Shown here: positions 1-64,000 of the stretch, piece after piece | Position numbering within the stretch: position 1 is the first letter of the stretch | Layout of the letters: every line of letters begins with the position of its first letter | Virus record (IMG/VR): IMGVR_UViG_3300008259_002461 | DNA from: a virus | Taxonomy: Duplodnaviria; Caudoviricetes | Length of the DNA stretch: 64,000 bases | Strand: one strand, 5' to 3' | Notes under the pieces: generated by a model | Told to the model about the DNA's origin: nothing | Database searches by the model: none | Seen by the model: the letters and a program-made list of their open reading frames with translations, nothing else | Made by a program: the position numbers and the translations under genes

Positions 1-911
1 TCTTCATTAAATTGACGAATAGTTAATTGGTCAATCCAATTTTCTGCAACATCGCTAGGTACTTCTTCCATCACAGGCACTGTGAATCCAGCAACTGCTT
101 CTTTATAATATGTTTCTCTTTGTAGTCCGTGTATGGCAGATTTTACTGTAACAATTCTTTCATTAACTGCATCTAGATAATCACTAAGACCTTCTGCCAT
201 TACACTTGAACGACCCATGTATGTTTTAAATTTCTTTAGCTTAGATAGTTCTTCGGATAAACTTGTAATGTGTGATCCAAAGTCATCAAATGGCTTGCCA
301 CCTTCGCCTACATGACGAGCCATTGCTCTTGCTCCGTTTAAGTGACGGTATGGATATTTGAATCTTTCACCTTCGGAGCTTTCAATATAGATGCTTTCAA
401 TGTGCTGTGTTCTACCAGCTGGCATCACTTGATTAATAGGTTGGCTATGTTTTATAGCTAGTCGAGCATTGCCGACATCTTGGTAACTAGTTCTACTAGT
501 ACCATACATTTTAGATTCTACCATTGTATCTTCTCCGGTCCGGTTTGTTGCGAGAAATTTATAATCTCTTTTATCTAGATTTGATTTTGTAATATTGCGA
601 GTATCAAAATTTAGCAAACGCTTTCTGCTAAATTGACGTAATTCTTTTAAAAATTCATACCAATGTTGACGTGTTGCTGTATCTTCGTTTTCAGCAAAAT
701 CATCACTGTACATTACTGATATAGTTTTTTCGTCAAGACTAACACTTACTTTACCTAGGCTTCTATCACCTTCTTTATAATCAAAATCAAAGAAACGAGC
801 CTCTTTTGGAACGTTAGTTACCTCACCGCTATCATTACCAATAGTGATGGTGGGGAATCTTCCTCTAATCTTGTTGAATAATTCGTCTGCTATAAAATCT
901 AGATTTTTCAT
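1..911 (-). CDS. Hypothetical phage protein, 3'-truncated by the window edge (MKNLDFIADELFNKIRGRF...)
   Basis: Not in the ORF track; hand translation from ATG at 911 is open to the window start; ATAAATA motif 7 nt upstream. Confidence 0.8.
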   Translation of the reverse strand, partial: MKNLDFIADELFNKIRGRFPTITIGNDSGEVTNVPKEARFFDFDYKEGDRSLGKVSVSLDEKTISVMYSDDFAENEDTATRQHWYEFLKELRQFSRKRLLNFDTRNITKSNLDKRDYKFLATNRTGEDTMVESKMYGTSRTSYQDVGNARLAIKHSQPINQVMPAGRTQHIESIYIESSEGERFKYPYRHLNGARAMARHVGEGGKPFDDFGSHITSLSEELSKLKKFKTYMGRSSVMAEGLSDYLDAVNERIVTVKSAIHGLQRETYYKEAVAGFTVPVMEEVPSDVAENWIDQLTIRQFNE

Positions 912-917
912 ATGTTG

Positions 918-924
918 TATTTAT
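918..924 (-). promoter_or_regulatory. T4-type late promoter motif ATAAATA
   Basis: gATAAATAc on minus strand just upstream of ATG 911; same motif recurs before many virion genes. Confidence 0.6.
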
Positions 925-2504
925 CAATAGTTGGTGCTAATGAATATCGGCATCGGCGGCTCGTAATCTTCAAAATTGTCTGTTTGATTAAAGGTGTTAT
1001 ACACTCTAGGATCCCAATCTTTGAGCACATCTATCATACGTATGGACAATAACGTAGCACTAACCAAGTCATCGCTTTGTCCTAATTTAGCTTGGTAGGA
1101 ACTACCTGTAGCAATAAAGTTCTTAAACTCAGAAATTAGAGGTTTAGAATTAACTTCTAATTTATCATTTTCAACCATTGTTTTTAATCTACTACAGGCT
1201 GTAATTTTTGCAGAATGTGTAGTATTAAATCCTTTACGGAATTTACGCACATGGCCTTTACGTATAGGTTCTGATACAAAAAGTCCTGGAATATTTTCTT
1301 CTCCAAAATCGTTAATTACAATTAGTGCTGCTTCGCCTATTCCGTTGTTTTCTACACTCCAGTAAATACCTGTAGAATTTTTAGTTTCGGATTCGATATA
1401 TTTGCATATGTCTGCTAAAATTCTTATCTGACCAGGGATAGCAGTAGTATTGTGTTGCCACTCAGCTACTTGCTTATATGTAGGTAATTCTATAACTTGT
1501 ATAGCTGCATTATTTCCTCCGGTACCCATTGACGGGTCAAGTGCAACGCAATAGGTATTATCGCTTGTGGGCTTTTTATACCAACGAGTTTGGCCCATAT
1601 TAAGAATAGGACTTTTACCGTCTAATGATGCAAGTTTAATACTGCTAATCAGTGTTTCATCAAATACTAAGAATTCACAGCCGTACTCTCGACGGAATCT
1701 TTCTTCACCAATTCTACCAATTTCTTCATCGCGCCATTTGTCGTCTCTATCAGGGTGTTCACTCCAGTGACATGTAAATGCGTGAAACCCGTTAATGCCC
1801 ACGTCTGATTCATTGCCATATTCGTCAAACTTTTTATCAGCATCTTTCCAAATTGTAGCAAATGTATCTTCGTCTGAGTTTGGAGTTGAAGTAATAATTG
1901 CTCTACCACCAGTTGCAAGTGTTGGTGATATTGACGTCCAAAACTCGTCTGCAATGTTAGGAGCAACGAATGCAAACTCGTCGCAGTATAAGAGTGATAT
2001 AGACATACCGCGACCGGTATTACCTGTAGTAGTAGCACTTACAATACGACTACCGTTTTCAAATTCAATACTGCCTTTGTTATAATTGATAACACCTGCT
2101 CTAATGTGATCTGGACATAATTCGTACACATAGCGTATACGCTGCATAATTTCTTGAGCACCTGTATATTTGTGTGCTGCAATAAGAATTGTTTGATCAG
2201 GATGGAACATTGCGAACCACGCAAGATACACCGCGGCACAAGTAGTCTTTCCAGTCTGACGAGGTAACATGTTAACGTTGAATCTATAATTGTGATAAGA
2301 TTCCATTAACCTTTCTTGATATTCGTACGGATCAAATAATAATTTGCCTTTTACCGGGTGCTGAATATATGCAAAGTTTTTTGCAAAATAAAGATAGCCC
2401 GTATCGGAGTCCATACACTTTAACAAATCTTCAATTTGATTTTCAGTATATGTTTCTTTTTTATTAGCTTTTTTGGTTAATACGCCGTCTAGTGATTTAC
2501 TCAT
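924..2504 (-). CDS. terL: Terminase large subunit (T4 gp17-like)
   Basis: Walker A LPRQTGKT, Walker B LLYCDEFAF, coupling motif ITSTPN, nuclease motifs ALDPSMG and SDDLV; 526 aa with no intein or intron. Confidence 0.97.
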   Translation of the reverse strand: MSKSLDGVLTKKANKKETYTENQIEDLLKCMDSDTGYLYFAKNFAYIQHPVKGKLLFDPYEYQERLMESYHNYRFNVNMLPRQTGKTTCAAVYLAWFAMFHPDQTILIAAHKYTGAQEIMQRIRYVYELCPDHIRAGVINYNKGSIEFENGSRIVSATTTGNTGRGMSISLLYCDEFAFVAPNIADEFWTSISPTLATGGRAIITSTPNSDEDTFATIWKDADKKFDEYGNESDVGINGFHAFTCHWSEHPDRDDKWRDEEIGRIGEERFRREYGCEFLVFDETLISSIKLASLDGKSPILNMGQTRWYKKPTSDNTYCVALDPSMGTGGNNAAIQVIELPTYKQVAEWQHNTTAIPGQIRILADICKYIESETKNSTGIYWSVENNGIGEAALIVINDFGEENIPGLFVSEPIRKGHVRKFRKGFNTTHSAKITACSRLKTMVENDKLEVNSKPLISEFKNFIATGSSYQAKLGQSDDLVSATLLSIRMIDVLKDWDPRVYNTFNQTDNFEDYEPPMPIFISTNY

Positions 2505-2509
2505 GTGTT

Positions 2510-2515
2510 TATTTA
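2510..2515 (-). promoter_or_regulatory. Late promoter motif TAAATA upstream of terminase
   Basis: gTAAATAaacacATG directly after a terminator. Confidence 0.5.
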
Positions 2516-2518
2516 CTC

Positions 2519-2546
2519 AAAAAAATGGGCTCCGGAGAGCCCATTT
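2519..2546 (-). terminator. Rho-independent terminator with C(UCCG)G loop
   Basis: Minus strand aaatgggctc-tccg-gagcccattt followed by further U residues, 20 nt after stop of the 2566-3438 gene. Confidence 0.85.
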
Positions 2547-2565
2547 GAGTGCTATCTATAATAGC

Positions 2566-3438
2566 TTATTTTTTGGTATTATCAAATTTCTTACCACCTT
2601 CAACACCCCAAGTTCCAGTCTTAGACTTTTTCTGCTCTGGAGCGCCTTTTTTCTCAGCAGCAGATCTAGACTTAGCATCTGATTTTGGTTCAGCATGTGG
2701 CTCATCACTGTAACGCTTTGGATTTTCTGTATGCTTAGTAACGCCCTTCTTTGAACGATCAATCTCGCCACCTGTAGAAGATTTTTCTTCTTTTACTTTT
2801 TTAGCAAATGGATTAACACCCTTTTTAGGTGCAGCGCCTTTCTTATCAGATACAGCTTTTTTCATTGGCTCTTTTTTGTTGCCATCTTTGTCCATATCTA
2901 AGAAATCTGGTTTTGCTTTCTTTTCTTTGAGTGCAGCCCATAAACGTTCTTTGATACTTTCTACTGCCATTGGGTTATCTCCGCCTGCAGCCGGCTTAAA
3001 CATTTTCTTTTGCCCGTTAATACCGCCGCTAAGATCCTTAGTCATATATTTTGTATCACTATATTTTTCATCTGGGGCATTAGAAAATTCTTCTTCTTCC
3101 ATTTCCGCATTATCCATAGCCAATGCCATTGGCATAGTCTTTGCTGGCATTGGCATTGACATCGACGAGCTATCTAGTCCAGCACTTTTTAACAAACTCA
3201 TTAGTTCGTCAACATTTTCTTTGCCGCTTGCATTTAAGCTAATGTTCATACTAACTGGAGTGCCTTCACGTTGCGGCATGCCGCCCATTGTGCCTGGCAT
3301 AGTGCCGCATTCAGCTACTTGTACTTTGTCAAAAGATTCAAGGATTTTTTTCATCGCGCCTGCTTCTTTTTGTGCGGTACCTTTAATAGTTCCTTTTTCA
3401 ATGCCATTAAGAGTGGCGAGTAGTTTATTCATATCCAT
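2566..3438 (-). CDS. Hypothetical Lys-rich, probably disordered late protein with a DxDxDG Ca-binding-type loop
   Basis: 290-aa ORF; motif KPDFLDMDKDGNKKE; low-complexity basic C-terminus. Confidence 0.75.
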   Translation of the reverse strand: MDMNKLLATLNGIEKGTIKGTAQKEAGAMKKILESFDKVQVAECGTMPGTMGGMPQREGTPVSMNISLNASGKENVDELMSLLKSAGLDSSSMSMPMPAKTMPMALAMDNAEMEEEEFSNAPDEKYSDTKYMTKDLSGGINGQKKMFKPAAGGDNPMAVESIKERLWAALKEKKAKPDFLDMDKDGNKKEPMKKAVSDKKGAAPKKGVNPFAKKVKEEKSSTGGEIDRSKKGVTKHTENPKRYSDEPHAEPKSDAKSRSAAEKKGAPEQKKSKTGTWGVEGGKKFDNTKK

Positions 3439-3440
3439 AA

Positions 3441-4013
3441 TTAGTTTCCTATGACGCTAGTTGCGTTTTCTTTAGTATCCATCTGTTTGCTCTTACCGCT
3501 AGTAACTGCACCCGCAGGTTCTACGTTTCTTTCTTTACGAGCAATTTCTAATTCTTTTAATAGATCCATCACTCTATTTTGACCAACATTAGGTTGGGCA
3601 CTTTCACCGCCCATATCTTGTTTAGTTAACAAAGGTTCGTAAGGTTCATTTTCTTTAATATTTTGTTGTCTTTCTAGAGGATCATTTTCACCTCTAATTA
3701 CCCAGCGATTTTTTGCAATCATGCAGTTGTCTGCTAGGTAGTGTTGTAACACGTGACTTGTTGTGGGATAGTTAACTTCGGCTTCAAACATATGAACTTC
3801 CATATTTTGCATCTGTGGAAAATCTAATGGAGTTTCTTGAATAGGTGTACGTTTTGGTGCTGACAGTTTAACTAGTTCAAATTTTTCTAGGTTGCGCTTC
3901 ATACTATCCGCAAATCCTTCGGGTAGATCACCTGCTACCTTAATTAGAAACTTGTAGGTCTTTTTAGACTCTGTTAAAAAATCTTTAAAATTCTTCATCG
4001 TGTGCAATCCCAT
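3441..4013 (-). CDS. Hypothetical phage protein (start may be the second Met, MKNFK)
   Basis: 190-aa ORF tightly packed in the head-gene run with a late promoter motif upstream. Confidence 0.75.
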   Translation of the reverse strand: MGLHTMKNFKDFLTESKKTYKFLIKVAGDLPEGFADSMKRNLEKFELVKLSAPKRTPIQETPLDFPQMQNMEVHMFEAEVNYPTTSHVLQHYLADNCMIAKNRWVIRGENDPLERQQNIKENEPYEPLLTKQDMGGESAQPNVGQNRVMDLLKELEIARKERNVEPAGAVTSGKSKQMDTKENATSVIGN

Positions 4014-4019
4014 TGTTTA

Positions 4020-4523
4020 TTATTTATCATTACTCATGCCTTTGAGCCGTTCAATTAAGCTATTACGGTCAGTAACAACAAACCCTTTTCCGTCAATTAT
4101 TCCGCTATCGTTGTTATCTTCTTTATCTAATTTTTCTTTTTTAAGCTGTAATTCAACCATTTTTAACTTCTTGTCAATCTTAGCTACTTTAGCGTCAAGA
4201 CTGGTCTTAAGCATATTGCCTGCTACTTCAAATACCCTACCACTGTATCTTGCCTCTACATTCATACCTAGATCCATTAGATCTTCATAAGCGTCAAGAG
4301 CTCGTTGAGCAATATCATTTAGTTCAGTATCAGCCATGTCGCCTAACCCTTGAACCTGTGGTAATGCGCTGGCAATTTTGTCAAATTCAGCTATGTCGCG
4401 TTTAGTATTTTCTTGTTCAACTACTGCTGCTTCTTTAACTCTCTTTTTTTCAGCAGACCGCACGTTATCTACTATTTCTTTAGATTCTGGCAAGTTTAAT
4501 AATTCTTCTAATTTTTTAGTCAT
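4020..4523 (-). CDS. Probable terminase small subunit (T4 gp16-like)
   Basis: 167 aa, helical; AYEDLMDLG...RVFEVAGNMLKTS...FVVTDRNSLIERLK resembles the gp16 pattern; near terL. Confidence 0.55.
   Translation of the reverse strand: MTKKLEELLNLPESKEIVDNVRSAEKKRVKEAAVVEQENTKRDIAEFDKIASALPQVQGLGDMADTELNDIAQRALDAYEDLMDLGMNVEARYSGRVFEVAGNMLKTSLDAKVAKIDKKLKMVELQLKKEKLDKEDNNDSGIIDGKGFVVTDRNSLIERLKGMSNDK
4021..4027 (-). promoter_or_regulatory. Late promoter motif ATAAATA
   Basis: gATAAATAataaacaATG, overlapping the stop of the upstream gene. Confidence 0.55.
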
Positions 4524-4552
4524 ACAAGATTTCCATTAAGTGCTACTATTAT

Positions 4553-4558
4553 TATTTA
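4553..4558 (-). promoter_or_regulatory. Late promoter motif TAAATA
   Basis: In the short intergenic gap upstream of ATG 4523. Confidence 0.45.
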
Positions 4559-4568
4559 GCTTTAATTA

Positions 4569-5213
4569 TTAAAACGTATATTCAAAATTTTTAAAATCTT
4601 CTTGAAAAAAATCGTACACAAAATCTTTAGTTTTTTGACTTTTGTAATAGTGTCGATAATCGTCCATCCTAGTAATGTTTATTTCTGGAAAATCTAATCT
4701 AGTATAAAACCAATCTTCCATTATTTTAAAATCGTTTTCTAATGTTTCGTATTTAAAGATTGTAGTTACATATTTTGTATACTCAGTAAGACTGTTGTCT
4801 ACTACCCAAAATTTTCTATGATCTTCAATACACTCTAATAGCCATTGCTCAAACGTTAATGACGTAAAATAATCCTGGGCTCTAACTGCTTCAATTCTTT
4901 GTTTTTCCCATTGCAAAATTTCTTGGTCAGTAATTAACTCAATTCTTTTTTGATCAACTTGTCTAAGAGCGTTAGCTTGATAATAAGAAAATGTACTTAC
5001 TACACGATCGTAAGGATTTCTAATTATTGTAAATGTTTCGCCAAGCGGTATGTTTTGAGAAATTAAATCTGAGGCACTTGCATGCATATTAAACAATACT
5101 GTTTGCTTATCGTGATGACGTATCCATTGGGTAAGACTTTGGCCTGCTGTCTTTGGTATATGTATGAATGTTTTTAGCGTATTATTTTTATCTCGAAACT
5201 GACAAGTTGACAT
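4569..5213 (-). CDS. Sulfotransferase (Sulfotransfer_2-like, PAPS-dependent)
   Basis: 5'-PSB motif FIHIPKTAGQS and 3'-PB motif FTIIRNPYDRVVS. Confidence 0.85.
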   Translation of the reverse strand: MSTCQFRDKNNTLKTFIHIPKTAGQSLTQWIRHHDKQTVLFNMHASASDLISQNIPLGETFTIIRNPYDRVVSTFSYYQANALRQVDQKRIELITDQEILQWEKQRIEAVRAQDYFTSLTFEQWLLECIEDHRKFWVVDNSLTEYTKYVTTIFKYETLENDFKIMEDWFYTRLDFPEINITRMDDYRHYYKSQKTKDFVYDFFQEDFKNFEYTF

Positions 5214-5650
5214 TATTTTTTTCTACCTTGATGAAACATATCTCCCTCGTTTATAATTCTAAACTTAATGCCCTGTTGTTTACACCAAGCATATGCCGCT
5301 TCCCATTTAGCCTGATTAACTACCCATGCTGCTTGATTATGTCGACTTTTGCCAACCTTTTCTATTAGAGTTTGATTAGCTGGTTTAACTTCTATAAGTT
5401 CAACAAATTGTTTTCCTGATCTATCTCCATACGAAATAAAAAAATCAGGTACATATATTGTGTATTTTCCAGTTAAAGGGTTTCGATAAGGAATCTGTAC
5501 AGCTTCGCTGGCCCATTTTGTAATTGAAGGATGCTCGTCGCACATTTTCATAAAAGCAAATTCCCAACTGCTTCTGTAAGTTGGGGTTCGCGTGCCTATA
5601 TATTTTTCAGGGTTTTTTAGAGCAAATTTTCCCTGGGCAAACTTTGACAT
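5213..5650 (-). CDS. Head completion nuclease (T4 gp4-like, TnsA-N/PD-(D/E)XK fold)
   Basis: YRSSWE...WASE...PY...YVPDF...IEVKP...NQAKWEAA...FRIINE pattern. Confidence 0.88.
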   Translation of the reverse strand: MSKFAQGKFALKNPEKYIGTRTPTYRSSWEFAFMKMCDEHPSITKWASEAVQIPYRNPLTGKYTIYVPDFFISYGDRSGKQFVELIEVKPANQTLIEKVGKSRHNQAAWVVNQAKWEAAYAWCKQQGIKFRIINEGDMFHQGRKK

Positions 5651-5651
5651 A

Positions 5652-6026
5652 TTATATTAAAATATTTCTACGTTCTGCTTTATCGGCAACGATTTCGCGT
5701 TTAAAACCCAGTGTGCTGGTTCTTTTTCTATTATAGTTAAGTACTTCTGCTACTACTACACTTAGTTGTAGATCTTGAAGACCTTTAAGTGTTTCAATTA
5801 ATCTAAAAACTTTAATATTATCTAATTTTGCTTGTTGTAGCAGAACTATTGCAACTGATGTTGCAGCACTGGTATCAAAATTTCGACTTTCAAAAAATGC
5901 AACTACAGTATCTAAATCGTTAGACGAAACATTAATTGGTTTTGTAAAGTATCTATCAAAATAAAGATTAACTTCTTTATCTGAACGTTTAGTTACTGGT
6001 TGAATTGGTAAATTTGAATTTGTCAT
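5652..6026 (-). CDS. Hypothetical phage protein
   Basis: 124-aa ORF coupled to the upstream gene by a 4-nt overlap. Confidence 0.7.
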   Translation of the reverse strand: MTNSNLPIQPVTKRSDKEVNLYFDRYFTKPINVSSNDLDTVVAFFESRNFDTSAATSVAIVLLQQAKLDNIKVFRLIETLKGLQDLQLSVVVAEVLNYNRKRTSTLGFKREIVADKAERRNILI

Positions 6027-7357
6027 TCTATTGCTTTGTCTTTATAAATTTGTTTACGAGCATCAGGTAATGTTTGCCACGACTGTATATAATTATTAAC
6101 GCCACCCACTGCACCGCTAGTTAAATAGTCTCTTTTATATAGCTGAATTGCTGCCGCTTCTAATGCTAATGGATTTTCTAAAAGTTCTTGTCTTGAAAAC
6201 TGAGTAACTACAATAGCACCTGAGGCTGTTGCTCCGGACCCTGTTGCATTAGTGCCAGTAGCCGGTGTAGATCCGCTGATTGACGAAGCTGTAGTAGTTT
6301 GATTACTGCCGCCTGATCCGTTATTTTTAGGGAATGATGAATTAGCAACACCGCTTACATCTATACCTGCAATATCGCCAATAGCATCTTTAACTATGTT
6401 GTATCCTTCTTGTCTTAAACCTTCAGATGTTAGACCTTCAAGGCTTCTTATAAACTGAAACGCTGCTAGGCCTGCTTCTAATGGACTTTGAAATGTTGAC
6501 TTGCCGGAAATAAAATCATAAAGGTCTGCGCCTGCTCCAAAAAGTCCGTCAATGCCTAATTTTCCGCCCCCTAGTAACGATATTGGAGAAGGTTGTCGAT
6601 CGTAATGAGTTGGGCCGCCGAAGCCTGTTGGACTACCGTCGGCTCCAGCCTTAACTAATCCTCTAGTGTAATGCACAGCTTCGTATGCAACGCTTATAGA
6701 ATTTTGCATAGTAGTGTTACCATCTGCGCTGTCCACGCTGTCGTGTGACCATGTTGTAATTATTGGATTAACAATAGTATATGTTGTGTAAGATTTTCTA
6801 GAAAGTTGACTTATTTCTATACTTTGAAAAAACGGTACTGAGATATCATTATCTAAACCATATTTGTATTGGTTAAATCCAGTGCCTCTGTAAGTATTAT
6901 CGCCACTGCCTGCTTTATTATATGCGCCAGGAATTCTTCCGTAGCTTGCATCAGCAAAATAATATCTATAATATGCTTCTAGTAGTGCAGTAGTTACACC
7001 GTAGTTGTCGTCGTGAAACGCGATGTTAATAGGATCATAAGTTATAGAAGTATGTACGTTCTTTTTTCTATTATACTTGTTTTTAGTTTCAACATTAGCT
7101 GAAAATTTAGGTAAGTCTGCACTTTTAACTAACATGCCTATTTCTAAATTGTGTTTGTCTGCTAATTCAGGCAATATAGTTCTTACAATTGGATCTAGCT
7201 TAAAATACACATGAAAAAGAAACTTTTGTTTAGGTGCAAATTTTAATTTGCCGTCAATAAACAGGCGACTTGCATGTTGCCAAGAGGCCATATTTCCCTT
7301 GGGACCTAAAATCCCTGAAACTAAGTTGTCTAAAAATCCGTTAGATGTAGCTGGCAT
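6023..7357 (-). CDS. Tail-tube-fold baseplate/tube initiator protein (gp54/gp48-like) with Gly/Ser/Thr-rich extension
   Basis: N-terminal half LVKSADLPKF...YDPINIAFHDD...ITTWSHD...ISVAYE parallels tube-fold proteins; follows the tail tube gene. Confidence 0.6.
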   Translation of the reverse strand: MPATSNGFLDNLVSGILGPKGNMASWQHASRLFIDGKLKFAPKQKFLFHVYFKLDPIVRTILPELADKHNLEIGMLVKSADLPKFSANVETKNKYNRKKNVHTSITYDPINIAFHDDNYGVTTALLEAYYRYYFADASYGRIPGAYNKAGSGDNTYRGTGFNQYKYGLDNDISVPFFQSIEISQLSRKSYTTYTIVNPIITTWSHDSVDSADGNTTMQNSISVAYEAVHYTRGLVKAGADGSPTGFGGPTHYDRQPSPISLLGGGKLGIDGLFGAGADLYDFISGKSTFQSPLEAGLAAFQFIRSLEGLTSEGLRQEGYNIVKDAIGDIAGIDVSGVANSSFPKNNGSGGSNQTTTASSISGSTPATGTNATGSGATASGAIVVTQFSRQELLENPLALEAAAIQLYKRDYLTSGAVGGVNNYIQSWQTLPDARKQIYKDKAIE

Positions 7358-7362
7358 AATAA

Positions 7363-7369
7363 TATTTAT
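7363..7369 (-). promoter_or_regulatory. Late promoter motif ATAAATA
   Basis: gATAAATAttattATG, downstream of a terminator. Confidence 0.6.
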
Positions 7370-7395
7370 CTATTGTAATTAAGTGATCGGATAAT

Positions 7396-7420
7396 AAAAA
7401 AGGAGCCGAAGCTCCTTTTT
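7396..7420 (-). terminator. Rho-independent terminator with C(UUCG)G tetraloop, potentially bidirectional
   Basis: aaaaaggagc-ttcg-gctcctttttt on the minus strand after the tail tube gene. Confidence 0.88.
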
Positions 7421-7442
7421 GTAGTTAAAATCATAACTAGAT

Positions 7443-8069
7443 TTAAGTGCCGCCGCCGGTAATTAATGTACCTAAACCGCGTCCTACAGCAGTGCCAATA
7501 CCAGTACCCTGCGGTGTTTGGATAGCATTGTCGTATTGTATTTCTAATGTAATTGTAACAGGTTCGTTGGTTGCATATGACAACGTATTGTAGTTAGCAT
7601 TAGTAACAAAACAACCATACAACTCAAAAGTTTCTAGCACGTTTGGTGTGTTAGCACCGTTACCACCGTCTAGAATTTCAATACGTGTTGTAAACTTATA
7701 ATCTTGACCGCTTGCCGCACTAGATTGTTCGTAAAAGTCAAATTGTTTCTGTAACTGTTCGCCAACAAGTTTTTGAACTGCGTTATTAACATCTTCACGC
7801 AAGTTAAGTGTAATTGGCGCCCAAGTGTGTTTCCCAGCTAGATATGCTTTAGAGTTATATGCATGAATTTCCATTGGTTCAAATGAAACCGTTGGTCTAG
7901 TAATATCTACAACCTGCTTTGTTAATTCAGTTGTCGGCGTTGATACACCAAAGTTTTCCAGTGACACCCTGAAGCGGTACTGGAGCTTGGGCATCAACAG
8001 ACCCTGTGTGCTAGCGGAGTCTCCGCTAGCAAGTGGCACAGTAATTTTTGATAGTGTTGAAATTGCCAT
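7443..8069 (-). CDS. Tail tube protein (T4 gp19-like)
   Basis: RFRV...RPTVSFEPMEI...LAGKHTWAPITL...YKF...IEILDG...FELYGCF...ITLEIQYD; directly downstream of sheath. Confidence 0.9.
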   Translation of the reverse strand: MAISTLSKITVPLASGDSASTQGLLMPKLQYRFRVSLENFGVSTPTTELTKQVVDITRPTVSFEPMEIHAYNSKAYLAGKHTWAPITLNLREDVNNAVQKLVGEQLQKQFDFYEQSSAASGQDYKFTTRIEILDGGNGANTPNVLETFELYGCFVTNANYNTLSYATNEPVTITLEIQYDNAIQTPQGTGIGTAVGRGLGTLITGGGT

Positions 8070-8092
8070 TTAACTTGCTCCTAATTCGTTAG

Positions 8093-8099
8093 TATTTAT
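8093..8099 (-). promoter_or_regulatory. Late promoter motif ATAAATA
   Basis: gATAAATAct 24 nt upstream of tube start, GGAG RBS between. Confidence 0.6.
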
Positions 8100-8103
8100 C
8101 ATA

Positions 8104-11100
8104 TTATAGGCCCGCTATTTCTCCGGTATTCTTTAAGCGCAATGGAATGTAGATAAACTCAATTGCCTTAACTGGCTCAATTGCGACATCAACATAAAGT
8201 TCATTGCGGTCAATTCTGTTTGGAGTATTATTAGATTCGTCACATACAACTAAGTAGTCGTAAATGGCTCTCTGACCAACTAGTTCAAGTAATAAGCTCT
8301 CAACTGCTCCTTTAATTTCGTCTCTTGTGATCTTATCGTTAGGTTCAAAAATGTATGGTTTAGCTAATAACGTTAATTGACTACGTAGGTATACTACTAA
8401 ACGTGCTACGTTAATACGATCTAAAGCACTTGCATTTCTAGCGCGAGTTTTTTGACCAAAGTTTACCAAGCCAGCGCCAGCAATTGTAGTAATAGGATTA
8501 ACAGCGTTAGTATACAGTGTATCGCGCTGTCCTTCGTTTAGAGTTACGCTTACAAATTCACCTTCACTGTTAATATAACCAGTTGAACTTGCATTAGTAA
8601 TTCCGCCACGTCTTGTACCAGCTGGTGCAAACCATGGATTAGACACATTGTCGCTTAGTGCAATAGTGCGTAACATCATGTGACTTGGTGGTACAACAAT
8701 ATTATTACCAAAGTTATCGCTAGTAAAGCCCCATGGATAGAACACTGCAAGATATTCATCTCTTGTTGCTAAACCTTCGTCGTTGTCTTCAGCTACTTGT
8801 TTTACGTTAGTTGCCCATTCGTTTAATGTTGTAGCATTAGATTGTAATCTTGCAGGTGGATCACCTAATACAAATCCTGATAATCCACGATCATAGTTAA
8901 GGCTAACTAATTCACCAATTAGCTCTGGATATCCAGGTGCTGAAAGTATGTTAAAGATTCTTGAATCGTCATCACGTATGTCATCGTTGTTATTGATAAC
9001 AGCTTGCATAGCCTGTAATACAACTTTACGTTGTGCCTTGCGACCAAAGCTACCAGAACCATCATTTTGATTACCACTTTCTGTTACCCAACGATGTGGA
9101 TAATAGTTTCTCATGTCAGCATCTGCTAAACGTGTATTTTTATCGCCTGTGTTAATGTAGTTGCGAACAAATTTCTTAACATTAAATCCTGAACGGCGTA
9201 GATTCCATAGCAACATACCTTTTGGATACAATGCAGGATCTGGACAATCTGGATCAATATAGGCACTGCCTAGTAAATCTACTATTTCTGCCTTTGCGCT
9301 TGATTCGCCAGTTAAACTGTAACGTGCATCAGCAAATAATACACCGTTTTCTGTTGTTTGATCAGCTGAATCTAGTAACTCCCAGCGATCTGTTACTTCT
9401 CTATATTTGTAAACTGTAGGATAATTTTCTAAATCACTAGTATCAATCCATAAATCGCCAGTAACTAGATCAGTACCGTCGCTCTGTTTAGTTGGCTGTG
9501 TTGCACTTATAATAGGACCGCCAGGACTTGTTTTTGCAGTGTCTAATACATTATAGTAAGGACTTGCATCAATACCAGCTGCACCGGCAAACTGATATCC
9601 TACCCAAGTAGTTCCGTTGTGTACAAGAATGTCAACTTCATCGACAATAGAATTGTACCACAATGTACCATCTTCAGCTAATGTTGTAGGAGCATTTGAT
9701 CCAGGTGTATAAGATAATGGTCTCCAGTTAGTTAGTCTATATTCTTGTGGACTAGTTGCGCCGTTAGTGCCAGACTCGTATACAACATTTGGTGTTCCGG
9801 TGTTAGCGTCAACAAATGGACTAATACCTAACTGTGTAAAAATTCCAGCATTAGTTGACTGTCCTTCTACTAGACGAATTTCGCCGCCACGACTGTGTTT
9901 AATTAAAATTCTATTTGTACTGTCTACTTCAGCGGTTACAAATGGAACACCTGCTGAAGTAATAGCTTGCGCAACTGCATTAGCATCAGATGGAGCATCT
10001 TCTATATTTGCGTTTGCAATTAAAATTGTTACAGGTGTTGAAAATGCTGAACTTCCAGGTTCTGTTGCAGAAATAGTTAGATTGTAGCCAGCACCAGCAG
10101 TGTCAGTTAATCCAGTAATGATTCCTGATCTAATAGTAGTAGCACCAACCGCGTGTCTTCTATAAATTTTAAATGTTGCTAAAGGATTTGTATCTCCTGC
10201 CACGTTACTTTGAATAAACAATGCACCAATTGAAAGATTCTGTCCACCACCAATTCTGTCAAGTTCAAATATTGCTTGTTCAGCAGTTGGATAAATTGGT
10301 GCTTCAATGCTTTCAAATAATCTTGTTTCAGTATTCCAAAGTTTCACTCTCCAGCGAGCACCTGCGTTTGGTTCAGTAGTCTTGATCCATACAGAGCCTG
10401 TAGGACGTGGATTAGTGTCAGTTTCTTTAAAAGCAGGAACTTGTGTATGTTTTGCAATGTGCAATGATGGAGGATAAAAAGTCTTAGTTGATTGACTTTC
10501 AGTTAAAATCCCCATAGATACTAGAGCAGCTCCAGAACCGCCTTTAGATAGAACTACAGCGCCGGACAATGTTGAATCAGGACCTGATACTGCGCCGTCA
10601 CTGTAAATTACAAGTCTATTATCTTCTACACCAGCAGTAATGCCATTAATATTAAGATTATTAATTGTAGTAGCTAGCCCGGTCATAGTCATACCGCCAG
10701 TTACAGTAACGATACTGTCATTAATTAAGAATGTACCGCCTGACAGTGTTGGATTTGCTACAGTAGCTTTAACTGTTGGCCAACTAGTTCTCCATTCATC
10801 GCTACCAACTTCGACCCAGGTGCCGCTCTTATTTCTGTACCAGAATGTATTTAAGTTAGAAACAGCAACAACTGCATAATCACCAATTTGACCAATTGAA
10901 CCTAGTGGAGCGCCAGGATTAGATAATGTGCCAGTAACTTGTACAACTTCTGTCAGTACCAAAGGAACCTTATTTGTAAAGCTCTGTCCACCAGTTACAG
11001 TTATAGGATTGCTATTCCACTCTTGAATACCAAATTGAGATGTTTGTGTATCTAACCAATAAGTTCCAGCAGCAGGATCTGCTGACGGTACTGAAGAACT

Positions 11101-11463
11101 TGGTCTTAGAAGATTTAAATCAATAGGAGCTCTAACTACCCAAGCTCTGTTGCTTACTCCTAAGAATGAATAAGCTGCTTGCAGACCGTACTCATTTAGT
11201 TCACTACCGTGAATAGGATTATTATTAGAATCAATTTGAAACAACGGATCACCGAACGTGTCAGCTAAATCACGCTGTGAGGTTAGCAGGAATGGTTTAC
11301 CTGCATTTTGTGCTAGTGTGCCCTGAGCTACGCCTGATCCTGAAGCGTTAGTTTTGTTCTCAGCACTAGCAACGAATATAACTGGGGTTGTACCTGGTTC
11401 AGCTGGAGTGTAGAAACTTTCGTCTACAACGCTAACCTGTACGCCTGGTGATGTTAAAGCCAT
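8104..11463 (-). CDS. Tail sheath protein (T4 gp18-like), enlarged to 1119 aa by internal domains
   Basis: N-terminal SPGVQVSVVDES; C-terminal PWFAPAGTRRG, RDTLYTNAVNPI, GQKT, DRINVARL, IFEPND, VCDESNNTP, PVKAIEFIYI. Confidence 0.95.
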   Translation of the reverse strand: MALTSPGVQVSVVDESFYTPAEPGTTPVIFVASAENKTNASGSGVAQGTLAQNAGKPFLLTSQRDLADTFGDPLFQIDSNNNPIHGSELNEYGLQAAYSFLGVSNRAWVVRAPIDLNLLRPSSSVPSADPAAGTYWLDTQTSQFGIQEWNSNPITVTGGQSFTNKVPLVLTEVVQVTGTLSNPGAPLGSIGQIGDYAVVAVSNLNTFWYRNKSGTWVEVGSDEWRTSWPTVKATVANPTLSGGTFLINDSIVTVTGGMTMTGLATTINNLNINGITAGVEDNRLVIYSDGAVSGPDSTLSGAVVLSKGGSGAALVSMGILTESQSTKTFYPPSLHIAKHTQVPAFKETDTNPRPTGSVWIKTTEPNAGARWRVKLWNTETRLFESIEAPIYPTAEQAIFELDRIGGGQNLSIGALFIQSNVAGDTNPLATFKIYRRHAVGATTIRSGIITGLTDTAGAGYNLTISATEPGSSAFSTPVTILIANANIEDAPSDANAVAQAITSAGVPFVTAEVDSTNRILIKHSRGGEIRLVEGQSTNAGIFTQLGISPFVDANTGTPNVVYESGTNGATSPQEYRLTNWRPLSYTPGSNAPTTLAEDGTLWYNSIVDEVDILVHNGTTWVGYQFAGAAGIDASPYYNVLDTAKTSPGGPIISATQPTKQSDGTDLVTGDLWIDTSDLENYPTVYKYREVTDRWELLDSADQTTENGVLFADARYSLTGESSAKAEIVDLLGSAYIDPDCPDPALYPKGMLLWNLRRSGFNVKKFVRNYINTGDKNTRLADADMRNYYPHRWVTESGNQNDGSGSFGRKAQRKVVLQAMQAVINNNDDIRDDDSRIFNILSAPGYPELIGELVSLNYDRGLSGFVLGDPPARLQSNATTLNEWATNVKQVAEDNDEGLATRDEYLAVFYPWGFTSDNFGNNIVVPPSHMMLRTIALSDNVSNPWFAPAGTRRGGITNASSTGYINSEGEFVSVTLNEGQRDTLYTNAVNPITTIAGAGLVNFGQKTRARNASALDRINVARLVVYLRSQLTLLAKPYIFEPNDKITRDEIKGAVESLLLELVGQRAIYDYLVVCDESNNTPNRIDRNELYVDVAIEPVKAIEFIYIPLRLKNTGEIAGL

Positions 11464-11499
11464 TCTGTATCTCCTGTTGGAATTGGTTTTTCTTGTATA

Positions 11500-11570
11500 T
11501 ATTTACCATAAAAGGTACAAAACAGGCTTTATAACAGTTCAAAAAAGGGGTGAAAAAGGTGAGGTAAATA
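11500..11570. promoter_or_regulatory. Divergent pair of TAAATA late-promoter motifs (11500-11505 minus, 11565-11570 plus)
   Basis: One faces the sheath gene, the other lies 4 nt before ATG 11575. Confidence 0.5.
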
Positions 11571-11574
11571 CACT

Positions 11575-11910
11575 ATGCGACCATTATGTCAATGCGGCCA
11601 ACGACCCGCAGCAATAAATTATAAAAAAGAAGGTAAAACCTTCTATAGAAAGAAATGCGAGGTATGTTTACGCCACGGAGTAAACCACGGTGTACCAAAA
11701 TGGAAACAGTCGGGCTATGAGAAAAAAAATTATTGTGAAAAATGCGGATTTAAAAGCAAGCACCTAGAACAGTTTAATGTTTTTCATGTAGACGGAAAGT
11801 TAGAAAACTGTCGTCCTAGCAATTTAAAAACAATATGTGCAAACTGTCAACGTGTGCTTCAAAAAGAAGGCGTTAAATGGAAGCAGGGCGACCTTCGACC
11901 AGACTTTTAG
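11575..11910 (+). CDS. Cys-rich HNH-like / zinc-finger protein
   Basis: CQC, CEVC, CEKC, CANC; VFHVDGKLENCRPSNLKTICANCQ matches HNH spacing. Confidence 0.7.
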   Translation: MRPLCQCGQRPAAINYKKEGKTFYRKKCEVCLRHGVNHGVPKWKQSGYEKKNYCEKCGFKSKHLEQFNVFHVDGKLENCRPSNLKTICANCQRVLQKEGVKWKQGDLRPDF

Positions 11911-12505
11911 TCCTAGCAAACAATTGCTCTATTGTTCCGTTGTTGTCTAATTCGTAATCAAATTCAGTTCCTACCCATGCAGTTTCGCTAGCATGTATTT
12001 TTAAATGTTTTAATTCTTGTGCAGCCAAATTATGCCCTTGATTAGCAGATACAGCTAGGTTATACCAAGCAGGTAACTCTCCTCTTTTAACCAAAACAAT
12101 TTTTCCGCCAGAGTCTTTGATACTTTTGATTTCGTTTGGGAACCGACAGTCGCTTATAACCACATTATCTTTGCTATTGCGCAGTTTGTTCTCTAACGAT
12201 GCAATCCATATATCATCGTGAAAGCTTCTTCGACAAACTTCTGTGCCCCAATATTGCAGAACCCAGCGAGGAGTTAGTGTAGGTATTGCTAATCGTTCTG
12301 CCCACCACGGATCTACCTGTTCGCGCCACTCGCGAGCCTCTTTAGTTCGACCTTCAAGCATGGTACGATCCCAGCCAAACACTGCGGCGACCGCATCCTT
12401 TAGAGTTGATGCAAAACTTTCTCTTCTAAATTCATGAAAATTAACTAGATAGTCTGCAACAGTATCTTTGCCCGACCCAATAAAACCGCAAATACCAATA
12501 ATCAT
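11873..12505 (-). CDS. Deoxynucleoside monophosphate kinase (T4 gp1-like)
   Basis: IGICGFIGSGKDT P-loop, SFA..LK, R..LQYWGTE, VISDCRFPNE; GGAGG RBS. Confidence 0.93.
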   Translation of the reverse strand: MIIGICGFIGSGKDTVADYLVNFHEFRRESFASTLKDAVAAVFGWDRTMLEGRTKEAREWREQVDPWWAERLAIPTLTPRWVLQYWGTEVCRRSFHDDIWIASLENKLRNSKDNVVISDCRFPNEIKSIKDSGGKIVLVKRGELPAWYNLAVSANQGHNLAAQELKHLKIHASETAWVGTEFDYELDNNGTIEQLFARTKSLVEGRPASI

Positions 12506-12525
12506 ATAGCCTCCGTAGATGCTAT

Positions 12526-12554
12526 ATGTTACTTTATTTTTACAGTAAAGTCAA
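12526..12554 (-). promoter_or_regulatory. Sigma70-type promoter upstream of dNMP kinase
   Basis: TTGACT (12554-12549), 17 nt, TAACAT (12531-12526). Confidence 0.55.
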
Positions 12555-12561
12555 ATGATAA

Positions 12562-13320
12562 TTAACCAATTATAAAGCCGTAGCCGTTACCACCTGATAC
12601 TGCGGTTGCTACTTCTGTCTCTAATTTTTCCATTTCGGCTTGTGCTTCTGACTTGAGAGTGTCACCGTTGAGTTGACTGCCGCCCTGTGGTCCAGAAATA
12701 GTTGCAAATTTAGACCTTGCTTCACCTAGCATGTACTTGCAGGCTGCAAGCGTGTAGTCTTTAAGCCATTGTTTGGCCATATAGTCTTCGAGCAGTTGAC
12801 TATCTGGACGATAATTGTGTACATACAACATTAGTGTTTCGTCTGCTCGTGGACGTTGTAAAATAACTAATTTTTTAGTCACTGCGTTCCATCTAAATTC
12901 AATAAAACTACCAAACATACGTCCTACTAGTTCTTGGTACTGACTAAAAAAATCATATGTGGCTAATCCGCCCATGTTCGATGAACTTAGCAGGTATGTA
13001 TTTGTATAAGCTAAGTTAAATGGTTCAAAAATTGTGCCGCCATCGCCGCTGCCTGACCTACTGCCTACGCTTCTACGGAAAATTTGTCTAACTTCCATAA
13101 CTTCGTTGGGTAGTGTGTACTCGTTCTGATCAATCACAGTATTCATAAAGATATAACTATCCTCAACTGAGCCATCACTACGTTGGCGATAACGGGTGAG
13201 TGCTTTTGTCAGCCCTGTTTCGTAATGTACTGGGTCTAGTTCGACATCAACCATCCCACCGCCAAGCATAGCGTAGACATAGTCAAAAACTTCTTGTTTT
13301 TGTGTTTTTAAATCAGCCAT
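12562..13320 (-). CDS. Neck protein / head-tail adaptor (T4 gp13-like); start revised to 13320 (MADLKTQ)
   Basis: LGGGMVDVEL...WLKDYTLAACK..LGEARSKF...GG.QLNG..LKSEA pattern; GGAGA RBS before 13320, and the 13362 ATG lies inside the promoter palindrome region. Confidence 0.85.
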   Translation of the reverse strand: MADLKTQKQEVFDYVYAMLGGGMVDVELDPVHYETGLTKALTRYRQRSDGSVEDSYIFMNTVIDQNEYTLPNEVMEVRQIFRRSVGSRSGSGDGGTIFEPFNLAYTNTYLLSSSNMGGLATYDFFSQYQELVGRMFGSFIEFRWNAVTKKLVILQRPRADETLMLYVHNYRPDSQLLEDYMAKQWLKDYTLAACKYMLGEARSKFATISGPQGGSQLNGDTLKSEAQAEMEKLETEVATAVSGGNGYGFIIG

Positions 13321-13336
13321 ATAGTTCTCCGTACAG

Positions 13337-13357
13337 TATTTATCGTAGCGATAAATA
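13337..13357. promoter_or_regulatory. Perfect inverted repeat made of two back-to-back ATAAATA late promoters
   Basis: TATTTATCG-tag-CGATAAATA between divergent gp13-like and gp14-like genes. Confidence 0.7.
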
Positions 13358-13362
13358 TACAC

Positions 13363-14463
13363 ATGCCAAGATTATCCTTATACAAGCCTGAAAAAGGCAA
13401 AGATTACGAGTTTCTAGATAGACAAATTCTAGAAATGTTTACCGTTGGCGGTACTGATATCCTAATACACAAGTATATAGGTACAGATGACGGTACTACT
13501 GTAAAAGATGAAACACAGATTCAAGATGTTATGTTTGGTGAAAACCGTGATAGACGTTATGACCCTGATATTTACACCCATAGAGCAATCTATAACGTAC
13601 AAGATTTAGATTTTAACCTAAGTCAGTTTGGGTTATTTTTAAGTAACGACACACTGTTTATGACTATACATATTCGCAGTAGTGTAAAAACACTAGGGCG
13701 CAAAATTATGTCTGGTGACGTGATTGAATTACCTCATTTAAAAGATGAATATGCTCTTAACGATTATTCAATGGCGCTAAAAAGATTTTATGTTGTTGAA
13801 GAAGTCACAAGAGCAGCCGAAGGTTTTAGTCAAACTTGGTATCCACACTTGTATAGACTAAAACTTAAACAAATTTACGACGGGCAAGAATATAAAGACA
13901 TCCTTGATTTACCTGCAGACGAAGAAGCACCCGGTGGACCTAATCTAAGAGATTTTCTTAGTACATATGAAAGAGAAATGCAGATCAACGATGCTATTCT
14001 TGAAGAAGCTATTAGTGAAACACAACAAAGCGGTTACGACACTAGTCATTTTTTTACACTACAAGCAGATAGCACTGGTAAAACTGAATTAACACAAGTT
14101 CAAAATCCCGAAGGGTTTAGCGAAATGGCTAAGCCTGATCGACCGGGCTATCAAGGTTATCTTATTGGTACACTTGCTCCTAACGGAGAAGTATTTGGAC
14201 ATGGTATTGCATTTCCTAGTACACCGCAAGATGGTGATTATTTTTTAAGAACAGATTTTTTACCTAACAGGTTGTTCAAATATAAAAACAGTCGTTGGAA
14301 TAAGGTGCAGGACCTACGCCGTGCAGATATGATTAGTGCGGACACTGCAAATAATCAGAAGGGTGATTTTATTAACAACAGTTCTACATCAACAGTGGCA
14401 GGAGAAACGTTTGATCAACGACAATCTCTGTCAAAAGCACTTAGACCCAAGGCAGATAATTAA
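13363..14463 (+). CDS. Neck protein / head closure (T4 gp14-like) with C-terminal extension
   Basis: DFNLSQFGLFLSND...GDVIELPHL...FYVVEEV...WYPHLYRLKL pattern; between gp13-like and gp15-like genes. Confidence 0.8.
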   Translation: MPRLSLYKPEKGKDYEFLDRQILEMFTVGGTDILIHKYIGTDDGTTVKDETQIQDVMFGENRDRRYDPDIYTHRAIYNVQDLDFNLSQFGLFLSNDTLFMTIHIRSSVKTLGRKIMSGDVIELPHLKDEYALNDYSMALKRFYVVEEVTRAAEGFSQTWYPHLYRLKLKQIYDGQEYKDILDLPADEEAPGGPNLRDFLSTYEREMQINDAILEEAISETQQSGYDTSHFFTLQADSTGKTELTQVQNPEGFSEMAKPDRPGYQGYLIGTLAPNGEVFGHGIAFPSTPQDGDYFLRTDFLPNRLFKYKNSRWNKVQDLRRADMISADTANNQKGDFINNSSTSTVAGETFDQRQSLSKALRPKADN

Positions 14464-16109
14464 TGCAACATTTTTACGATGCTCAGATAAGACGTTATCT
14501 AACACAAATTGTTAGAATGATGAGTAACTTTAGTTATAAAGACGGCAAAGGTCGTTTAGTTCGTATTCCTGTAATGTACGGCGATTTAACTAGACAGGCT
14601 GCAAGTGTTATAAGTCAAAATTCAGAAAATAAAATTCCTAGTGCTCCAAGAATGGCTGTGTATATTACAGGACTAGAGATGGATAGAACTAGGACCGGTG
14701 ATAGTAGTTATGTTAACAAAGTTAATATTAGAGAGCGAGCGTTTGATAACTCAGGTAACGAATATTTAAAAACTGAAGGTAAAAATTACACAGTTGAAAG
14801 GTTAATGCCAACGCCTTATATATTAACTGTCAATGTTGACATATGGTCAACAAATACTGATCAAAAATTACAGATCATGGAACAGATATTAATGCTGTTT
14901 AATCCTAGTTTAGAAATACAGACCACTGACAATTATATTGACTGGACCAGCCTCAGTGTTGTAAATTTAGAAAGTATTACTTTCAGTAGTAGAACTATTC
15001 CCGCAGGTACAGAAAGTGAAATTGATATTGCTACATTAAATTTTACAACTCCTATATGGCTTACACCTCCAGCTAAAGTTAAGAAGCTCGGTGTCATTAC
15101 AAATATTATCACAGCTATATTTGCAGACAATGGTTTAGAAATTAACATGGACGACAGTGTATTTGCTGAAAGCCTTGTTAAGGAAGCAGTTATTGTAGAC
15201 GAGGACGGTGAGTTGACAACTACTACACGCAACGGAACCAGAGAAGGCATGACTTTTGAAACAGGCATTGTAGCATCAAGTCACAGAAACTACGACCTTG
15301 TGTTTTTAAATGGAGTTGCAAAACTTCTAGGAAGAGGTACAATTGGTGCAGAAACTTGGACAGGTTATTTAAAAGCTATTCCTGAAGTATTTGAGTCAGG
15401 CATAACTGAATTAAGATTACAACGTCGAGATAATTACGGTGACATTGTTGGTACTGTAAGTATTAATCCTCTCAATGAACGTGAACTGATAGTTAATCTA
15501 GATCCAGACACACTGCCTACTGATACTACAATTAACGGACCTAATGGTGCAAGAAGTAAAATTGATTATATTATAGATCCGTTGAAGTTTGACCCTAGAG
15601 GAATACTAACAGAAAGTCCAAGAATATTGTTATTAGGCAATGTTGGTCATACTTACAAACAACGTATTGTAACCACTACCAAAACTATGTTAATAGACAC
15701 AGGTGTGCCGTTTGAAGATGTTAGAGGTATTCGAGTATTAGTAAACGGCAACGAAGTGAATACTACAACTGAAACATGGAGTGATTCATCCAATGACTCA
15801 GAAACTTATAAAATTAAATTTCCTGCACTGTTGAACATTGGTGCAATAATTGATTACGAAATATATCTAGACGAAGACGGTCCTGATGCTTGGAAGAATC
15901 TAGATGGATCTGACTTTGCTGCGTTTGCAAATGATATAGTAGAGTGGGACGGTTCTCGTTGGCACATAGTATTTGATGCTTCTGCAACATCAACTGTTAC
16001 TTATACAACCAATTTAAACACAGGTACTCAATATAAATGGCAAGACAAAGAATGGGTGTTGTCATTTGAAGGAGAATATCCAGACGGTACTTGGAGATTA
16101 GCATACTAA
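14463..16109 (+). CDS. Tail terminator / sheath stabiliser (T4 gp15-like) with long C-terminal extension
   Basis: HFYD..IRRY...VPVMYG...PRMA..ITG...PTPY...V.I...NTDQ.LQI.EQIL..FNP...LNF pattern. Confidence 0.8.
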   Translation: MQHFYDAQIRRYLTQIVRMMSNFSYKDGKGRLVRIPVMYGDLTRQAASVISQNSENKIPSAPRMAVYITGLEMDRTRTGDSSYVNKVNIRERAFDNSGNEYLKTEGKNYTVERLMPTPYILTVNVDIWSTNTDQKLQIMEQILMLFNPSLEIQTTDNYIDWTSLSVVNLESITFSSRTIPAGTESEIDIATLNFTTPIWLTPPAKVKKLGVITNIITAIFADNGLEINMDDSVFAESLVKEAVIVDEDGELTTTTRNGTREGMTFETGIVASSHRNYDLVFLNGVAKLLGRGTIGAETWTGYLKAIPEVFESGITELRLQRRDNYGDIVGTVSINPLNERELIVNLDPDTLPTDTTINGPNGARSKIDYIIDPLKFDPRGILTESPRILLLGNVGHTYKQRIVTTTKTMLIDTGVPFEDVRGIRVLVNGNEVNTTTETWSDSSNDSETYKIKFPALLNIGAIIDYEIYLDEDGPDAWKNLDGSDFAAFANDIVEWDGSRWHIVFDASATSTVTYTTNLNTGTQYKWQDKEWVLSFEGEYPDGTWRLAY

Positions 16110-16122
16110 GATAATTATTAGT

Positions 16123-16554
16123 ATGAGTGATATAGTTTGTAGTGGTGCATTATTCTATGCACTAAATTCTAAACGTTTTTTGTTCTTACATAGAGCCCGA
16201 GGAAAACAGGGCAATATGTGGGGCCTTGTAGGCGGCACTAACGAAGGTGCAGAAACTCCCTGGGAAGGTCTTAAGCGAGAAATTGTTGAAGAAATTGGTT
16301 CTGTAGAGATTAAGAAAACAATACCTTTAGAAACATTTATTTCTAACGATAATAAATTTAGTTTTCACACATACTTGTGCGTTGTAAAAGAAGATTTTAT
16401 CCCTAAACTAAATGAAGAACATGACGGGTATGCTTGGGTATCATTTTCTCAATGGCCAAAACCTCTGCATCATGGGTTGCGAAACACTCTTCAGAATAAA
16501 ACAAATCTAGCTAAACTACAAACTGTATTTCAAGTCATTGATTTAATTAATTAA
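16123..16554 (+). CDS. Nudix hydrolase
   Basis: Nudix box GGTNEGAETPWEGLKREIVEEIG; LNEEHDGYAW. Confidence 0.9.
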   Translation: MSDIVCSGALFYALNSKRFLFLHRARGKQGNMWGLVGGTNEGAETPWEGLKREIVEEIGSVEIKKTIPLETFISNDNKFSFHTYLCVVKEDFIPKLNEEHDGYAWVSFSQWPKPLHHGLRNTLQNKTNLAKLQTVFQVIDLIN

Positions 16555-16555
16555 T

Positions 16556-16822
16556 ATGCTATCACTTAAAGATTCAGAAAGTTTTCAACGCGAATATTTG
16601 TTGTATAAAGCAGCTATAGAAAATATTGAAGTAGAATCTGCTCGAGAACGGGGTTTTTCTTTATTGGCCAAATTACGTGACTATTGCAATCTAATTGACG
16701 AAGGCCATAACTCGCGTAACAACGGAAATATAGATCCTAGGGCACTGCGAGATAATATTTTAGAACTAGTTGAGATTAGAAAAGAACTAACACAACTAGC
16801 AAAAGATTCTAAAATTAAATAG
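16556..16822 (+). CDS. Hypothetical helical protein
   Basis: 88-aa ORF starting 1 nt after the Nudix stop. Confidence 0.65.
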   Translation: MLSLKDSESFQREYLLYKAAIENIEVESARERGFSLLAKLRDYCNLIDEGHNSRNNGNIDPRALRDNILELVEIRKELTQLAKDSKIK

Positions 16823-17657
16823 TTGACAATCTCTTAACTGTTATTGCACCAACCATCGGTGTAAAGCTAGGACACTGATACCTATAATTTCCAGAAATTG
16901 TTTCTGGTACTCTCCAATACAATGTACCACTGTCTTTATTTTGAGCAGCACTGCCTGTGGATACAGTTCCGTCTATAGCTACATGAACGAGTCCAGTGTT
17001 ATAAGCTACTCCAGTAGGATCTTGTATTTGAAAAGGCAAACTAGGTATTGCAGCTAAATGAAATGCTATAGTAGCTCCCGCCAAGGCATATATTGTAGGA
17101 TTGTTACCTGAGTAATGACTGTTGAATGTGTATGCTGTAGTACCTACATTATCAACACGCAACGTTGCCATTGCTGGTTCGTAGACTTGATCAATTGTTA
17201 TATTTGCTGTATCTACGTCTGCTAGATTAGCAAACGATGTGGACTCTGCAAAAGAATTACTAATTGTTATATTTCCATCTGCATCTGTTGCTGTTTCAAT
17301 ACCAGCGCCGCCTATAAACTGTACTGTTTCTCCTTGGCTAATAGGTATTTGTGCAGAATCGTCAGCAGCAATACTGAACACATTTGATAAATTTAAATTT
17401 GCATTAAATGTAATTGAATCAGTAACAGGATTTGTAGTTATAGAGATATTATTCCCTGCAATTAAATCTAACACATGTGATGTAGAGTCTGCAATAATAC
17501 TTGGTTGACCATTAGTTGATATAATTCCAAATGCATTATTAGCCTGTGACAGTGTAGAGAAACTTACATTCCATGCAGTGCCGTCATAGACCCAAGTAGA
17601 GTTACCAGATGTGTATACTGCGTTAGTTTGTGGATTGCTTGGAAAATTTAATGCCAT
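16815..17657 (-). CDS. Virion fibre-associated protein with C-terminal cupredoxin-like domain; start revised to 17657 (MALNFP)
   Basis: AGGA RBS before 17657; N-terminal FPSNP...TWVYDGTAW; C-terminal PFQI...LYWRVP...YQC...MVGAI. Confidence 0.65.
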   Translation of the reverse strand: MALNFPSNPQTNAVYTSGNSTWVYDGTAWNVSFSTLSQANNAFGIISTNGQPSIIADSTSHVLDLIAGNNISITTNPVTDSITFNANLNLSNVFSIAADDSAQIPISQGETVQFIGGAGIETATDADGNITISNSFAESTSFANLADVDTANITIDQVYEPAMATLRVDNVGTTAYTFNSHYSGNNPTIYALAGATIAFHLAAIPSLPFQIQDPTGVAYNTGLVHVAIDGTVSTGSAAQNKDSGTLYWRVPETISGNYRYQCPSFTPMVGAITVKRLSTI

Positions 17658-17668
17658 TTGATATCCTA

Positions 17669-18772
17669 TTATGCGTAAGTAGTTAAACTGCCTAGTACAG
17701 TCCAAGCAGAATCAGCTCTAATCAAAGTAAAACTAACTACATCAATTTGATTTGCTGTTCCAGCGGGCACTGTGCCGCCTTGATATTTTATTGTTTGCGT
17801 AACACCGTTAATTTGTATTGTAGAAGGAACTCTTGGAGTAGCTCCTTGAACTAAAATTAATACAGCAGAATTTGTTCTGTTGTTTGTTGTTGGAACATTT
17901 GTAAAATTAGCAGTAAAATTTGCATCTATACTTGTATGATAGAATATAGCACCTGTAGAATAATCATGTTCTACAACTCCGGTCGCGTCTACTTTTGAAT
18001 TAAAAACTTCGCTAGTTTGTTGAATGATTGTTAAACCAGACAACGTAGTATCTGTAAAAGTAGAATCAGTTAAGATGTTACTTATTGATGTGTCAACATA
18101 TGTTTTGACTGCCCCTTCAGTTGGAACCGCTGAATTACTAGCGTCAACTAATCCCGAGTCTATAGAAAATTCATCAATAGCTACTCCTAGGGTAAATCCT
18201 AGAGCTCCTATTTGTGTGAGTGTTATTTCCGCAGTAACACTTAACGTGCCGTCTGGGCTTACTGATAGACCTACACCAGGTTTTACAATTCCAGCTACTT
18301 GACTAGTTGCAATTCCTGGTATTGTTGGCTTATTTGATAAGTCACTGTAATTTCCAGACAACGCCACTACAGATAATGTAGGAAGTGTGACTGGCGGAAC
18401 AGCTGGCTGGATCCATTGCGAACTAGTTCCATCATTAACATATACGTATAGATAACCGTTAGTAGTATTTAACCATAAATTACCGTTGCCGGGGGTGGCG
18501 GGTACTGTTGTGCTTACAGAAATTGATGTTCCGCCGCCACTGCCACCGCCTACACCAGCTGAAGCTGCTTTGGCAGCAAATACACTATTAGATATATTGG
18601 ATAAATCTGTCTTAGCAATTTCAAAGCCACCACGATCTCGCCCACTAAATACTCGCAAGCTGTTAGTAGCACGATTAAAGAAAACTTCGCCGCTAGACCC
18701 CACATTTCGATCTAAAAAATCGTCTGCTCTAGGTATAATACGGATCCTATCTACTACAGGTGTTGTTGACAT
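17669..18772 (-). CDS. Virion fibre/baseplate-associated structural protein
   Basis: 367 aa Thr/Ser/Gly-rich; PGNGNLWLNT motif; GIVKPGVGLSVSPDGTL; beta-rich C-terminus. Confidence 0.6.
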   Translation of the reverse strand: MSTTPVVDRIRIIPRADDFLDRNVGSSGEVFFNRATNSLRVFSGRDRGGFEIAKTDLSNISNSVFAAKAASAGVGGGSGGGTSISVSTTVPATPGNGNLWLNTTNGYLYVYVNDGTSSQWIQPAVPPVTLPTLSVVALSGNYSDLSNKPTIPGIATSQVAGIVKPGVGLSVSPDGTLSVTAEITLTQIGALGFTLGVAIDEFSIDSGLVDASNSAVPTEGAVKTYVDTSISNILTDSTFTDTTLSGLTIIQQTSEVFNSKVDATGVVEHDYSTGAIFYHTSIDANFTANFTNVPTTNNRTNSAVLILVQGATPRVPSTIQINGVTQTIKYQGGTVPAGTANQIDVVSFTLIRADSAWTVLGSLTTYA

Positions 18773-18790
18773 GTTTAGTCCTCTATGTAG

Positions 18791-18797
18791 TATTTAT
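18791..18797 (-). promoter_or_regulatory. Late promoter motif ATAAATA
   Basis: 19 nt upstream of ATG 18772 with AGGA RBS between. Confidence 0.55.
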
Positions 18798-18815
18798 TTC
18801 GGACTGAGATCGTTT

Positions 18816-20470
<1,655 letters not shown>

Positions 20471-21043
20471 TTAGGGTACCCAATTAAAGTTAATAACTAG
20501 TCTATGGTCGTGTGCAATTGGGCTTGTACTAGAGTGATAAGTTAAGCCGTCAAAAATAACTAATCTATCTGCCTTAGGTGATACTGTTTGATCAACAGTA
20601 AATTTTTTATTTTTGCTCCACTCGTAACTTGACACACTTAAACTTTGATCTCGTTTTTCTTTATAAAATATTGTATCACCGTCACTGTCGTTTACATAGT
20701 AAAGAGCTGTCATGTGGCCGTCGTCCCAATCTACATGAGGTTCATGAATAATTGGATATGGAGTTCTTGTAGTAAAGCCTGCTCTGATTCTAATTAATTT
20801 ACTGAGCGACATTTGACTTTCGTACAGTGCCTTAATTAATATCGATTGTGCTAGAGACATTAACGGATTCATAATCTCATTATTATTGTACATCATCAGC
20901 ACCCATGACGGGTCATAAGGTTGTATTCTGTTGTCAAATTGATTATATGCAGTATTTCTTAAATAGAACCAAGGTTGGTCAAGCATTAAATTTTCTAAAT
21001 AGGATGCATTTGCTGGTGAAGTTACGTTGTCTATAACTTTCAT
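20471..21043 (-). CDS. Fe(II)/2-oxoglutarate oxygenase-like protein
   Basis: HVD...LYYVNDSDGDT...FDGLTYH...RLVINFN (HxD...H...R). Confidence 0.8.
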   Translation of the reverse strand: MKVIDNVTSPANASYLENLMLDQPWFYLRNTAYNQFDNRIQPYDPSWVLMMYNNNEIMNPLMSLAQSILIKALYESQMSLSKLIRIRAGFTTRTPYPIIHEPHVDWDDGHMTALYYVNDSDGDTIFYKEKRDQSLSVSSYEWSKNKKFTVDQTVSPKADRLVIFDGLTYHSSTSPIAHDHRLVINFNWVP

Positions 21044-21071
21044 ATCGTGTCCTTTACGTCAAACAAGCTGG

Positions 21072-21082
21072 TAAATATTTAT
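21072..21082. promoter_or_regulatory. Overlapping bidirectional late-promoter motifs TAAATATTTAT
   Basis: TAAATA on plus (21072-21077) before ATG 21083; ATAAATA on minus (21082-21076) before ATG 21043. Confidence 0.55.
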
Positions 21083-21832
21083 ATGATATTCAATAGCCCC
21101 GAAATAAAAATTAAATTTAAAACTTTTGATCCATTTGTTTTAAAAAATCTAGCACCACTATCTGCTCAAAAAAAATATCCTTCATGGTTTAAAGATACAC
21201 CACCATTTAGCGGCGGTGGCGCCATATCAACAAACTTTGAGCCTATTCTAGCTCCAACTATTCGACGATGTCCAGCAATAAATGATTATTTTTCAACTGG
21301 TGTAACTATACCTAACTGGACCGATTTAGAATTTTTTATTGACGGACCTAAAAAGTCAATGGAATGGCGTTACTCAAATAATTACACTTCTATGGAATTA
21401 GTACAGCCGCACGATTCTAGTCAGTTTCCGCAATTAGCAAACAAGTACCTTCATGCAAAAATTGTAAGTCCGTGGATAGCTGAATGTAATTCTGACATAA
21501 AATGGTTTTTAACTAAGCCTAGTTATTTTTCTGAGTTTGATGATCAGGATGTGTTGTTCTGTGACGGAGTTGTTCAATTTTACAACAACTTTGTAACTAA
21601 TGTAAACTTATTTTTTCCTATTAGAGATCAATCCTATACTGTGAAATTTTCAGCAGGTGAGCCTTTTCAGAAGTATATTCCGCTTACAGAAAAGACGGTA
21701 AATATTACTACTGAATATTGTACCCAAGAGTATTATGACCTCGCAGCACTAAAAGGAAGAAAAATTTCCTACCATCTGGGAAAACTATACAATATTTTTA
21801 AAAGAAATAACCGCAAGGAGAGAGAAAAATGA
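21083..21832 (+). CDS. Hypothetical phage protein; start revised to 21083 (MIFNSP)
   Basis: TIRRCPAINDYFSTGVTIPNWTD motif; first gene of the plus-strand enzyme operon. Confidence 0.7.
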   Translation: MIFNSPEIKIKFKTFDPFVLKNLAPLSAQKKYPSWFKDTPPFSGGGAISTNFEPILAPTIRRCPAINDYFSTGVTIPNWTDLEFFIDGPKKSMEWRYSNNYTSMELVQPHDSSQFPQLANKYLHAKIVSPWIAECNSDIKWFLTKPSYFSEFDDQDVLFCDGVVQFYNNFVTNVNLFFPIRDQSYTVKFSAGEPFQKYIPLTEKTVNITTEYCTQEYYDLAALKGRKISYHLGKLYNIFKRNNRKEREK

Positions 21833-22200
21833 GTACCACAAGAATAGTCAACGGCGTAGAATACACAATACCGCCAGGAACAGAACATATATGGACTGTG
21901 CCAGAAGAAGTAGTAGTAACTGCTCCTAGAGATGAAGTAACTGTAATTGATGCAATCAACGGTCTAAGAGTGCAGGCTATAGTTCGAAATCAAAATGAAG
22001 CAAGAATACTTGCGTTAACAGATCAATTAGCTAGTATTTGGCAAAACTTTGTAGACACTACAATTACCAAAGCTGAATTAACAACACAGGTTGGTAATTT
22101 TAGAAACACTGAACTAGAAAATACAGAAGGTGTTGATAATATAACTGTTCAATTTTTTGAAACAGTAATTCTTAAAATGTTAAGCGAAAGCAATCCATGA
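21829..22200 (+). CDS. Hypothetical small acidic protein
   Basis: 123 aa; ATGA overlaps with both neighbours. Confidence 0.7.
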   Translation: MSTTRIVNGVEYTIPPGTEHIWTVPEEVVVTAPRDEVTVIDAINGLRVQAIVRNQNEARILALTDQLASIWQNFVDTTITKAELTTQVGNFRNTELENTEGVDNITVQFFETVILKMLSESNP

Positions 22201-23795
22201 TAAAGCCAGTTAAAAAAATTATAATAGTAGGCGGCGGCAGCGCAGGTTGGATGAGTGCCGCTGCATTAATAAAAGCATATCCTGAAAAAGAGATTGTTGT
22301 AATTGAAAGTCCAAATGTTCCAATCGTAGGCGTAGGAGAAAGCACACTTGGCGGAATTAATGACTATTGTAAATTTTTAGAAATTGACGAAAAAGATTTC
22401 ATGACATTTACTGATGCAAGTTATAAAATGAGCATCAAGTTTACTGACTTTTACGAAAAAGATGCAGGTGGATTTCATTATCCGTTTGGAAGACCATTAA
22501 CACAAGGTACTATTAACGGAATGAATGATTGGCTCGTTAAAAAAGCACTATATCCAGATACTCCAATCGGTGATTATGTAAACTGCTTTTTTCCGGCCGC
22601 TGCTCTATGGGATCATAACAAGTTTGCGTTAAACAACTACGGACTTTTTGATAACTACGAACCAGACAATGATGTAGCATATCATTTTGATGCAACAAAA
22701 TTTGGTGCTTGGCTTAGAGAAAGATATTGCAAGCCTAGAGGTGTAAAACACATACCTACTACTGTAATAGATATTAAAGTAAACGAAAATGGTGTAGAAA
22801 AACTTGTACTTGAGTCAGGCGATGAAATTTCTGCTGATTTATATGTTGACTGTACTGGCTTCAAAAGTATTCTGTTAGCAGGCGCTCTAAAAGAAGAGTT
22901 TGTATCATATAGTAATATGTTGCCAAACAATAAAGCTATAGCAACTCGAATTCCATATAAAGATAAAGAAAAAGAATTAGAACCATTTACTAATAGTACA
23001 GCTATTGGCAATGGATGGGTATGGAATATTCCTAGTTGGGAACGCTTAGGTACAGGATATGTATATAGTGATAAATTTATTACTCCAAAAGATGCTAGAG
23101 AAGAATTTAAACAACATCTAATGAGCGATAAAATGGTAGTGCCTAGAACTAGAGAAGAAGTTGATGCTCTCGAGTTTAACGATATTAGTATGCGTGTTGG
23201 AATTCACAAAAGAACTTTTGTAAAAAATGTTGTTGCTATTGGATTATCTGCAGGATTTATTGAACCACTAGAATCAAATGGCTTGTATACTGTACACGAG
23301 TTTTTATTTAAATTAATTAAAACACTTGAGCGTCCAGCAATTACCCAATGGGATAAAGATGTATACAATGCAGCAACATTTGGTATGTGGAGAAATTTTG
23401 CACAATTTGTTGCAATGCACTACGCATTAAGTATCAGGGACGATACAGAATATTGGAAGGCTAATGCTAATCGAGTTTATTCTCCAGGCATGCCGTCATT
23501 AGAGCCAGAAACTGCTATAGGATTTTATAAACTTCAAGGCGCAAAAATGTTTGAGTACGGTCATGATTCAGACATAGCAGGAATTAATTGGATTAGTGTA
23601 GGAATGAATTATTTTGTTTCTGATAAGACAACTGTAACTCTTAGACAAAATTTAAGAAGAGAAAATTTTAGAATTACTTACGACCCTATTTTTAGAATGT
23701 GGGAAGAAAGAAAAGCTCGCTGGAATGAAAGTGCAAAAAATTACGGAAGTCTTTATCAATATTTAAAAGACAACATTCATAAAGGACAAGAATAA
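22197..23795 (+). CDS. Flavin-dependent halogenase 1 (tryptophan halogenase family)
   Basis: GGGSAG FAD motif, GVGEST, ASYKMSIKF (catalytic Lys position), WVWNIP, FIEPLESNG. Confidence 0.9.
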   Translation: MIKPVKKIIIVGGGSAGWMSAAALIKAYPEKEIVVIESPNVPIVGVGESTLGGINDYCKFLEIDEKDFMTFTDASYKMSIKFTDFYEKDAGGFHYPFGRPLTQGTINGMNDWLVKKALYPDTPIGDYVNCFFPAAALWDHNKFALNNYGLFDNYEPDNDVAYHFDATKFGAWLRERYCKPRGVKHIPTTVIDIKVNENGVEKLVLESGDEISADLYVDCTGFKSILLAGALKEEFVSYSNMLPNNKAIATRIPYKDKEKELEPFTNSTAIGNGWVWNIPSWERLGTGYVYSDKFITPKDAREEFKQHLMSDKMVVPRTREEVDALEFNDISMRVGIHKRTFVKNVVAIGLSAGFIEPLESNGLYTVHEFLFKLIKTLERPAITQWDKDVYNAATFGMWRNFAQFVAMHYALSIRDDTEYWKANANRVYSPGMPSLEPETAIGFYKLQGAKMFEYGHDSDIAGINWISVGMNYFVSDKTTVTLRQNLRRENFRITYDPIFRMWEERKARWNESAKNYGSLYQYLKDNIHKGQE

Positions 23796-23796
23796 T

Positions 23797-24429
23797 ATGT
23801 TGGTTAACAATATTTTTGCTGGAAGGCTTGAACCGTCAGCTACTGTAGGCGGGTGCATAGATATTTTTGAAAATGCTTGGCCTGAGCCAGAGTTAACTAT
23901 TGCAAGGATTGAACAAGAGTGTTCAAATATTAATTCAGGTGTTGGTTGGAGTAGAGCAGGAACCGTAGGTCAAGGGCATCGACAACAAGCTCGTACTAAT
24001 TTAGGGTTAGGTATTACCTTAGGCGGCGAATCTGTTGATAGTCAAACTATGAAAGACATACACAATCAAATGTATTTTCTTTTATTAGCATCTACAATTC
24101 CGTATACTGAACGATATGAAATGAATGAATACTTGTATCATGAACCGTACCAAGCATTAAAATATAGAGACGGTGAAGAATATAAAGCACATTACGACGG
24201 TGGAACTCAATCAGGTAGATGTATTAGTGCAGTCGTATATCTCAACGACGAATACGAAGGTGGACACATTGAGTTTCCTAATTTTAAAATTAAGATAAAA
24301 CCTCAAAAAGGTATGTTGATTTTATTTCCATCTAATTTTGCGTATAAACATGTTGCACATCCTGTAACACAAGGAACAAAATATAGTCTAGTTACTTGGA
24401 TTCACGATCGTCCAATTCAAGGAATGTAA
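23797..24429 (+). CDS. Fe(II)/2OG oxygenase, prolyl-4-hydroxylase-like
   Basis: HYD...SAVVYLNDEYEGG...PQKGMLILFPS...H...V..GTKYSLVTW. Confidence 0.88.
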   Translation: MLVNNIFAGRLEPSATVGGCIDIFENAWPEPELTIARIEQECSNINSGVGWSRAGTVGQGHRQQARTNLGLGITLGGESVDSQTMKDIHNQMYFLLLASTIPYTERYEMNEYLYHEPYQALKYRDGEEYKAHYDGGTQSGRCISAVVYLNDEYEGGHIEFPNFKIKIKPQKGMLILFPSNFAYKHVAHPVTQGTKYSLVTWIHDRPIQGM

Positions 24430-24431
24430 CA

Positions 24432-25079
24432 ATGACTAATGCGGATCTTTTTCAAAAAAATAAGTATGTGCAAGTTAATAATGTATTGTCGCCCGAGCTG
24501 ATCAATATAGCAACTACCTATGCGTTATTAGATGAAAGAAATGATCTATCATTAGAGGAAGGCGACTCTCCACAAATTCATAATTCGCATAGCAAGTATG
24601 CTGATACGTTAATAGAAGCTTTTTTATTGTATCTGCATCCTATGATGGAAGAAAATACAGGTCTTAAGTTACATCCAACCTATTCGTATTATAGAGTTTA
24701 CAAACCTGGCGCTGATTTAGTAAAACACATCGATCGTCCTAGTTGCGAAATTTCTACTACAGTTACCTTAGGTTTTGATTATAAGGGTGCTGATTACGAA
24801 TGGCCTATATTTGTTGGCGATGCTAGATGTGCTATGCAGCCAGGTGATCTTGTAATTTATAGAGGCTGTGAAGTAGAACATTGGCGCGAAGTATTTGATG
24901 CTCCGACTAATTCGTTTCATGTGCAATTTTTCTGTCATTATGTTGATGCTAACGGACCGTATGCAGATTTTAAGTTTGATAAAAGACCGTTTATTGGATA
25001 TGATAAAGAAGGTAAATTAAACAAAACTGTTTCCAAACATTATTTTCCAAACAAAAAATATTTGACATTTACAGGATAG
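24432..25079 (+). CDS. Fe(II)/2OG oxygenase (PKHD-type-like); start revised to 24432
   Basis: KHIDRPSCEISTT...WPIFV...PGDLVIYRGCEVEHWRE...FFCHYVD. Confidence 0.8.
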   Translation: MTNADLFQKNKYVQVNNVLSPELINIATTYALLDERNDLSLEEGDSPQIHNSHSKYADTLIEAFLLYLHPMMEENTGLKLHPTYSYYRVYKPGADLVKHIDRPSCEISTTVTLGFDYKGADYEWPIFVGDARCAMQPGDLVIYRGCEVEHWREVFDAPTNSFHVQFFCHYVDANGPYADFKFDKRPFIGYDKEGKLNKTVSKHYFPNKKYLTFTG

Positions 25080-25080
25080 T

Positions 25081-25644
25081 ATGATAGAAGTATTTGATAA
25101 TATTCTATCCGCCGAAGAGTGTGATCACATAGAGCAGTTTTTAAGAGATCCAAAATTTCCTTGGTTTTTATCTATAGGACACAATCATTGTACAACAGAT
25201 TTTGATAATATTAAAAAAAATTCAAACTCTTGGTCTGGTGAAGCACTGTTACTTACACATGTATTTTATCTTGATAAATTAAAAAATTCTGATAATTATC
25301 TATTGTCAGATTTTATATTAAATAGATTCTTAGATCGTTCTAAAATTCAATTTACAGAACTATTTAGATCTAAAGCAAATCTACAACCAGCATCGCATAA
25401 TGCTAATCAAATATATACAACTCCACACATTGATGGTAATAGTGACCATAAAGTCCTAATATATTATGCCAACAACTGCGACGGAGATACGTTTATTTTT
25501 AATGATCATGCTACAGGATCTATACTAAAACAAGTTACTCCTAAAAAGGGAAGATTTTTATTATTTGATGGAAATCTATATCACGCTGCTGGCTTTCCAA
25601 GCGAATCAAATTTTAGACTTAATGTAAATTTTAATTTAATATGA
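25081..25644 (+). CDS. Fe(II)/2OG oxygenase-like protein, paralog of 20471 and 27800
   Basis: PHID...LIYYANNCDGDT...FDGNLYHA...RLNVNFN. Confidence 0.8.
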   Translation: MIEVFDNILSAEECDHIEQFLRDPKFPWFLSIGHNHCTTDFDNIKKNSNSWSGEALLLTHVFYLDKLKNSDNYLLSDFILNRFLDRSKIQFTELFRSKANLQPASHNANQIYTTPHIDGNSDHKVLIYYANNCDGDTFIFNDHATGSILKQVTPKKGRFLLFDGNLYHAAGFPSESNFRLNVNFNLI

Positions 25645-26231
25645 TACACGGTAAAATAGAAGATTTTATTGGCATTTACGAAAATGCTGTTAGTGCAGAA
25701 CATTGCAATGCTATGATCAACTACTTTGAAAGTCTTAGAGACTATAATCTTGTTATTGATCAAGATCAATATACTACACAAGCTACTGTAAGAAAAGACG
25801 AATCAGTATTTTTATGCCACCCTGATGTAATAACATTGCCTAAAGGTTCACCTATTATTTTTCCGTTTGCAGACGCATTATGGAAATGCTACGAAGATTA
25901 TACTAAAGAGTTTGAAATGCTAAGAACTGCTGCCAAACACGGTTTTTATATGTTGCGTATACAGCGAACTGATAAAGGCGGAGGCTTTCATAATTGGCAT
26001 TTTGAAAATACTGGAAATGAAACATCAAATAGATTAGTCACATTTATGATGTATCTTAACGATGTAGAAGAAGGAGGTGAAACAGAATTCCTTTATCTCC
26101 ATAAAAGAATAAAACCTAAAGCAGGTACTATGCTAATATGGCCGTCTACCTATACACACACGCATCGAGGAAATCCTCCGCTAAGTGGAACAAAGTATAT
26201 TATAACAGGATGGTTAACATACTTTGAATAA
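25641..26231 (+). CDS. Fe(II)/2OG oxygenase, prolyl-4-hydroxylase-like
   Basis: WHFE...FMMYLNDVEEGGETEF...PKAGTMLIWP..YTHTHRGNPP...KYIITGW. Confidence 0.88.
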   Translation: MIHGKIEDFIGIYENAVSAEHCNAMINYFESLRDYNLVIDQDQYTTQATVRKDESVFLCHPDVITLPKGSPIIFPFADALWKCYEDYTKEFEMLRTAAKHGFYMLRIQRTDKGGGFHNWHFENTGNETSNRLVTFMMYLNDVEEGGETEFLYLHKRIKPKAGTMLIWPSTYTHTHRGNPPLSGTKYIITGWLTYFE

Positions 26232-26237
26232 GTTAAT

Positions 26238-27800
26238 ATGATTCATATAGATAAAAATTTTAAATTTGTAATTGTAGGCGGAGGTAGTGCTGGATGGATT
26301 TCTGCACTATTTGTTCGTGCAAACTTTCCTGATAGTCAGATCACTGTTATACAAAGTAGCGAAATAGGAATACTTGGAGCAGGTGAAGGTACTACTCCTC
26401 ATATTATAGATTTTTTAGATGAAATTGATGTTCCTGTAAGCAGACTAATCAAGGATGCAAAAGCAGTTTTAAAAAGCGGTATTAAATTTTCTAATTGGAA
26501 CGGTGATAGAAAATACTACTACCATTCGTTTATGGATAACCCAGAGTTGGATCATACTATATTCAGCGAATTAAAGCACACAAAGTTACCATTATTAGAT
26601 CTCGAAGTGATTGCTAACGGAGGATCATTAGATGACATAGGTTTTAATTCAGCAGCGTCTGATAGAAATTGTGTGAGATTTATTCCTAATCCATCTGCTA
26701 CTAACAAAGATTTAGATCCTATACTACACTTTACTAGATTAGGAAGAACTGCGCTTCATTTTGATGCTAACTTACTAGCATCGTGTCTTGAAAATATAGG
26801 CAGGTCAAGAGGCATTAATGTCATAGACGGCATTGTTACAAACTTTACTACTACAGACAGTGGACATATTACATCAGTTAATATTGATTCAAAAAAGATT
26901 GAATGCGATTTTGTGTTTGATTGTTCGGGCTTTAAGAGATTAGCCATTGGTAATTTGTATAAAACGCCATGGAAAAGTTACAAAGAGTATTTGCCTGCAA
27001 AGCGAGCAATGCCATTCTTTATTCCAAATAACTCACAAATAATTCCTCCTTACACAGATTCAACCGCTATGAAATGGGGATGGATGTGGAAAATTCCAGT
27101 TCAAGGCAGATTTGGTTGCGGATATGTTTATGATAGCGATAGAGTTTCTGATGAAGATGCCAAAGCAGAACTAGATCAAGAAATAGGTATTGAGGTTGAA
27201 GTGCCTAGGATATTAAACTTTGAACCAGGTAGATTTGAAAAAATATATGAAAAGAATTGTTTAGCTATTGGACTAAGTTCGGGCTTTATAGAACCGTTAG
27301 AGGCTACCTCTATATGGACGTCATTGATGATGCTGAATGCATGGATAGAAAATCCGGCGGCCATAACACATAACGATCAGACTGCTAGAGATAAAGTTAA
27401 TCAACGGCATTGTGACATGAACGATAACACTCTAGGATTTGTTTATTTTCATTATATCACAAAAAGGGATGACACTACGTTTTGGAGTAATTTCACTAAA
27501 GACAATAAGATTCCAGCATCGTTGCATAAGTTATTAGAAGAATCAAAACACACAATACCTAGTTATGATATGTTTTCTAACATAGGTCTAGACTGGGCTG
27601 CAAAGAGCTTTTTAGCATGCGGTAATGGACAAAAGTTTTTTAATCCTGATCATGCTAAAAAAATATTTGATGCTTACTATAATGGTAAAAGAAAAGACGA
27701 TTATGATCTATTAAAGTATCAGTACTTTAGAAATATTAATTTAAATTTAACAACATTAATAGATCACTATTCTTTTATAGAATATATGAGAAATAATTAA
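26238..27800 (+). CDS. Flavin-dependent halogenase 2 (tryptophan halogenase family)
   Basis: GGGSAG, GAGEGT, AVLKSGIKF, WMWKIP, FIEPLEATS. Confidence 0.9.
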   Translation: MIHIDKNFKFVIVGGGSAGWISALFVRANFPDSQITVIQSSEIGILGAGEGTTPHIIDFLDEIDVPVSRLIKDAKAVLKSGIKFSNWNGDRKYYYHSFMDNPELDHTIFSELKHTKLPLLDLEVIANGGSLDDIGFNSAASDRNCVRFIPNPSATNKDLDPILHFTRLGRTALHFDANLLASCLENIGRSRGINVIDGIVTNFTTTDSGHITSVNIDSKKIECDFVFDCSGFKRLAIGNLYKTPWKSYKEYLPAKRAMPFFIPNNSQIIPPYTDSTAMKWGWMWKIPVQGRFGCGYVYDSDRVSDEDAKAELDQEIGIEVEVPRILNFEPGRFEKIYEKNCLAIGLSSGFIEPLEATSIWTSLMMLNAWIENPAAITHNDQTARDKVNQRHCDMNDNTLGFVYFHYITKRDDTTFWSNFTKDNKIPASLHKLLEESKHTIPSYDMFSNIGLDWAAKSFLACGNGQKFFNPDHAKKIFDAYYNGKRKDDYDLLKYQYFRNINLNLTTLIDHYSFIEYMRNN

Positions 27801-28387
27801 TGATTGTAAATAACGTTCTTTCTACTAACGATTATAACAACTTATACAATCTAGTATCGGGCGTAAACTTCCCGTGGTATTATCAACCTGATATAGCATT
27901 TAGAGGGTTTGATGAGCCTGTGCAAGATCCACGTATGTTTCCTAGTCATGGTTTTACTCATGTAGTATGGGATTGTGATCAAGGAAAAGTATCAGATGTT
28001 TTGCAATTTGTAGCACCAATTATTGAAAGTTTTCAAAAACAACTTGGTGTTAAAATTAATAATTTTTTAAGAATAAAAATAAATTTACAAACACCAATTA
28101 TTGGATATACTAACGATCACTATAATGGCCCGCATATTGATAGATTTGATCCGCACAAAACACTCATCTATTATCTTAATGACAGTGACGGTGATACTTT
28201 CATTTTTAATAAAGAATACAATCCTAACGATAAATCAACTTGGCATCCAGTTAGTCCGGATATTAAAGAAAGAGTTACTCCAATTGCAAATTCTTTATAT
28301 TTTTTAGAAAACGGATTCACTTATCATTCAGGAAGCAATCCAGTTAATAGTCCAAGAAGAATCACAATTAATATCAATTACAACTAA
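27800..28387 (+). CDS. Fe(II)/2OG oxygenase-like protein, paralog of 20471 and 25081
   Basis: PHID...LIYYLNDSDGDT...YHSGSNP...RITININ. Confidence 0.8.
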   Translation: MIVNNVLSTNDYNNLYNLVSGVNFPWYYQPDIAFRGFDEPVQDPRMFPSHGFTHVVWDCDQGKVSDVLQFVAPIIESFQKQLGVKINNFLRIKINLQTPIIGYTNDHYNGPHIDRFDPHKTLIYYLNDSDGDTFIFNKEYNPNDKSTWHPVSPDIKERVTPIANSLYFLENGFTYHSGSNPVNSPRRITININYN

Positions 28388-28977
28388 TGGCAAATTTAAT
28401 AATAGATAGATGGTTTTCAAATCCGGTATGGGAAACTGATCTAAATTTAAACAATGACGAACTTATAGCATATGCTTACGAGCTAAAATCAAAGAAAGAC
28501 GGAATACATAAATCTAATAGAGAAGGGTGGCAATGTTCTGATATTGAAAATCCACCTAACTCTTATTTAAATTTAATAGAATCAATAAACAACACGCTGG
28601 TCGATGTGCATCGATCAATGGGATTAAAAATAGAATATCCATCATATGTTAAAGGCAGTTGGATTAATATTAATCCATATGGCAGTTACAATCTTAGACA
28701 CCTGCATCCAAGAAGTTTATTCAGTGGAGTATATTATCCTAAAGTTCCAGAAGGCGAATGTGGTGATTTAATTTTTTATAGAGATCATGTAATGCTCAGT
28801 TACTTACCAAATCATATTGTAGAAAATTGGAATGATATGACTAGTGGAACAACTGTATATAAAGCAAGGACAGGAATGCTTTTAATTTTTCCTAGTTGGT
28901 TAGAACATTCTGTTACTACTAACCTTACTAGTGAAGATAGGATTTCAATAAGTTTTAATACTAACTACGACTATTAA
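28387..28977 (+). CDS. Putative Fe(II)/2OG oxygenase (TIGR02466-like)
   Basis: WININ...RHLHP...SGVYY...LLIFPSWLEHSV..N...RISISFN. Confidence 0.82.
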   Translation: MANLIIDRWFSNPVWETDLNLNNDELIAYAYELKSKKDGIHKSNREGWQCSDIENPPNSYLNLIESINNTLVDVHRSMGLKIEYPSYVKGSWININPYGSYNLRHLHPRSLFSGVYYPKVPEGECGDLIFYRDHVMLSYLPNHIVENWNDMTSGTTVYKARTGMLLIFPSWLEHSVTTNLTSEDRISISFNTNYDY

Positions 28978-29378
28978 ATAGACGTTTTTCCTCTAGTCAG
29001 CACACCGTAGTTTTTATCGTTAAATTTGTCCATAAATCTAAAGTGTGCATCTTTAGAATATGGAATTTTTAATTCGTCTATTCTTTCTAATACTTGAGGT
29101 TGTACGAATCTTCCATAGAACGCTTCTAGATCTTCACCCCAGTTATGTCGTATGATATAATATTCTGCATAAGGGCACCAAGCTGCATATACTGCTGTGC
29201 CGCCGCCTCGTTCTATGATAACTTCCCATATTTCAACATCTTCGATTTCCATAATCCTGTCGTAGCTCCAATCAGGACTAGGTGGTAAAACTATTTTATC
29301 TGAGTCCATGTTATTATCATTCCACACTTCGTCATTAAAATCTTCAAAAATATTCTTAGTTGTCTTAAACTGAGGCAT
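28974..29378 (-). CDS. Hypothetical acidic, Trp-containing protein
   Basis: 134-aa ORF coupled to the upstream 69-aa ORF. Confidence 0.7.
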   Translation of the reverse strand: MPQFKTTKNIFEDFNDEVWNDNNMDSDKIVLPPSPDWSYDRIMEIEDVEIWEVIIERGGGTAVYAAWCPYAEYYIIRHNWGEDLEAFYGRFVQPQVLERIDELKIPYSKDAHFRFMDKFNDKNYGVLTRGKTSI

Positions 29379-29574
29379 TATCTGTTAGATCCTTTATCGA
29401 TAAATTAAGTTTTTTCCAGCTATGTTTTCCTTCGGTAGCATGCCCAGTATAAAGTTCTCCAGTTTCTTGATCAATTAAGATCCATTTCTCTGGACACTTA
29501 GTTACTACTGTAAGTGTTATTGCAGATTCTAATTCTGCAACTTTTTTACTGTTTTTTAATTTTCTTACCTTCAT
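29365..29574 (-). CDS. Hypothetical small protein
   Basis: 69-aa ORF with AGGTA RBS, starting 9 nt after halogenase 3 stop. Confidence 0.65.
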   Translation of the reverse strand: MKVRKLKNSKKVAELESAITLTVVTKCPEKWILIDQETGELYTGHATEGKHSWKKLNLSIKDLTDNASV

Positions 29575-29583
29575 TACAGATAC

Positions 29584-31011
29584 CTATTGATAATTTGTAG
29601 TAATATGTTTTAGAAAGTCTGTTTCAGCAATGTGATACATGTTAGATTCTATTAGATCTTTGTGCGCCGATTCAGGATTAAGTAAGTCAAGTCCTGCCAT
29701 ACTCCAATTCCATAAGCCAATTGCAGGTGCACCAAAATTATTAGCTATTTCAAAATAACTTACTAACTTATTTTTTGATCGAGTAATAATATTATCAGCG
29801 AACGGACTAACAATATTGTTTTCTTTTATATGGCGCCAGAATGGAGTATCTGCTCTAGTGCCTTGGTAGTGCATAGAAACAAAGTCTAGATTAAGATCAT
29901 AAAAATGTGCAGTTCGCGTGTTATATGAATCTTGATTTTCTATTAGGTTTGTAGTTTTAAGATCACTTGATAAGAAGTCATTAATAAACAATAGTAGTTG
30001 AGCAATAGTAGTATGGATACTTGTAGCTTGTAGCGGTTCAACAAAACAACTTGCTAGTCCTAAGGACAATACATTTTTTTCCCAGAACTTTTCTGATCTG
30101 CCTGGGTCAAAATTTATTATCTTAATAGGAGTAATTTCTCTTCCAAGTAACTGCTCCACTTCAAGTTTAGCATCTTCTGCTGATATAAAATTATTGTTGT
30201 AAACATAACCGCATCCTCGTCGAGTTTGTAAAGGTATGTCCCACATCCAACCAGATGACAGTGCCGTAGCATCAGTCCAAGGTTTTATTTTATCATTTTG
30301 AGTATAGTCTAAAAGAAATGGCATTGCAGTATTGCAGGGCAAATACTTACTGTAGGACTTCCATCCTACATTTAATTTTTTCATTAGAATTTTATTAAAG
30401 CCGCTGCAATCAATAAAAAATTCTGATTCAATTTTTCTACCATCATCTAGAACTACTGATTGTATATGTCCGTTTTGAGGATCAAGCACACAGTCTTTAA
30501 CTATAGCGTCAATGTGTGTGATGTTATCTTTTATGCAGCGTTCTTTAAAAAACTTTCCAACTTTGTGTGCATTAAAATGAAACGCATTAAACACATTGTA
30601 GTTTCTTTCTACTTCGTAGTCTAGACCTATTTTAGAAGCGATATGAGCTTTGTCTTTACCAAACTTGTGCAGTACATATTTAAACACATGATCATTCATT
30701 CTACCAGCTGAAGGACTGCCGTCTAGGGGTGTAAAAAATGAAGTATTATCACCTAACCAATTATTAAATTTAATACCAATTTTGTTAGTTGCATCACAGT
30801 AGTCTACAAACTCTTGTAGATTAATGTCAGTTTTGAAATATCTTCCAGCTAAGAGATCAGTGAAGAATCCTGTAGATCCTTCTCCGGCACCAATAATGCC
30901 AATTTCACTTGATTCAATTACTGTAATTTTGTGTATGTTTGGCTGCGACTTACTTATACAATAAGCCGCTAGCCAACCGGCTGTGCCGCCGCCAACGATT
31001 GTTATATTCAT
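29584..31011 (-). CDS. Flavin-dependent halogenase 3 (tryptophan halogenase family)
   Basis: GGGTAG, GAGEGST, ATNKIGIKF, WMWDIP, FVEPLQATS. Confidence 0.9.
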   Translation of the reverse strand: MNITIVGGGTAGWLAAYCISKSQPNIHKITVIESSEIGIIGAGEGSTGFFTDLLAGRYFKTDINLQEFVDYCDATNKIGIKFNNWLGDNTSFFTPLDGSPSAGRMNDHVFKYVLHKFGKDKAHIASKIGLDYEVERNYNVFNAFHFNAHKVGKFFKERCIKDNITHIDAIVKDCVLDPQNGHIQSVVLDDGRKIESEFFIDCSGFNKILMKKLNVGWKSYSKYLPCNTAMPFLLDYTQNDKIKPWTDATALSSGWMWDIPLQTRRGCGYVYNNNFISAEDAKLEVEQLLGREITPIKIINFDPGRSEKFWEKNVLSLGLASCFVEPLQATSIHTTIAQLLLFINDFLSSDLKTTNLIENQDSYNTRTAHFYDLNLDFVSMHYQGTRADTPFWRHIKENNIVSPFADNIITRSKNKLVSYFEIANNFGAPAIGLWNWSMAGLDLLNPESAHKDLIESNMYHIAETDFLKHITTNYQ

Positions 31012-31056
31012 ACTTTAATTTATGCTGCATGTTAGATCAAATCTAACAAAAGTGAA

Positions 31057-32253
31057 TTAAGTATTTCTGTATCGAATTACAACGACTCCAGGGCCGCCGT
31101 CACCACTTTGTGTGTTACTCCAATATCCGCCACCACCGCCTGCACCTGAATTTGTAGCGCCTGATTGTCCTGCAACTGAGCCTGTTCCGCCCTCACCTCC
31201 ACCAAACGCATTTAAACTTCCACCGTGAGCGCCTGCAAGTCCGTAATGACCGTAGTTACCTGGGGCGTGTGTACCTGCGCCACCACCGCCAGCATATCGA
31301 GTAAGAGTTCCTGTTACTTGACTTGCTAGGCCAGCACCACCTGTGCCCATTTCGTTACCACTGCTTGTTGGTTTACCAGACGATCCAGCACCGCCTCCAC
31401 CACCACCGCAGTGAATGGTAGTAGAACCTGCTGCCCAGCCAAAGCCGCCACCGTGAGCACCAAAGCCGCCAGGGTGACCTTGACCTGCTATACCGCTGCC
31501 ATATCCATTGCCTTCCATGGAAATATGATCGTTATTGTTTCCTGTAGGCGTACCTTGAAGTGTAGCATTTGGCATTCCTGCTAACCAAGGATGGTTAGTT
31601 CCTTGATTTCCGTGACCGCCGGGCGCTTGTGGCCACCAACCGCCCTCACCTCCTGCTCCTGGTGTGTGTCCGCCAGGGCCACCGCCACCACTACCACCGT
31701 TATTCAATCGTATTACTGAATGTCCAGAAGTATATGAACTACCTCTACCGCCGCCGATAGCATTGTACTGCTGAGGTATTCCTGCTCCTACTACACTAGA
31801 AGGATTTCCTGGGTTTTGATTGTTAGCATTATGCTGTGTTTCTCTTGAGCCGCCTGCGCCTACGTTAATGGTATAGTTGCCTGCGGGCAAACTGGCCTGC
31901 GATTCATATATCATTCCGCCTGCGCCACCACCACCACCAATTTGTGCACCACCACCACCACCGGCAACCATTAGTACTTCTACCTGTCCTGGATATGTCA
32001 TAGTAAAGGTTGTAGATCCACTGGTAAATGTGTGTATTCTATATCCACCTGTGGTACTAAGTGTACCGCCAGAACCTAGTGCAGATCCTTCGAGGGTTAC
32101 CCAAACAGTTCCGTTGTATACTTCATTTCTTGCGTTATCGGTATTGTATCGAATCATTCCAGCACTTGGAGTGACTGGACGTTGTGCAGTTGTTCCACTA
32201 GGAAGTTGAATAAATCCACTATCGTTTACTGTTACATTTTTTAACGTTGCCAT
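31057..32253 (-). CDS. Glycine-rich virion protein, paralog 3
   Basis: MATLKN.TVND.GFI start, GYRIHTFTSG, poly-Gly motifs, C-terminal GGPGVVVIRY. Confidence 0.75.
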   Translation of the reverse strand: MATLKNVTVNDSGFIQLPSGTTAQRPVTPSAGMIRYNTDNARNEVYNGTVWVTLEGSALGSGGTLSTTGGYRIHTFTSGSTTFTMTYPGQVEVLMVAGGGGGAQIGGGGGAGGMIYESQASLPAGNYTINVGAGGSRETQHNANNQNPGNPSSVVGAGIPQQYNAIGGGRGSSYTSGHSVIRLNNGGSGGGGPGGHTPGAGGEGGWWPQAPGGHGNQGTNHPWLAGMPNATLQGTPTGNNNDHISMEGNGYGSGIAGQGHPGGFGAHGGGFGWAAGSTTIHCGGGGGGAGSSGKPTSSGNEMGTGGAGLASQVTGTLTRYAGGGGAGTHAPGNYGHYGLAGAHGGSLNAFGGGEGGTGSVAGQSGATNSGAGGGGGYWSNTQSGDGGPGVVVIRYRNT

Positions 32254-32256
32254 TTA

Positions 32257-33285
32257 TTATATCCTATATTTCACAATAACCACACCCGGGCCGCCCAAGC
32301 CTGCTGGATTTTCGCCGCCTGGGTGAGCACCACCTCCACCTCCACCACCTCGGTTAGTTCCACCAGCTGTAGCTACTGCGCCGCCGTGTGTACCTGAATT
32401 TCCTGTGCCGTCGCCGGCACCACCTGGATCTGGACTATGGCCGTAGGCAGGATTAACGTGTGTTCCGCCAGCACCGCCAGCTGCATAAATTACTGCTGAG
32501 CCGCCTATTGCATTTGTAATTCCCTGTCCGCCGTGACAGCGAACCCAATTAGAATATCTGCTAGTACCCGGATTTGGATATCCTGGGCCAGTGCCGTGGT
32601 GACCGTATCCGCCTGGATGTCCTTGTCCTATTACGCCTGTACCGCCTGGATGTTCACCGGGATAGCTGGTATATACTGTACCTGGAGTTCCGTTTCCGCC
32701 TGGACCGCCGCCACCTGAACCACCGCTCATTGCAGGAATTGTACTGCCTGCACTATATTGGCCACCTTTGCCGCCGCCCACTGCTTCGATGTTTGCATTT
32801 GGTCCAACAAAACTTGATGGACCGCCGGATGTTCCTTCATCTGAATAGTGATGGAATCCGCCTGCGCCACCGCCACCTCTATTAATTGTATAATTCTGTC
32901 CACCTATGACCGATACTGCTGATTCATAAACGTATCCGCCTGCACCGCCTCCGCCGCCGATTGGAGCGCCACCACCGCCACCACCTACTACCAATACTTC
33001 TGCTCTACCTGTATAAGGAGCACTAAAAGTACCACTGCTAGTAAATGTATGAATTCTATAGCCGCCTGCTGTTGTAATAGTACCGCCGGTTGCTATTGTG
33101 GTTCCTGAACCTGCACTTATTGACCCGTCTGCTGTTTTCCAAACTCCGTTAACATACTGTTCAACTTCGTTAGTAGTAGTGTTAAATCTAAAATCACCGT
33201 TGGTATTGGTTCTTGCAGCAGTATTACCTACGGCTGCTTGTATAAATCCAGTGTCGTTTACTGTTAAATTCTTTAGCGTTGCCAT
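32257..33285 (-). CDS. Glycine-rich virion protein, paralog 2
   Basis: Same N-terminus, GYRIHTFTS, poly-Gly motifs, GGPGVVIVKY. Confidence 0.75.
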   Translation of the reverse strand: MATLKNLTVNDTGFIQAAVGNTAARTNTNGDFRFNTTTNEVEQYVNGVWKTADGSISAGSGTTIATGGTITTAGGYRIHTFTSSGTFSAPYTGRAEVLVVGGGGGGAPIGGGGGAGGYVYESAVSVIGGQNYTINRGGGGAGGFHHYSDEGTSGGPSSFVGPNANIEAVGGGKGGQYSAGSTIPAMSGGSGGGGPGGNGTPGTVYTSYPGEHPGGTGVIGQGHPGGYGHHGTGPGYPNPGTSRYSNWVRCHGGQGITNAIGGSAVIYAAGGAGGTHVNPAYGHSPDPGGAGDGTGNSGTHGGAVATAGGTNRGGGGGGGAHPGGENPAGLGGPGVVIVKYRI

Positions 33286-33287
33286 TC

Positions 33288-34313
33288 TTAACCTCGATAT
33301 CTTACAATAACCACGCCTGGACCACCTGGGCCGCCGCCTTGTGGTTCTGGTGAATATGGACCACCACCACCACCACCACCTAAGTTAGTGCCGCCAGCTT
33401 GACCGTTTTGACCCGGAAGTGTATTTCCTAAACTGCCTCTACCTGCAAGAGTTGATACTCCGTGACCTGGGCTGTGATAGCCGCCGCCACCACCGCCTGC
33501 TCTCCAAACTACACCGCCGCCAATGTTTGATGCCATGCCTTCACCGCCACGACCTTGTTGATTACGATTTGAGCGTCCGTAGCCCATTGAGCCTGCGCCA
33601 CCGCCTCCACCACCACCATAGTGTGTACCTGTAGGAGTTCCGTTATAATGAGCACCTACGCCACCTGGGTGTCCTTGTCCTGCTGTTCCAGCTGCTCCAG
33701 CATGTATAGTTTCTGGACCACCATTCCATCCTGGGCCACCACCACCTGATCCACCGCCACTAGTTGGTTGACTACCTGGGGGATAATGACATCCTCGGCC
33801 ACCGCCTGTTGCTACAATTGATACTGGAGTACCGCCGCCAAATGTGCTAGGATTACCTGAAGTACCATCATTTGCACTATGACTTGAACAGCCATTGCCA
33901 CCTGTTCCAACAACTGCGGGATACGCAGTTCCAGCAACTACAGGAACTCCGCTAACATAGATATAGCCGCCTGCGCCGCCTCCACCTGAAATACTGTGGC
34001 CTCCGCCACCGCCTGCAATTGTTAGTACTTCTACAACACCGTCTTTGGTTGGTGTAAATTGTTGTGTTCCAGAAGTAAATGTGTGAATTCTATATCCTGC
34101 TGCGGTAGTGATTGCTCCGCCTGTACTAGCATTACCTACTGTTGACTCTTCTACACGTACCCAAGCACTACCATTCCAATATTCATTAGATGCAATATCT
34201 GTATTGTATCTTATCATACCAACCGTTGGACTACCTGGTCGCTGTGCGTTTGTTCCGCTAGGAAGTCTGATAAACCCAGTATCGTTTACAGTAAGATTTT
34301 TTAATGTTGCCAT
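33288..34313 (-). CDS. Glycine-rich virion protein, paralog 1
   Basis: Same N-terminus, GYRIHTFTSG, poly-Gly motifs, GGPGVVIVRY; TAATG coupling to upstream fibre. Confidence 0.75.
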   Translation of the reverse strand: MATLKNLTVNDTGFIRLPSGTNAQRPGSPTVGMIRYNTDIASNEYWNGSAWVRVEESTVGNASTGGAITTAAGYRIHTFTSGTQQFTPTKDGVVEVLTIAGGGGGHSISGGGGAGGYIYVSGVPVVAGTAYPAVVGTGGNGCSSHSANDGTSGNPSTFGGGTPVSIVATGGGRGCHYPPGSQPTSGGGSGGGGPGWNGGPETIHAGAAGTAGQGHPGGVGAHYNGTPTGTHYGGGGGGGAGSMGYGRSNRNQQGRGGEGMASNIGGGVVWRAGGGGGGYHSPGHGVSTLAGRGSLGNTLPGQNGQAGGTNLGGGGGGGPYSPEPQGGGPGGPGVVIVRYRG

Positions 34314-35167
34314 TACTTAGCTGCCCTTAATTCATTAATTTCTTGTTTTAAAGTTTTAATAGATTCAATTAGATAAGCTGTTAATTTAGTATATTTAATA
34401 CCTATAGTGTTACCTAGGTCATCTTTAGTAACTAAGTCTGGTAACACTTCATCTGTCCATTCAGCAATCAACCCTGCTTCGTGTTCTTTATTATCAATAC
34501 GATCGTAAGTTACGCCACTTAGTTTTAAAATGCTGTCTAGTGCATTCTCAATTGGCAAAATATTTTCTTTTAATGTTATACTAGAAGTTTCAACAATGCC
34601 TGCCGCAGTTAATTGACCACCAACACCTACTCCACCTGTAACTACTAATGCTCCGTTTGTAACAGCATTTGATACTGTACTTGCTGTTACACGCATCTCT
34701 GTTGAACTCAATACTCCTGTACTTGGCACAAAAGTTAGTTTAGTACTGCTTACAGATACTGTTGACACTGTTCCTGTAGTAGCAGTAGTAATTGCTGGAT
34801 AATATACTGCTGTGTCAGCTGCTTGGTTAGCCACACTAACGAATGGAGCAACCCAACTCAAATCTCCGCTTGCGTTACTTCTTAATACTGTATTATCAAC
34901 GGCTGCGGCTGGAAACGTATAAGTTACGTTAGCACTAACAGTTGCGGGTGCCCTAAGTGCTACAAAATTGCTAGAGTCAGCATCGGCTAATCTTAAACTA
35001 TTTTGAGCATTAATCTGCATAGAACTAACAGACTGCACAATGCCAGAGCCATTTGGTTCTAACAATACATTAGCATTAGACACTACAGATTGAATACTAT
35101 TATTAACGGTAGTTAGGCTACCTAGCACTGCTCGACCTACTTTACCTGATGTGATTTTTCTAGACAT
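34313..35167 (-). CDS. Tail fibre protein with C-terminal intramolecular chaperone (peptidase S74-like)
   Basis: SSITLKENI...GLIAE...IKYTKLTAYLIESIKTL + coiled coil; Ser-x4-Lys dyad spacing kept. Confidence 0.82.
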   Translation of the reverse strand: MSRKITSGKVGRAVLGSLTTVNNSIQSVVSNANVLLEPNGSGIVQSVSSMQINAQNSLRLADADSSNFVALRAPATVSANVTYTFPAAAVDNTVLRSNASGDLSWVAPFVSVANQAADTAVYYPAITTATTGTVSTVSVSSTKLTFVPSTGVLSSTEMRVTASTVSNAVTNGALVVTGGVGVGGQLTAAGIVETSSITLKENILPIENALDSILKLSGVTYDRIDNKEHEAGLIAEWTDEVLPDLVTKDDLGNTIGIKYTKLTAYLIESIKTLKQEINELRAAK

Positions 35168-35186
35168 AATCTATTTCCTTGGATTT

Positions 35187-35507
35187 TTATACTGTTGATG
35201 TTTCTATTCCGTAGACAACAACATCAGTGTTTGCTTGCGTTGAATAGGCATAAATTGTCCTACCATTTTGTATTACAACACCGCCACGTTCTAATACTCC
35301 ACCTGGTAAAACTTCTGCATTATATTCAATGTAGTTACCTGGTGCTGGTATATTAGGATTAACTGCTAATGCTATTCGCACATTAATTGCTGTTGCATTT
35401 TTATTACAAATGCTTATAGTTACCACACTAAATGTATCTGCGGGCGGGCCGTATATACTTGTGTAGGTTGTTGCTGCCAGGGCAGCATTTGCTAAAATTC
35501 CGTTCAT
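35187..35507 (-). CDS. Small beta-rich protein, paralog of 48602-48931 and 61085-61441
   Basis: SICNK...V.I...YIEY...LPGG...DVVVYGIE pattern. Confidence 0.7.
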   Translation of the reverse strand: MNGILANAALAATTYTSIYGPPADTFSVVTISICNKNATAINVRIALAVNPNIPAPGNYIEYNAEVLPGGVLERGGVVIQNGRTIYAYSTQANTDVVVYGIETSTV

Positions 35508-35523
35508 GTTATTTGTTCTCCAA

Positions 35524-38500
35524 TTATCTTAAGAAATAGTTATATGCTAGAGGTAATCCTAAAACTGTGCCGTTAAACACTACATTACCTTTTATATTTA
35601 TCGGAGCGCCGCTTACAGTTGTAATTGTATTGGCACCAACAAATATGTCACCTGCTGTTACTGAGTTTACATTCAATGAAGCGCCGCCGCCACCGATCTG
35701 TGCTTCAATGTACGCTTTAACAGCTCGTTGAGTTGGCACAATATTATCTGAGTTAGCAGTAAAGAATGGATCTGTACTAAATTCAGTAATACTTGCTGAG
35801 TTACCACCTAGTGTAACTTCACCTAAACTTAACTCTTGTAGTCCTGCAATATTAAATGCATCAGCATTAAGTGTTGCAACACCTGTACTCTGCTCAATAC
35901 TAAACAAATCGCCAACTCGGAAATTACCGTCTTGGTCAGTAGCTGTGAAGAATACTCGTCCACCATTTGAATCAACTGTTTCGTTAGCTTGAATAGGTTG
36001 TTGTAAAGGAGTGTTTGGATAATTTGTAGTATTAAATCCGCCAGTACCAATATCTAAGAAATCGTGACCAGTTAATCGAACTTGCGAGAATCTAATACGT
36101 AGTTCTACTGCTTCGTTGTTAGCTAATCGAGTACCTACTGGAATAGCAGGACTTACTTGTAAAAATCCTGTGTACGATCCTGGACTAGTTCCTAAGAAAC
36201 TAACAGTATTAACTAATTTAAAGAACTGTCCAGGTAAACTATCAAACACTATGTTTGATCCTGATACTGGCTGCTGTGTTAGTCTCTTCACAGCAATAAA
36301 TGTACCGTCCTGTATAAAGTCTGCACTACCGTTAGAATTTTGACTATCAATTTCTGCACTTGCAGTAATGAACCCAGTTCCTCTGTTAACAAATGTAGGA
36401 TTAGCTATTGCTCCGCTATTTAATCTTGCTTCTACTACTACATCGTCAATATTGTTAGGATCAGTGACTGTAATAGTTGGTGCACCGCTGGTATAGCCAG
36501 AGCCTGGTTCAATTAGTCGTATTTCAAATATCTGTTCGTTACTAACGCCAGCTCTACCTCGAGCTCTAGCTCCAATTCTTGCATCAAGGCCTGCTGTTGT
36601 AGTACCTGAACCAATTAGTACAAATTTGCCCGTTCTAGCTGGATTACCAAATGCTACAGCAAAATATCCTGTGTTTGGTAAGCTGGTAACTGCTGTCCAT
36701 ACAATTCCATCTTCTGAATGGTATAATGCTGTTGTTGTAGTTGTTACAACAAATACACCTTGTCCGTATGCAATGTTGTTTGTAGTTATGCTTCCTGCAA
36801 TAGTTACAGCACTACTCCAAGTAATACCATCTAAACTGTATGAGCAAGTGCCGTCACTAGCTAGAGCAACAAATCTACCATTACCCCAAGTAATATCATT
36901 CCAAGTTTTGTTTGGTAGTCCTGAACCTGCTGTCCAAGCAATGCCGTCAGTGCTATATACACTATTAGTAGTACCGCTCTTAATAGCTACAAACAATCCC
37001 TTTCCGTATGCAATAGGAAGATATCCAAGTGCTGGTAGAGCATTTGTTGTTAATGACCAGGTTGCGCCGCCGTTGTCTGAATATGCTACATCTCTGTAAC
37101 CTTCTGCGATTACAACAAATCTACCAATGTTGCTTGTAACTTGTCCAAATGCAACATTTGTTTGATAGCCAGCACCCGTTGGTATTGTACTAGTGCTCCA
37201 TACATCACCGTCATTTGAATATGCTGCTGTTGTACCTGCTGTAACAATCACAACACTTTGTTTAAATGTACTTGATCCATCGTTAATTAGTCCGCTAGCA
37301 ATATTTTTGTATGAACTAGCACTAGCAGGTAATACCTCTGCACTCCAAGTTACACCATCTATACTCTTTTGAGCACCAGTACCGCTGTTAGGTATTGCAA
37401 GGAATAAACCTTTTCGTGCAAGACCTGTAAAGTCGTAGTTGACTACTGCTCCTGTTACACTATTGATACTAGTAATAATTACTGTAATATCGTTGGCAGG
37501 GCTTGCGCCACCAACAGATGTGCCTGCAATAGTAATTGTATTACCTCTAACATAATTAGATCCTGCACTGTTAGTTGTTAGGTAGTATCTTTCGCCGTTA
37601 CGTGTAATGTTGAAAGTTAATCCTGTACCGGCGCCGCCTGTAGTTGTAACGGCTGTATATTGTGCAGAAGTTTCAAAATAATGCGCATTTGCATAATTAC
37701 TACTGCTAATAGTTGTAGCTGTTGTTGTCTTAGGAGGAGCTGTAAAAGAAATAGCTGGTTCAATCAAATAAGTTGACGAACTGTTAGGTGCTACAATGGT
37801 TGTGCCTGGAATAACATGATCCCATCCAGCTGCACCGTTACTTTCTCTTATTACCTCTGCTTCTTTAGAACCAGCATCGTAAGTGCTTATTATACCATAG
37901 TTACCAATACCTGCGCCGCCTATGATATACACTTTCATTCCAACATAAGCTGTACTTAAAGCACCATCAGTTGCTGATAAAAATACACTAGTTGTTGTTC
38001 CGCTCTGTGCAACGTTACTTACTCGAACATAGCCACTTCCACCTAGCGGTGCAGGTGTAGCTGGCGGAATAACTGTTTCTAAATCAACTTTAACATTTAT
38101 AACAGCATTGTCGCGGAACTCGTCAGCTACAACTACATCCCCAGTTCCAGCACCAAAAATATCAATTACAGCTTCAGTATAATCGTTACCTGCATGGTTA
38201 AATTCAAATCCTAGTAGCTGATTGTTATCAGTGAATACATTGCTAATTGTAGCACTATATTGGGTTTGATTATCAACTACTGCTGTTACAGGAGTTTCGT
38301 CAGGGTCAACACCTTCTGCTACAGATCCAAAGTCACCGTAGGAGTTGTTGCCGTTGGTTGCACGAATTCTGCCACCAGTTTCTGCTAGGTAGCCAATATG
38401 AGAGTAGTATGTAAATACAGATACAAGTTCTGCTCTACCGTTATTAGTAATCCATGCACCAATACCGTCTGAAATAACCTGAGTAAAGTCGTTGGATGTT

Positions 38501-41500
38501 ATAGAATCGTTGCCGCCGTTATGCAGATTACCGTCAACTTTTTGTCCGATAGCCGCATTACCAAATGTTGTTAGACCCTGTACATACGGTGATCGTGTTA
38601 TGATCCATGTAGTAAAGTCGTCTGGTCCCCAGCCTGGATCTAAGCTAGCGTAAGCACCAGCTGTCACCCGACTTGTACCAAATTCGTTTGGTGGTGTTAA
38701 ATCTCCATTTAATCCGTTTAATGTACAATCTCTTAAGCCAGTTGCATCGCGTAAGTAGAACATGTCTTCTTCTCTACTGCCTCGTACTGCGTTAGCATAA
38801 TAACGAGATACATAGCGAGATTTGTAGTTGCCTGGATATTTTAGATCATACTTTAGTGCATCAATGTATAGTCCAACATCGCGTAAGCACAACTCTACAT
38901 CATATGTATATCCTGGATAAGTTTGTGCTACATATGCTGCAACTTCTGCTACAATAAAGTTTCTATTACGCTCAAGCTGTAGTCTTGCGTATTCTCTATT
39001 TTGATTTTCAGTTTGACATACACTACCTTCGCTAGATCCGCCAAATATGATTTGATCTACAATTCTGTAGCTTTCTGTTAATCTTGCCTCAGCTGTAGCA
39101 TTACTCATTAATCCTAATGCTGTGTTTCTAGCTACTGTTAAACTGTTACGAGTAGCTTCTTTGATTCTATCATCTCTATCAAATAATTCTGAAGATGTTA
39201 ATCTTAAGTATGCGTGTGCTGCTTTTAATGTTTGATAATTGCTATTAAACATAAAGTCAAAAGCTACTGCCTTAGCAACGATTGCCGCGTCTCTACGAGC
39301 CTTTGTAACACTGTAATCAACATCTGAATAATTTGTAGCTAGGTATGCTTCTACAGCATCTTGTATAGCGTCAAACCCGCTGGCACTGATTGCAGTATAG
39401 TCACTAATTAGTGCTGTTGTAGTATTAACGCCATTTGCTGGTGTAGGATCAACTAGTGTTACAGTTGTACCTACTGCACTTGGTCCAACATCTAATATTT
39501 CTATAATGTCTTCAACATTATTAGCAATCTGTGTTATACTTCCAACATTACCTGTAAGCGTTTGTGTTACTAACGTTTGTCTAGGACTAACAACAGTAGT
39601 ATTGCCTGCTATGCTTTGTAACGTAGTTTTTAAAAAATTTAAAGAATTAATAGTTGCAGTTTTAATACTTGCTGGAATTTGAGGCTGTGTATTATCATCA
39701 CCGTCCCAATAAGCTAATCCTGCTGCAACACTTAATGCATTTCCGCCATAGGTCAAATCATAGACTAATGCATCAATTATATATCGTGCATCTCTGCGAG
39801 TTTTAGTTTTGCCGTAACGTAGCGCAGGATATTCTTCTGCTAGGTATGCAATAACTTCTGCTATTGCAAAATCTATATTAGTGCGAATATTTTGTCTTGC
39901 ATTTAACAAACTAGTACTATAACCAGTTGGGTTTGTTAAGTATGCGCTGTGCATAGTATCTAACAGATAATCTGCACGATACTTCATTACTTTAACTAAG
40001 TCGTATACAGCATCGCTTTCGGCTTGAATCGCCAACGGCCATTCTTGACTTTGTAATTCGTTGTTACCTACGGTAGGTGTTACTGTGACACCTTTGACTA
40101 CGTTAGACACTACATCGGCAATTCTATCAAATGTAGCGATTGTATATACTGAATCACCTGCTGGTACTGTAGATCCTTGAGCAATAATTTGTGTAGAACG
40201 AAGTTCGTCACCTTGTACACAAGTATAAGCTGGCACAATTATTGGTAGAGTTTCAAAATGCTTACCAGTAGATACTTTTATTAGACTAAAAGAAACTTCT
40301 CTAGCTGGTATTGAATTCACATTGCCTGTGCTTATTGCTGTAATAATAATATTAGCTAATTCTGTTATTCTAGTAAGTGCGCCTTGTTCAATGCGTAAGT
40401 TAACATTGAAATATTGATCTACGATAGCTACTGAATCATCTACAACATTTTGATAAATTACAGTTGGTGCTTCATTTGCAAGTACGGCTTGTATTAATAC
40501 TAGCATGCGGTTGTATGCAGCCACGCTTTGTAGTCTTTCGCTTGCTAAATCTCCGTACGGGCCAGTTCCGTTATTTTCTGCGGCTGTTGAGAACGGACCG
40601 TCTGCAAGTGCATTAAGGAATGTTTGTGCAGCGGCTCTAGTTTTTAAATTGCCACCGTGGCCTAGATCATGTAAAATTTTATCAAGAACAATTCCAACAT
40701 CGCGTTCGCATTTTAAAGTATCGTACTCAAAATTTTCCCAGATGCTACCTATTGTAGCACTTGCAACTTGATCTCTAATCCAAGCAGTTATTTCTTTCTG
40801 TATAAACACTCGGTTTGAGTCAAGCATAAATTGTGCTCGTTGATTCTTAATTCCCTGTTCAACTTGTTCACATGCATAGCGAATAGTTTTAAATGGTCTA
40901 TCAACACTTCCACCGTAGATAGGATACTCTCCGTCTACACCGTGTTCAGCAACATAGTACACATCTTCAACACTGCTTAAAAATTCCCAGTTAGGTAAAT
41001 TATTTGCACTAACTGTTAGTACTTGTCCATTTTCACCAATTGGTAATCTTGCTGGTGCTGAACCTGTAAAATAAACTAAGTCGCCAATTTCTGCTAGTAC
41101 ACTTTGTTCAGTGCCAACTGCTATAATATTCCAATATTGACTACTGTTTACTAGATCTGGTCTACTACCTGGATCACCGCCAAAAGTAGATCCGTCGTCG
41201 CCTTCTGATATATGTCCTTGTATACAAATGTATGAGTTATCACCAAATCGAACAACGTCACCTTCGTAGTACTCTTGGTCGTCTAACCATACATTGCGCC
41301 ATCTAAATCCGCTGTTAATCTGTTTCCAATATTCTGCATCAGGTGGTTGTTGTGCAGTTGTATGATCTTTAACGCACACATAAGTGAATCCGCCAAGACG
41401 AATAACTTCGCCTACTTTATAATGTTGGTTAGCACTGTCTTCGTTCCAGTCGCCAATGAAACGAAACCCTTCAGTGAACAAGTCCCAGTCGTCATTGACG

Positions 41501-42294
41501 CTGGTTGGAATGACTGCTAAATTAGTTGATCTGCTTATGTACTGATTTCCGCCGTAGCGAATAACATCACCGTCTTGATATTTTACAAATGGGCTCCAAT
41601 CATTTTCATATTGGAAGCCTTCTACAAATTTAGACCAATTAGCGTTATCAGTACCAAAGTCTGCAGATGCAGTATGTGCTACTGTACTAATCCAAACTCC
41701 TGCACCGTAACGAACTAAATCGTTAACTTTGTATCGGATTCCTGAAGTCCAAGTTCCTTTAAACTCAATTCCTTGATTAAAATAATCCCACTTGTCTTGA
41801 TTAGCTTCTAATCCCAAAGAAGCTGTAGCGGCAGACGTATGCAATTCATTACACACATAAGTAGTTCCGCCGTATTTAACAAAATCATTTACACGATAAC
41901 GAGTGCTTGGAGTCCAAGCACCTTTCCAGTCTAGTCCTTCAGCAAAAGCATCCCAGTTAGCAATATCGGCTTCGAGACCGGCATTAACATCAGCTGTAGA
42001 TGTATGAACAGTATTTGCAATGTATAGTCTAGCACCATATTTAACTATGTCATCAAACACATAACTTGTGCTAGTAGTCCAATCGCCTTTCCATATTTGG
42101 CCATCGCTGAGCAAGTTCCATTTTGGTGGAACAAGATTAAAGTCTGAGAAAAAGTTGGGTTGACTAGTGTGTCCAATAACGCAAATATATATTTTTCCAC
42201 CAAATGCAATTACGTCATCTTGGTAATACACCGTAGATGGTGTCCACACGTTTTTCCAAACAAATCTGATTCTACCTAGTTTAAATTCTGCCAT
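35524..42294 (-). CDS. Giant virion fibre/spike protein, 2256 aa (7 CBM5/12-like repeats, beta-helix core, helical repeats, 6 Asp-box repeats)
   Basis: W-x4-Y-x3-D-x-V-x-YGG-x2-Y-x-C-x3-HT repeats; YVAEHGVD...PFKTIRYA; RSPYVQ; YSxDGxxW repeats; paralog of next gene. Confidence 0.8.
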   Translation of the reverse strand: MAEFKLGRIRFVWKNVWTPSTVYYQDDVIAFGGKIYICVIGHTSQPNFFSDFNLVPPKWNLLSDGQIWKGDWTTSTSYVFDDIVKYGARLYIANTVHTSTADVNAGLEADIANWDAFAEGLDWKGAWTPSTRYRVNDFVKYGGTTYVCNELHTSAATASLGLEANQDKWDYFNQGIEFKGTWTSGIRYKVNDLVRYGAGVWISTVAHTASADFGTDNANWSKFVEGFQYENDWSPFVKYQDGDVIRYGGNQYISRSTNLAVIPTSVNDDWDLFTEGFRFIGDWNEDSANQHYKVGEVIRLGGFTYVCVKDHTTAQQPPDAEYWKQINSGFRWRNVWLDDQEYYEGDVVRFGDNSYICIQGHISEGDDGSTFGGDPGSRPDLVNSSQYWNIIAVGTEQSVLAEIGDLVYFTGSAPARLPIGENGQVLTVSANNLPNWEFLSSVEDVYYVAEHGVDGEYPIYGGSVDRPFKTIRYACEQVEQGIKNQRAQFMLDSNRVFIQKEITAWIRDQVASATIGSIWENFEYDTLKCERDVGIVLDKILHDLGHGGNLKTRAAAQTFLNALADGPFSTAAENNGTGPYGDLASERLQSVAAYNRMLVLIQAVLANEAPTVIYQNVVDDSVAIVDQYFNVNLRIEQGALTRITELANIIITAISTGNVNSIPAREVSFSLIKVSTGKHFETLPIIVPAYTCVQGDELRSTQIIAQGSTVPAGDSVYTIATFDRIADVVSNVVKGVTVTPTVGNNELQSQEWPLAIQAESDAVYDLVKVMKYRADYLLDTMHSAYLTNPTGYSTSLLNARQNIRTNIDFAIAEVIAYLAEEYPALRYGKTKTRRDARYIIDALVYDLTYGGNALSVAAGLAYWDGDDNTQPQIPASIKTATINSLNFLKTTLQSIAGNTTVVSPRQTLVTQTLTGNVGSITQIANNVEDIIEILDVGPSAVGTTVTLVDPTPANGVNTTTALISDYTAISASGFDAIQDAVEAYLATNYSDVDYSVTKARRDAAIVAKAVAFDFMFNSNYQTLKAAHAYLRLTSSELFDRDDRIKEATRNSLTVARNTALGLMSNATAEARLTESYRIVDQIIFGGSSEGSVCQTENQNREYARLQLERNRNFIVAEVAAYVAQTYPGYTYDVELCLRDVGLYIDALKYDLKYPGNYKSRYVSRYYANAVRGSREEDMFYLRDATGLRDCTLNGLNGDLTPPNEFGTSRVTAGAYASLDPGWGPDDFTTWIITRSPYVQGLTTFGNAAIGQKVDGNLHNGGNDSITSNDFTQVISDGIGAWITNNGRAELVSVFTYYSHIGYLAETGGRIRATNGNNSYGDFGSVAEGVDPDETPVTAVVDNQTQYSATISNVFTDNNQLLGFEFNHAGNDYTEAVIDIFGAGTGDVVVADEFRDNAVINVKVDLETVIPPATPAPLGGSGYVRVSNVAQSGTTTSVFLSATDGALSTAYVGMKVYIIGGAGIGNYGIISTYDAGSKEAEVIRESNGAAGWDHVIPGTTIVAPNSSSTYLIEPAISFTAPPKTTTATTISSSNYANAHYFETSAQYTAVTTTGGAGTGLTFNITRNGERYYLTTNSAGSNYVRGNTITIAGTSVGGASPANDITVIITSINSVTGAVVNYDFTGLARKGLFLAIPNSGTGAQKSIDGVTWSAEVLPASASSYKNIASGLINDGSSTFKQSVVIVTAGTTAAYSNDGDVWSTSTIPTGAGYQTNVAFGQVTSNIGRFVVIAEGYRDVAYSDNGGATWSLTTNALPALGYLPIAYGKGLFVAIKSGTTNSVYSTDGIAWTAGSGLPNKTWNDITWGNGRFVALASDGTCSYSLDGITWSSAVTIAGSITTNNIAYGQGVFVVTTTTTALYHSEDGIVWTAVTSLPNTGYFAVAFGNPARTGKFVLIGSGTTTAGLDARIGARARGRAGVSNEQIFEIRLIEPGSGYTSGAPTITVTDPNNIDDVVVEARLNSGAIANPTFVNRGTGFITASAEIDSQNSNGSADFIQDGTFIAVKRLTQQPVSGSNIVFDSLPGQFFKLVNTVSFLGTSPGSYTGFLQVSPAIPVGTRLANNEAVELRIRFSQVRLTGHDFLDIGTGGFNTTNYPNTPLQQPIQANETVDSNGGRVFFTATDQDGNFRVGDLFSIEQSTGVATLNADAFNIAGLQELSLGEVTLGGNSASITEFSTDPFFTANSDNIVPTQRAVKAYIEAQIGGGGASLNVNSVTAGDIFVGANTITTVSGAPINIKGNVVFNGTVLGLPLAYNYFLR

Positions 42295-42312
42295 TTTTTA
42301 ACTCCGCTCGTA

Positions 42313-42319
42313 TATTTAT
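42313..42319 (-). promoter_or_regulatory. Late promoter motif ATAAATA
   Basis: gATAAATAt 19 nt upstream of ATG 42294, GGAG RBS between. Confidence 0.6.
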
Positions 42320-42337
42320 CATAAGATGTATCATTAA

Positions 42338-45300
42338 TTATTGCATCCCTTCGTCGGGCTGTCTTAAGAACAATATCTGACTCACTATAGTTCCTGATAT
42401 ATTAGTTTGGCGTACAATATCAGGCCCAGTTAGTTGTGGTTCTAAGTATGTTCCGTCAAACGTTACAGGTACTGGTATAACTAGATACTGCTGTAATACA
42501 TTTTCTATTTCACTCTCGCTGCCGCCAAGACCAACCCTACCTGCTACTATTCTGTTAACTTCAAGATTTTCACCACCTACGCTAAGTCTGTTAGCAACAA
42601 ATGTTGCAATAGCTCGTTGTGTAGGTATGATGTTATTAGAATCCGCTGTAAATGTAGGATCTGTTGAAAATTCGTTTACTACAGTGCCAGAGCCGCCTAA
42701 TCTAACACCGCCTAATGCTAATTCTGAAAGACCGTCTAATTCAAAGAATTCTGCACTAATTGTAACAATACCTGTACTTTGTTGAACAGCAAATAATTCG
42801 CCAGTTCTAAAGTTACCGTCTTGGTCAGTTGAAACATAAAATACTCGACCACCGTTTTGTTCAAGTACTTCGTTTTCAGGTGATGCTGTAAAGAAGTTGC
42901 CGCCGGCGTAGATTTCTGGATAATTTGTTTGTTCAAAGTTTCCAGTGCCTATATCTAAGAAATCATGACCTGTAATACGACATTGGCCGTATCTTTCTCT
43001 AAGCGACACTGATGTGCCGTGTTCTAGATCATATTCGTTGCGTAATCTTGGAGACACTGTAAGTCTAACAAGTCTAGTTCCATTACCACTACCGTCATCG
43101 CCTAAGTCTGTAACAATTGCTCCTGTAAATACTCGTAAATCAGTTAAGTTTTCAGTTAGTGGATCTAATATACCAGATATTCGAATTTGTACTCCTGATC
43201 CTGGTACTGTAAGAACTCCTGCAATAATTAACTCGCTATCTTGTGGGATAATGTCCGCATAGCCGTTTCCAGTAATAGTAATTACCGAAGTAGTTGTTCT
43301 ATATCCAGATCCTCTGTTAACAAAATCTGGTTGGCTTAATACTCCATTTCCTATTCTTCCGTCTATCTCAACCGCAGTTGTAAAATTAGGGTCAGTAACA
43401 GTAAAAATTAAAGGTGTATTTTCATCGTACCCACTACCTGGCTCCCAAATTTTCACAGCTCTAAATGATCCTTGTAATACGTCTGCTCTAACTTTTGCGC
43501 GAGCACCAACACGTACATGATTGATACCTCCAGTGCTAGAATTACTTGCTAACACTACCCACTTAGATACTCCGTCTACTTTACCATTGGTTACTGCTGC
43601 CCACCTTTGAGAACTTGATAACGTTCTAGAAGTCCACAGTATTCCGTCTTGAGTAGTTGCACACAACGTAGTTGGATTAACTCCTTCTAATCCTGTAGCA
43701 AAAAATACTCCTTGACTATATTTTAAATTTGTCCAAGTTGTTAAACTAGATAGGCCTGTAAGATCTACTAAAGTAGTCCAGTTAATTCCGTCAAGGCTAA
43801 ACGCTGCATATCCAGCTTCATGTAACACAATAAATCGATTATTGCCGTATTCTATTGCTGCTACATTCCAAAGTAACGATCCTAATCCTACAGTTATTTC
43901 AGGAAGTGCTAGTTCATACCTAGTCCAAGTTGTACCGTTTGTAGATACTGCTACACTCCTGTCGTTGCCTGATACTGCAACAAATTTTCCAGCACCGTAT
44001 GTTACGTGTGTCCATTGACTTACTGTACTATCACCAATTGTATCAGTGTCAGGAATGGTTGCTGTTGTAAATGTTGAACCGTTTGTACTTACTAGAACTG
44101 TGTTAGTATTATCACCTACAATTATAAATTTACCAGCACCGTATGTTATATCTCTCCAACTACCTAGTTGAGGTAAATTTACAGTTGTCCAAGTTTGTCC
44201 CGTTAGTGACACACTTACACGATTTTCGTTATTAGCTAGTGCAATAAATCTATTGTTACCTGATGCAAGTTTTCTATAATCGCCTATAAAACTTAAATTA
44301 ACTTCAGTCCAACTAGTAGCATTGTCACTCCATCTAGCATACTGACTATTTGTCAATGCTACAAATCTATTAGATTTAGCACGCCCAGAACTAGTAAATG
44401 TTTGAATACTATTTGAACTATCATCTGTTACATCAGTTATAGTTACTATTAGATCATTTTCTGGTGTAGTGCCGCCAAATAGTGTACCTGGAAAGGTAAT
44501 ATTATCACCTACACTATACCCTGCTCCAGGATTAACTAGTGTGGGGGAATAACTATCGCCTGCCTTTATTACATTAAATGCAGCAGCTATTGCAGGACCG
44601 TCAAATGTTTCACCTGATCCAGCTTCGTATACTAAACTTAATTGTTCGCCTTGAACAAAACTTGTAGGATCTCCTATACCATCTACTTCAATATACGATG
44701 TAGCGTTTGCACTAACATTAGTTACTTCAAACTCAGTACCACTTAATTTACCTCTAATCGTAAATGGTACCGCAGGGTTAGTTAAAAATATACCAGTAAA
44801 TTGAACTGCTACACTAGATATAACATCCTTAATAGTTACAGAATTATTTTCATTATCTGTCCACAATGCATTACTAGGACCTGTAACATTAGTATATGAC
44901 TGTGTTGTTCCGCCGTACGCTGCATCCACATAAATTCTATTTGTAATTAGATCAAAACTTGTACTTGAAAAATTTGGCGAGTTAACTGTAACCCTTGGTT
45001 CAATTCTATATCGTGTTGTTAAATCTAAACTAGGTTCTATCGCTGTTCCTGGAATAATGTGTTCCCATCCTAATAATCCAGTACTTTCTTGTCTAACTGT
45101 AACTGTTTTACCTACAAATTCAAATCCACTAATATATCCGTACTGACCAGCGCCAGTGCCGCTGGTAATTATGATTCTCATTCCTTCTATTTCTGAAAGA
45201 AACTGCGTAACATCATTTGCTGATAATCTAACTGAACTTGAAGCATCTATTGTTTCTTGTGCAGAACCTTGTCTTATTAAATATCCAGCACCGCCTTCAC

Positions 45301-48211
45301 TTCCTGAATCTTGACTATTAACTAACCTAGCTTCAAACAATGCACCATCTCTAAAATCTGTATATTCAACTGCGGCCGCTGCACCAGCACCAACTATCGT
45401 TGCATTAGCTTGTGAGTATTGTTCACCGGCATTAGAATATTCAAAAGCAAAAATAGTATCACTTACTCCACCAGCAAATGCACTACTTACTTGTGCTTCG
45501 TTATTTCTGTTAAACACAGTTACCTGCTGAGGAATTTCGGTGGCGTCTGCACCGTCAGCTACTGCACCGTATCTGCCATAGCTATTATTGCCGTTGGTTG
45601 CACGAATTATTCCGCCATTTTCTGCAAAATAACCTATTTGACAATAGTATGTGAATACAGATACAAGTTCTGCTCTACCATTATTAGTAATCCATGCACC
45701 AATACCATCTGACAATACTTGAGTAAAGTCATTAGATGTCATTGACCTATTGCCGCCATTGTGTAAAGACCCGTCAACTTTTTGTCCGATACATCCTGTA
45801 CCTATATTTGTAACTCCCTGGATATATGGTGAACGATTTATAATCCATACTCGCTCGTCTGCTGGCCCCCAACCTGGATCTAAACTTACACATGCACCGC
45901 CCGTTGGCTTTTGATATAAATCAAATACTCCAGGAGGATTTAATACTCCTTGCAGTCCTTGCGTTGTCAAGTCTCTTAGGCCTGTAGTATCTCGCATAAA
46001 AAACATACTGTCAAATTGAGAACCTGTAACAGCATTTGCATATCGTCTACCTGCTAATAAAGTTCTGTGATTGCCACTAAATTCTAAATCTTTAGCAATA
46101 CCTCTTAGAAGGGCTCGTACATCATTTTTAACTCTAGTATCGCTAAATGTTACTGTAGGGTATTCAAGTTTAACATAGGCTAGTAGTTCGCTTTCGACAA
46201 AACGTTTATTAATTAGTAATGCGCGACCTGCGTTTGCAATTATTTGTGTTGCATTTGGAACATTTGATCCTACATTCACAGGATCTACTTCACCGTTTGC
46301 TGTTCTAAATAAAATATATGCTTTGTAATCTTCTATTAGATCAACTACCGCAGATGCTCCTGCTACATTTGAATACGGAAAACTATTTACTAATATTGGT
46401 TCACCTGTGATTGGATCAAGCTCTGGAAGTCCTGTTCCTGGATTAATCTGAGGTGTTACTAAAGTGGTAATTTGATCTTCAGTATTACCTTGCGTTGGTG
46501 TGACAGGAACTCCTGTTATTAAATTTAATAATATTGTTATAAAATATTCTAAATAATCATCAACATATTGAAAATCATCTTGATATTCTGCTATTGGTGA
46601 ATTTGCAATGATAGTAGTACTTCTTAGTTCATCACCGTTAACTGCACAACCAGCAGGAACACTTATTGGTGAAATTTCTTCAAATCTACCAGTAGATACT
46701 CTAATAACAACAGGTGTAAGAGGTGGAAAAGTATCTTCAACATAGTCAGCAGCATATCTTACTGTACGAAATGGTTTTTCAAAAGTGCCTCGGCCGTCGT
46801 CATCAACTCCGTTAGTTGCTACAAATATTGTATCACTATCCCCTGCAACGGATCTCCAGTACGCTTCGAGATCAGAAGCTATTGAAAGTACTTGACCTGT
46901 TTCTCCAATTGGAATTCTAGTATCGCCTAGAGTACTTGTGTCTAGACTACTACCGTCTAATGACTCTCCTAAACCTACTGTAGGACGTGATAATCCGTAT
47001 GTTAACAAATCACCAGCTGCTACAAATCCTCCAGGACGTCCAGCCTGTATTAAAATATCCCAGTAATTAAATATGTTTCCGTTGTCGCCTGGAAAATTTT
47101 GATATCCAGATTCGTGTTCAATATTACATACATATGTTGAGCCTAAATGATAAACTGTATCGCCTATGCTATATATTTGATCAGTCGTCCACAATCCTTG
47201 CCATTGTTTACCTGGTACTAATAGTTCCCATGTATCGTTTTCTAAATAGTCTAATGTGCTTCCATCAACTGATTGTCCTGCGCCAATATCTCTAAGTGCG
47301 TTATATAAATTTCCGCCTCTTAAAACAATATCACCTGTCTTATATGCAGCATCGGTATCCCAAGGACCTACAAAATTAGAACTTCTTGCTAACAGAATCC
47401 AGTCTGATGATCCGTTGTCAACATAAGGTCTAGAATTTTGATTATTATTAACAGCATAGTACATAAACCCACGATGGCGGACAACATCACCTACGTTATA
47501 ATAAGTTAGATTAGACCAGTCATCGTTAAATTGTGCTCCAAAAATTTCAATTTGAAATTTTGTAGTGTCTAAATTTGAAGAGTTTGATGAATGTGTTTCT
47601 GTGCAACGAAATACTGTGCCGCCGTATTTTACTAGATCATTTTTTCTATATAATGTATTAGGTAGCCAGTTATTACGAACTTCAATGCCAACATGATATT
47701 CTTCCCAAGAAGCTATATTGTTTTCTAATCTAGTATTAGCTGCATGAGAAGTTATACATTTATATGCTATACCATTGTAACGTACAATTGCTCCCGGAGT
47801 ATATGAAGTTCCGTTAGTCCAATTACCTACATAACTAGAAGTTTGTGCAAACACTGTCCAGTTGTTAAAATTTACTGCAAACGAACTTGCAACATGATTT
47901 ACAACGCAAGTCCATAATGACCCGTTGTATAAGACTATATCGCCTAGATTATATGTAGTTCCTTGCGCCCAATCTCCAACAAAACTACGACCGCTAGTCA
48001 TTACGGTCCAGCGTGGTTGTATTTGTGGTGGTACAGAATTTGGAAGGATAGCTGTTAAATCAGTAGAAAATAAACTGCTAGAAGTATGTGCAACCAGACA
48101 TACATAACTTTTACCGTTTAGTCGTACTACATCGTCTCGATTATATGCTTGTCCGGTATTCCAGGTGCCTCGCCAGTTATACTTAAATCGTTCTAGTTTA
48201 AATTCAGCCAT
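42338..48211 (-). CDS. Giant virion fibre/spike protein, 1957 aa, paralog of 35524-42294
   Basis: MAEFKLER start; 7 CBM-like repeats; shared core DGIGAWITNNGRAELVSVFTYY; 6 Asp-box-like repeats; shared C-terminus TGHDFLDIGTG. Confidence 0.8.
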   Translation of the reverse strand: MAEFKLERFKYNWRGTWNTGQAYNRDDVVRLNGKSYVCLVAHTSSSLFSTDLTAILPNSVPPQIQPRWTVMTSGRSFVGDWAQGTTYNLGDIVLYNGSLWTCVVNHVASSFAVNFNNWTVFAQTSSYVGNWTNGTSYTPGAIVRYNGIAYKCITSHAANTRLENNIASWEEYHVGIEVRNNWLPNTLYRKNDLVKYGGTVFRCTETHSSNSSNLDTTKFQIEIFGAQFNDDWSNLTYYNVGDVVRHRGFMYYAVNNNQNSRPYVDNGSSDWILLARSSNFVGPWDTDAAYKTGDIVLRGGNLYNALRDIGAGQSVDGSTLDYLENDTWELLVPGKQWQGLWTTDQIYSIGDTVYHLGSTYVCNIEHESGYQNFPGDNGNIFNYWDILIQAGRPGGFVAAGDLLTYGLSRPTVGLGESLDGSSLDTSTLGDTRIPIGETGQVLSIASDLEAYWRSVAGDSDTIFVATNGVDDDGRGTFEKPFRTVRYAADYVEDTFPPLTPVVIRVSTGRFEEISPISVPAGCAVNGDELRSTTIIANSPIAEYQDDFQYVDDYLEYFITILLNLITGVPVTPTQGNTEDQITTLVTPQINPGTGLPELDPITGEPILVNSFPYSNVAGASAVVDLIEDYKAYILFRTANGEVDPVNVGSNVPNATQIIANAGRALLINKRFVESELLAYVKLEYPTVTFSDTRVKNDVRALLRGIAKDLEFSGNHRTLLAGRRYANAVTGSQFDSMFFMRDTTGLRDLTTQGLQGVLNPPGVFDLYQKPTGGACVSLDPGWGPADERVWIINRSPYIQGVTNIGTGCIGQKVDGSLHNGGNRSMTSNDFTQVLSDGIGAWITNNGRAELVSVFTYYCQIGYFAENGGIIRATNGNNSYGRYGAVADGADATEIPQQVTVFNRNNEAQVSSAFAGGVSDTIFAFEYSNAGEQYSQANATIVGAGAAAAVEYTDFRDGALFEARLVNSQDSGSEGGAGYLIRQGSAQETIDASSSVRLSANDVTQFLSEIEGMRIIITSGTGAGQYGYISGFEFVGKTVTVRQESTGLLGWEHIIPGTAIEPSLDLTTRYRIEPRVTVNSPNFSSTSFDLITNRIYVDAAYGGTTQSYTNVTGPSNALWTDNENNSVTIKDVISSVAVQFTGIFLTNPAVPFTIRGKLSGTEFEVTNVSANATSYIEVDGIGDPTSFVQGEQLSLVYEAGSGETFDGPAIAAAFNVIKAGDSYSPTLVNPGAGYSVGDNITFPGTLFGGTTPENDLIVTITDVTDDSSNSIQTFTSSGRAKSNRFVALTNSQYARWSDNATSWTEVNLSFIGDYRKLASGNNRFIALANNENRVSVSLTGQTWTTVNLPQLGSWRDITYGAGKFIIVGDNTNTVLVSTNGSTFTTATIPDTDTIGDSTVSQWTHVTYGAGKFVAVSGNDRSVAVSTNGTTWTRYELALPEITVGLGSLLWNVAAIEYGNNRFIVLHEAGYAAFSLDGINWTTLVDLTGLSSLTTWTNLKYSQGVFFATGLEGVNPTTLCATTQDGILWTSRTLSSSQRWAAVTNGKVDGVSKWVVLASNSSTGGINHVRVGARAKVRADVLQGSFRAVKIWEPGSGYDENTPLIFTVTDPNFTTAVEIDGRIGNGVLSQPDFVNRGSGYRTTTSVITITGNGYADIIPQDSELIIAGVLTVPGSGVQIRISGILDPLTENLTDLRVFTGAIVTDLGDDGSGNGTRLVRLTVSPRLRNEYDLEHGTSVSLRERYGQCRITGHDFLDIGTGNFEQTNYPEIYAGGNFFTASPENEVLEQNGGRVFYVSTDQDGNFRTGELFAVQQSTGIVTISAEFFELDGLSELALGGVRLGGSGTVVNEFSTDPTFTADSNNIIPTQRAIATFVANRLSVGGENLEVNRIVAGRVGLGGSESEIENVLQQYLVIPVPVTFDGTYLEPQLTGPDIVRQTNISGTIVSQILFLRQPDEGMQ

Positions 48212-48224
48212 TTATAATTGCTCC

Positions 48225-48602
48225 TTAATATCCTGGACCTGACACGTCTGGATACACATATGCTCTTCCTACTACTTGTACAAATTGTCCGTCAACCGGA
48301 TCTACATAATATAACACACTTCTACCATCCCATCTTAGTTGCGGATAACGTAAGTTTGCGTACACACGATCATGATCTGCATCAATACCTTCAAGAAAAT
48401 CAATACCTTCTTCAAAGTCTAAAAAGTTTCCTTCTGCAACACCAATTTCGTTAATAACTACTTCTTGATCTGTTGAAGCGTTCAATTGATCAACTTTGAT
48501 TAGAAATAATTCTCCGTCGTCATTTCTTCTAAGACCGTATAGATATCGTTTAGCAAAACCGCTTATAACGTCTTGCGGGGTAGTGCCTATATAGTAACTC
48601 AT
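48225..48602 (-). CDS. Hypothetical phage protein
   Basis: 125-aa ORF, TAATG coupling to the upstream gene. Confidence 0.7.
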   Translation of the reverse strand: MSYYIGTTPQDVISGFAKRYLYGLRRNDDGELFLIKVDQLNASTDQEVVINEIGVAEGNFLDFEEGIDFLEGIDADHDRVYANLRYPQLRWDGRSVLYYVDPVDGQFVQVVGRAYVYPDVSGPGY

Positions 48603-48931
48603 TATGTAATCTCCACATAGCTTACAATAACATCAACTGAGTCATCTAAGTTTGACGATACTAGTAATCTATTATTAGGTGCTAATACTAATTTTTCACC
48701 TGTTGATACTGCTCGCAAACTAGATCCTGCAGGAAGTATTGAATCTTTTAAATAATAACCAGCCACACTTGTGTCATCTTCTACTAAAACATTTACATAA
48801 ACAAATGTTTCTGTTAAATTAGTAAAACTTAATCCTAACACTGTAACTCTAGTTGTAGGCAGAGTTTCGTATATTAGTACTGGAACAATTCCAACGTTTT
48901 TAATTACAGTATTTTTAAGTATTGTTGCCAT
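48602..48931 (-). CDS. Small beta-rich protein, paralog of 35187-35507 and 61085-61441
   Basis: VLGLSFTN...VNV...YYLKDSILPAGSS...EKLVL...DVIVSYVE. Confidence 0.7.
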   Translation of the reverse strand: MATILKNTVIKNVGIVPVLIYETLPTTRVTVLGLSFTNLTETFVYVNVLVEDDTSVAGYYLKDSILPAGSSLRAVSTGEKLVLAPNNRLLVSSNLDDSVDVIVSYVEIT

Positions 48932-48937
48932 TTGTCT

Positions 48938-51900
48938 TTATCCAAAAATTAAAACTTTTTCAATTGCTATACCTTCTGCATCCGCAAAGCTGATACCACC
49001 GCTTGCGCCTGCTACTGATACCCAAGTTGTTCCATCGTATAATTCAACTCGTTTATCAGAAGTATTATATCTAACCATTCCTGTTACACCTGATGGACGA
49101 GTACTGTTATCTCCAACTGGCAGCACTACTCCGTACGGATCTGTAAATTCAAAATATCCTGTACCAGTAGTTTGTAAAATTGTATTGCTGCCAGAAACTG
49201 TATTTGTTATTCTGTTGTCTTGGAATGCAAAATTTTCAAATCTAACTCTACCGGTACCATTTGCAGAAAGTACTAAATCTGTATTTGGTGTAATAGTACT
49301 TATCACATTTCCATCTACCTGGATAGCATCTACGACTACTTGAGGTGCATTAAGTCTAATGGTGTTTATGTCTACTATGGTATTATTTTGAACAATGAAT
49401 CTTATAGTGTTATCGTTAGCACCTTCTGTTAATTCTGCTGTGACTTTGGTATCGCCGTCAACATCTACTACACCATGTAACTGAATCCAATTTGTACCGT
49501 TATACCCTTCAAATCTTGCCAATTCACTGTTGAACCTAATTTGTCCGGCAACTGCTGCGGGGCGTTGTAATATTGTTCCAGCTGGCAATTTAATAGCACC
49601 TGTACTATCAATTATTACTGATCCACCTGCTGGAGCTATTGTAAAATTGCTTACAGAACTAATAGTTGCATTGTTGATGCTAAAATCATCAATTACTATT
49701 GATCCAGTTCCGTTTGCACGTAACTCTAAATTTGAGTTAGATGTTGTAGTTGTGATAAAGTTATCATCAATTAGTATATCGCCAGTAGTAAAATTATTAG
49801 CAGTAATAGTACCGGTGCTGGTAATGTTACCTGTAGTAATTGTTCCAATAACGGTTAGATCATTTGATATAACAACATCATTATTTGGAATAGAAATTAT
49901 ACCAGTGCCGTTAGCACGTAGTTCTAAATTAGAATTACTATCAGTAGTAGTAATTACGTTTCCGCTAATTTGAATATTTTCAAACTGTGCGCTTGCACTA
50001 ACTGTAACAGTTCCTGTGGTTGCAAAGTTGCCAGTTATATTGATATTACCTGTTTGTGTTACTGCACCTGTGTGAGTAATTGTTCCTATTATGGTTATAT
50101 CTTCTAGATCTGTGTTGCCATTAACTGTTAAATTCTGCTCAATGATAACATTGTTACTAGGTACTACTACTTCGCCTGTTCCGTTAGCACGTAGTTCTAG
50201 ATCTGAATTAGGTGTAGTAGTTATGATAAAATTATCATCAATTAGTATATCGCCTGTACTAAATCTATTAGCAGTAATAGTGCCAGCACTATTGATATCC
50301 CCTACAGTAATTGTACCATCAACAAATAAGTCGTTTGATATAACAACATCATTGTTTGGAACTATTACTTCGCCTGTACCTGCGGCTCTTAGTTCTAAGT
50401 CTGAATTACTATCAGTGGTAGTAATTACATTATTATTAATTTGAATATTTTCAAATTGCGCAGAAGCACTAATTGTTACTGTTCCAGAAATACTATAATC
50501 GCCAGTTAGTGAAATATTTCCAACCTGCGTTACATTACCAGTATGTACAAGTGTGCCTTGAATTGTTGTGTCGTCTAAATCAGTATCGCCATTAACTGTT
50601 AAGTCTTGGCCTAATACAACATCGTTTGTAGGCATAACAACATTGCCTGTGCCATTAGCACGTAATTCTAGATCTGAATTAGAAAGTGTTGTTGTGATTA
50701 TATTGTTATCAATTAATATATTACCAGTGCTGAACTGATTTGCTGTAATTGTTCCTGTTGTAGTTAAATTGTTTGCATTAATATCTGCTACAACAGTTAA
50801 ATCATTTGTTATCTGAACATTGTTGTTAGGAACAAGAATTACACCTGTGCCATTAGCACGTAGTTCTAGATCAGTGTTGGAAGTAGTAGTTGTAATAAAA
50901 TTATTATCAATTCTAATTTCTTCAAACTGTGCATATTCTGCAATAGATAACGAACCGTTTATAGTAACATCACCAATTATGTCATAATTACCTGTTTGTG
51001 TTGTGTTACCATTAACTGTTAAAATGCCGGTTACGTCAACATCGCCTAGAGTAGATTCGCCAATAACTGTAAGTTCGTTATTAATTAATACGTTGTTGTT
51101 AGGAACAAGAATTACACCTGTGCCATTAGCACGTAGTTCTAGATCTGTATTACTTACTGTCGTTGTGATATAGTTATTAGATATAGAAATATTATCTACT
51201 GTTACGTTATTAACAAAAATATTTGACCAACGTAGCGCGGCTGTACCTAAACTGTAAACACTGTCCTGAGCAGGTATAATATCAGAATCAATGCCTGCTA
51301 TAAATTGAATTGTGTCAGTGGGTGCATCACCTATAGTAATGTTTCCGCCAATTGATACATTGCCAGTTACATCAAGGTTGCCTGTAATAGTTACATTATT
51401 GTTTAGATTGATTTCATTTGAAGCTGCAACAATGTTAACATTGCCAGAGAGACTTTCAACAGTGTTTCCACTAATGCGTAGATTGCCTGTGTCAATTCGT
51501 GTACCGTCAATAAAAGTTATATTAGAACCGTCTGTAAATGTTACTCCAGATTCCGATACGTTAAAATTTGAAACAGTCAGTTCAACTGTTCCTGTATCCT
51601 GATTAACATAAAACAAATCACCAACTCTAAAGTCACCTTTGTGGTCTACAGAATTGTAGCGTATTTTAGCACCGTTAGTTTCTACTACTTCGTTGTCTTG
51701 TATTACAGTAATAGGATCATTAGTAACTTCTTTACCGTTGCCAATATATGCTAGATTTTGACCTATAGCATACATTAAAACACCAGGGCCGTCACCAACT
51801 AATCCAAAGTTACCGTATACAGACGCTGATCCAATTAATCTAACTTCTGCTCCAAAGTCTGTAAAATCAGTTAGGGTAATATACTGTGCTGTGGCACCGC

Positions 51901-54900
51901 CTGAGAATCTAATGTCTTGTGCATAAACAACATCATCTTCAAATGTTGTCGAATTGTTTGCACCGTCAAAGCGAGCCATTAAAACTGTGTCAGCGGTAAC
52001 TAATGCACGAGTAGTTGGTGCTGTAAAAGTAGTTGTATAGAGACCAACTCCTTTAATAATTCTTAAATCGTCAATATATCCGCTAAAAGAAGTGAGCCCA
52101 ACAAACGAGGCACCTAATACTAAGGGTTTTGTAGTTCCGTAATCAGTTGTATCAACATAAGTATTAGTTGACACAACTCCATTAATAAAAAATCTAGTTA
52201 CGCCACTAACACGAGAGATAGCAAGATGATTCCAAGCATTAAGTGTATGAGTATTGCTAGATGTTAATACAAACACTCCGTTTACAAATAATCTTAAATT
52301 ATTTGCGGAGTTAGACTGAACCATAATTGAATTCTGAGTCGACGTTGTTCTAGTATCAATTAAAATTTGCGAAAGTGAGGCTGTTTTATAGAACCATCCA
52401 TCGATTGTGAAGTCTCCCGTGCCAAACCCAAAATCTATTGTACTTTGAATACTAGCATAATCTCCTGTGCCGTCTAGGGCAAGACTTGATGTACCAAACT
52501 TTTTAACTGCTGTACTTAGTTTAGCATCTCCGTTGGCTGCGATAGTTTTGCCGCCTCGTTCTGCGGCTGTTTCAAATCCTAACTGTTTGCCGTCAATGAA
52601 TATTTTTCCGGTGCCATCAATACTAGCAATAGCTGCGCTTCCTAAAAGTGTAACACCATCACTGTCGTAGTAACTGATAGTTTGTCCAGTAGTAATTGAC
52701 CCTGCTAATCCGTCTACTCGTATTGCTGTTTCACCCTGGCCTTTAAGACCACTTACTCCATCTACTGCATATAATCCTCTGTTAGCAAAATATGTAAACG
52801 AATTTAACCACTCAACCCTAACGCCGTTGGTCATTACTATAGCGTCAACTCCAGGTGTTATAAATGTACAACTGTGAAATAAACATGCTGCTTCGTTGCT
52901 GAGAATGTTTGCTACTGCACCGTCTAGATATGCGCCTCTACCAGCATTACCTGCGTTAAATCCTCTCGGGTCTTCTAGTGTAGTTACGCTACCTTTGGTA
53001 ATTACACTGATGTTTTTAATGTATGGACTGCGACTAGTTACTGTAAACCCAGGTGCATATTTAAATGCAAATCCGGTTTCTACTGCGCCTGTTAAATTAT
53101 AAATGTATGTTTTACCTGATTCAGTACCGCCGGCATCATCCTCAAGATAGGCGCTAACTACGGCATAGTTACCTGATATTGCAACTGATGCAGCAAAGAA
53201 ATCACCTGCACTTGTACCAAAAGCATTAGGGTTATTAATAGTTTGTATTAGCTGTCCGCTTATAGTACTGAAAATATATGCTTTGCCTGAACCTCCGCCA
53301 CCAGCATCATCTTCTCCGTATGCGCCAACTATAGCATAGTTACCTGATATTGCAACTGACCAGCCAAAGAAATCACTAGCACTTGTACCAAAAGCATTGG
53401 GGTTATTTAGGGTATGTACTAGGGCACCCGTGGTTACATTAAAGATATAGGCTTTGCCTGAATCGCCGCCGGTGCCGCCTGCGTCATCCTCTTGATAGGC
53501 ACCAACTATAGCATAGTTACCTGATATTGCAACATTCCGTCCAAACAAGTCACCAGCACTTGAACTAAAAGGATTTGGATTGTTTAATGTGAATAGTAAT
53601 GCGCCGGTAGTTACATTGTAGATATAGGCTTTGCCTGAATTTCCACCATTGGCGTCATCTTCTAGCCAGGCGGTAACTATAGCATAGTTACCTGATATTC
53701 CTACTGCGATACCAAAGGCATCACTCGCACTTGTACTGTAGGCATTGGGGTTATCTAGGGTATGTACTAGGGCACCCGTGGTTACATTAAAGATATAGGC
53801 TTTGCCTGAATCAGCGCCGCCAATTTGATCTTCTGCATAGGCACCAACTATGGCAAAATTATCTGATATGCTAACTGAAAAACCAAAGCCATCACCTGCA
53901 CTTGTACTGTAGGCATTGGGATTGTTTAATGTGTGTACTAGGGCGCCTGTAGCTACATTAAAGATATAGGCTTTGCCTGAACCTCCGCCACCGGCATCAT
54001 CTTCTGCATTTGCCCCAACTATAGCATAGTTATTTGAGATTGCTACTGCGCCGCCAAAGGTGTCGGCGCCACTTGTACTGTAGGCATTAGGATTATTTAA
54101 TGTATGTACTAAAGCCCCAGTTGTTGCATTAAAAATATAGGCTTTGCCTGATTCAGTGCCGCCTGCGTCATCTTCTTGCAAAGCGCCGACTATAACATAA
54201 TTACCTGATACAGCAACTGGGTAACCAAAGAAATCATTAAGACTTGTACCAAAGGGAGTTGGATTGTTAATTACACTAGATAACGTGATTTCTGCTGTTG
54301 AGCTACTATAAAAGTCAGCTATTGTTATATCTTCAACTGTTGTTTCGCCGTTTAGTAAAAATGCATCATTAAATTGTGTACCTACAGTAGGAACAATTTT
54401 TACTGAACGTAGGCCTTGGCCTTTAACTGTTACACCTACTGGTATTGTTAAAGGAAATATTTCTGTGTATACACCAGGATAGATATGTACTGTGTCGCCT
54501 GTTGTAGCTACGCTAAGTGCATGCTTCACTGACGCAAAAGGCGCTTGAGGATGATCACCAGGTGATGCGTTGTTGCCGTTTTCTGCAACATAATAAATAT
54601 TACCTTGGCGCAATACTAAATCAATTCCAGCAACTGACAGGTCTGTTGAATTAATAGTTGATGCTACTAGATTATTAACATAAACATCTTGCCAGCGTTT
54701 GCTGGTAGTACCTAGGTCATATGTTACATTTACGTCTGGAATTATATCAGATGCAACTTCAGCATTAAATACTACATTGTCAGTGTCTGCATCACCGATC
54801 GTTACGGTTCCGTCTGCACTAATATTTCCAGTTGCATGAATATTTCCAGTAACATTCATGTTTGCATAAACATGTACTTCGCCGGTTCCGTTTGGACGTA

Positions 54901-55264
54901 ATTCTAAGTTTGCGTTTGAGCTATTGGTGCTAATAACATTGCCTTCAATGTCGATTGAATCAACACGAAGTTTGTTATTGTAAATGATGTTGTCAAATGT
55001 ACCTAATCTTAGATACTGTTGATCAGTACTAATAGTATTGCCTTCAATATTGACATCTGCGATGTCTGCTCTATTGTCAACTATTAGTGTTGTTGTTTTT
55101 GTTGTACCGTTTATTTGTAGTTCGTGCGTAGGAGCTACGGTTTTGATGCCGATGCGTTGATTAACAACATCAAGATATAGTAGATCTGTCTCAAAGGCAA
55201 TATTAATCCCGTTTCTAACGAGATTTTCCTTTAAGAGTGGACCCGAAATACGACCAATCGCCAT
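48938..55264 (-). CDS. Giant virion fibre protein, 2108 aa (beta-helix core with FG-GAP propeller and LamG-like inserts, repeated shaft)
   Basis: IYYVAENG...PFASVKHA; 7 FG-GAP repeats; FTIDGW...WNHLAI...GYIDDLRI; repeated DLELRANGTG. Confidence 0.82.
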   Translation of the reverse strand: MAIGRISGPLLKENLVRNGINIAFETDLLYLDVVNQRIGIKTVAPTHELQINGTTKTTTLIVDNRADIADVNIEGNTISTDQQYLRLGTFDNIIYNNKLRVDSIDIEGNVISTNSSNANLELRPNGTGEVHVYANMNVTGNIHATGNISADGTVTIGDADTDNVVFNAEVASDIIPDVNVTYDLGTTSKRWQDVYVNNLVASTINSTDLSVAGIDLVLRQGNIYYVAENGNNASPGDHPQAPFASVKHALSVATTGDTVHIYPGVYTEIFPLTIPVGVTVKGQGLRSVKIVPTVGTQFNDAFLLNGETTVEDITIADFYSSSTAEITLSSVINNPTPFGTSLNDFFGYPVAVSGNYVIVGALQEDDAGGTESGKAYIFNATTGALVHTLNNPNAYSTSGADTFGGAVAISNNYAIVGANAEDDAGGGGSGKAYIFNVATGALVHTLNNPNAYSTSAGDGFGFSVSISDNFAIVGAYAEDQIGGADSGKAYIFNVTTGALVHTLDNPNAYSTSASDAFGIAVGISGNYAIVTAWLEDDANGGNSGKAYIYNVTTGALLFTLNNPNPFSSSAGDLFGRNVAISGNYAIVGAYQEDDAGGTGGDSGKAYIFNVTTGALVHTLNNPNAFGTSASDFFGWSVAISGNYAIVGAYGEDDAGGGGSGKAYIFSTISGQLIQTINNPNAFGTSAGDFFAASVAISGNYAVVSAYLEDDAGGTESGKTYIYNLTGAVETGFAFKYAPGFTVTSRSPYIKNISVITKGSVTTLEDPRGFNAGNAGRGAYLDGAVANILSNEAACLFHSCTFITPGVDAIVMTNGVRVEWLNSFTYFANRGLYAVDGVSGLKGQGETAIRVDGLAGSITTGQTISYYDSDGVTLLGSAAIASIDGTGKIFIDGKQLGFETAAERGGKTIAANGDAKLSTAVKKFGTSSLALDGTGDYASIQSTIDFGFGTGDFTIDGWFYKTASLSQILIDTRTTSTQNSIMVQSNSANNLRLFVNGVFVLTSSNTHTLNAWNHLAISRVSGVTRFFINGVVSTNTYVDTTDYGTTKPLVLGASFVGLTSFSGYIDDLRIIKGVGLYTTTFTAPTTRALVTADTVLMARFDGANNSTTFEDDVVYAQDIRFSGGATAQYITLTDFTDFGAEVRLIGSASVYGNFGLVGDGPGVLMYAIGQNLAYIGNGKEVTNDPITVIQDNEVVETNGAKIRYNSVDHKGDFRVGDLFYVNQDTGTVELTVSNFNVSESGVTFTDGSNITFIDGTRIDTGNLRISGNTVESLSGNVNIVAASNEINLNNNVTITGNLDVTGNVSIGGNITIGDAPTDTIQFIAGIDSDIIPAQDSVYSLGTAALRWSNIFVNNVTVDNISISNNYITTTVSNTDLELRANGTGVILVPNNNVLINNELTVIGESTLGDVDVTGILTVNGNTTQTGNYDIIGDVTINGSLSIAEYAQFEEIRIDNNFITTTTSNTDLELRANGTGVILVPNNNVQITNDLTVVADINANNLTTTGTITANQFSTGNILIDNNIITTTLSNSDLELRANGTGNVVMPTNDVVLGQDLTVNGDTDLDDTTIQGTLVHTGNVTQVGNISLTGDYSISGTVTISASAQFENIQINNNVITTTDSNSDLELRAAGTGEVIVPNNDVVISNDLFVDGTITVGDINSAGTITANRFSTGDILIDDNFIITTTPNSDLELRANGTGEVVVPSNNVIIEQNLTVNGNTDLEDITIIGTITHTGAVTQTGNINITGNFATTGTVTVSASAQFENIQISGNVITTTDSNSNLELRANGTGIISIPNNDVVISNDLTVIGTITTGNITSTGTITANNFTTGDILIDDNFITTTTSNSNLELRANGTGSIVIDDFSINNATISSVSNFTIAPAGGSVIIDSTGAIKLPAGTILQRPAAVAGQIRFNSELARFEGYNGTNWIQLHGVVDVDGDTKVTAELTEGANDNTIRFIVQNNTIVDINTIRLNAPQVVVDAIQVDGNVISTITPNTDLVLSANGTGRVRFENFAFQDNRITNTVSGSNTILQTTGTGYFEFTDPYGVVLPVGDNSTRPSGVTGMVRYNTSDKRVELYDGTTWVSVAGASGGISFADAEGIAIEKVLIFG
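49700..51180 (-). repeat. Alternating 91-aa / 66-aa shaft repeats, (AB)3, delimited by DLELRANGTG
   Basis: Hand-counted units; 53-bp exact DNA repeat at 50820-50872 and 51093-51145 (273 nt apart). Confidence 0.85.
53088..54256 (-). repeat. Seven tandem ~171-bp FG-GAP (integrin-alpha-type beta-propeller) repeats
   Basis: Unit FG.SVAISGNYAIVGA..EDDAGG..SGKAYIFN...GALVHTLNNPN; 57-bp exact DNA repeat at 53408-53464 and 53756-53812. Confidence 0.9.
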
Positions 55265-55370
55265 CTCTTCTCCTCACACGGGGATCCTGTCCCTCTAGCC
55301 TAATTTACAGCTTGCGCTCTTTGCTGGCTAACCACAGTATATCCTGCAATGTGCGGTCTCACATTACATT
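55265..55370 (-). ncRNA. Candidate structured 5' leader RNA of the 2108-aa fibre gene
   Basis: GC-rich (41/80 at 55281-55360) non-coding gap between late promoter and RBS; 9-bp hairpin plus nested multi-stem domain predicted by eye. Confidence 0.45.
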
Positions 55371-55375
55371 ATCAA

Positions 55376-55382
55376 TATTTAT
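55376..55382 (-). promoter_or_regulatory. Late promoter motif ATAAATA
   Basis: gATAAATAt, about 110 nt upstream of ATG 55264. Confidence 0.55.
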
Positions 55383-55405
55383 CCGTTTAGTAAAATATAT
55401 TGTTA

Positions 55406-58400
55406 TTAGCCGTATATTAGAGTTTGGATGAACGCTTCGTCTTCCATCTGAGCAACACTGATAGAGTCAAACTGACCCGCACTAGATCGCCACTGATCAC
55501 CTATCCAGGTTTCAAGTGTGTCTGAATCAATATTATGTCGTGTTTGCCCTAGAACCGGGCTTGCAGGTCTAGACCCAGTATCTCCAGAAGGAAATTTAAC
55601 GGCTGTGTTCCCTTCAAACACTATCCACTGCTGTCCTGTTCCGCCTAGTCGAGAAGCAGAATTAAGTGTAGTAGGAACAATAATATTGCTCTTAATAGTA
55701 AACGCTTCGACAAGTAATTCGCCTGAGCCGTCTGCTCGTAATTCTAAATCAGAATTCGATGCGTTTGTAAAAATTGCATTATTATCAAATACTATGTCGT
55801 CAACATCTAATCTATGAGTAATTAATCCGTTAACAGTTACTTGGGCCAGCTGTACTGTATTAATTGTTAAATTTAAAGTATTATTAGTAGGATGTGCTAC
55901 TAGGTTAGTTCTGCGATCGCTAGAGTAAACACCGTTAAATGTTATAGTGTTAGACAGACCGCGAGCTTCAAATACATTATTAGAAGTATCAAATCTTAAA
56001 TCCCCTACGGTGTTTGATTGTTGTAGTGTAGTACCACTTGGTAACTTAACTGCTCCTGTAGAATTAATTGTAATATTTTCTGTTGGTGCAAATGTTATAT
56101 TTCCGCTTCTAGTTCCTAGTCTATCCGTATTTACAAATACATTTTCTAACAGTACATCACCTGCACTATTAGCACGTAATTCTAAGTTTGAGTTTGTATT
56201 AGTAGTAGTAATAACATTATCAAAAATTTGTATGTCGGTGCTACTTTCTAATGCTTCAAGAGCAAAAGTATTATTGATTGTTAAATTGCTAGTTACTATA
56301 CTTTGAGCAGTTAGATCCTGTGCAATAAGCAGACTATCATCAAATACAATATCTCCAATGCCGCTGGCACTTAGTATTAAATTTTCGTTTATGTTAGTGG
56401 TTGCAATAAAGTTATCAACAAGTTTTATTGCTTCTAGTTGTACATCGCTTTGAGTTGAAAACTGCCCAACTATTAAATTTCCTGTTTGAGAATAATTACC
56501 TGTTTGAGTTCTATTACCTGTGTGATTTACAGTCCCGTTAATAATAATATTTTTTAAATTAGTAGTGCCGTTAACTGTTAGATCTTGATCAAATATAACA
56601 TCGTTGGTTGGCAATGCAACATCACCTGTTGCACGTAGTTCTAAATCTGAATTAGAAATTGTTGTTGTGATATAATTGTCGTTGATTTGTATGTTATTAG
56701 TTCTAACAATAATATCATCTAAGTCAATGTCTTGATCAATTATAATATCACCAGTAGTTATAGTTGCAGCAAATAAATTATTTGTTACTCTAACGTTATT
56801 ATTAGGTACTAGTACTTTTCCAGTTCCACTCGCTCGTAAGTCTAAATCATTATTACCTACTGTAGGTGTAATAACATTGTCGTCTACTGATATGTCAGAA
56901 AATTGTACTGCACTGTTAACAAACATATTTCCGCTTTGTACTAAATTACCTGTTTGAGCGTAGTTTCCTAGTTGTGTTCTTAATCCTAACTGATCTAGTG
57001 TACCTATTACTGTGACATTTTGTAAACTTGTAATGCCGTCTACTGTTAAATCTTGTTCAAAAATAACATCACTATTTGGCAATGTTATATCGCCCGAGAC
57101 AATAATATATGTAAATTTAAAATTGGTAATTCCAGAATCAACTGTTGGGCCACCAAATGCCCAAGTACCGGTCATTCTATATACGCCACTGCCTTGACTT
57201 ACCCAACCGCTAGTGGAAGTAAAATTTATTAAATTACCGTATCCAGCAGGGTCTAGCTGTAATATTGAACCGCTAGAAACTGTTAGTAGATTATTAAATG
57301 CACTAGTGTTTGTCCATGCTGATAATGTTATTTCCAAATAGCTACCGGTAGCCCAGTAATATATTCCCCATGGATCGCCGCCAGTTGGAAATACTGCAAA
57401 ATCAGTATTGAACCCTGAGCCATTTGCCCAATACGTAATACTACTACTGTTTATAGCACTAATTACTAGGTCTAAGTTACCGTTGTTGGTTGTGATATAG
57501 TTTTGTGAAATATCAATGTTAGCTACGTCAGCTTTATTAAATTCTACAACATTGGTTATTGCTATGGTACTGGTATTATAGATATTATCAGCACTTAAAC
57601 TATTACTTACTAGTACATCGCTAGTAGGAACTAAAATTATTCCAGTAGGTTCTGCACGTAATTCTAAGTTTGCATTTGATGAAGTAGTTGTGATAACGTT
57701 GTCGTCAACTAAAATTTCTTCAAACTGTACTGCCTCAGTTACTGACAAAAATCCGTCTACTGTTTGAGACTGTACACTTACATCACCTACAATATTTACA
57801 ACACCGTTTAAATTTAAATTTGCTACACTGACATTATTGTCTAAAGATGAATTACCTACAACTGTTAAGTCATTACTAAATGATACATTGTTACTAGGAA
57901 TTAAAATACGCCCAGATCCGTTTGCACGTAGTTCTAGATCTGAGTTAGAGTCTTGTGTTTGTATTACATTGTCAAAAATTCTAATACTATTAATATTAGC
58001 TTCAGATAACCAAACATTTAACCATTGGTTGCTTATTGAACCTAAATTATATTGTGTATCTATATTAGGATTAAAGTTTTGTTCAATGTCTATATTAAAA
58101 TCTACAGTATCAGTATAAGCATTACCAAATAAATTTAATGAGCCGTCAAAATTAAAATTACCAGTCATTGCTAAATTTTTAGCAACATTTACATCAGAAT
58201 TGAAATTAATATTTTCACTTGCACTGTCAATATTAAATTCTCCAGATAAACTTTCAACAGTGTTTCCAGAAATCCTAATGTTTCCTGTATCTATTTTGTC
58301 GTAAGTAATAAAAGTAAAATTAGGATCGGTTCCTATTTTCATTTGAGCAAGATTATCAAATGTTACAGAACTAGTGTCAATACTAGTAGTACCGTTTTCA

Positions 58401-60532
58401 AAATCTACATAAAATGTAGTTCCAACTCTAAAGTTACCTAGATGATCCGTAGAACTATAATAAATTCGACCTGAATTTAATTCAACTGCTTCGTTAGCTT
58501 GTATTGCTAGTGTCTTATCGTTTGAAGAATTTAAACCACTGCCAATATATCCAAAATTATGCTGTATTAGATACATCAATGTATCTGCACCGTCAGCTAC
58601 TGCGCCATAGTTTCCATAGACTGATGCTGATCCAATGCTTCGAATTTCTGCTCCATAAATTACTGTACTACCGTCTTGACTTATTCTTCCAGTTGCTCCA
58701 TCTACTGCGTACAATCCTCTATTGGCAAAATACGTAAAACTGTTTAGCCATTCAACCCTAACACCATTGGTCATTGTTATTGCATCTGCATTTGGTGTTA
58801 TGAAAGTACAACTATGAAACAACATCGAAGCTTCAATACTTGCTGGATCCATTTCGCTACCATCAATCCAGGCCCCGCAGCCTGCTAATAAAGTAGTACT
58901 AGTAGTTGGAGATGAAAAGATTGGAATACCAGTTCCGCCAACTAAAAAGGTAGTAACATAGATTCTCCACTGATTAGTATTAACTGGATCTTCAATAATA
59001 TAATCAACTATGTATATTGTGCCGGCAACATTTATTGTCCAACCAGGTTGTACTGTAGTTTCAAAATTAGCTGGTAAATTAGTTTTAAAATATGCTACCC
59101 ATTTTTCACCAACTGAACTTCCGCTTGTATCCCAAATATCGTTTGTGATAATTAAAGTGGGATCAATAGTTGAATAAAAACTAATGGGTTTTATTTGACC
59201 AGTTGGATCAAAAGTTGTATCAACAGTCATTCGCCATTGAGTTGGGTCCGATGGCTCTGTAACAATTGATATAACTGTATAAAATAAAGGAGAATTAGGA
59301 TATCTATCAATGACTGCTGTTTGTCCTACTAACAAATCTACAAGAGCTTGGCTATAAAATGTTTTAGACAGTGTTACACTATTACTAGTTAAGGAAACAC
59401 CAGTAGGTGCTGGGCCAACAGTTATTTGTCTAGGCGTTACAAGTTCAGTATTAGTAATAACCGAAACATCTTGTACGTACGGACTTCTTGAAGAAAATAT
59501 TGCGTTAGGAGCAAATCTAAAAGCATATCCTGTGTTGTTTATATTGTCGTAATAAAAATCTTTTATTGTTAAATGCTGTACAGTTGTTTCTCCATTAAGA
59601 TGAAATACATCTTCAGTTTCGTATCCGGTTGCTGGCACTACTGTAACACTACGTATTCCTTCTCCAATAATAGAAACATTTGAAGGTACTACTAAAGGCA
59701 ACTGTTCCTGATACTCTCCAGGATAAACAAATATAGAAACAGGACCACCGTTGCTTGCATCAGCTGCATCTAGTGCTCTGCGAATTGTTGCGAAAGGACC
59801 TTGTGGATGATCTCCTGCATTAGTATCATCTCCATTTACTGCTACATAAAAAATATTACCTGAGCGCAATGCAAGGTCAATACCGCCGCCTGAGATTGAC
59901 GATGTTGTAACTACTTCACCATTAACTAAATCTGTATATAGCTGTCGCCATTTTTTAGATGGGGATCCTAGATCATATGTTAACGTCTGATCTGGAACAA
60001 TGTTGCTGCTAACATCAGTATTAAAATTAACAGTATCTTCTACGATGTTATTACCAAATGTTATTGTACCGCCTAGAGTAATGGTTCCAGGAGTTGTTAA
60101 ATTTCCAAAAATTCTTAGACTGTCAGTTTCTACAGTACCTGTTCCATTAGGAATTAAATCTATATTAGCGTTAGAACGTATAGTGTTTATTCTATTGTCA
60201 GAAATAGTAAACTCTGATGTTTCTAAATTTGATAAGACGATAGCATCAGCAGCATCTAAATTGATATTGCCAACTACAGCATTTATTTCATTGTCTTCTA
60301 TTCTTAAATTAGGAAGTATTAAATCATCAGCAATAAGATTTACGGTTCTAGTAGTACCAAAAATTTCTAATTCGTAGGAAGGATTATTAAGATTAATACC
60401 AATACGACGATTATTAACGTCTACATAGAGTAGCTGAGTCGTGGATGTATTATTACGAAAAGCGATATCTACGCCATTACGTATTAAATTTTCTTCTAGT
60501 AGCGGGCCGCCAATTCTACCAATCTGTGTCAT
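55406..60532 (-). CDS. Giant virion fibre protein, 1708 aa, paralog of 48938-55264
   Basis: IGRIGGPLLEENLIRNG start; shared MTNGVRVEWLNSFTYFANRGLYAVDG; same DLELRA repeats. Confidence 0.82.
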   Translation of the reverse strand: MTQIGRIGGPLLEENLIRNGVDIAFRNNTSTTQLLYVDVNNRRIGINLNNPSYELEIFGTTRTVNLIADDLILPNLRIEDNEINAVVGNINLDAADAIVLSNLETSEFTISDNRINTIRSNANIDLIPNGTGTVETDSLRIFGNLTTPGTITLGGTITFGNNIVEDTVNFNTDVSSNIVPDQTLTYDLGSPSKKWRQLYTDLVNGEVVTTSSISGGGIDLALRSGNIFYVAVNGDDTNAGDHPQGPFATIRRALDAADASNGGPVSIFVYPGEYQEQLPLVVPSNVSIIGEGIRSVTVVPATGYETEDVFHLNGETTVQHLTIKDFYYDNINNTGYAFRFAPNAIFSSRSPYVQDVSVITNTELVTPRQITVGPAPTGVSLTSNSVTLSKTFYSQALVDLLVGQTAVIDRYPNSPLFYTVISIVTEPSDPTQWRMTVDTTFDPTGQIKPISFYSTIDPTLIITNDIWDTSGSSVGEKWVAYFKTNLPANFETTVQPGWTINVAGTIYIVDYIIEDPVNTNQWRIYVTTFLVGGTGIPIFSSPTTSTTLLAGCGAWIDGSEMDPASIEASMLFHSCTFITPNADAITMTNGVRVEWLNSFTYFANRGLYAVDGATGRISQDGSTVIYGAEIRSIGSASVYGNYGAVADGADTLMYLIQHNFGYIGSGLNSSNDKTLAIQANEAVELNSGRIYYSSTDHLGNFRVGTTFYVDFENGTTSIDTSSVTFDNLAQMKIGTDPNFTFITYDKIDTGNIRISGNTVESLSGEFNIDSASENINFNSDVNVAKNLAMTGNFNFDGSLNLFGNAYTDTVDFNIDIEQNFNPNIDTQYNLGSISNQWLNVWLSEANINSIRIFDNVIQTQDSNSDLELRANGSGRILIPSNNVSFSNDLTVVGNSSLDNNVSVANLNLNGVVNIVGDVSVQSQTVDGFLSVTEAVQFEEILVDDNVITTTSSNANLELRAEPTGIILVPTSDVLVSNSLSADNIYNTSTIAITNVVEFNKADVANIDISQNYITTNNGNLDLVISAINSSSITYWANGSGFNTDFAVFPTGGDPWGIYYWATGSYLEITLSAWTNTSAFNNLLTVSSGSILQLDPAGYGNLINFTSTSGWVSQGSGVYRMTGTWAFGGPTVDSGITNFKFTYIIVSGDITLPNSDVIFEQDLTVDGITSLQNVTVIGTLDQLGLRTQLGNYAQTGNLVQSGNMFVNSAVQFSDISVDDNVITPTVGNNDLDLRASGTGKVLVPNNNVRVTNNLFAATITTGDIIIDQDIDLDDIIVRTNNIQINDNYITTTISNSDLELRATGDVALPTNDVIFDQDLTVNGTTNLKNIIINGTVNHTGNRTQTGNYSQTGNLIVGQFSTQSDVQLEAIKLVDNFIATTNINENLILSASGIGDIVFDDSLLIAQDLTAQSIVTSNLTINNTFALEALESSTDIQIFDNVITTTNTNSNLELRANSAGDVLLENVFVNTDRLGTRSGNITFAPTENITINSTGAVKLPSGTTLQQSNTVGDLRFDTSNNVFEARGLSNTITFNGVYSSDRRTNLVAHPTNNTLNLTINTVQLAQVTVNGLITHRLDVDDIVFDNNAIFTNASNSDLELRADGSGELLVEAFTIKSNIIVPTTLNSASRLGGTGQQWIVFEGNTAVKFPSGDTGSRPASPVLGQTRHNIDSDTLETWIGDQWRSSAGQFDSISVAQMEDEAFIQTLIYG

Positions 60533-60550
60533 ATAATTCCCTCAACACAG

Positions 60551-60557
60551 TATTTAT
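60551..60557 (-). promoter_or_regulatory. Late promoter motif ATAAATA
   Basis: 19 nt upstream of ATG 60532, GAGGG RBS between. Confidence 0.55.
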
Positions 60558-60560
60558 TGG

Positions 60561-61085
60561 TTATTTGTCGAAGTTATGTAGTACAGTAATTGGTTTAGCA
60601 AGAGGTGGAGCAGATGTAAATTTAATGTACCATCCATCTGCATATGGTGAGTTAGGGCCTGTTAGGCTTCCTGATACACTTTGCTCAAGTGTGTAATTTG
60701 TTGTAGATATCTGAAAAACGTTTTCGATTAATACTAACACGTTTTGCGCTGCTGCTGGGATAGGAAAATCTGTATCGCCGCTGTTTAACGGTCCAAACAC
60801 AGTTTCAGTAGCATCGCCATTTCCTAAATTTTGCTGAGTTATTGTGCCTGGTTCTTTATAACGAAGTTCTCGCCAAGCACTGTTTTGATATACTTCAAAT
60901 TCGTTATCATCTATATTATAGCGCACATGTCCATTAATTGGACTTGCTGGTCGTTGCGCTTGTGTTCCTTTAGGAACTAGCACACAATTTGTACTGTCAA
61001 GAATAACTTGATCGTTTACATCGTACTTAACACCCTTACCCTTAATGTTTCGTAAGTTTGTATTTTGTGCTTTAAGTAATCTCAT
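60561..61085 (-). CDS. Small virion structural protein carrying the shared P.GT..QRP...G..RYN module
   Basis: VLVPKGTQAQRPASPINGHVRYN...EVYQNSAW; GNGDATET.FGPL. Confidence 0.65.
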   Translation of the reverse strand: MRLLKAQNTNLRNIKGKGVKYDVNDQVILDSTNCVLVPKGTQAQRPASPINGHVRYNIDDNEFEVYQNSAWRELRYKEPGTITQQNLGNGDATETVFGPLNSGDTDFPIPAAAQNVLVLIENVFQISTTNYTLEQSVSGSLTGPNSPYADGWYIKFTSAPPLAKPITVLHNFDK

Positions 61086-61441
61086 TATACTTCCAAATAA
61101 CTTATTGATGCTGCTAGATTAGTAAAATTTGATCCTAGATCAGGTTCTGCAACAAACGATAACTTATCGCCTGGACCTAGTACAACTTTTTCAGAATCAA
61201 ATGTAAATGTTTCGCCAGCCGGTAATTCAAGTTCTCTAACTACACAAGTGACACTATTGTTAAGTGCTTGTGAATTCTTAATAAAGTGCATGTCAAAACT
61301 TGCGCCGTTGGTAGCAGGTGAAGCACCGTTTGGACTGTATGTATTGCATACCATAATACTAGTAATAGCATAACTTTTACCTGCGGGCACGGTTAATACA
61401 TCAAGTTGTGTAGTTTTTAGTTGTGCATTTTCTATAGCCAT
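61085..61441 (-). CDS. Small beta-rich protein, paralog of 35187-35507 and 48602-48931
   Basis: AITSIMVCN...LELPAGET...EKVVL...ASISYLE. Confidence 0.7.
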   Translation of the reverse strand: MAIENAQLKTTQLDVLTVPAGKSYAITSIMVCNTYSPNGASPATNGASFDMHFIKNSQALNNSVTCVVRELELPAGETFTFDSEKVVLGPGDKLSFVAEPDLGSNFTNLAASISYLEV

Positions 61442-61451
61442 TTTTTTATCC

Positions 61452-62729
61452 TTAGAAGAGCATGCTCAATAATAATGCTCTATTTTTACTTATAAATTCT
61501 CCGCTGGTGTTACTTCTATTAACGAAATATAAACCAGTATCTCCAACACCTTCTTGCTTACTGTAGACTTTAATGCCTTCTAAAGGTGAACTTGGATCTA
61601 AGCTACCATCATCATCAGTTGGAGTTTCAGAAATTGCTAGTACGTCTTTTATTAAAACGTTACCTGTTCCTGGTGCTCCTAATATCAAATTAGTATTACT
61701 TTCAGTTGTTGATATTTCTGTTCCATTAACTTTAATACCGTATAGTTCAATTCTATTTTGATAAAAATTAGCAATTTCACTATTTTCAACAGTAACTGAA
61801 ATTTTACTGTTATCACTAATTGCTCGACCAGAACTTGCTATATATTTTGTTATGTCACCGCCGGTCGTGCTGCGATTAAATTCGATAGTATTATCAGTTG
61901 GAGTATCTGTAACTGTCCAAGTTCCGTTAATACCGTTTATTATTGCATCTACTGGACTTGTTGTAACTCCAATAATTGTTATGCTATCACCTATTTGATA
62001 TCCGTGAGTATTTGTTGTTCTAATAATAGTTCTAGAGCCAACTTCAATAATAGCCCCAATTGTATTATTTTTATCAATCACGCTAACAGAACTGTTATCT
62101 TGACTAATAACGCTAACACCAATGTTAACAAATGAGAAATCAACAAAGTCAGAAACAGCTTTTGCATTTGGTATTGCATCGTCATTGACAATAACAGATC
62201 CAGTTACTGGATCCGGAGTAATTATTCCAGCATCATATCTAAAAACTTTTTCTTCGTAATTAACACTACCTTGTACAGTGATAACACCATTCCCTACACT
62301 AACAAATAAATTCCCGCCTGCAACTATTCCAGGAGTTGCTATAGGTAAACGTTGTGTGCCTTGTTCTGCCAACCACGTACCAATACCATTAACTTCACCG
62401 CCAAGGCTCCACGTTATGCTGTCATCGTATACCCATCTTGCATTTACAAATGCACCCCTTTCAATTTCAATTCCACTTGAATAAGGTCTATCAAGGCTTG
62501 CTGGTAATCCATCTGCTGTATTACTTGCGCTTAGTATAAGGATGTTATCGTCAACTTTTACTATAGTTGAATTTACAGTAGTGGTATCACCTTTAACTTC
62601 TAAATCACCAGTGATAAGAACTTTACCAGTGCCGTTATTTTTTCCGTTAGTAGTGTCGAGGGTAATTGTGTTACCCTCTCCTACTATAAGTTTATAATCA
62701 CTAGTTGGTATACGAAGTACTCTTGCCAT
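61452..62729 (-). CDS. Putative virion structural (baseplate/fibre-attachment) protein
   Basis: 425 aa beta-rich; GDLEVKGDTTTVNST..V.DNIL..; GIEIERG; NLILGAPGTG knuckle-like motif. Confidence 0.55.
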   Translation of the reverse strand: MARVLRIPTSDYKLIVGEGNTITLDTTNGKNNGTGKVLITGDLEVKGDTTTVNSTIVKVDDNILILSASNTADGLPASLDRPYSSGIEIERGAFVNARWVYDDSITWSLGGEVNGIGTWLAEQGTQRLPIATPGIVAGGNLFVSVGNGVITVQGSVNYEEKVFRYDAGIITPDPVTGSVIVNDDAIPNAKAVSDFVDFSFVNIGVSVISQDNSSVSVIDKNNTIGAIIEVGSRTIIRTTNTHGYQIGDSITIIGVTTSPVDAIINGINGTWTVTDTPTDNTIEFNRSTTGGDITKYIASSGRAISDNSKISVTVENSEIANFYQNRIELYGIKVNGTEISTTESNTNLILGAPGTGNVLIKDVLAISETPTDDDGSLDPSSPLEGIKVYSKQEGVGDTGLYFVNRSNTSGEFISKNRALLLSMLF

Positions 62730-62769
62730 TTTATATCCTTAGATAAGGAACTACAGTTCCTTATAATTT

Positions 62770-63195
62770 TTAGATCGCAGTTAAAACAATGTAATCGTTA
62801 GAGCTATCGTTTTCTAGACGCCACGTATACTTGTTACCACTAAAATCAGTAGCCATACGTTTTGTAAGTTTAGCAATAGATACAAGTTGACCGCTGTTAG
62901 AACTTAGATGACCTCGAATACGGATTTCACCGTTAGTTCCAGGTTGTGCAGAAACTAGTACACCAGTCTTTAAATCTGTACCGGTAACTGTTCCAGGAAT
63001 GCTTTCGCTATCAGTAAGTGCATCAACTGATGCCTTTAGTACTACGAAAGTTTTCTTTCCTCTTTGTTTTACAAGTTGATAGTCTGTGCCTAATGCACCA
63101 CCAAAATATCCTTCAACTCTAATACCTGCTTGTGTTGTTGTTGCTGAACGGGTTACTTTAACACCGTTAATATCTTTATGTAATGGACGTCCCAT
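62770..63195 (-). CDS. Hypothetical late protein; start revised to 63195 (MGRPL)
   Basis: AAGGAGA RBS directly before 63195; follows the capsid gene. Confidence 0.7.
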   Translation of the reverse strand: MGRPLHKDINGVKVTRSATTTQAGIRVEGYFGGALGTDYQLVKQRGKKTFVVLKASVDALTDSESIPGTVTGTDLKTGVLVSAQPGTNGEIRIRGHLSSNSGQLVSIAKLTKRMATDFSGNKYTWRLENDSSNDYIVLTAI

Positions 63196-63276
63196 TGTTT
63201 TCTCCTTAATTTGACGTTTTAGGTCTACGCTGCGGGTTACAGCATAAGTTCGCATTACGCGAATATAATTTAGACA
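63196..63276 (-). ncRNA. Candidate three-way-junction 5' leader RNA
   Basis: GUCUA/UAGAC enclosing UUCGC/GCGAA and UGCUG/CAGCG hairpins between late promoter and RBS. Confidence 0.4.
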
Positions 63277-63279
63277 AAG

Positions 63280-63286
63280 TATTTAT
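63280..63286 (-). promoter_or_regulatory. Late promoter motif ATAAATA
   Basis: gATAAATAc 14 nt downstream of the capsid terminator. Confidence 0.55.
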
Positions 63287-63300
63287 CAGAAACCTAAGAT

Positions 63301-63330
63301 AAAAAAATAGACCCCGGAGGGTCTATTTTT
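63301..63330 (-). terminator. Rho-independent terminator after the capsid gene, C(UCCG)G loop, potentially bidirectional
   Basis: aaaaatagaccc-tccg-gggtctattttttt on the minus strand. Confidence 0.88.
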
Positions 63331-63350
63331 ATTTTGCTACCTAGTAAAAA

Positions 63351-64000
63351 TTACTGGAATGTAACGTTACCGCTAGTGATAGCTACGTTAGCTAGGTAGT
63401 CAGCAGCATTACCTAGAGATGATGCTGTGTTGCTTAATTCAACATATCCATAACGAGTCATAAAGCTCACGACTGGTTCGAATGTGTCTGGATCTAGAAC
63501 AACACCAGAGCTCATTAGAGGAATGTAAGGGCAATAGAATGCCGCTGCATCTGACTCTGAAGAACCTTTGTAACCAACTAGAACACCTGTTGCATCAGAT
63601 GCATAAGTGTCAACGAACACACGCATAGCGTTGTTCAATGTACCAACAAACTTGGTATTAGTTGGAGCTTCGAATGAACCTTCTGTTGTTCTTGCGAACG
63701 CAGAAGTAGTTGCACTTTGAAGAATTGTTAAAGCAAACGGACTAACAACTGCAAAGTTACCAGCACCACGACGAGTACGCTGAGCGATCAAATTAGCAGC
63801 ACGGTTGATTTGAACAGCTAATGCAGCGTGTTCATCACCAACGAATGTAGCTGTACCTGAAACGGTAGCTTGGTCGTATGTTTGTACTGTGCCTGCTAGG
63901 CTACGTAAAGAAGCAAGAACTTCTTGATCAATTTCAGCTGTAATTTCTTGAGCCAAAGCAGCCATAATTTCTGCTTCGATATCAATACCATGCTGAGATT
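63351..64000 (-). CDS. Major capsid protein (T4 gp23-like), 5'-truncated by the window edge
   Basis: Frame stays open upstream (SQHGIDIEAEIMAALAQEITAEIDQEV); RRGAGNF.VVSP, VGYKGSSESDAAAFYCPYIPL, TFEPVVSFMTRYG. Confidence 0.93.
   Translation of the reverse strand, partial: SQHGIDIEAEIMAALAQEITAEIDQEVLASLRSLAGTVQTYDQATVSGTATFVGDEHAALAVQINRAANLIAQRTRRGAGNFAVVSPFALTILQSATTSAFARTTEGSFEAPTNTKFVGTLNNAMRVFVDTYASDATGVLVGYKGSSESDAAAFYCPYIPLMSSGVVLDPDTFEPVVSFMTRYGYVELSNTASSLGNAADYLANVAITSGNVTFQ

Follow-up and report, generated by a model that had tools for sequence, protein, structure and literature searches.

A dioxygenase–halogenase island beside the glycine-rich fibre genes of a freshwater jumbo phage

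Why would a phage keep three flavin-dependent halogenases and seven Fe/2-oxoglutarate (2OG) oxygenases next to its fibre genes, and on what might these enzymes act? The locus that raises this question belongs to an uncultured, T4-like jumbo phage from a freshwater lake habitat. The window (the whole 64-kb stretch of DNA analysed) encodes a PA5oct-like terminase (55% identity) and a GroEL whose nearest cellular counterparts are betaproteobacterial (60–63%), so by these markers the phage is not a cyanophage.

Gene content and enzymes

Positions 20471–31011 are tightly packed, with the phage GroEL on one side and glycine-rich fibre genes on the other. The region holds the ten enzymes, the oxygenases representing four families, together with a dUTPase-fold cysteine protein and three small ORFs without assignment. 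These last two items go beyond the list in the first-pass annotation. The features are as follows.

18881–20470, plus strand: phage GroEL-like chaperonin (PF00118, E 2e-76), context only
20471–21043, minus: 2OG oxygenase, phrog_274 type (E 1e-38), H103-x-D105...H170, R181
21071–21083, both directions: bidirectional late-promoter-like core GTAAATATTTATA
21083–21832, plus: dUTPase-fold protein, 249 aa (phrog_7084), first gene of the plus-strand operon
21829–22200, plus: 123-aa protein of no family, in the closest relatives only (six loci, 48–59% identity)
22197–23795, plus: Hal1, VirX1-type flavin-dependent halogenase (PF04820, Trp_halogenase, E 3e-100)
23797–24429, plus: prolyl-4-hydroxylase (P4H)-type 2OG oxygenase (PF13640, E 4e-18; phrog_61), H132-x-D134...H185
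24432–25079, plus: 2OG oxygenase, phrog_2954 type (E 2e-44), H111-x-D113...H162 (ORF numbering)
25081–25644, plus: 2OG oxygenase, phrog_274 type, H116-x-D118...H168, R179
25641–26231, plus: P4H-type 2OG oxygenase (PF13640, E 1e-16; phrog_61, E 5e-52), H120-x-E122...H173/175
26238–27800, plus: Hal2, flavin-dependent halogenase (PF04820, E 2e-94), K79, WMWKIP at 282, E355
27800–28387, plus: 2OG oxygenase, phrog_274 type, H112-x-D114...H176, R187
28387–28977, plus: 2OG oxygenase, PF13759 (E 2e-22)/phrog_81 type, His105-x-His107...His174, R185
28974–29378, minus: conserved 134-aa protein, last gene of the fibre operon, 82–88% identity in close relatives
29365–29574, minus: 69-aa ORF, no assignment
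29584–31011, minus: Hal3, BrvH-like short halogenase (PF04820, E 4e-93; 6frl, E 4.5e-56), K77
31057–32253, minus: Gly-rich fibre protein 1 (28% Gly; PF21722, E 3e-12)
32257–33285, minus: Gly-rich fibre protein 2 (29% Gly; PF21722, E 3e-13)
33288–34313, minus: Gly-rich fibre protein 3 (30% Gly; PF21722, E 4e-14), conserved GQGHPGG motif
34313–35167, minus: fibre protein with C-terminal intramolecular chaperone domain (PF13884, Peptidase_S74, E 7e-11)
35187–42294, minus: 106-aa protein and giant 2256-aa structural protein with CBM_5_12 repeats

The genes had been described as a single, largely translationally coupled operon. The coupling is borne out by ORF coordinates, which give start/stop overlaps or gaps of 0–6 nt between island genes, but the region comprises three transcription units: one minus-strand oxygenase (20471–21043), ten plus-strand genes (21083–28977), and Hal3 at the end of the fibre operon. 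The GroEL gene, with a sigma-70-like TTGATA-18-TATAAT at 18816–18845, is the conserved left flank in the closest relatives, where it occupies the same position (L003–L008). The 123-aa protein has no Pfam or PHROG family match. Family searches, including Pfam and PHROG, also gave none for the 134-aa protein, which is possibly a fibre assembly factor; its gene is invariably found after the Gly-rich genes and on the same strand. Elsewhere in the window, a sulfotransferase is encoded in the packaging/neck region, 15 kb from the island, and the structural region also contains genes for a dNMP kinase and a NUDIX protein.

The three halogenases are divergent (mutual identity only 31–35%), and all keep GxGxxG, the catalytic lysine and WxWxIP, as first annotated. 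Hal1 (GxGxxG at 12, K77, WVWNIP at 274, E359) aligns over its full length (residues 5–529) with VirX1 (6qgm, E 1e-99), and its identity is 47% to Sf-CH11 and about 36% to Syn9/Syn10. The nearest solved structures to Hal2 are Th-Hal (5lv9) and PrnA. Hal3, encoded within the fibre transcription unit, requires a correction to the earlier description, as Gln328 replaces the catalytic Glu (EPLQA, opposite EPLES in the alignment with BrvH and Thal). This EPLQA is kept in four orthologues (L003, L004, L007, and L049), and Hal3 is absent from L005, L006, L008, and L010. In alignments of Hal1–3 with true Trp halogenases, the segment with the highest score usually breaks off around residue 400–470, before the C-terminal region. 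Because these alignments stop short, and because Hal1 matches VirX1 end to end, the island halogenases do not, from their sequences, look like true Trp halogenases.

The count of seven Fe/2OG oxygenases in four subtypes also stands, the subtypes corresponding to PHROG families phrog_274, phrog_61, phrog_2954, and phrog_81. All seven have the metal triad and a basic residue, kept in at least 90% of homologues. The minus-strand phrog_274-type enzyme has weak PF13759/PF13640 matches. For the P4H-type enzyme at 23797 (ox_23797), the nearest solved structures are a Bacillus anthracis P4H (3itq, E 5e-9), the PBCV-1 P4H (5c5t), and a Chlamydomonas P4H; for that at 25641 (ox_25641), which is absent from L003/L004, they are 3itq (E 1e-9) and 5c5t. 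The phrog_2954-type ORF opens with TTG at 24396, with ATG 24432 as the likely start. It has no Pfam match or solved relative, its triad is conserved across 40 homologues, and the type carries the label ‘ferrochelatase’ in phage records. The phrog_81-type enzyme, final gene of the plus-strand operon, has as its only solved relatives two uncharacterised marine-bacterial proteins (3bvc and 2rg4). Judged by family, active-site and identity checks, the enzymes look functional, Hal3 carrying Gln for Glu.

The 249-aa cysteine protein bears on one possible role of the island. Its AF2 model (pLDDT 85) matches dUTPases and dCTP deaminases in Foldseek with probability 1.0 and low TM (0.27–0.38 by query). 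The invariant residues in its alignment are Cys63, Asp81, His110, Lys126, Trp35, and Trp131. It is a homologue of Syn9 gp43 (BLAST E 2e-7), its homologues are all metagenomic (137/137), and every context examined for them is a phage halogenase/oxygenase island. Such a protein might bind a pyrimidine nucleotide while halogenases and oxygenases modify bases, a scheme with which the fold and the dNMP kinase and NUDIX genes of the structural region would agree. We consider this very improbable. The fold match is weak, no dUTPase motifs were seen by eye among the invariant residues, no oxygenase has a TET/JBP or AlkB family match by Pfam, and the island is placed among late virion genes, not replication genes.

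Promoter motifs and linkage to fibre genes

The earlier claim that the operon begins at a late-promoter motif holds in part. The motif is of late type, but the plus-strand operon is faced by GTAAATA (21071–21077), and the sole exact copy of TATAAATA in the window (21083–21076) faces the minus-strand oxygenase, which has ATAAATA 39 nt upstream. The core TATAAATATTTA is kept in L003, L005, L006, and L008, while the remaining spacer is not conserved. Both window strands together carry 27 copies of [AG]TAAATA, 15 of them no more than 45 nt ahead of a start codon. The motif sits at −12 from the ATG of the island operon, TerL, the tail-tube gene, and the gene for a 366-aa virion protein; the sheath gene has GTAAATA at −43.

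That fibre genes flank the cluster was confirmed by Pfam matches and by fold. The AF2 model of Gly-rich fibre protein 3 (pLDDT 73) retrieved the cyanophage Pam3 fibre (7ypx, E 4e-5), a Bxb1 tail-tip protein, and the ALK/LTK glycine-rich domain in Foldseek, and the modelled fold thus suggests that the Gly-rich proteins are virion fibre proteins. A composition and repeat check found polyglycine runs and HPG motifs, only mild over-representation of X-Pro-Gly, and no collagen GXY repeats.

Dozens of loci share one gene order: giant protein, 106-aa protein, S74 protein, one to three Gly-rich proteins, and then the island. The genes for the 106-aa and 2256-aa proteins make up the upstream section of the fibre operon, which is conserved. 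Co-occurrence of islands and Gly-rich genes, proposed as a check in the first-pass annotation, was found in both directions. Starting from the Gly-rich fibre family, 43 viral loci were informative (at least 4 kb of downstream sequence); a halogenase lies just downstream in 30/43 and oxygenases in 32/43, and about a quarter (11/43) have no island nearby. Starting from the island, 8 of 13 loci have Gly-rich genes. Gly-rich proteins found with the same HMM adjoin the islands of Syn9, S-RIM44, and Sf-CH11, and the actinophage DSL-LC01 has a halogenase gene after genes for collagen-like fibres. On the tree, island linkage changes five times, with just two changes forced by well-supported branches. 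The linkage therefore amounts to two to five independent events and is mostly clade-level synteny.

Island proteins are 63–88% identical to those of the closest relative (L003), a level much like that of the core virion proteins (61–85%). Close relatives differ gene by gene, with Hal3, ox_25641, and extra phrog_274 and phrog_81 copies gained or lost. Such hypervariable content, and the few independent events behind the Gly-rich association, could mean that a recombination hot spot has gathered unrelated oxygenases and halogenases with no common function, fibre adjacency being incidental. Individual enzymes might then, for example, drain 2-oxoglutarate or modulate nitrogen-stress signalling, in line with the 2OG/NtcA idea (Sullivan et al. 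2010, PMC3037559). This seems improbable: a halogenase, several oxygenase families, and the dUTPase-fold protein recur together from Syn9 to the window phage; the slot is not filled by other accessory genes; translational coupling links the island genes, which also show good conservation; and a 2OG drain leaves the halogenases unexplained.

Possible substrates of the island enzymes

Pfam scans covered nearly all window ORFs of at least 100 aa, the three head/tail ORFs at 924–2504, 6023–7357, and 8104–11463 being covered by PHROGs only. No NRPS, PKS, carrier protein, flavin reductase, transporter, or ATP-grasp was found by Pfam in the 64-kb window, in agreement with the first-pass view that NRPS/PKS, flavin reductase, and DNA-modification partners are missing. 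As there is no scaffold-building enzyme, and two oxygenases resemble collagen-type P4Hs, the best reading is that the island tailors phage proteins, above all the Gly-rich fibre proteins. We hold this reading tentatively, at somewhat under an even chance, with gene linkage as its sole basis. The virion-protein tailoring first suggested is thus upheld as far as late-type motifs, fibre linkage, the missing partners, and the P4H-like enzymes go, and weakened by the small number of independent linkage events.

From the observed gene content, catalytic residues, late-type motifs, and linkage, we infer a possible substrate, chemistry, and benefit. The three units would be expressed late in infection alongside the fibre genes, and the enzymes would serve as independent tailoring catalysts in the cytoplasm, acting on newly made phage proteins, chiefly the three Gly-rich fibre-tip proteins. 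Side chains that the two P4H-type and five other oxygenases may hydroxylate include Pro of the conserved HPG motif, as well as Asp, Asn, Lys, and His. Supplied with O2, halide, and FADH2 reduced by the host, the three halogenases would halogenate Trp, Tyr, or His residues that are exposed, and the outcome might be altered fibre stability or receptor-binding chemistry. Since close relatives differ in individual island genes, independent tailoring enzymes fit better than a linear pathway.

We know of no flavin-dependent halogenase that acts natively on a full-size folded protein. Several observations count against fibre tailoring. Accessory genes often accumulate in regions next to fibre genes, and adjacency by itself may therefore carry little meaning. 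The linkage is largely synteny within clades, with a quarter of Gly-rich loci lacking the island, X-Pro-Gly enrichment is mild, and GXY repeats are absent. Related phage halogenases also occur near nrd and metabolic genes (S-PM2 and P-SSM2), between terminase genes (HTVC008M), and beside sugar-nucleotide, glycosyltransferase, or DNA polymerase genes. Published readings, too, propose secondary-metabolite synthesis or capsule decoration (PMC2938197, PMC7824862).

The first of these would have a host metabolite (indole, phenol, or an amino-acid derivative) converted into a halogenated, hydroxylated compound that, during infection or at lysis, could serve as a signal, an antibiotic, a siderophore-like agent, or a deterrent to grazers. 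It has been proposed for the Syn9 cluster (PMC2938197) and for S-SSM6a (PMC7824862); every characterised relative of these halogenases has a small molecule or a peptide as its substrate, and VirX1, whose active site is large and open, takes many small aromatics (PMC8407142). In addition, bacterial relatives of the Syn9 gp52/gp54 oxygenases occur in siderophore-like and NRPS neighbourhoods (PMC2938197), and some Hal1-type genes have non-structural contexts. Nevertheless, we regard a small-molecule pathway as unlikely, as neither the island nor the 64-kb window was found to encode an exporter, a precursor peptide, a carrier protein, or an enzyme that forms a scaffold, and gene-by-gene variation would be odd for stepwise synthesis. 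Late-type motifs and the fixed site beside fibre genes also argue against it, and late expression would leave a metabolite little time to help the infected cell.

Capsule decoration, one option in Iyer et al. 2021 (PMC7824862), belongs to a wider possibility in which a sugar polymer, not protein, is decorated: a glycan attached to the virion, or the capsule or LPS of the host. In L027 a lone gene of the Hal1 type adjoins those for a nucleotidyl transferase and a DegT aminotransferase, in L033 and DSL-LC01 one adjoins a glycosyltransferase gene, and the window encodes a sulfotransferase. Sugar-handling genes are, however, absent inside the island, flavin halogenases require electron-rich aromatic or enol substrates that ordinary sugars lack, and the P4H-type enzymes point to peptides. 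We therefore consider decoration of a glycan doubtful, with little probability.

Relation to known systems

The first-pass annotation could name no combined multi-enzyme cluster of this kind, but such clusters had already been described (PMC2938197, PMC7824862). The Syn9 cluster, gp41–gp54, comprises ten dioxygenases, two halogenases, and a dUTPase-fold cysteine protein (Iyer et al. 2010, PMC2938197), and S-SSM6a has a related cluster (Iyer et al. 2021, PMC7824862). Like the window, the Syn9/Syn10 cluster has classical 2OG dioxygenases from several families, arranged in tandem and distantly related to one another, and at least two Trp-halogenase-family enzymes. The Syn9 cluster likewise encodes a dUTPase-fold protein with a conserved Cys (gp43, homologous to 21083–21832) and directly follows glycine-rich fibre-like genes in a T4-like phage. 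Unlike Syn9, the window comes from lakes, its terminase is PA5oct-like and its GroEL of betaproteobacterial type, Pfam detected no JmjC/MINA-type member in the island, and one halogenase, without the catalytic Glu, lies inside the fibre operon.

VirX1 of cyanophage Syn10 (6qgm; Gkotsi et al. 2019, reviewed in PMC8407142) shares GxGxxG, Lys, WxWxIP, and Glu with Hal1 and aligns over its full length, but at that identity of only about 36%; Hal2 (Th-Hal/PrnA-like) and Hal3 (BrvH-like) are on other branches. Given the lake habitat, an iodide preference of Hal1 would be less obvious.

Among P4Hs, ox_23797 and ox_25641 match the catalytic cores of 3itq/5hv0 (B. anthracis) and 5c5t (PBCV-1) at E of 1e-9 to 8e-7, and share the HxD/E...H triad of collagen-type enzymes, but just some 90 C-terminal residues align. 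The PBCV-1 type is also virus-encoded, and the window P4H-type genes adjoin repetitive Gly-rich structural proteins, although these carry polyglycine runs and HPG rather than GXY. In bacterial operons, beta-hydroxylase/PhyH-type 2OG dioxygenases and sulfotransferases occur with glycine-rich or tail-collar proteins, these co-encoded proteins being the proposed substrates (Iyer et al. 2010). The window similarly co-encodes oxygenases with glycine-rich, fibre-like proteins and has a sulfotransferase, in contrast to these operons at a distance from the oxygenases; the bacterial operons also differ in being cellular and in having no flavin halogenases.

The island is thus not new in kind, being a further example of the Syn9-type dioxygenase–halogenase cluster first described in 2010. 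What the window adds is a lake phage that, by its terminase and GroEL, is not a cyanophage, counts for the linkage to Gly-rich fibre genes, and a halogenase, Hal3, with Gln in place of the catalytic Glu.

Gene content of the island and its carrier

The island (20471-31011) is real, intact and well conserved. The ORF listing and the Pfam and PHROG scans give 14 ORFs, and the first-pass annotation's count of three halogenases and seven oxygenases of four subtypes is correct.

Genes of the island (the remaining non-enzyme ORFs are one of 123 aa and one of 69 aa)
20471-21043 (-): Fe/2OG oxygenase, phrog_274 (PHROG)
21083-21832 (+): 249-aa protein with a predicted dUTPase fold
22197-23795 (+): Hal1, Trp-halogenase-family flavin enzyme, PF04820
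23797-24429 (+): ox_23797, Fe/2OG oxygenase, phrog_61 / PF13640 (PHROG/Pfam)
24396/24432-25079 (+): Fe/2OG oxygenase, phrog_2954 (PHROG; without a Pfam match)
25081-25644 (+): Fe/2OG oxygenase, phrog_274 (PHROG)
25641-26231 (+): ox_25641, Fe/2OG oxygenase, phrog_61 / PF13640 (PHROG/Pfam)
26238-27800 (+): Hal2, Trp-halogenase-family flavin enzyme, PF04820
27800-28387 (+): Fe/2OG oxygenase, phrog_274 (PHROG)
28387-28977 (+): Fe/2OG oxygenase, phrog_81 / PF13759 (PHROG/Pfam)
28974-29378 (-): 134-aa protein, 82-88% conserved, always last in the fibre operon
29584-31011 (-): Hal3, Trp-halogenase-family flavin enzyme, PF04820

The three halogenases match PF04820 with E-values of 4e-93 to 3e-100. All have the GxGxxG and WxWxIP motifs and the lysine equivalent to PrnA K79 that the same annotation had listed (K77 in Hal1, K79 in Hal2, K77 in Hal3). 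The catalytic glutamate, equivalent to PrnA E346 in the EPLES motif, is present in Hal1 (E359) and Hal2 (E355). Hal3 carries Gln328 at this site, reading EPLQA against the EPLES of BrvH and Thal, as do four orthologues. When Hal1-Hal3 are compared with true tryptophan halogenases, the best-scoring aligned stretch usually stops at about residue 400-470, upstream of their C-terminal region, the Trp-binding module of enzymes that take free L-tryptophan. The only halogenase aligned to the end of Hal1 is VirX1 of phage Syn10 (PDB 6qgm), and that alignment runs end to end. The cleft of VirX1 is large and open, and the enzyme's natural substrate is not known (PMC8407142).

Aligning each of the seven oxygenases with homologues taken from related loci shows that at least 90% of sequences keep the metal triad and a basic residue. 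The PF13759 member (28387-28977) has a conserved His-x-His...His triad, while the others have His-x-Asp/Glu; its only solved relatives, 3bvc and 2rg4, are both uncharacterised. Two members resemble collagen-type prolyl 4-hydroxylases (P4H), with an HxD/E...H iron triad (H132/D134/H185 in ox_23797, H120/E122/H173 in ox_25641) and matches to the solved P4H cores 3itq and 5c5t (E 1e-9 to 8e-7). The solved structures nearest to these two are of protein prolyl 4-hydroxylases and include a viral enzyme. Pairwise identity is 31-35% among the halogenases and 26-37% among oxygenases of one PHROG family, and is undetectable between families; because of these low values, the enzymes are old paralogues rather than recent copies. 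Two distant relatives encode a 558-561-aa Methyltransf_24 protein between oxygenase and halogenase in the island (L088, 5227-6903; L090, 4652-6337).

Homologue N-termini and an independent gene call both place the start of the first plus-strand gene at ATG 21083. Its 249-aa product has invariant Cys63, Asp81, His110, Lys126, Trp35 and Trp131 in the family alignment (A1). An AlphaFold model built from 17 sequences (pLDDT 85) retrieves dUTPases and dCTP deaminases in Foldseek, with probability 1.0 but low TM, and Pfam at E up to 5 gave nothing meaningful for any of the 17 A1 members, SapC included. As a function for the island, nucleotide modification is highly improbable. Homologues number 137 among 5.8 billion proteins, all metagenomic, and all contexts examined are phage islands in which halogenases and PF13759/PF13640 oxygenases lie between a giant structural protein on one side and NUDIX and T4 gp15 genes on the other. 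In distant relatives, too, the island has a conserved flank of NUDIX and then gp15 (L088).

The carrier is a freshwater jumbo phage and, by its marker genes, probably not a cyanophage, because several lines of evidence agree. Genes of T4 type for the head, neck, sheath, tube and terminase are present in the window, and its TerL is closest to that of Pseudomonas phage PA5oct (55%), followed by other jumbo phages. No near DNA match to the island turned up when 50,697 phage records were searched with Megablast. The identical 249-aa protein occurs on contigs of up to 226 kb (the longest one examined was 197 kb), and the stretch is present in lake and other freshwater metagenomes from many studies. 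Finally, the nearest cellular relatives of the phage GroEL are betaproteobacterial (60-63% identity), a possible clue to host or donor. This full-length GroEL gene (18816-20470 with its promoter) has no adjoining GroES.

Elsewhere in the window, the minus strand at 35524-60532 encodes four giant structural proteins, 1708-2256 aa in length. Two have CBM_5_12 repeats, and one has FG-GAP repeats, a LamG domain and a bactofilin-like segment. Among the virion genes lie a dNMP kinase-like gene (11873-12505, -), a NUDIX gene (16123-16554, +) and a gene for a TnsA-like endonuclease-domain protein (5213-5650, -). A sulfotransferase gene (PF03567, 4569-5213, -; score 30 bits, where the cut-off is 22) sits inside the packaging/neck block.

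Promoter motifs and timing of expression

The exact sequence TATAAATA was dropped as a late promoter, because the 64 kb contain it only once, whereas shuffled sequence would give 10.6 +/- 3.6 copies, a strong depletion. The motif [AG]TAAATA was used instead. It occurs 27 times on both strands of the window, 15 of these no more than 45 nt before a start codon. In seven genes it lies at -11 to -14 from the ATG, including those for TerL, the tail tube, a 366-aa virion protein and the first island gene (coordinates among the seven are, for example, 924-2504, 6023-7357, 13363-14463 and 21083-21832), and the sheath gene has GTAAATA at -43. These seven genes may be transcribed as leaderless or very short-leader late mRNAs, because 11-14 nt cannot hold a normal leader that includes a ribosome-binding site.

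A 39-nt spacer separates the minus-strand oxygenase from the plus-strand operon and contains a two-faced motif core. In four relatives TATAAATATTTA is kept in this spacer while the remainder diverges. By analogy with T4 late promoters, the conserved core supports the view that the oxygenase at 20471-21043 and the ten coupled genes (21083-28977) are expressed late. In contrast to these island motifs, GroEL has a strong sigma-70-like promoter (TTGATA-18-TATAAT). Upstream of Hal3 there is only a near-match to the late motif, and Hal3 is probably transcribed as part of the fibre operon. Short contigs in metatranscriptome run X20 match exactly the unk261/unk123 junction with unk123, Hal1, Hal2 and the 106-aa fibre-operon gene; these were set aside as expression evidence because DNA carry-over is possible and they give no timing.

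Linkage to glycine-rich fibre genes and possible enzyme roles

Linkage between the enzymes and glycine-rich genes was counted in both directions. The forward set comprised 80 IMG/VR loci with Hal1 homologues (46-85% identity), which carry one to five halogenases and none to ten oxygenases. Recognisable fibre or neck genes were found in 13 of the 18 forward loci that have 3 kb or more on each side. For the reverse set, a profile of the glycine-rich fibre proteins (A2) retrieved 63 viral loci, of which the 43 with at least 4 kb downstream were counted; oxygenases directly follow the glycine-rich genes in 32 and a halogenase does so in 30. The co-occurrence of halogenases, oxygenases and glycine-rich genes that the first-pass annotation had proposed as a check is therefore found in the reverse direction and in 8 of the 13 forward loci with at least 4 kb on each side, but it stems from few independent events. 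The counts reflect a few events and conserved synteny, because island presence needs just five changes on the glycine-rich protein tree, two of them forced by well-supported branches, and 9 of 11 island-free loci fall within one clade.

Outside the glycine-rich-fibre clade, the gene contexts are mixed. In actinophage DSL-LC01, a halogenase immediately follows collagen-like fibre genes, in pelagiphage HTVC008M the enzymes sit among neck and terminase genes, and the halogenases of S-PM2 and P-SSM2 have nrd and metabolic genes nearby. Where Hal1-type genes stand alone, with no oxygenases, they are found beside sugar, replication or other genes, so the proposition that these enzymes are always fibre-linked was rejected. 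Glycan tailoring and the lack of any common function were also weighed, and each is improbable.

The model of the glycine-rich protein is similar to the fibre of cyanophage Pam3, to a tail-tip protein of Bxb1 and to the glycine-rich domain of ALK/LTK; by fold, these proteins are true virion fibre parts. Collagen GXY repeats are absent from every fibre protein. The neighbouring glycine-rich proteins have 8-10 Pro-Gly dipeptides each against an estimated 5.5-6.6 or so expected from composition, which is not significant, and X-Pro-Gly is just ~1.2-1.8 fold enriched, a weak excess. The joints between the three glycine-rich paralogues (31400-33600) are found in DNA contigs of other lake samples at 85% likeness only; such joints may come from paralogues, from other strains or strain variants, or from mosaic recombination.

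Among close relatives, single enzymes are gained and lost while the island flanks stay fixed, and this turnover is easier to reconcile with enzymes that tailor independently than with an ordered pathway. A small-molecule product, the next reading after fibre tailoring, is accordingly less well matched, since its ordered pathway fits such gain and loss poorly; it is rather unlikely, although metabolite synthesis has been proposed for related clusters. We tentatively favour late cytoplasmic tailoring of the phage's own fibre proteins, because the island holds tailoring enzymes only, two oxygenases are P4H-like, alignments to true tryptophan halogenases usually stop short of the C-terminal region, VirX1, the end-to-end match of Hal1, has an open cleft, and enzymes turn over singly. 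The flavin halogenases and Fe/2OG oxygenases would then modify the glycine-rich fibre-tip proteins post-translationally. We know of no flavin halogenase that acts on a full-size protein, and of no natural substrate for any phage array oxygenase or halogenase of this type. A fuller version, possible though doubtful, is that modification of the fibre tips would represent the first case of a flavin-dependent halogenase natively halogenating a full-size, ribosomally made protein, would vary receptor-binding surfaces or harden virions, and would be common to cyanophages and freshwater jumbo phages.

The question is thereby narrowed to hydroxylated or halogenated residues in the glycine-rich virion proteins of cultured phages (Syn9/Syn10, S-RIM44, Sf-CH11). 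Such marks would be a new kind of virion chemistry; if they are absent, metabolites come next.

Comparison with known clusters

Cyanophage genome annotations have listed arrays of 2OG oxygenases and halogenases since 2005-2010, and VirX1 has been crystallised and employed as a biocatalyst. The island belongs to this already described, functionally unsolved type of phage gene cluster and is not a new system. The earlier statement that no such combined cluster could be named is wrong, because the Syn9 array (gp41-gp54) was described, with secondary-metabolite synthesis proposed, by Iyer et al. 2010 (PMC2938197), and a halogenated amino-acid/sugar metabolite or capsule decoration was proposed for the S-SSM6a cluster by Iyer et al. 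2021 (PMC7824862). A role linked to 2OG and nitrogen stress was proposed by Sullivan et al. 2010 (PMC3037559). For bacteria, it has also been proposed that glycine-rich or tail-collar proteins are first hydroxylated and then sulfated (Iyer et al. 2010, PMC2938197).

The likeness to a natural-product cluster (NRPS, PKS or RiPP) is slight: Pfam searches of nearly all window ORFs of at least 100 aa found no scaffold-forming enzyme, precursor peptide, carrier protein or exporter, in agreement with the first-pass annotation on NRPS/PKS partners.

The likeness to Syn9-type clusters is close. The window has tandem 2OG-Fe dioxygenases (seven genes in four PHROG families), three Trp-halogenase-family enzymes (PF04820 E <1e-92, with GxGxxG and the lysine) and a protein of predicted dUTPase fold (probability 1.0) with Cys63 conserved in A1, which is homologous to Syn9 gp43 (BLAST E 2e-7). 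Among cultured phages, Hal1 is best matched by the halogenases of cyanophages (Sf-CH11, 47%; Syn9/Syn10, 36%). The layout is shared too: in S-RIM44 and Sf-CH11, as in the window, a giant structural protein is followed by glycine-rich proteins, halogenases and oxygenases, and then neck genes, and in Syn9 the fibre genes gp32-34 and glycine-rich gp35-39 precede gp41-gp54. Two differences stand against this. Syn9 has a MINA/No66-type JmjC member (gp49), a component of that array rather than a strict requirement, whereas no island ORF matches JmjC or Cupin_4 in Pfam at E 0.01 or better; and Syn9 is a cyanophage, which the window phage, by its markers, probably is not. The module of halogenases, several oxygenase families and a dUTPase-fold Cys protein thus extends to a widespread freshwater lineage that is non-cyanophage by marker genes, and in this lake phage too it sits behind late-type motifs and adjoins glycine-rich fibre genes.

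Follow-up and report, generated by a model that had tools for sequence, protein, structure and literature searches.

Three tandem genes coding for glycine-rich proteins were analysed together with the halogenase and oxygenase genes found near them in a 64,000-nucleotide stretch of viral DNA (hereafter the window; IMG/VR record IMGVR_UViG_3300008259_002461). The comparison with other phages indicated that halogenase genes, and not prolyl-4-hydroxylase-like (P4H-like) genes, remain tightly beside Gly-rich fibre genes of this kind, and that the number of Pro-Gly dipeptides in the three proteins follows mostly from their glycine content and is not clearly above chance. We regard the three genes as probably coding for alternative distal tips, that is, receptor-binding adhesins, in a tail fibre carried by an uncultured jumbo myovirus of T4-like type.

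The three ORFs are open and real, lie in tandem on the minus strand and, with pairwise identities of 49-56% in the alignment, are paralogues. Paralogue A (P0001, 31057-32253) has 398 residues, paralogue B (P0002, 32257-33285) has 342, and paralogue C (P0003, 33288-34313) has 341. The three-way alignment showed an additional loop insertion of about 35 residues in A with respect to B and C, and the first 60 residues or so are near-identical in all of them. Exact counts for A, B, and C gave 28.4, 29.2, and 30.2% glycine, 4.8, 5.6, and 6.5% proline, and 8, 10, and 8 Pro-Gly dipeptides, respectively, which confirmed the 8-10 per protein (GPG, HPG, NPG, TPG, and APG among them) counted by eye in the original prediction. 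That prediction also took X-Pro-Gly as the mark of a prolyl-4-hydroxylase substrate, and on this point the composition speaks against it. Shuffled versions of the three sequences yielded 5.4, 5.6, and 6.6 Pro-Gly (P = 0.14, 0.02, and 0.32), and among 93 homologues glycine follows proline in 38% of the cases versus 32% glycine overall. Collagen-type Gly-X-Y repeats were not detected by the repeat scan in any ORF of the window, the longest G-x-x run having 4-5 triplets. Conservation is limited to three Pro-Gly sites, and to the close family alone; the proline is retained in 97% of the 93 homologues at GQG[H/F]PGG and in 80% at GGGGPGG. The abundance of His, Trp, and Tyr that had been claimed was sustained in part: histidine amounts to 2.9-3.5% and tyrosine to 3.5-4.7%, with six His columns conserved in 72-89% of the homologues, but tryptophan reaches just 0.6-1.5%, and W51, the sole invariant one in the homologue alignment, sits in the N-terminal docking region. 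Metal binding by the His-rich loops, of the kind found along the axes of other fibres, is a further conceivable role.

All three proteins matched PF21722 (Gly_rich_2) with 47.6, 50.7, and 53.7 bits (E = 2.7e-12, 3.1e-13, and 3.9e-14 for A, B, and C) versus a gathering score of 24.3, and paralogue C also matched phrog_2295 (E = 1e-54). Searching solved structures by sequence with the Gly-rich proteins yielded no useful match, and only the fold search retrieved Pam3 and Bxb1. Fold modelling covered paralogue C alone, and its AF2 model reached a pLDDT of 91.9 and a pTM of 0.85. The model was aligned with Pam3 fibre gp24 (7ypx_A; Z 14.2, rmsd 3.0 Å over 182 residues, 28% identity), with a chain of the Bxb1 tail tip (9d93_Qa; Z 13.4), and with the glycine-rich domains of ALK/LTK (Z 7-8, about 16% identity, about 125 aligned residues). 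Its predicted layout consists of the conserved docking region of about 60 residues, a TNF-like sandwich, and then a glycine-rich lattice. By this model the Gly-rich proteins are of a known kind, sharing the fibre-tip fold in which a TNF-like domain carries a glycine-rich lattice.

In the Pam3 fibre, a single domain combines a TNF-like and a glycine-rich part and has GGGGxGG as its central motif; the tips of its distal loops, which vary, were proposed to bind the receptor (PMC9608196). As in Pam3 gp24 (PDB 7YPX/7YFW), in our proteins a TNF-like sandwich would be followed by a lattice with GGGGxGG-type motifs, the C-terminal strand terminates in ...V/I-V/I-x-Y, and the gene belongs to a fibre module. 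Unlike in Pam3, where it is a long alpha-helical bundle, the N-terminus here is short, beta-rich, and common to many phage fibre proteins; the fibre-tip gene is present as three tandem paralogues and not as a single copy, no homologue of the gp25 chaperone is recognisable, and halogenase and oxygenase genes adjoin, none being annotated in Pam3. By analogy with Pam3 gp24, the Gly-rich proteins would form trimers and bind a receptor. With the ALK/LTK glycine-rich domain they would share a rare architecture in which packed extended glycine strands serve as a ligand- or receptor-binding surface. The same packed glycine-strand architecture, also as a receptor-binding surface, has been described for the gp38 adhesin of Salmonella phage S16 (PMC9608196), which was absent among the structural matches of the paralogue C model. 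Extended glycine-rich backbone segments containing Pro-Gly are a feature in common with the collagen-type P4H substrates, where X-Pro-Gly lies in Gly-X-Y repeats (as for Bacillus anthracis P4H), but Gly-X-Y periodicity is lacking here and the strands would pack on the TNF-like domain, with no triple helix.

In the favoured reading, the near-identical N-terminal region probably docks each tip to one common fibre shaft. It would be followed by the TNF-like beta-sandwich and by the extended glycine-rich strand lattice, and the host would be touched by the variable loop ends of this lattice. Glycine runs, together with the conserved GGGGPGG, GQG[H/F]PGG, and GGPGVV motifs, are probably building elements of the lattice, and the remaining Pro-Gly dipeptides a by-product of 30% glycine.

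The genomic context is that of a fibre operon on the minus strand. The gene immediately before the Gly-rich ones, on their upstream side, codes for a fibre protein with a C-terminal S74-type intramolecular chaperone domain (P0004, 34313-35167; PF13884 E = 6.6e-11, tail-fibre PHROGs), and its stop codon overlaps the paralogue C start; an S74-chaperone fibre gene holds the equivalent position in the related loci L001, L003, and L004. Next to it is the gene of a conserved 106-residue fibre-module protein (P0126, 35187-35507; phrog_11338 "tail fiber protein", E = 1.9e-7), with counterparts of 106-107 residues at the equivalent position in relatives and local matches in further loci. Further upstream there are ORFs of 1708-2256 residues, taken as putative giant fibre genes, and the nearest of them (35524-42294) corresponds to CBM_5_12-bearing genes in relatives. 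At the other side, 45 nt from paralogue A and on the same strand, lies the flavin-dependent halogenase gene P0005 (29584-31011; PF04820 E = 4.4e-93); the terminator scan detected no minus-strand terminator-like site in this gap. P0005 lies upstream of P0127 (28974-29378, minus strand), which ends the operon. This conserved protein of 134 residues (136-142 in relatives) is 60-85% identical to the products of the same-position genes in L001, L003, and L004, and neither a PHROG match nor a likeness to Pam3 gp25 was detected. Judging by its position only, P0127 is possibly a fibre chaperone; the complex prediction with the Gly-rich domain (residues 60-341) speaks neither for nor against this (score 0.00). 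In the window, the T4 late-promoter word TATAAATA was found a single time versus about 10.6 occurrences expected, which is uninformative on timing, and the scan for consensus promoters and terminators stayed at background level.

The best solved relatives of P0005 are 6frl (E = 4.5e-56) and VirX1 (6qgm, E = 1.9e-47), and it retains GGGTAGW, the aligned Lys (ATNKIGIKF), and GWMWDIPL. VirX1 is a viral halogenase that accepts many small substrates in vitro. The remaining enzyme genes form an island on the plus strand (21047-28977) that converges on the fibre operon and whose gene set matches that of relatives. By Pfam and PHROG scans it contains two halogenases (22197-23795 and 26238-27800), oxygenase-type genes starting at 25081, 27800, and 28387, a "ferrochelatase-like" phrog_2954 gene starting at 24396, and two genes of no assigned family starting at 21047 and 21829, in addition to two P4H-like Fe/2OG oxygenases. 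Between 21047 and 31011 there are thus three PF04820 genes, five genes matching PF13640/PF13759 (two of them below the Pfam cut-off), and the phrog_2954 gene, and the window carries a Syn9-type neighbourhood, in which tandem halogenases are clustered with several unrelated genes of Fe/2OG type. No NRPS, PKS, or transporter family turned up when the cluster genes were scanned with Pfam.

The two P4H-like enzymes are encoded at 23797-24429 (PF13640 66.7 bits, E = 3.8e-18) and 25641-26231 (62 bits, E = 1.1e-16), well over the PF13640 cut-off of 27 bits. The best solved relatives of the two enzymes are the B. anthracis P4H (3itq/5hv0; 3itq E = 4.8e-9 for 23797 and 9.9e-10 for 25641) and the P4Hs of PBCV-1 and Chlamydomonas, with PHD2 in addition for the 23797 enzyme; the entries 5c5t and 2jig are among these relatives. 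For the 25641 enzyme, the alignment with the B. anthracis P4H matches the distal His and the Lys that binds 2OG. At the first metal motif, FHNWHFE, it is ambiguous: Trp falls at the Asp position, and an HxE reading, which is possible, needs a shift of 3 residues. By sequence, both enzymes are prolyl-4-hydroxylase-like, as had been proposed; their genes are 4.8-7.3 kb away from the Gly-rich genes and on the opposite strand, and the enzyme that abuts the Gly-rich genes is a halogenase.

A survey of viral contigs was carried out on 80 IMG/VR loci centred on the island's halogenase type (45 clusters at 70% identity); the loci are not independent, being those nearest to a single halogenase subfamily. 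A Gly-rich domain gene was present in 36 of the 80, and among the 14 whose flanks were nearly complete it was present in 12; in 35 of the 36 loci the gap to the nearest enzyme gene was at most 1.7 kb. Several gene orders interleave Gly-rich and enzyme genes, and in L063, L082, and L107 the halogenases are between Gly-rich genes. In the P4H-centred control contigs, a Gly-rich gene was found in 13 of 80, and in none of the 6 with full flanks (Fisher P = 1.3e-4 versus the halogenase-centred contigs for all, 7e-4 for full flanks). P4H-like genes were counted in 473 phage records. Their contexts are diverse, often distant from fibre genes, and include genomes without a PF21722 gene. When the sample was centred on Gly-rich genes, enzymes were present in about six of the 23 loci among the matches listed; this sample is mixed, many loci having matched the N-terminal motif only. 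The tblastn search with a Gly-rich query matched just the N-terminal 50 residues because the low-complexity filter masks the remainder, and megablast of window positions 29000-36000 against the phage collection gave no match. The enzyme-linked homologues carry 0-20 Pro-Gly dipeptides (mode 3), and whether a P4H-like gene accompanied them had no significant relation to Pro-Gly density (P = 0.07).

Comparable arrangements were observed in cultured phages. In Syn9, gp38 and gp39 are PF21722 proteins encoded one gene upstream of the halogenases gp41/gp42 and a dioxygenase array; an experimental-evolution paper citing Syn9 leaves gp38 and gp39 unmentioned (PMC6224464). The gp38-gp54 region resembles the window in its PF21722 genes, small gene, two halogenases, many Fe/2OG and JmjC-type genes, and shared enzyme families. 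It differs in being on a single strand, while in the window the main island is convergent with the fibre operon and one halogenase is inside that operon, and its Gly-rich proteins have almost no Pro-Gly (two in gp38, zero in gp39), unlike our paralogues. In S-RIM44, three PF21722 genes come first, followed by a 153-residue gene, a pair of halogenase genes, and no fewer than five genes of oxygenase type (2OG_5, DUF6445, 2OG_5, 2OG_3, and JmjC). Matches to this 12.7-kb fibre-tip and enzyme block were absent from the 193-kb isolates of S-RIM44 and also from Syn1 (neck genes 98.6% identical), and in these genomes the fibre-tip genes and the enzyme array are co-present or co-absent. HTVC008M likewise couples Gly-rich fibre-tip genes with a halogenase/oxygenase island. 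In S-PM2, S-SCSM2R, S-H38, and Syn1, halogenases are present and no PF21722 gene is over the cut-off; the three of them that were searched have 7-11 PF13640 matches each. P-SSM2 and HTVC008M have 14 PF13759 matches each, dispersed genome-wide, so most oxygenases of this type must have other targets.

Taking into account the conserved genetic coupling to halogenase/oxygenase arrays, the leading candidate for a substrate of the island enzymes is the fibre tip. We infer, with a confidence somewhat short of even, that at least one island enzyme modifies them, the halogenases being the best-linked candidates. The fuller proposal, in which the halogenases and some oxygenases act as protein-tailoring enzymes that add halogen or hydroxyl groups to residues in the loops of the glycine-lattice tips, is a tentative one. 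The claim that the Gly-rich proteins are the most plausible substrates of the neighbouring cluster is upheld as far as the coupling goes, since it extends beyond this phage, but not by the X-Pro-Gly reasoning. Prolyl hydroxylation at X-Pro-Gly of these proteins is improbable in our judgement, and equally unlikely is the scheme in which the 23797 and 25641 oxygenases hydroxylate this proline before or during folding and the halogenases act on Trp, Tyr, or His. The resemblance of the enzymes to bacterial and viral prolyl 4-hydroxylases agrees with that scheme, as do the retention of proline at the two conserved sites, the neighbourhood of island and Gly-rich genes in this lineage, and the Gly-rich genes followed directly by same-strand oxygenase genes in L142, L163, L165, L183, and L200. 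It is opposed by the composition-level Pro-Gly frequency without Gly-X-Y repeats, by the wide range of Pro-Gly counts in enzyme-linked homologues, down to zero in Syn9 gp39, and their lack of relation to P4H-like genes, by the scarcity of Gly-rich genes in P4H-centred contigs together with the wide spread of P4H-like genes, and by Pam3 gp24, which has the same fold in a phage with no such enzyme annotated.

It is also conceivable, though rather doubtful, that the island does not act on the fibre but makes or alters a small molecule or peptide, or modifies a host component, both sets of genes sharing an exchangeable late-gene cassette. Iyer et al. proposed the Syn9 array for secondary-metabolite synthesis and did not connect it to the Gly-rich genes (PMC2938197). 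The position of VirX1 among the closest solved relatives of P0005, the numerous dispersed dioxygenases of P-SSM2 and HTVC008M, the halogenases and oxygenases in genomes without PF21722 genes, and the difference between S-RIM44 and Syn1, which amounts to a single block swap, are in line with such a role. On the contrary, the Pfam scans gave none of the biosynthetic or transporter families, and the linkage survives different gene orders, with halogenases even between Gly-rich genes. It is also asymmetric: a Gly-rich gene usually adjoins this type of halogenase, while in the mixed Gly-centred sample about six of the 23 loci listed have enzymes, which fits an enzyme dependent on the fibre.

What the many Fe/2OG oxygenases and flavin halogenases in T4-like phages from the sea and from fresh water act on in nature has been a question since the Syn9 array of 2010. 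If the fibre tips are indeed tailored, the phage would gain a chemically modified receptor-binding surface, and a natural substrate class would be named for VirX1-type viral halogenases, with halogenation of virion proteins in phage. Gene linkage may alternatively reflect synteny that was inherited, or a host-range cassette in which both kinds of gene reside. The comparative data steer attention away from Pro-Gly and prolyl hydroxylation, and the usual location of this halogenase type beside fibre-tip genes, in 12 of the 14 loci with flanks close to complete, turns a vague guess into one that is testable in cultured phages.

The source virus is an uncultured T4-like myovirus (contig of about 215 kb, GC about 0.36), and a search of the phage collection with the DNA of 29000-36000 found no close DNA relative among cultured phages. 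Three back-to-back open frames occupy 31057-34313 on the minus strand: paralogue A (31057-32253, 398 aa), B (32257-33285, 342 aa) and C (33288-34313, 341 aa), which by alignment are paralogues 49-56% identical and almost identical over their first 60 residues. GC rises locally up to 0.44-0.51 over them, most simply because of their Gly codons. A gene at 34313-35167 precedes them on the same strand; by the Pfam and PHROG scans it encodes a fibre protein with a C-terminal S74 intramolecular chaperone domain, and a conserved gene of 106 aa adjoins it. Further upstream come four ORFs of 1708-2256 aa that are taken to be putative fibre genes; relatives' counterparts of the nearest (35524-42294) bear CBM_5_12. 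Downstream, also on the minus strand, the flavin halogenase P0005 (29584-31011) comes first, then an ORF of 69 aa and, at 28974-29378, a conserved gene for a 134-aa protein. These are met by a convergent plus-strand island (21047-28977) that comprises two further halogenases, five genes of Fe/2OG-oxygenase type and one "ferrochelatase-like" gene. The 134-aa protein ends earlier than its 142-aa relatives and its last 10-20 residues differ; a frame change near the 3' end of the gene may explain this. In the 45-nt gap between paralogue A and the halogenase (31012-31056, minus strand), GTTAGAT..ATCTAAC makes an inverted repeat of 7 bp and the word CATAAATTA stands directly ahead of the start codon; judged by sequence, the gap may contain a putative attenuator and an internal late-type promoter. 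The T4 late-promoter word TATAAATA is depleted in the window and not used, with 1 copy in the whole window against about 10.6 expected from shuffles.

All three paralogues matched PF21722 (Pfam Gly_rich_2, the Pam3 gp24-type fibre tip) over threshold. Paralogue C was modelled confidently by AlphaFold2 with 93 homologues as input (pLDDT 91.9). In an exhaustive structural comparison the model's top match was the fibre protein gp24 of cyanophage Pam3 (Z 14.2, rmsd 3.0 Å, 182 residues, 28% identity), followed by a Bxb1 tail-tip chain (Z 13.4); both stood well above the rest, of which the glycine-rich domains of ALK/LTK came next (Z 7-8). Over the N-terminal 40 residues, the resemblance was to short stretches within fibre proteins of other phages (CBA120 TSP3, Z 5.4). 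The stretch 31057-34313 is thus three tail-fibre tip paralogues of known fold, and the simplest reading is that they are interchangeable tips on a common docking region. In the Pam3 fibre, the strands of a TNF-like sandwich run on into twelve extended glycine-rich motifs that are hydrogen-bonded into a lattice whose central motif is GGGGxGG, and receptor binding is proposed for the variable tips of the loops (PMC9608196); a later paper classes domains of this kind as polyproline-II-type bundles (PMC13243192). The Pro of the GGGGPGG-type motifs would lie in extended strands, a setting that readily accommodates this residue. No oxygenase or halogenase is annotated in Pam3, whereas an enzyme island adjoins the fibre tips of the window; therefore such enzymes are not in general required by the fold.

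The Pro-Gly counts of the original prediction were correct, with 8, 10 and 8 dipeptides in paralogues A, B and C at 28-30% Gly. Shuffled paralogues gave 5.4-6.6 (P = 0.14, 0.02 and 0.32), a slight excess over chance, and in the glycine-rich domains of the 93 homologues Gly followed Pro in 38% of cases against a Gly frequency of 32%. Conservation within the close family is limited to three Pro-Gly sites: GGGGPGG (Pro in 80%), GQG[H/F]PGG (97%) and GGPGVV (62%). The Pro-Gly content is therefore largely compositional or structural. The supposed richness in His and Trp was borne out for His, which is mildly enriched and conserved in six columns at 72-89% of homologues (positions 77, 145, 215, 222, 280 and 320 of paralogue C), but not for Trp, which showed no enrichment. 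By analogy with the axes of other fibres, the conserved His may be putative metal-binding sites. A repeat scan found no collagen-like Gly-X-Y repeats in any ORF of the window.

As for the enzymes, the oxygenase genes 23797-24429 and 25641-26231 (both plus strand) are prolyl-hydroxylase-like, as had been proposed: both matched PF13640, and among solved structures they are closest to the prolyl 4-hydroxylases (P4H) of B. anthracis, PBCV-1 and Chlamydomonas. For the latter gene product, alignment with P4H matches the distal His and the Lys that binds 2OG and leaves the first metal motif ambiguous. The remaining island oxygenases are PF13759 members or weak matches. The flavin motif, the aligned Lys and the WxWxIP motif are all present in P0005, whose best matches among solved structures include 6frl and, lower on the list, the viral enzyme VirX1.

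We surveyed 80 IMG/VR loci centred on relatives of the island halogenase 22197-23795 (49-72% identity; 45 clusters at 70%); the profile used for the local scan was iterated on the glycine-rich domain and also recovers the Syn9, S-RIM44, HTVC008M and Pam3 proteins. A Gly-rich domain gene was present in 36 loci; in 14 loci the 10-kb flanks were nearly complete, and 12 of these carried one. In 35 of the 36 the nearest enzyme gene lay no more than 1.7 kb away (median about 430 bp). The identical procedure centred on P4H-like oxygenases gave 13/80 and 0/6 (Fisher P = 1.3e-4 and 7e-4, respectively). Among the matches listed for the Gly-rich alignment, a mixed set with many sharing the N-terminal motif only, enzymes occurred in about 6 of 23 loci. 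From these counts, a Gly-rich fibre gene is the usual companion of this halogenase type but not of the P4H-like type, and enzymes are lacking next to many Gly-rich fibre genes. P4H-like genes were found in 473 phage records, in contexts that include replication and metabolism. Gene orders vary in the halogenase-centred loci, with halogenases between Gly-rich genes in three and the convergent order of the window also seen. In one of the three (L063, 4082-11581, on one strand), the two Gly-rich proteins upstream of the halogenase have a very high His content (13 and 19 residues), and an oxygenase was not detected anywhere in the 21 kb.

Among cultured phages, gp38 and gp39 of Syn9 are PF21722 proteins, and halogenases gp41/gp42 and a dioxygenase array lie one gene downstream; Iyer et al. 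reported the array in 2010 and drew no connection to gp38/gp39 (PMC2938197). Syn9 gp39 (13150-14328 of the Syn9 locus) has the look of a Gly-rich gene that was duplicated or frameshifted: one open frame of 407 aa contains two partial PF21722 matches, a third piece lies in a different frame, and the translation includes an odd Cys/Leu-rich stretch. HTVC008M has a PF21722 gene two genes away from a five-gene oxygenase block. In S-RIM44 Np_42_0711, the order is three PF21722 genes, one gene of 153 aa, two halogenases, a run of oxygenase-type genes (at least five) and, directly after, the neck gene gp13. For four genomes, treated as independent, the halogenase-to-PF21722 distances gave a rough combined probability of 0.002. 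The cassette of Syn9 and S-RIM44 is probably common by descent.

The original prediction took X-Pro-Gly as one basis of the fibre-enzyme link, and this did not hold. In Gly-rich proteins adjacent to enzymes the number of Pro-Gly ranges over 0-20 (mode 3; five with none), Syn9 gp38 has 2 and gp39 has 0, and in Syn9 other sequence stands in place of the GGGGPGG and GQGHPGG motifs, as it does in part in HTVC008M and Pam3. Pro-Gly density was 1.49 per 100 aa with a P4H-like gene present against 1.18, which was not significant (P = 0.07). We regard X-Pro-Gly prolyl hydroxylation of the fibre tips as quite improbable. That the neighbouring island acts on the Gly-rich proteins has real comparative support, mainly for the halogenases, one of which lies inside the fibre operon; the fibre-tip proteins are a tentative candidate target, at somewhat below even odds. 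Slightly less probable is that the island has a small-molecule or host target and merely hitch-hikes with the fibre genes as a cassette. The S-RIM44 genes from the three PF21722 genes to the oxygenases, with the end of a giant fibre gene, form a 12.7-kb block upstream of gp13 (KX349294, 96000-114000) that is swapped within one phage genus: it occurs in five 197-kb records and had no megablast match in the 193-kb isolates or Syn1, and the neck genes flanking it are 98.6% identical in Syn1. At its site Syn1 (GU071105, 84000-106000) carries a gene for a different protein of 294 aa (phrog_2415), together with a gene of 121 aa and a single PF13759 oxygenase. No PF21722 gene over the cut-off was found in the halogenase-bearing S-PM2, S-SCSM2R, S-H38 and Syn1; the three of these searched have 7-11 PF13640 matches each.

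P-SSM2 has a weak PF21722 match 11 kb from the nearest oxygenase. P-SSM2 and HTVC008M each hold 14 PF13759 matches in a genome-wide scatter, and P-SSM2 also 9 PF13640 matches; the oxygenase matches of both phages are spread over structural, replication and metabolic regions, and the family is unusually large for a phage. Between its small and large terminase genes, HTVC008M (11415-13374 of its locus) carries a dioxygenase and a halogenase; at this position P-SSM2 (5166-6623) has a weak PF21722-like gene.

Follow-up and report, generated by a model that had tools for sequence, protein, structure and literature searches.

What a long leader does in front of one particular virion gene is the question raised by this locus, which lies on the minus strand of the window, the whole 64,000-nt stretch of viral DNA analysed here. 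The source phage is T4-like by its gp23-type capsid protein (PF07068) and tail sheath, and the window is its structural region. The nearest cultured capsids, 71-79% identical, belong to jumbo myophages including Sinorhizobium phage Phosso, Vibrio 2.275.O and PA5oct, and a related genome in IMG/VR that is rated complete measures 357,559 bp.

The T4 late promoter is TATAAATA (PMC3014915), and the motif GATAAATA at this locus would set the transcript 5' end a few nucleotides downstream of itself. TAAATA is found upstream in 371 of 375 homologues, the other four having none within the stretch covered, and no TAAATA lies inside any of 243 leaders, which speaks against an internal promoter bypassing the RNA. 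The initial annotation had noted that most late motifs lie close to their start codons and that the gap here is about 110 nt; of the 17 genes in the window that have TAAATA no more than 130 nt upstream, 12 have the motif within 36 nt, and the gap here is 111 nt. Its GC figure of 51% needs correction, as the leader itself has 47.7% GC and only the shifted interval 55255-55364 reaches 50.9%. The window as a whole has 37.5% GC. The remaining intergenic gaps have 22-39% GC, and 5.6% of all 111-nt windows reach the GC level of the leader. The longest gap measured in the window (205 nt, 29379-29583) has 32% GC. In 170 of 289 leaders, TAAATA is followed by an AUG at offset 6 (here 55369-55364, minus strand, reading AUG-UAA), the same offset as that of apparent leaderless starts in the window; an upstream open reading frame from this AUG was rejected, neither its length nor its frame being conserved among the 289 leaders.

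The 2108-aa product of the downstream gene matches cyanophage baseplate wedge initiators at 40% and carries FG-GAP and LamG inserts, and the gene heads a conserved 13-kb structural operon. Described at first as the largest gene, it is the second largest, after one encoding 2256 aa at 35524-42294. Other large virion genes, like the upstream paralogue, manage with short leaders. Coordinates of the features discussed are collected in the table.

Table. Features of the leader RNA and its flanking genes
Feature	Position	Strand	Description
Upstream paralogue	55406..60532	minus	1708 aa, 35-40% identical; plain 18-nt leader; internal control
T4-type late promoter motif GATAAATA	55376..55383	minus	Identified by sequence; putative promoter
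Leader RNA	55265-55375	minus	111 nt between the late-type motif and the ATG at 55264
P1, 9-bp 5' hairpin	55345..55368	minus	55368-55360 with 55353-55345, loop AGACCG
P1 loop GACC	55355..55358	minus	Predicted to pair with GGUC in codons 4-5; SD and AUG enclosed
Invariant AC	55337..55338	minus	May pair with GU 55279-55278, closing the core domain; no covariation
S1 5' strand UGU	55334..55336	minus	Pairs with 55324-55322
L1 GG and U55331	55331..55333	minus	U55331 may pair with G55295
S2 (P3) 5' strand UAGCC and A55325	55325..55330	minus	Pairs with 55300-55296 and U55302
S1 3' strand GCA	55322..55324	minus	Zero nt between S2 and S1
P4, optional hairpin AGC-GCAA-GCU (GNRA)	55309..55318	minus	Inside L3; absent from about 37% of homologues
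S2 3' strand U55302, bulged A55301, GGCUA	55296..55302	minus	Covariation
P5 hairpin GGGA/UCCC, loop CAGGA	55281..55293	minus	Covariation; all pairs flipped in subtype II
Shine-Dalgarno (SD) GAGGAG	55270..55275	minus	Identified by sequence; SD-like motif in 286/289 homologues
GGUC, +10..+13 of coding sequence (Gly4-Arg5)	55252..55255	minus	Proposed P1 loop partner
Controlled gene	48938..55264	minus	2108 aa virion protein; PHROG baseplate wedge families, FG-GAP repeats, LamG

Distribution of the leader and its gene partner

Protein and pattern scans returned 375 loci with 243 distinct leaders, later raised to about 290. In all 375 loci, without exception, genuine cores stand directly before the same virion gene family; 15 further pattern matches comprised 13 chance matches in GC-rich DNA and two cut contigs. 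Retrieval by protein only, which carries no pattern bias, revealed leader variants that the patterns had missed, and the leader was present in 61 of 61 and 116 of 116 protein-retrieved orthologues with a complete upstream region, at protein identities down to 46%. A covariance model gave one match in the window, at 124.9 bits, and a single strong match in each related viral record.

The leader-bearing family shares the N-terminus MAVGRISG and ranges from 349 to 2108 aa in length, the leader accompanying the N-terminal module at either extreme. A homologue of the 109-aa gene comes next in 86 of the 90 loci where the next gene is visible. Seven FG-GAP repeats with a 171-nt period occupy 53093-54253 within the 2108-aa gene and are absent from the short homologues (down to 349 aa). 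The N-terminal model also matched Bdellovibrio fibres weakly (E 0.1). Where copies of the gene N-terminus have moved to unrelated neighbourhoods, a core without P1 precedes them (L157:6629, L569:1304 and L592:3777, oriented coordinates). Elsewhere in the window, three tandem glycine-rich paralogues with near-identical N-termini occupy 31057-34313 (minus strand).

The leader family is carried by uncultured aquatic T4-like jumbo phages. The covariance model did not match the genomes of Phosso, Vibrio 2.275.O or PA5oct, the cultured phages closest by capsid, and neither blastn with the leader nor tblastn with the N-terminus found a match in cultured phages. A GTDB pattern scan gave, among the matches listed, at least two true ones, both on contigs of metagenome-assembled genomes (MAGs) resembling binned phage DNA. 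These are L398 and L460, and both carry the leader and the gene. L398, with a length of 335 kb and assigned to a Neomarinimicrobiota MAG, has the freshwater-2 RNA as well and is probably a binned jumbo phage rather than host DNA.

A search against Rfam 15 left the leader unmatched in the window and in 15 homologous loci (E<=10), in line with the earlier statement that it could not be assigned to a known family, and literature searches found no description of it. The main text of Fremin et al. 2023 (PMC10690425), which describes about 10,000 candidate viral RNA models built from IMG/VR, names no baseplate or tail leader. Judged against Rfam 15, the literature and that main text, the leader represents a new RNA family, although its functional kind is a known one.

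Covarying helices of the core pseudoknot

The core of the leader is a compact H-type pseudoknot of about 60 nt, with a 3-bp S1, a 2-nt L1, a 6-7-bp S2 and no L2. The first S1 pair is U-A in 218, C-G in 46 and A-U in 22 leaders, and the second is G-C in 282 and C-G in 4, both being Watson-Crick in 286 of 286; the third is U-G, U-A or C-G. S1 gave the top mutual-information pair, and 9/9 and 6/6 independent pairs were concordant on a tree of 223 proteins. S2 shows double changes at five of its five UAGCC/GGCUA pairs. A sixth pair across the bulge, A55325-U55302, is standard in 232 of 243 leaders (16/16 independent pairs); therefore, no base remains between S2 and S1, which together with the 2-nt L1 gives the geometry of CPK1 (PMC11262651). 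In P5, the third pair is changed in 47 of 243 leaders (12/12 independent pairs), and the whole stem is flipped in 26 subtype II leaders. These counts of independent events are upper bounds, because recombination among these genes could uncouple the history of the leader from the protein tree. The first S1 pair and the central P5 pair appear coupled (8.5/12 independent pairs), which may reflect block inheritance.

On alignment A1, the covariation model has 96.5% of cells paired and eight double-changed pairs, compared with 29-48% of cells in slid controls, and the G-U wobbles indicate that the minus strand is the one that folds. Comparative evidence thus establishes the helices, the folded strand and the fixed gene partner, and on this evidence the leader is a real, evolutionarily conserved and covarying cis-acting structured RNA. 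Subtype II includes L653, L665, L668, L727 and L742 (upstream of 801), in which an extra hairpin is inserted in L3 and P5 is flipped. A CsrA site in the P5 loop was rejected, since its GGA is lost in CAAGA variants and in subtype II, and a K-turn in P4 was rejected by register.

Single-sequence folding of the leader does not go beyond chance (z -1.58; 15 of 200 shuffles as good), and the pairing over the AUG in its minimum free energy (MFE) fold was rejected as not conserved. P1 alone folds beyond chance, at -11.0 against -4.0 +/- 1.8 kcal/mol. It starts about 7 nt past the late motif, its stem sequence is free to vary, its length is 7-18 bp in homologue MFE folds, and it is missing in 3 of 243 leaders. 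No conserved helix sequestering the SD was found among homologues.

The structure proposed initially holds in part. All of its named stems can be written in the sequence and its GAGGAG SD is present; the call for covariation among relatives is answered strongly in about 290 distinct homologues, and both the P1 hairpin with loop AGACCG and the UAGCC/GGCUA helix (S2) are borne out. The other three of its five helices fail as conserved elements: GGAU/AUCC has 60% and 9% of cells paired, CUGU/ACAG shows zero double changes with one pair broken in 14 of 65, and AGC/GCU has 66% of cells paired. The suggested nearby pseudoknot between the first loop and UGGUU likewise falls away (0 double changes; 497 of 500 shuffles as good), as does the dimer through a self-complementary GCGC loop, which occurs in just 14 of 243 leaders. 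What stands is a conserved, covarying leader RNA.

Two further classes of RNA may be weighed against this fold. The core pseudoknot could be the aptamer of a new metabolite or ion riboswitch class, with the loop-codon helix described below or P5 as its expression platform. A compact H-type fold in which unpaired A, C and G residues are conserved, with an SD just downstream, would suit such a role, and its size and topology are those of preQ1 or SAM-II-type aptamers. The sole gene partner, however, is a virion protein without a metabolic link, Rfam riboswitch models are unmatched in 16 leaders (E<=10), L2 offers no unpaired base for ligand pairing, and no conserved alternative helix was found, the CUGU/ACAG and loop/UGGUU alternatives lacking covariation, although docking of the loop-codon helix may depend on a ligand; we regard a riboswitch as improbable. 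That T4 had no known riboswitch as of 2010 (PMC3014915) also counts against it.

The small pseudoknotted fold with its invariant unpaired bases would also suit a new self-cleaving ribozyme or processing signal that trims read-through transcripts of the upstream paralogue; no terminator was found on the minus strand between the paralogue and the 2108-aa gene. In many homologues, a hairpin followed by ACAAAC..UGUGG presumably echoes hatchet ribozymes. However, the hatchet, twister, pistol, hammerhead and HDV-like models are unmatched, and the leader occurs as a single copy per genome with one gene partner, unlike mobile ribozymes. Moreover, P1 length varies freely, whereas the hatchet P1 is 3 or 6 bp (PMC4604424). 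Cleavage is accordingly the least probable of the functions considered here.

Pairing between the P1 loop and codons 4-5

Apart from the core, the P1 loop is predicted to pair with the beginning of the coding sequence. The loop 4-mer is GACC in 205 of 240 leaders, with wobble-compatible variants otherwise, and it is unpaired in 211 MFE folds. On the coding side, the Gly4 codon is GGT in 219 of 223 genes (98%, against a background of 48% and 20-88% at other conserved Gly columns), and Arg5 is CGN in 222 of 223, whereas the equivalent Arg in the leaderless paralogue is AGA in 51 of 65. Mean duplex energies with the P1 loop are -9.4 kcal/mol for +6..+19, -6.2 for the UGGUY of the leader and -1.9 for other coding 14-mers. 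Seven genes lack GGUC; in two of them a GUCC loop compensates, and in the other five the GACC loop is lost. The GUCC/GGAC pair sits inside a well-supported GACC/GGUC clade. Covariation at the position flanking the loop-codon helix shows the same trend, without reaching significance once the tree is taken into account (p 0.25-1). The one or two double changes, together with the codon constraint, lend the predicted helix moderate support. Gly at codon 8 is also GGT-biased (88%; codons 7-8, 55245-55240), possibly as a second GGUC-type target or through another RNA constraint.

Eleven leaders keep the core but have no GACC loop, so the brake that this helix may provide is dispensable. Among the 42 leaders without an upstream paralogue, 11 have lost the loop, compared with 0 of 247 with one; because the losses fall in about three lineages, of which two are deeply diverged, this association is only a lead. 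That the loop depends on the upstream paralogue was rejected as a general rule, 26 paralogue-less leaders retaining the loop. In the divergent lineage L607, L609 and L610 (L106, L244), the P1 loop contains AUGAGG, the SD is weak and Gly4 is GGG; the core is retained and the loop-codon pairing is absent.

A candidate translational operator

The distance from the end of P5 to the start codon is 16-18 nt in 222 of 289 leaders, and that from the promoter to the core varies between 9 and 62 nt, which argues that the ribosome binding site is what fixes the position of the element. The leader most likely sets how often the gene is translated, and the translational operator suggested by the initial annotation fits, because the position of the leader is tied to the SD and start codon. 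The same spacing weighs against an antitermination or processivity RNA of the put kind, through which late RNA polymerase would read through the 13-kb structural operon. Such an RNA has a phage precedent in HK022 put, and the element does lie just 3' of a promoter, where a long conserved operon begins; its conserved spacing, however, is to the start codon rather than the promoter, codons are constrained at +10..+13, and the core relocates together with the gene N-terminus. We consider this reading very unlikely, slightly more so than a riboswitch.

Within translation, we favour, with a probability of roughly 0.5, a protein-binding operator of the rpsO or gene 32 kind with a candidate phage ligand. 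It is favoured because the arrangement matches that of Escherichia coli rpsO and echoes T4 gene 32. In rpsO, a short coding stretch is part of the pseudoknot, the SD sits in the large loop, and binding of S15 traps the 30S complex (PMC3985624). As in rpsO, a 5' hairpin loop would pair with the first codons, a large pseudoknot loop would hold the SD and AUG, and the gene product is needed in stoichiometric amount for an assembly. Unlike in rpsO, the gene encodes a phage virion protein instead of ribosomal protein S15, the large loop also contains a conserved H-type pseudoknot and P5, and there is neither sequence similarity nor an Rfam match.

The gene 32 leader of T4, T2 and RB69 offers an H-type pseudoknot in T4-like phage (PMC3014915). 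The present core shares the gene 32/CPK1 geometry (PMC11262651), with a 1-2-nt L1, a 6-7-bp S2 and stems without an intervening nucleotide. It differs in that its S1 has only 3 bp and the pseudoknot lies about 30-70 nt from the AUG, that P5 and a structured GC-rich tract (47.7% GC) take the place of the unstructured A+U-rich tract over the gene 32 ribosome binding site, that the gene does not encode an ssDNA-binding protein, and that a P1-codon pairing is added. The inhibitory hairpins of T4 e, soc, 49 and I-TevI likewise place RNA structure at late-gene initiation regions (PMC3014915); in those genes, the late promoter is located within the structure and so eliminates it, whereas here the motif is upstream of the entire structure and the SD lies outside any conserved helix. 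A RegA operator was rejected, the leader site being structured and not A+U-rich and unstructured over the AUG; regA (PF01818) was not found in three related genomes by a search that gave no positive-control signal.

The window holds another structured leader, the freshwater-2 RNA (RF02980; 63193-63264, minus strand, 51.6 bits), located after the capsid terminator and a late motif. Like the leader described here, it is an uncharacterised structured leader that follows a late motif and ends at an SD in the same phages; unlike it, freshwater-2 consists of three tandem hairpins before another gene, and its model misses the present leader. Its SD points to the ATG at 63198 (142 aa) and not to the longer ORF start at 63255. 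Related genomes carry freshwater-2 too, and this orphan motif can thus be assigned to T4-like jumbo phages.

Under the protein-operator reading, the late motif would drive the leader mRNA, in which the core pseudoknot and P5 would fold and end about 17 nt 5' of the AUG. The GACC loop of P1 and codons 4-5 would then form a second, larger pseudoknot with the SD and AUG in its loop. This 4-5-bp helix would be too weak alone and may be stabilised by a protein on the core; in the bound state, the 30S subunit would be unable to accommodate the start region, as in rpsO entrapment, and translation of the virion gene and its operon would be held down, repression rather than enhancement being an assumption. 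The likeliest candidate ligand is a phage late protein, namely the gene product before assembly, its paralogue or a protein with which it assembles, which would provide feedback control of stoichiometry. No RNA-binding domain was detected in the 2108-aa product, and the downstream 125-aa protein matches no recognisable RNA-binding family.

A structure that sets translation constitutively, with no regulator, is the next reading in order, though we think it unlikely. Here, the core would dock on the host 30S platform or host S1 as an enhancer or standby site, P1 would guard the 5' end and the loop-codon helix would be a fixed brake. The fixed spacing between core and SD, a P1 that begins where the transcript presumably begins (about 7 nt beyond the late motif) and the relocated gene copies that keep the core without P1 are consistent with it, and T4 cis structures can raise or lower initiation without a protein (PMC3014915). 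Yet the paralogue and other large virion genes get by with short leaders, and invariant unpaired bases next to an optional peripheral hairpin resemble a specific binding surface. Overall, the protein operator is ranked first, followed by constitutive structure, riboswitch, antitermination and ribozyme.

A more specific proposal, which we put forward tentatively, is that the leader is a new phage RNA sensor. Its pseudoknot would be an aptamer for an unassembled virion (baseplate or fibre) protein or a small molecule, whose binding would dock the loop onto codons 4-5 and trap the ribosome, giving an assembly feedback like that of ribosomal-protein operons. Because the loop is lost only where the upstream paralogue is missing, such a sensor may balance the two paralogous subunits.

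In summary, the unusual feature of this leader is a double-pseudoknot design before a virion gene. According to a 2010 review of T4, gene 32 may be the sole example of a viral autoregulatory pseudoknot (PMC3014915). The proposal is directly testable with E. coli reporters and structure determination, because the core is about 60 nt long, natural compensatory variants exist at nearly every pair and the leaderless paralogue serves as a negative control. The leader also makes a clean candidate for a new Rfam family, and it marks a group of uncultured jumbo phages. In large phages, the ratio of baseplate to fibre protein copies is usually ascribed to promoter and SD strength; if the reading is true, a two-pseudoknot operator before a virion gene would add post-transcriptional control of particle assembly.
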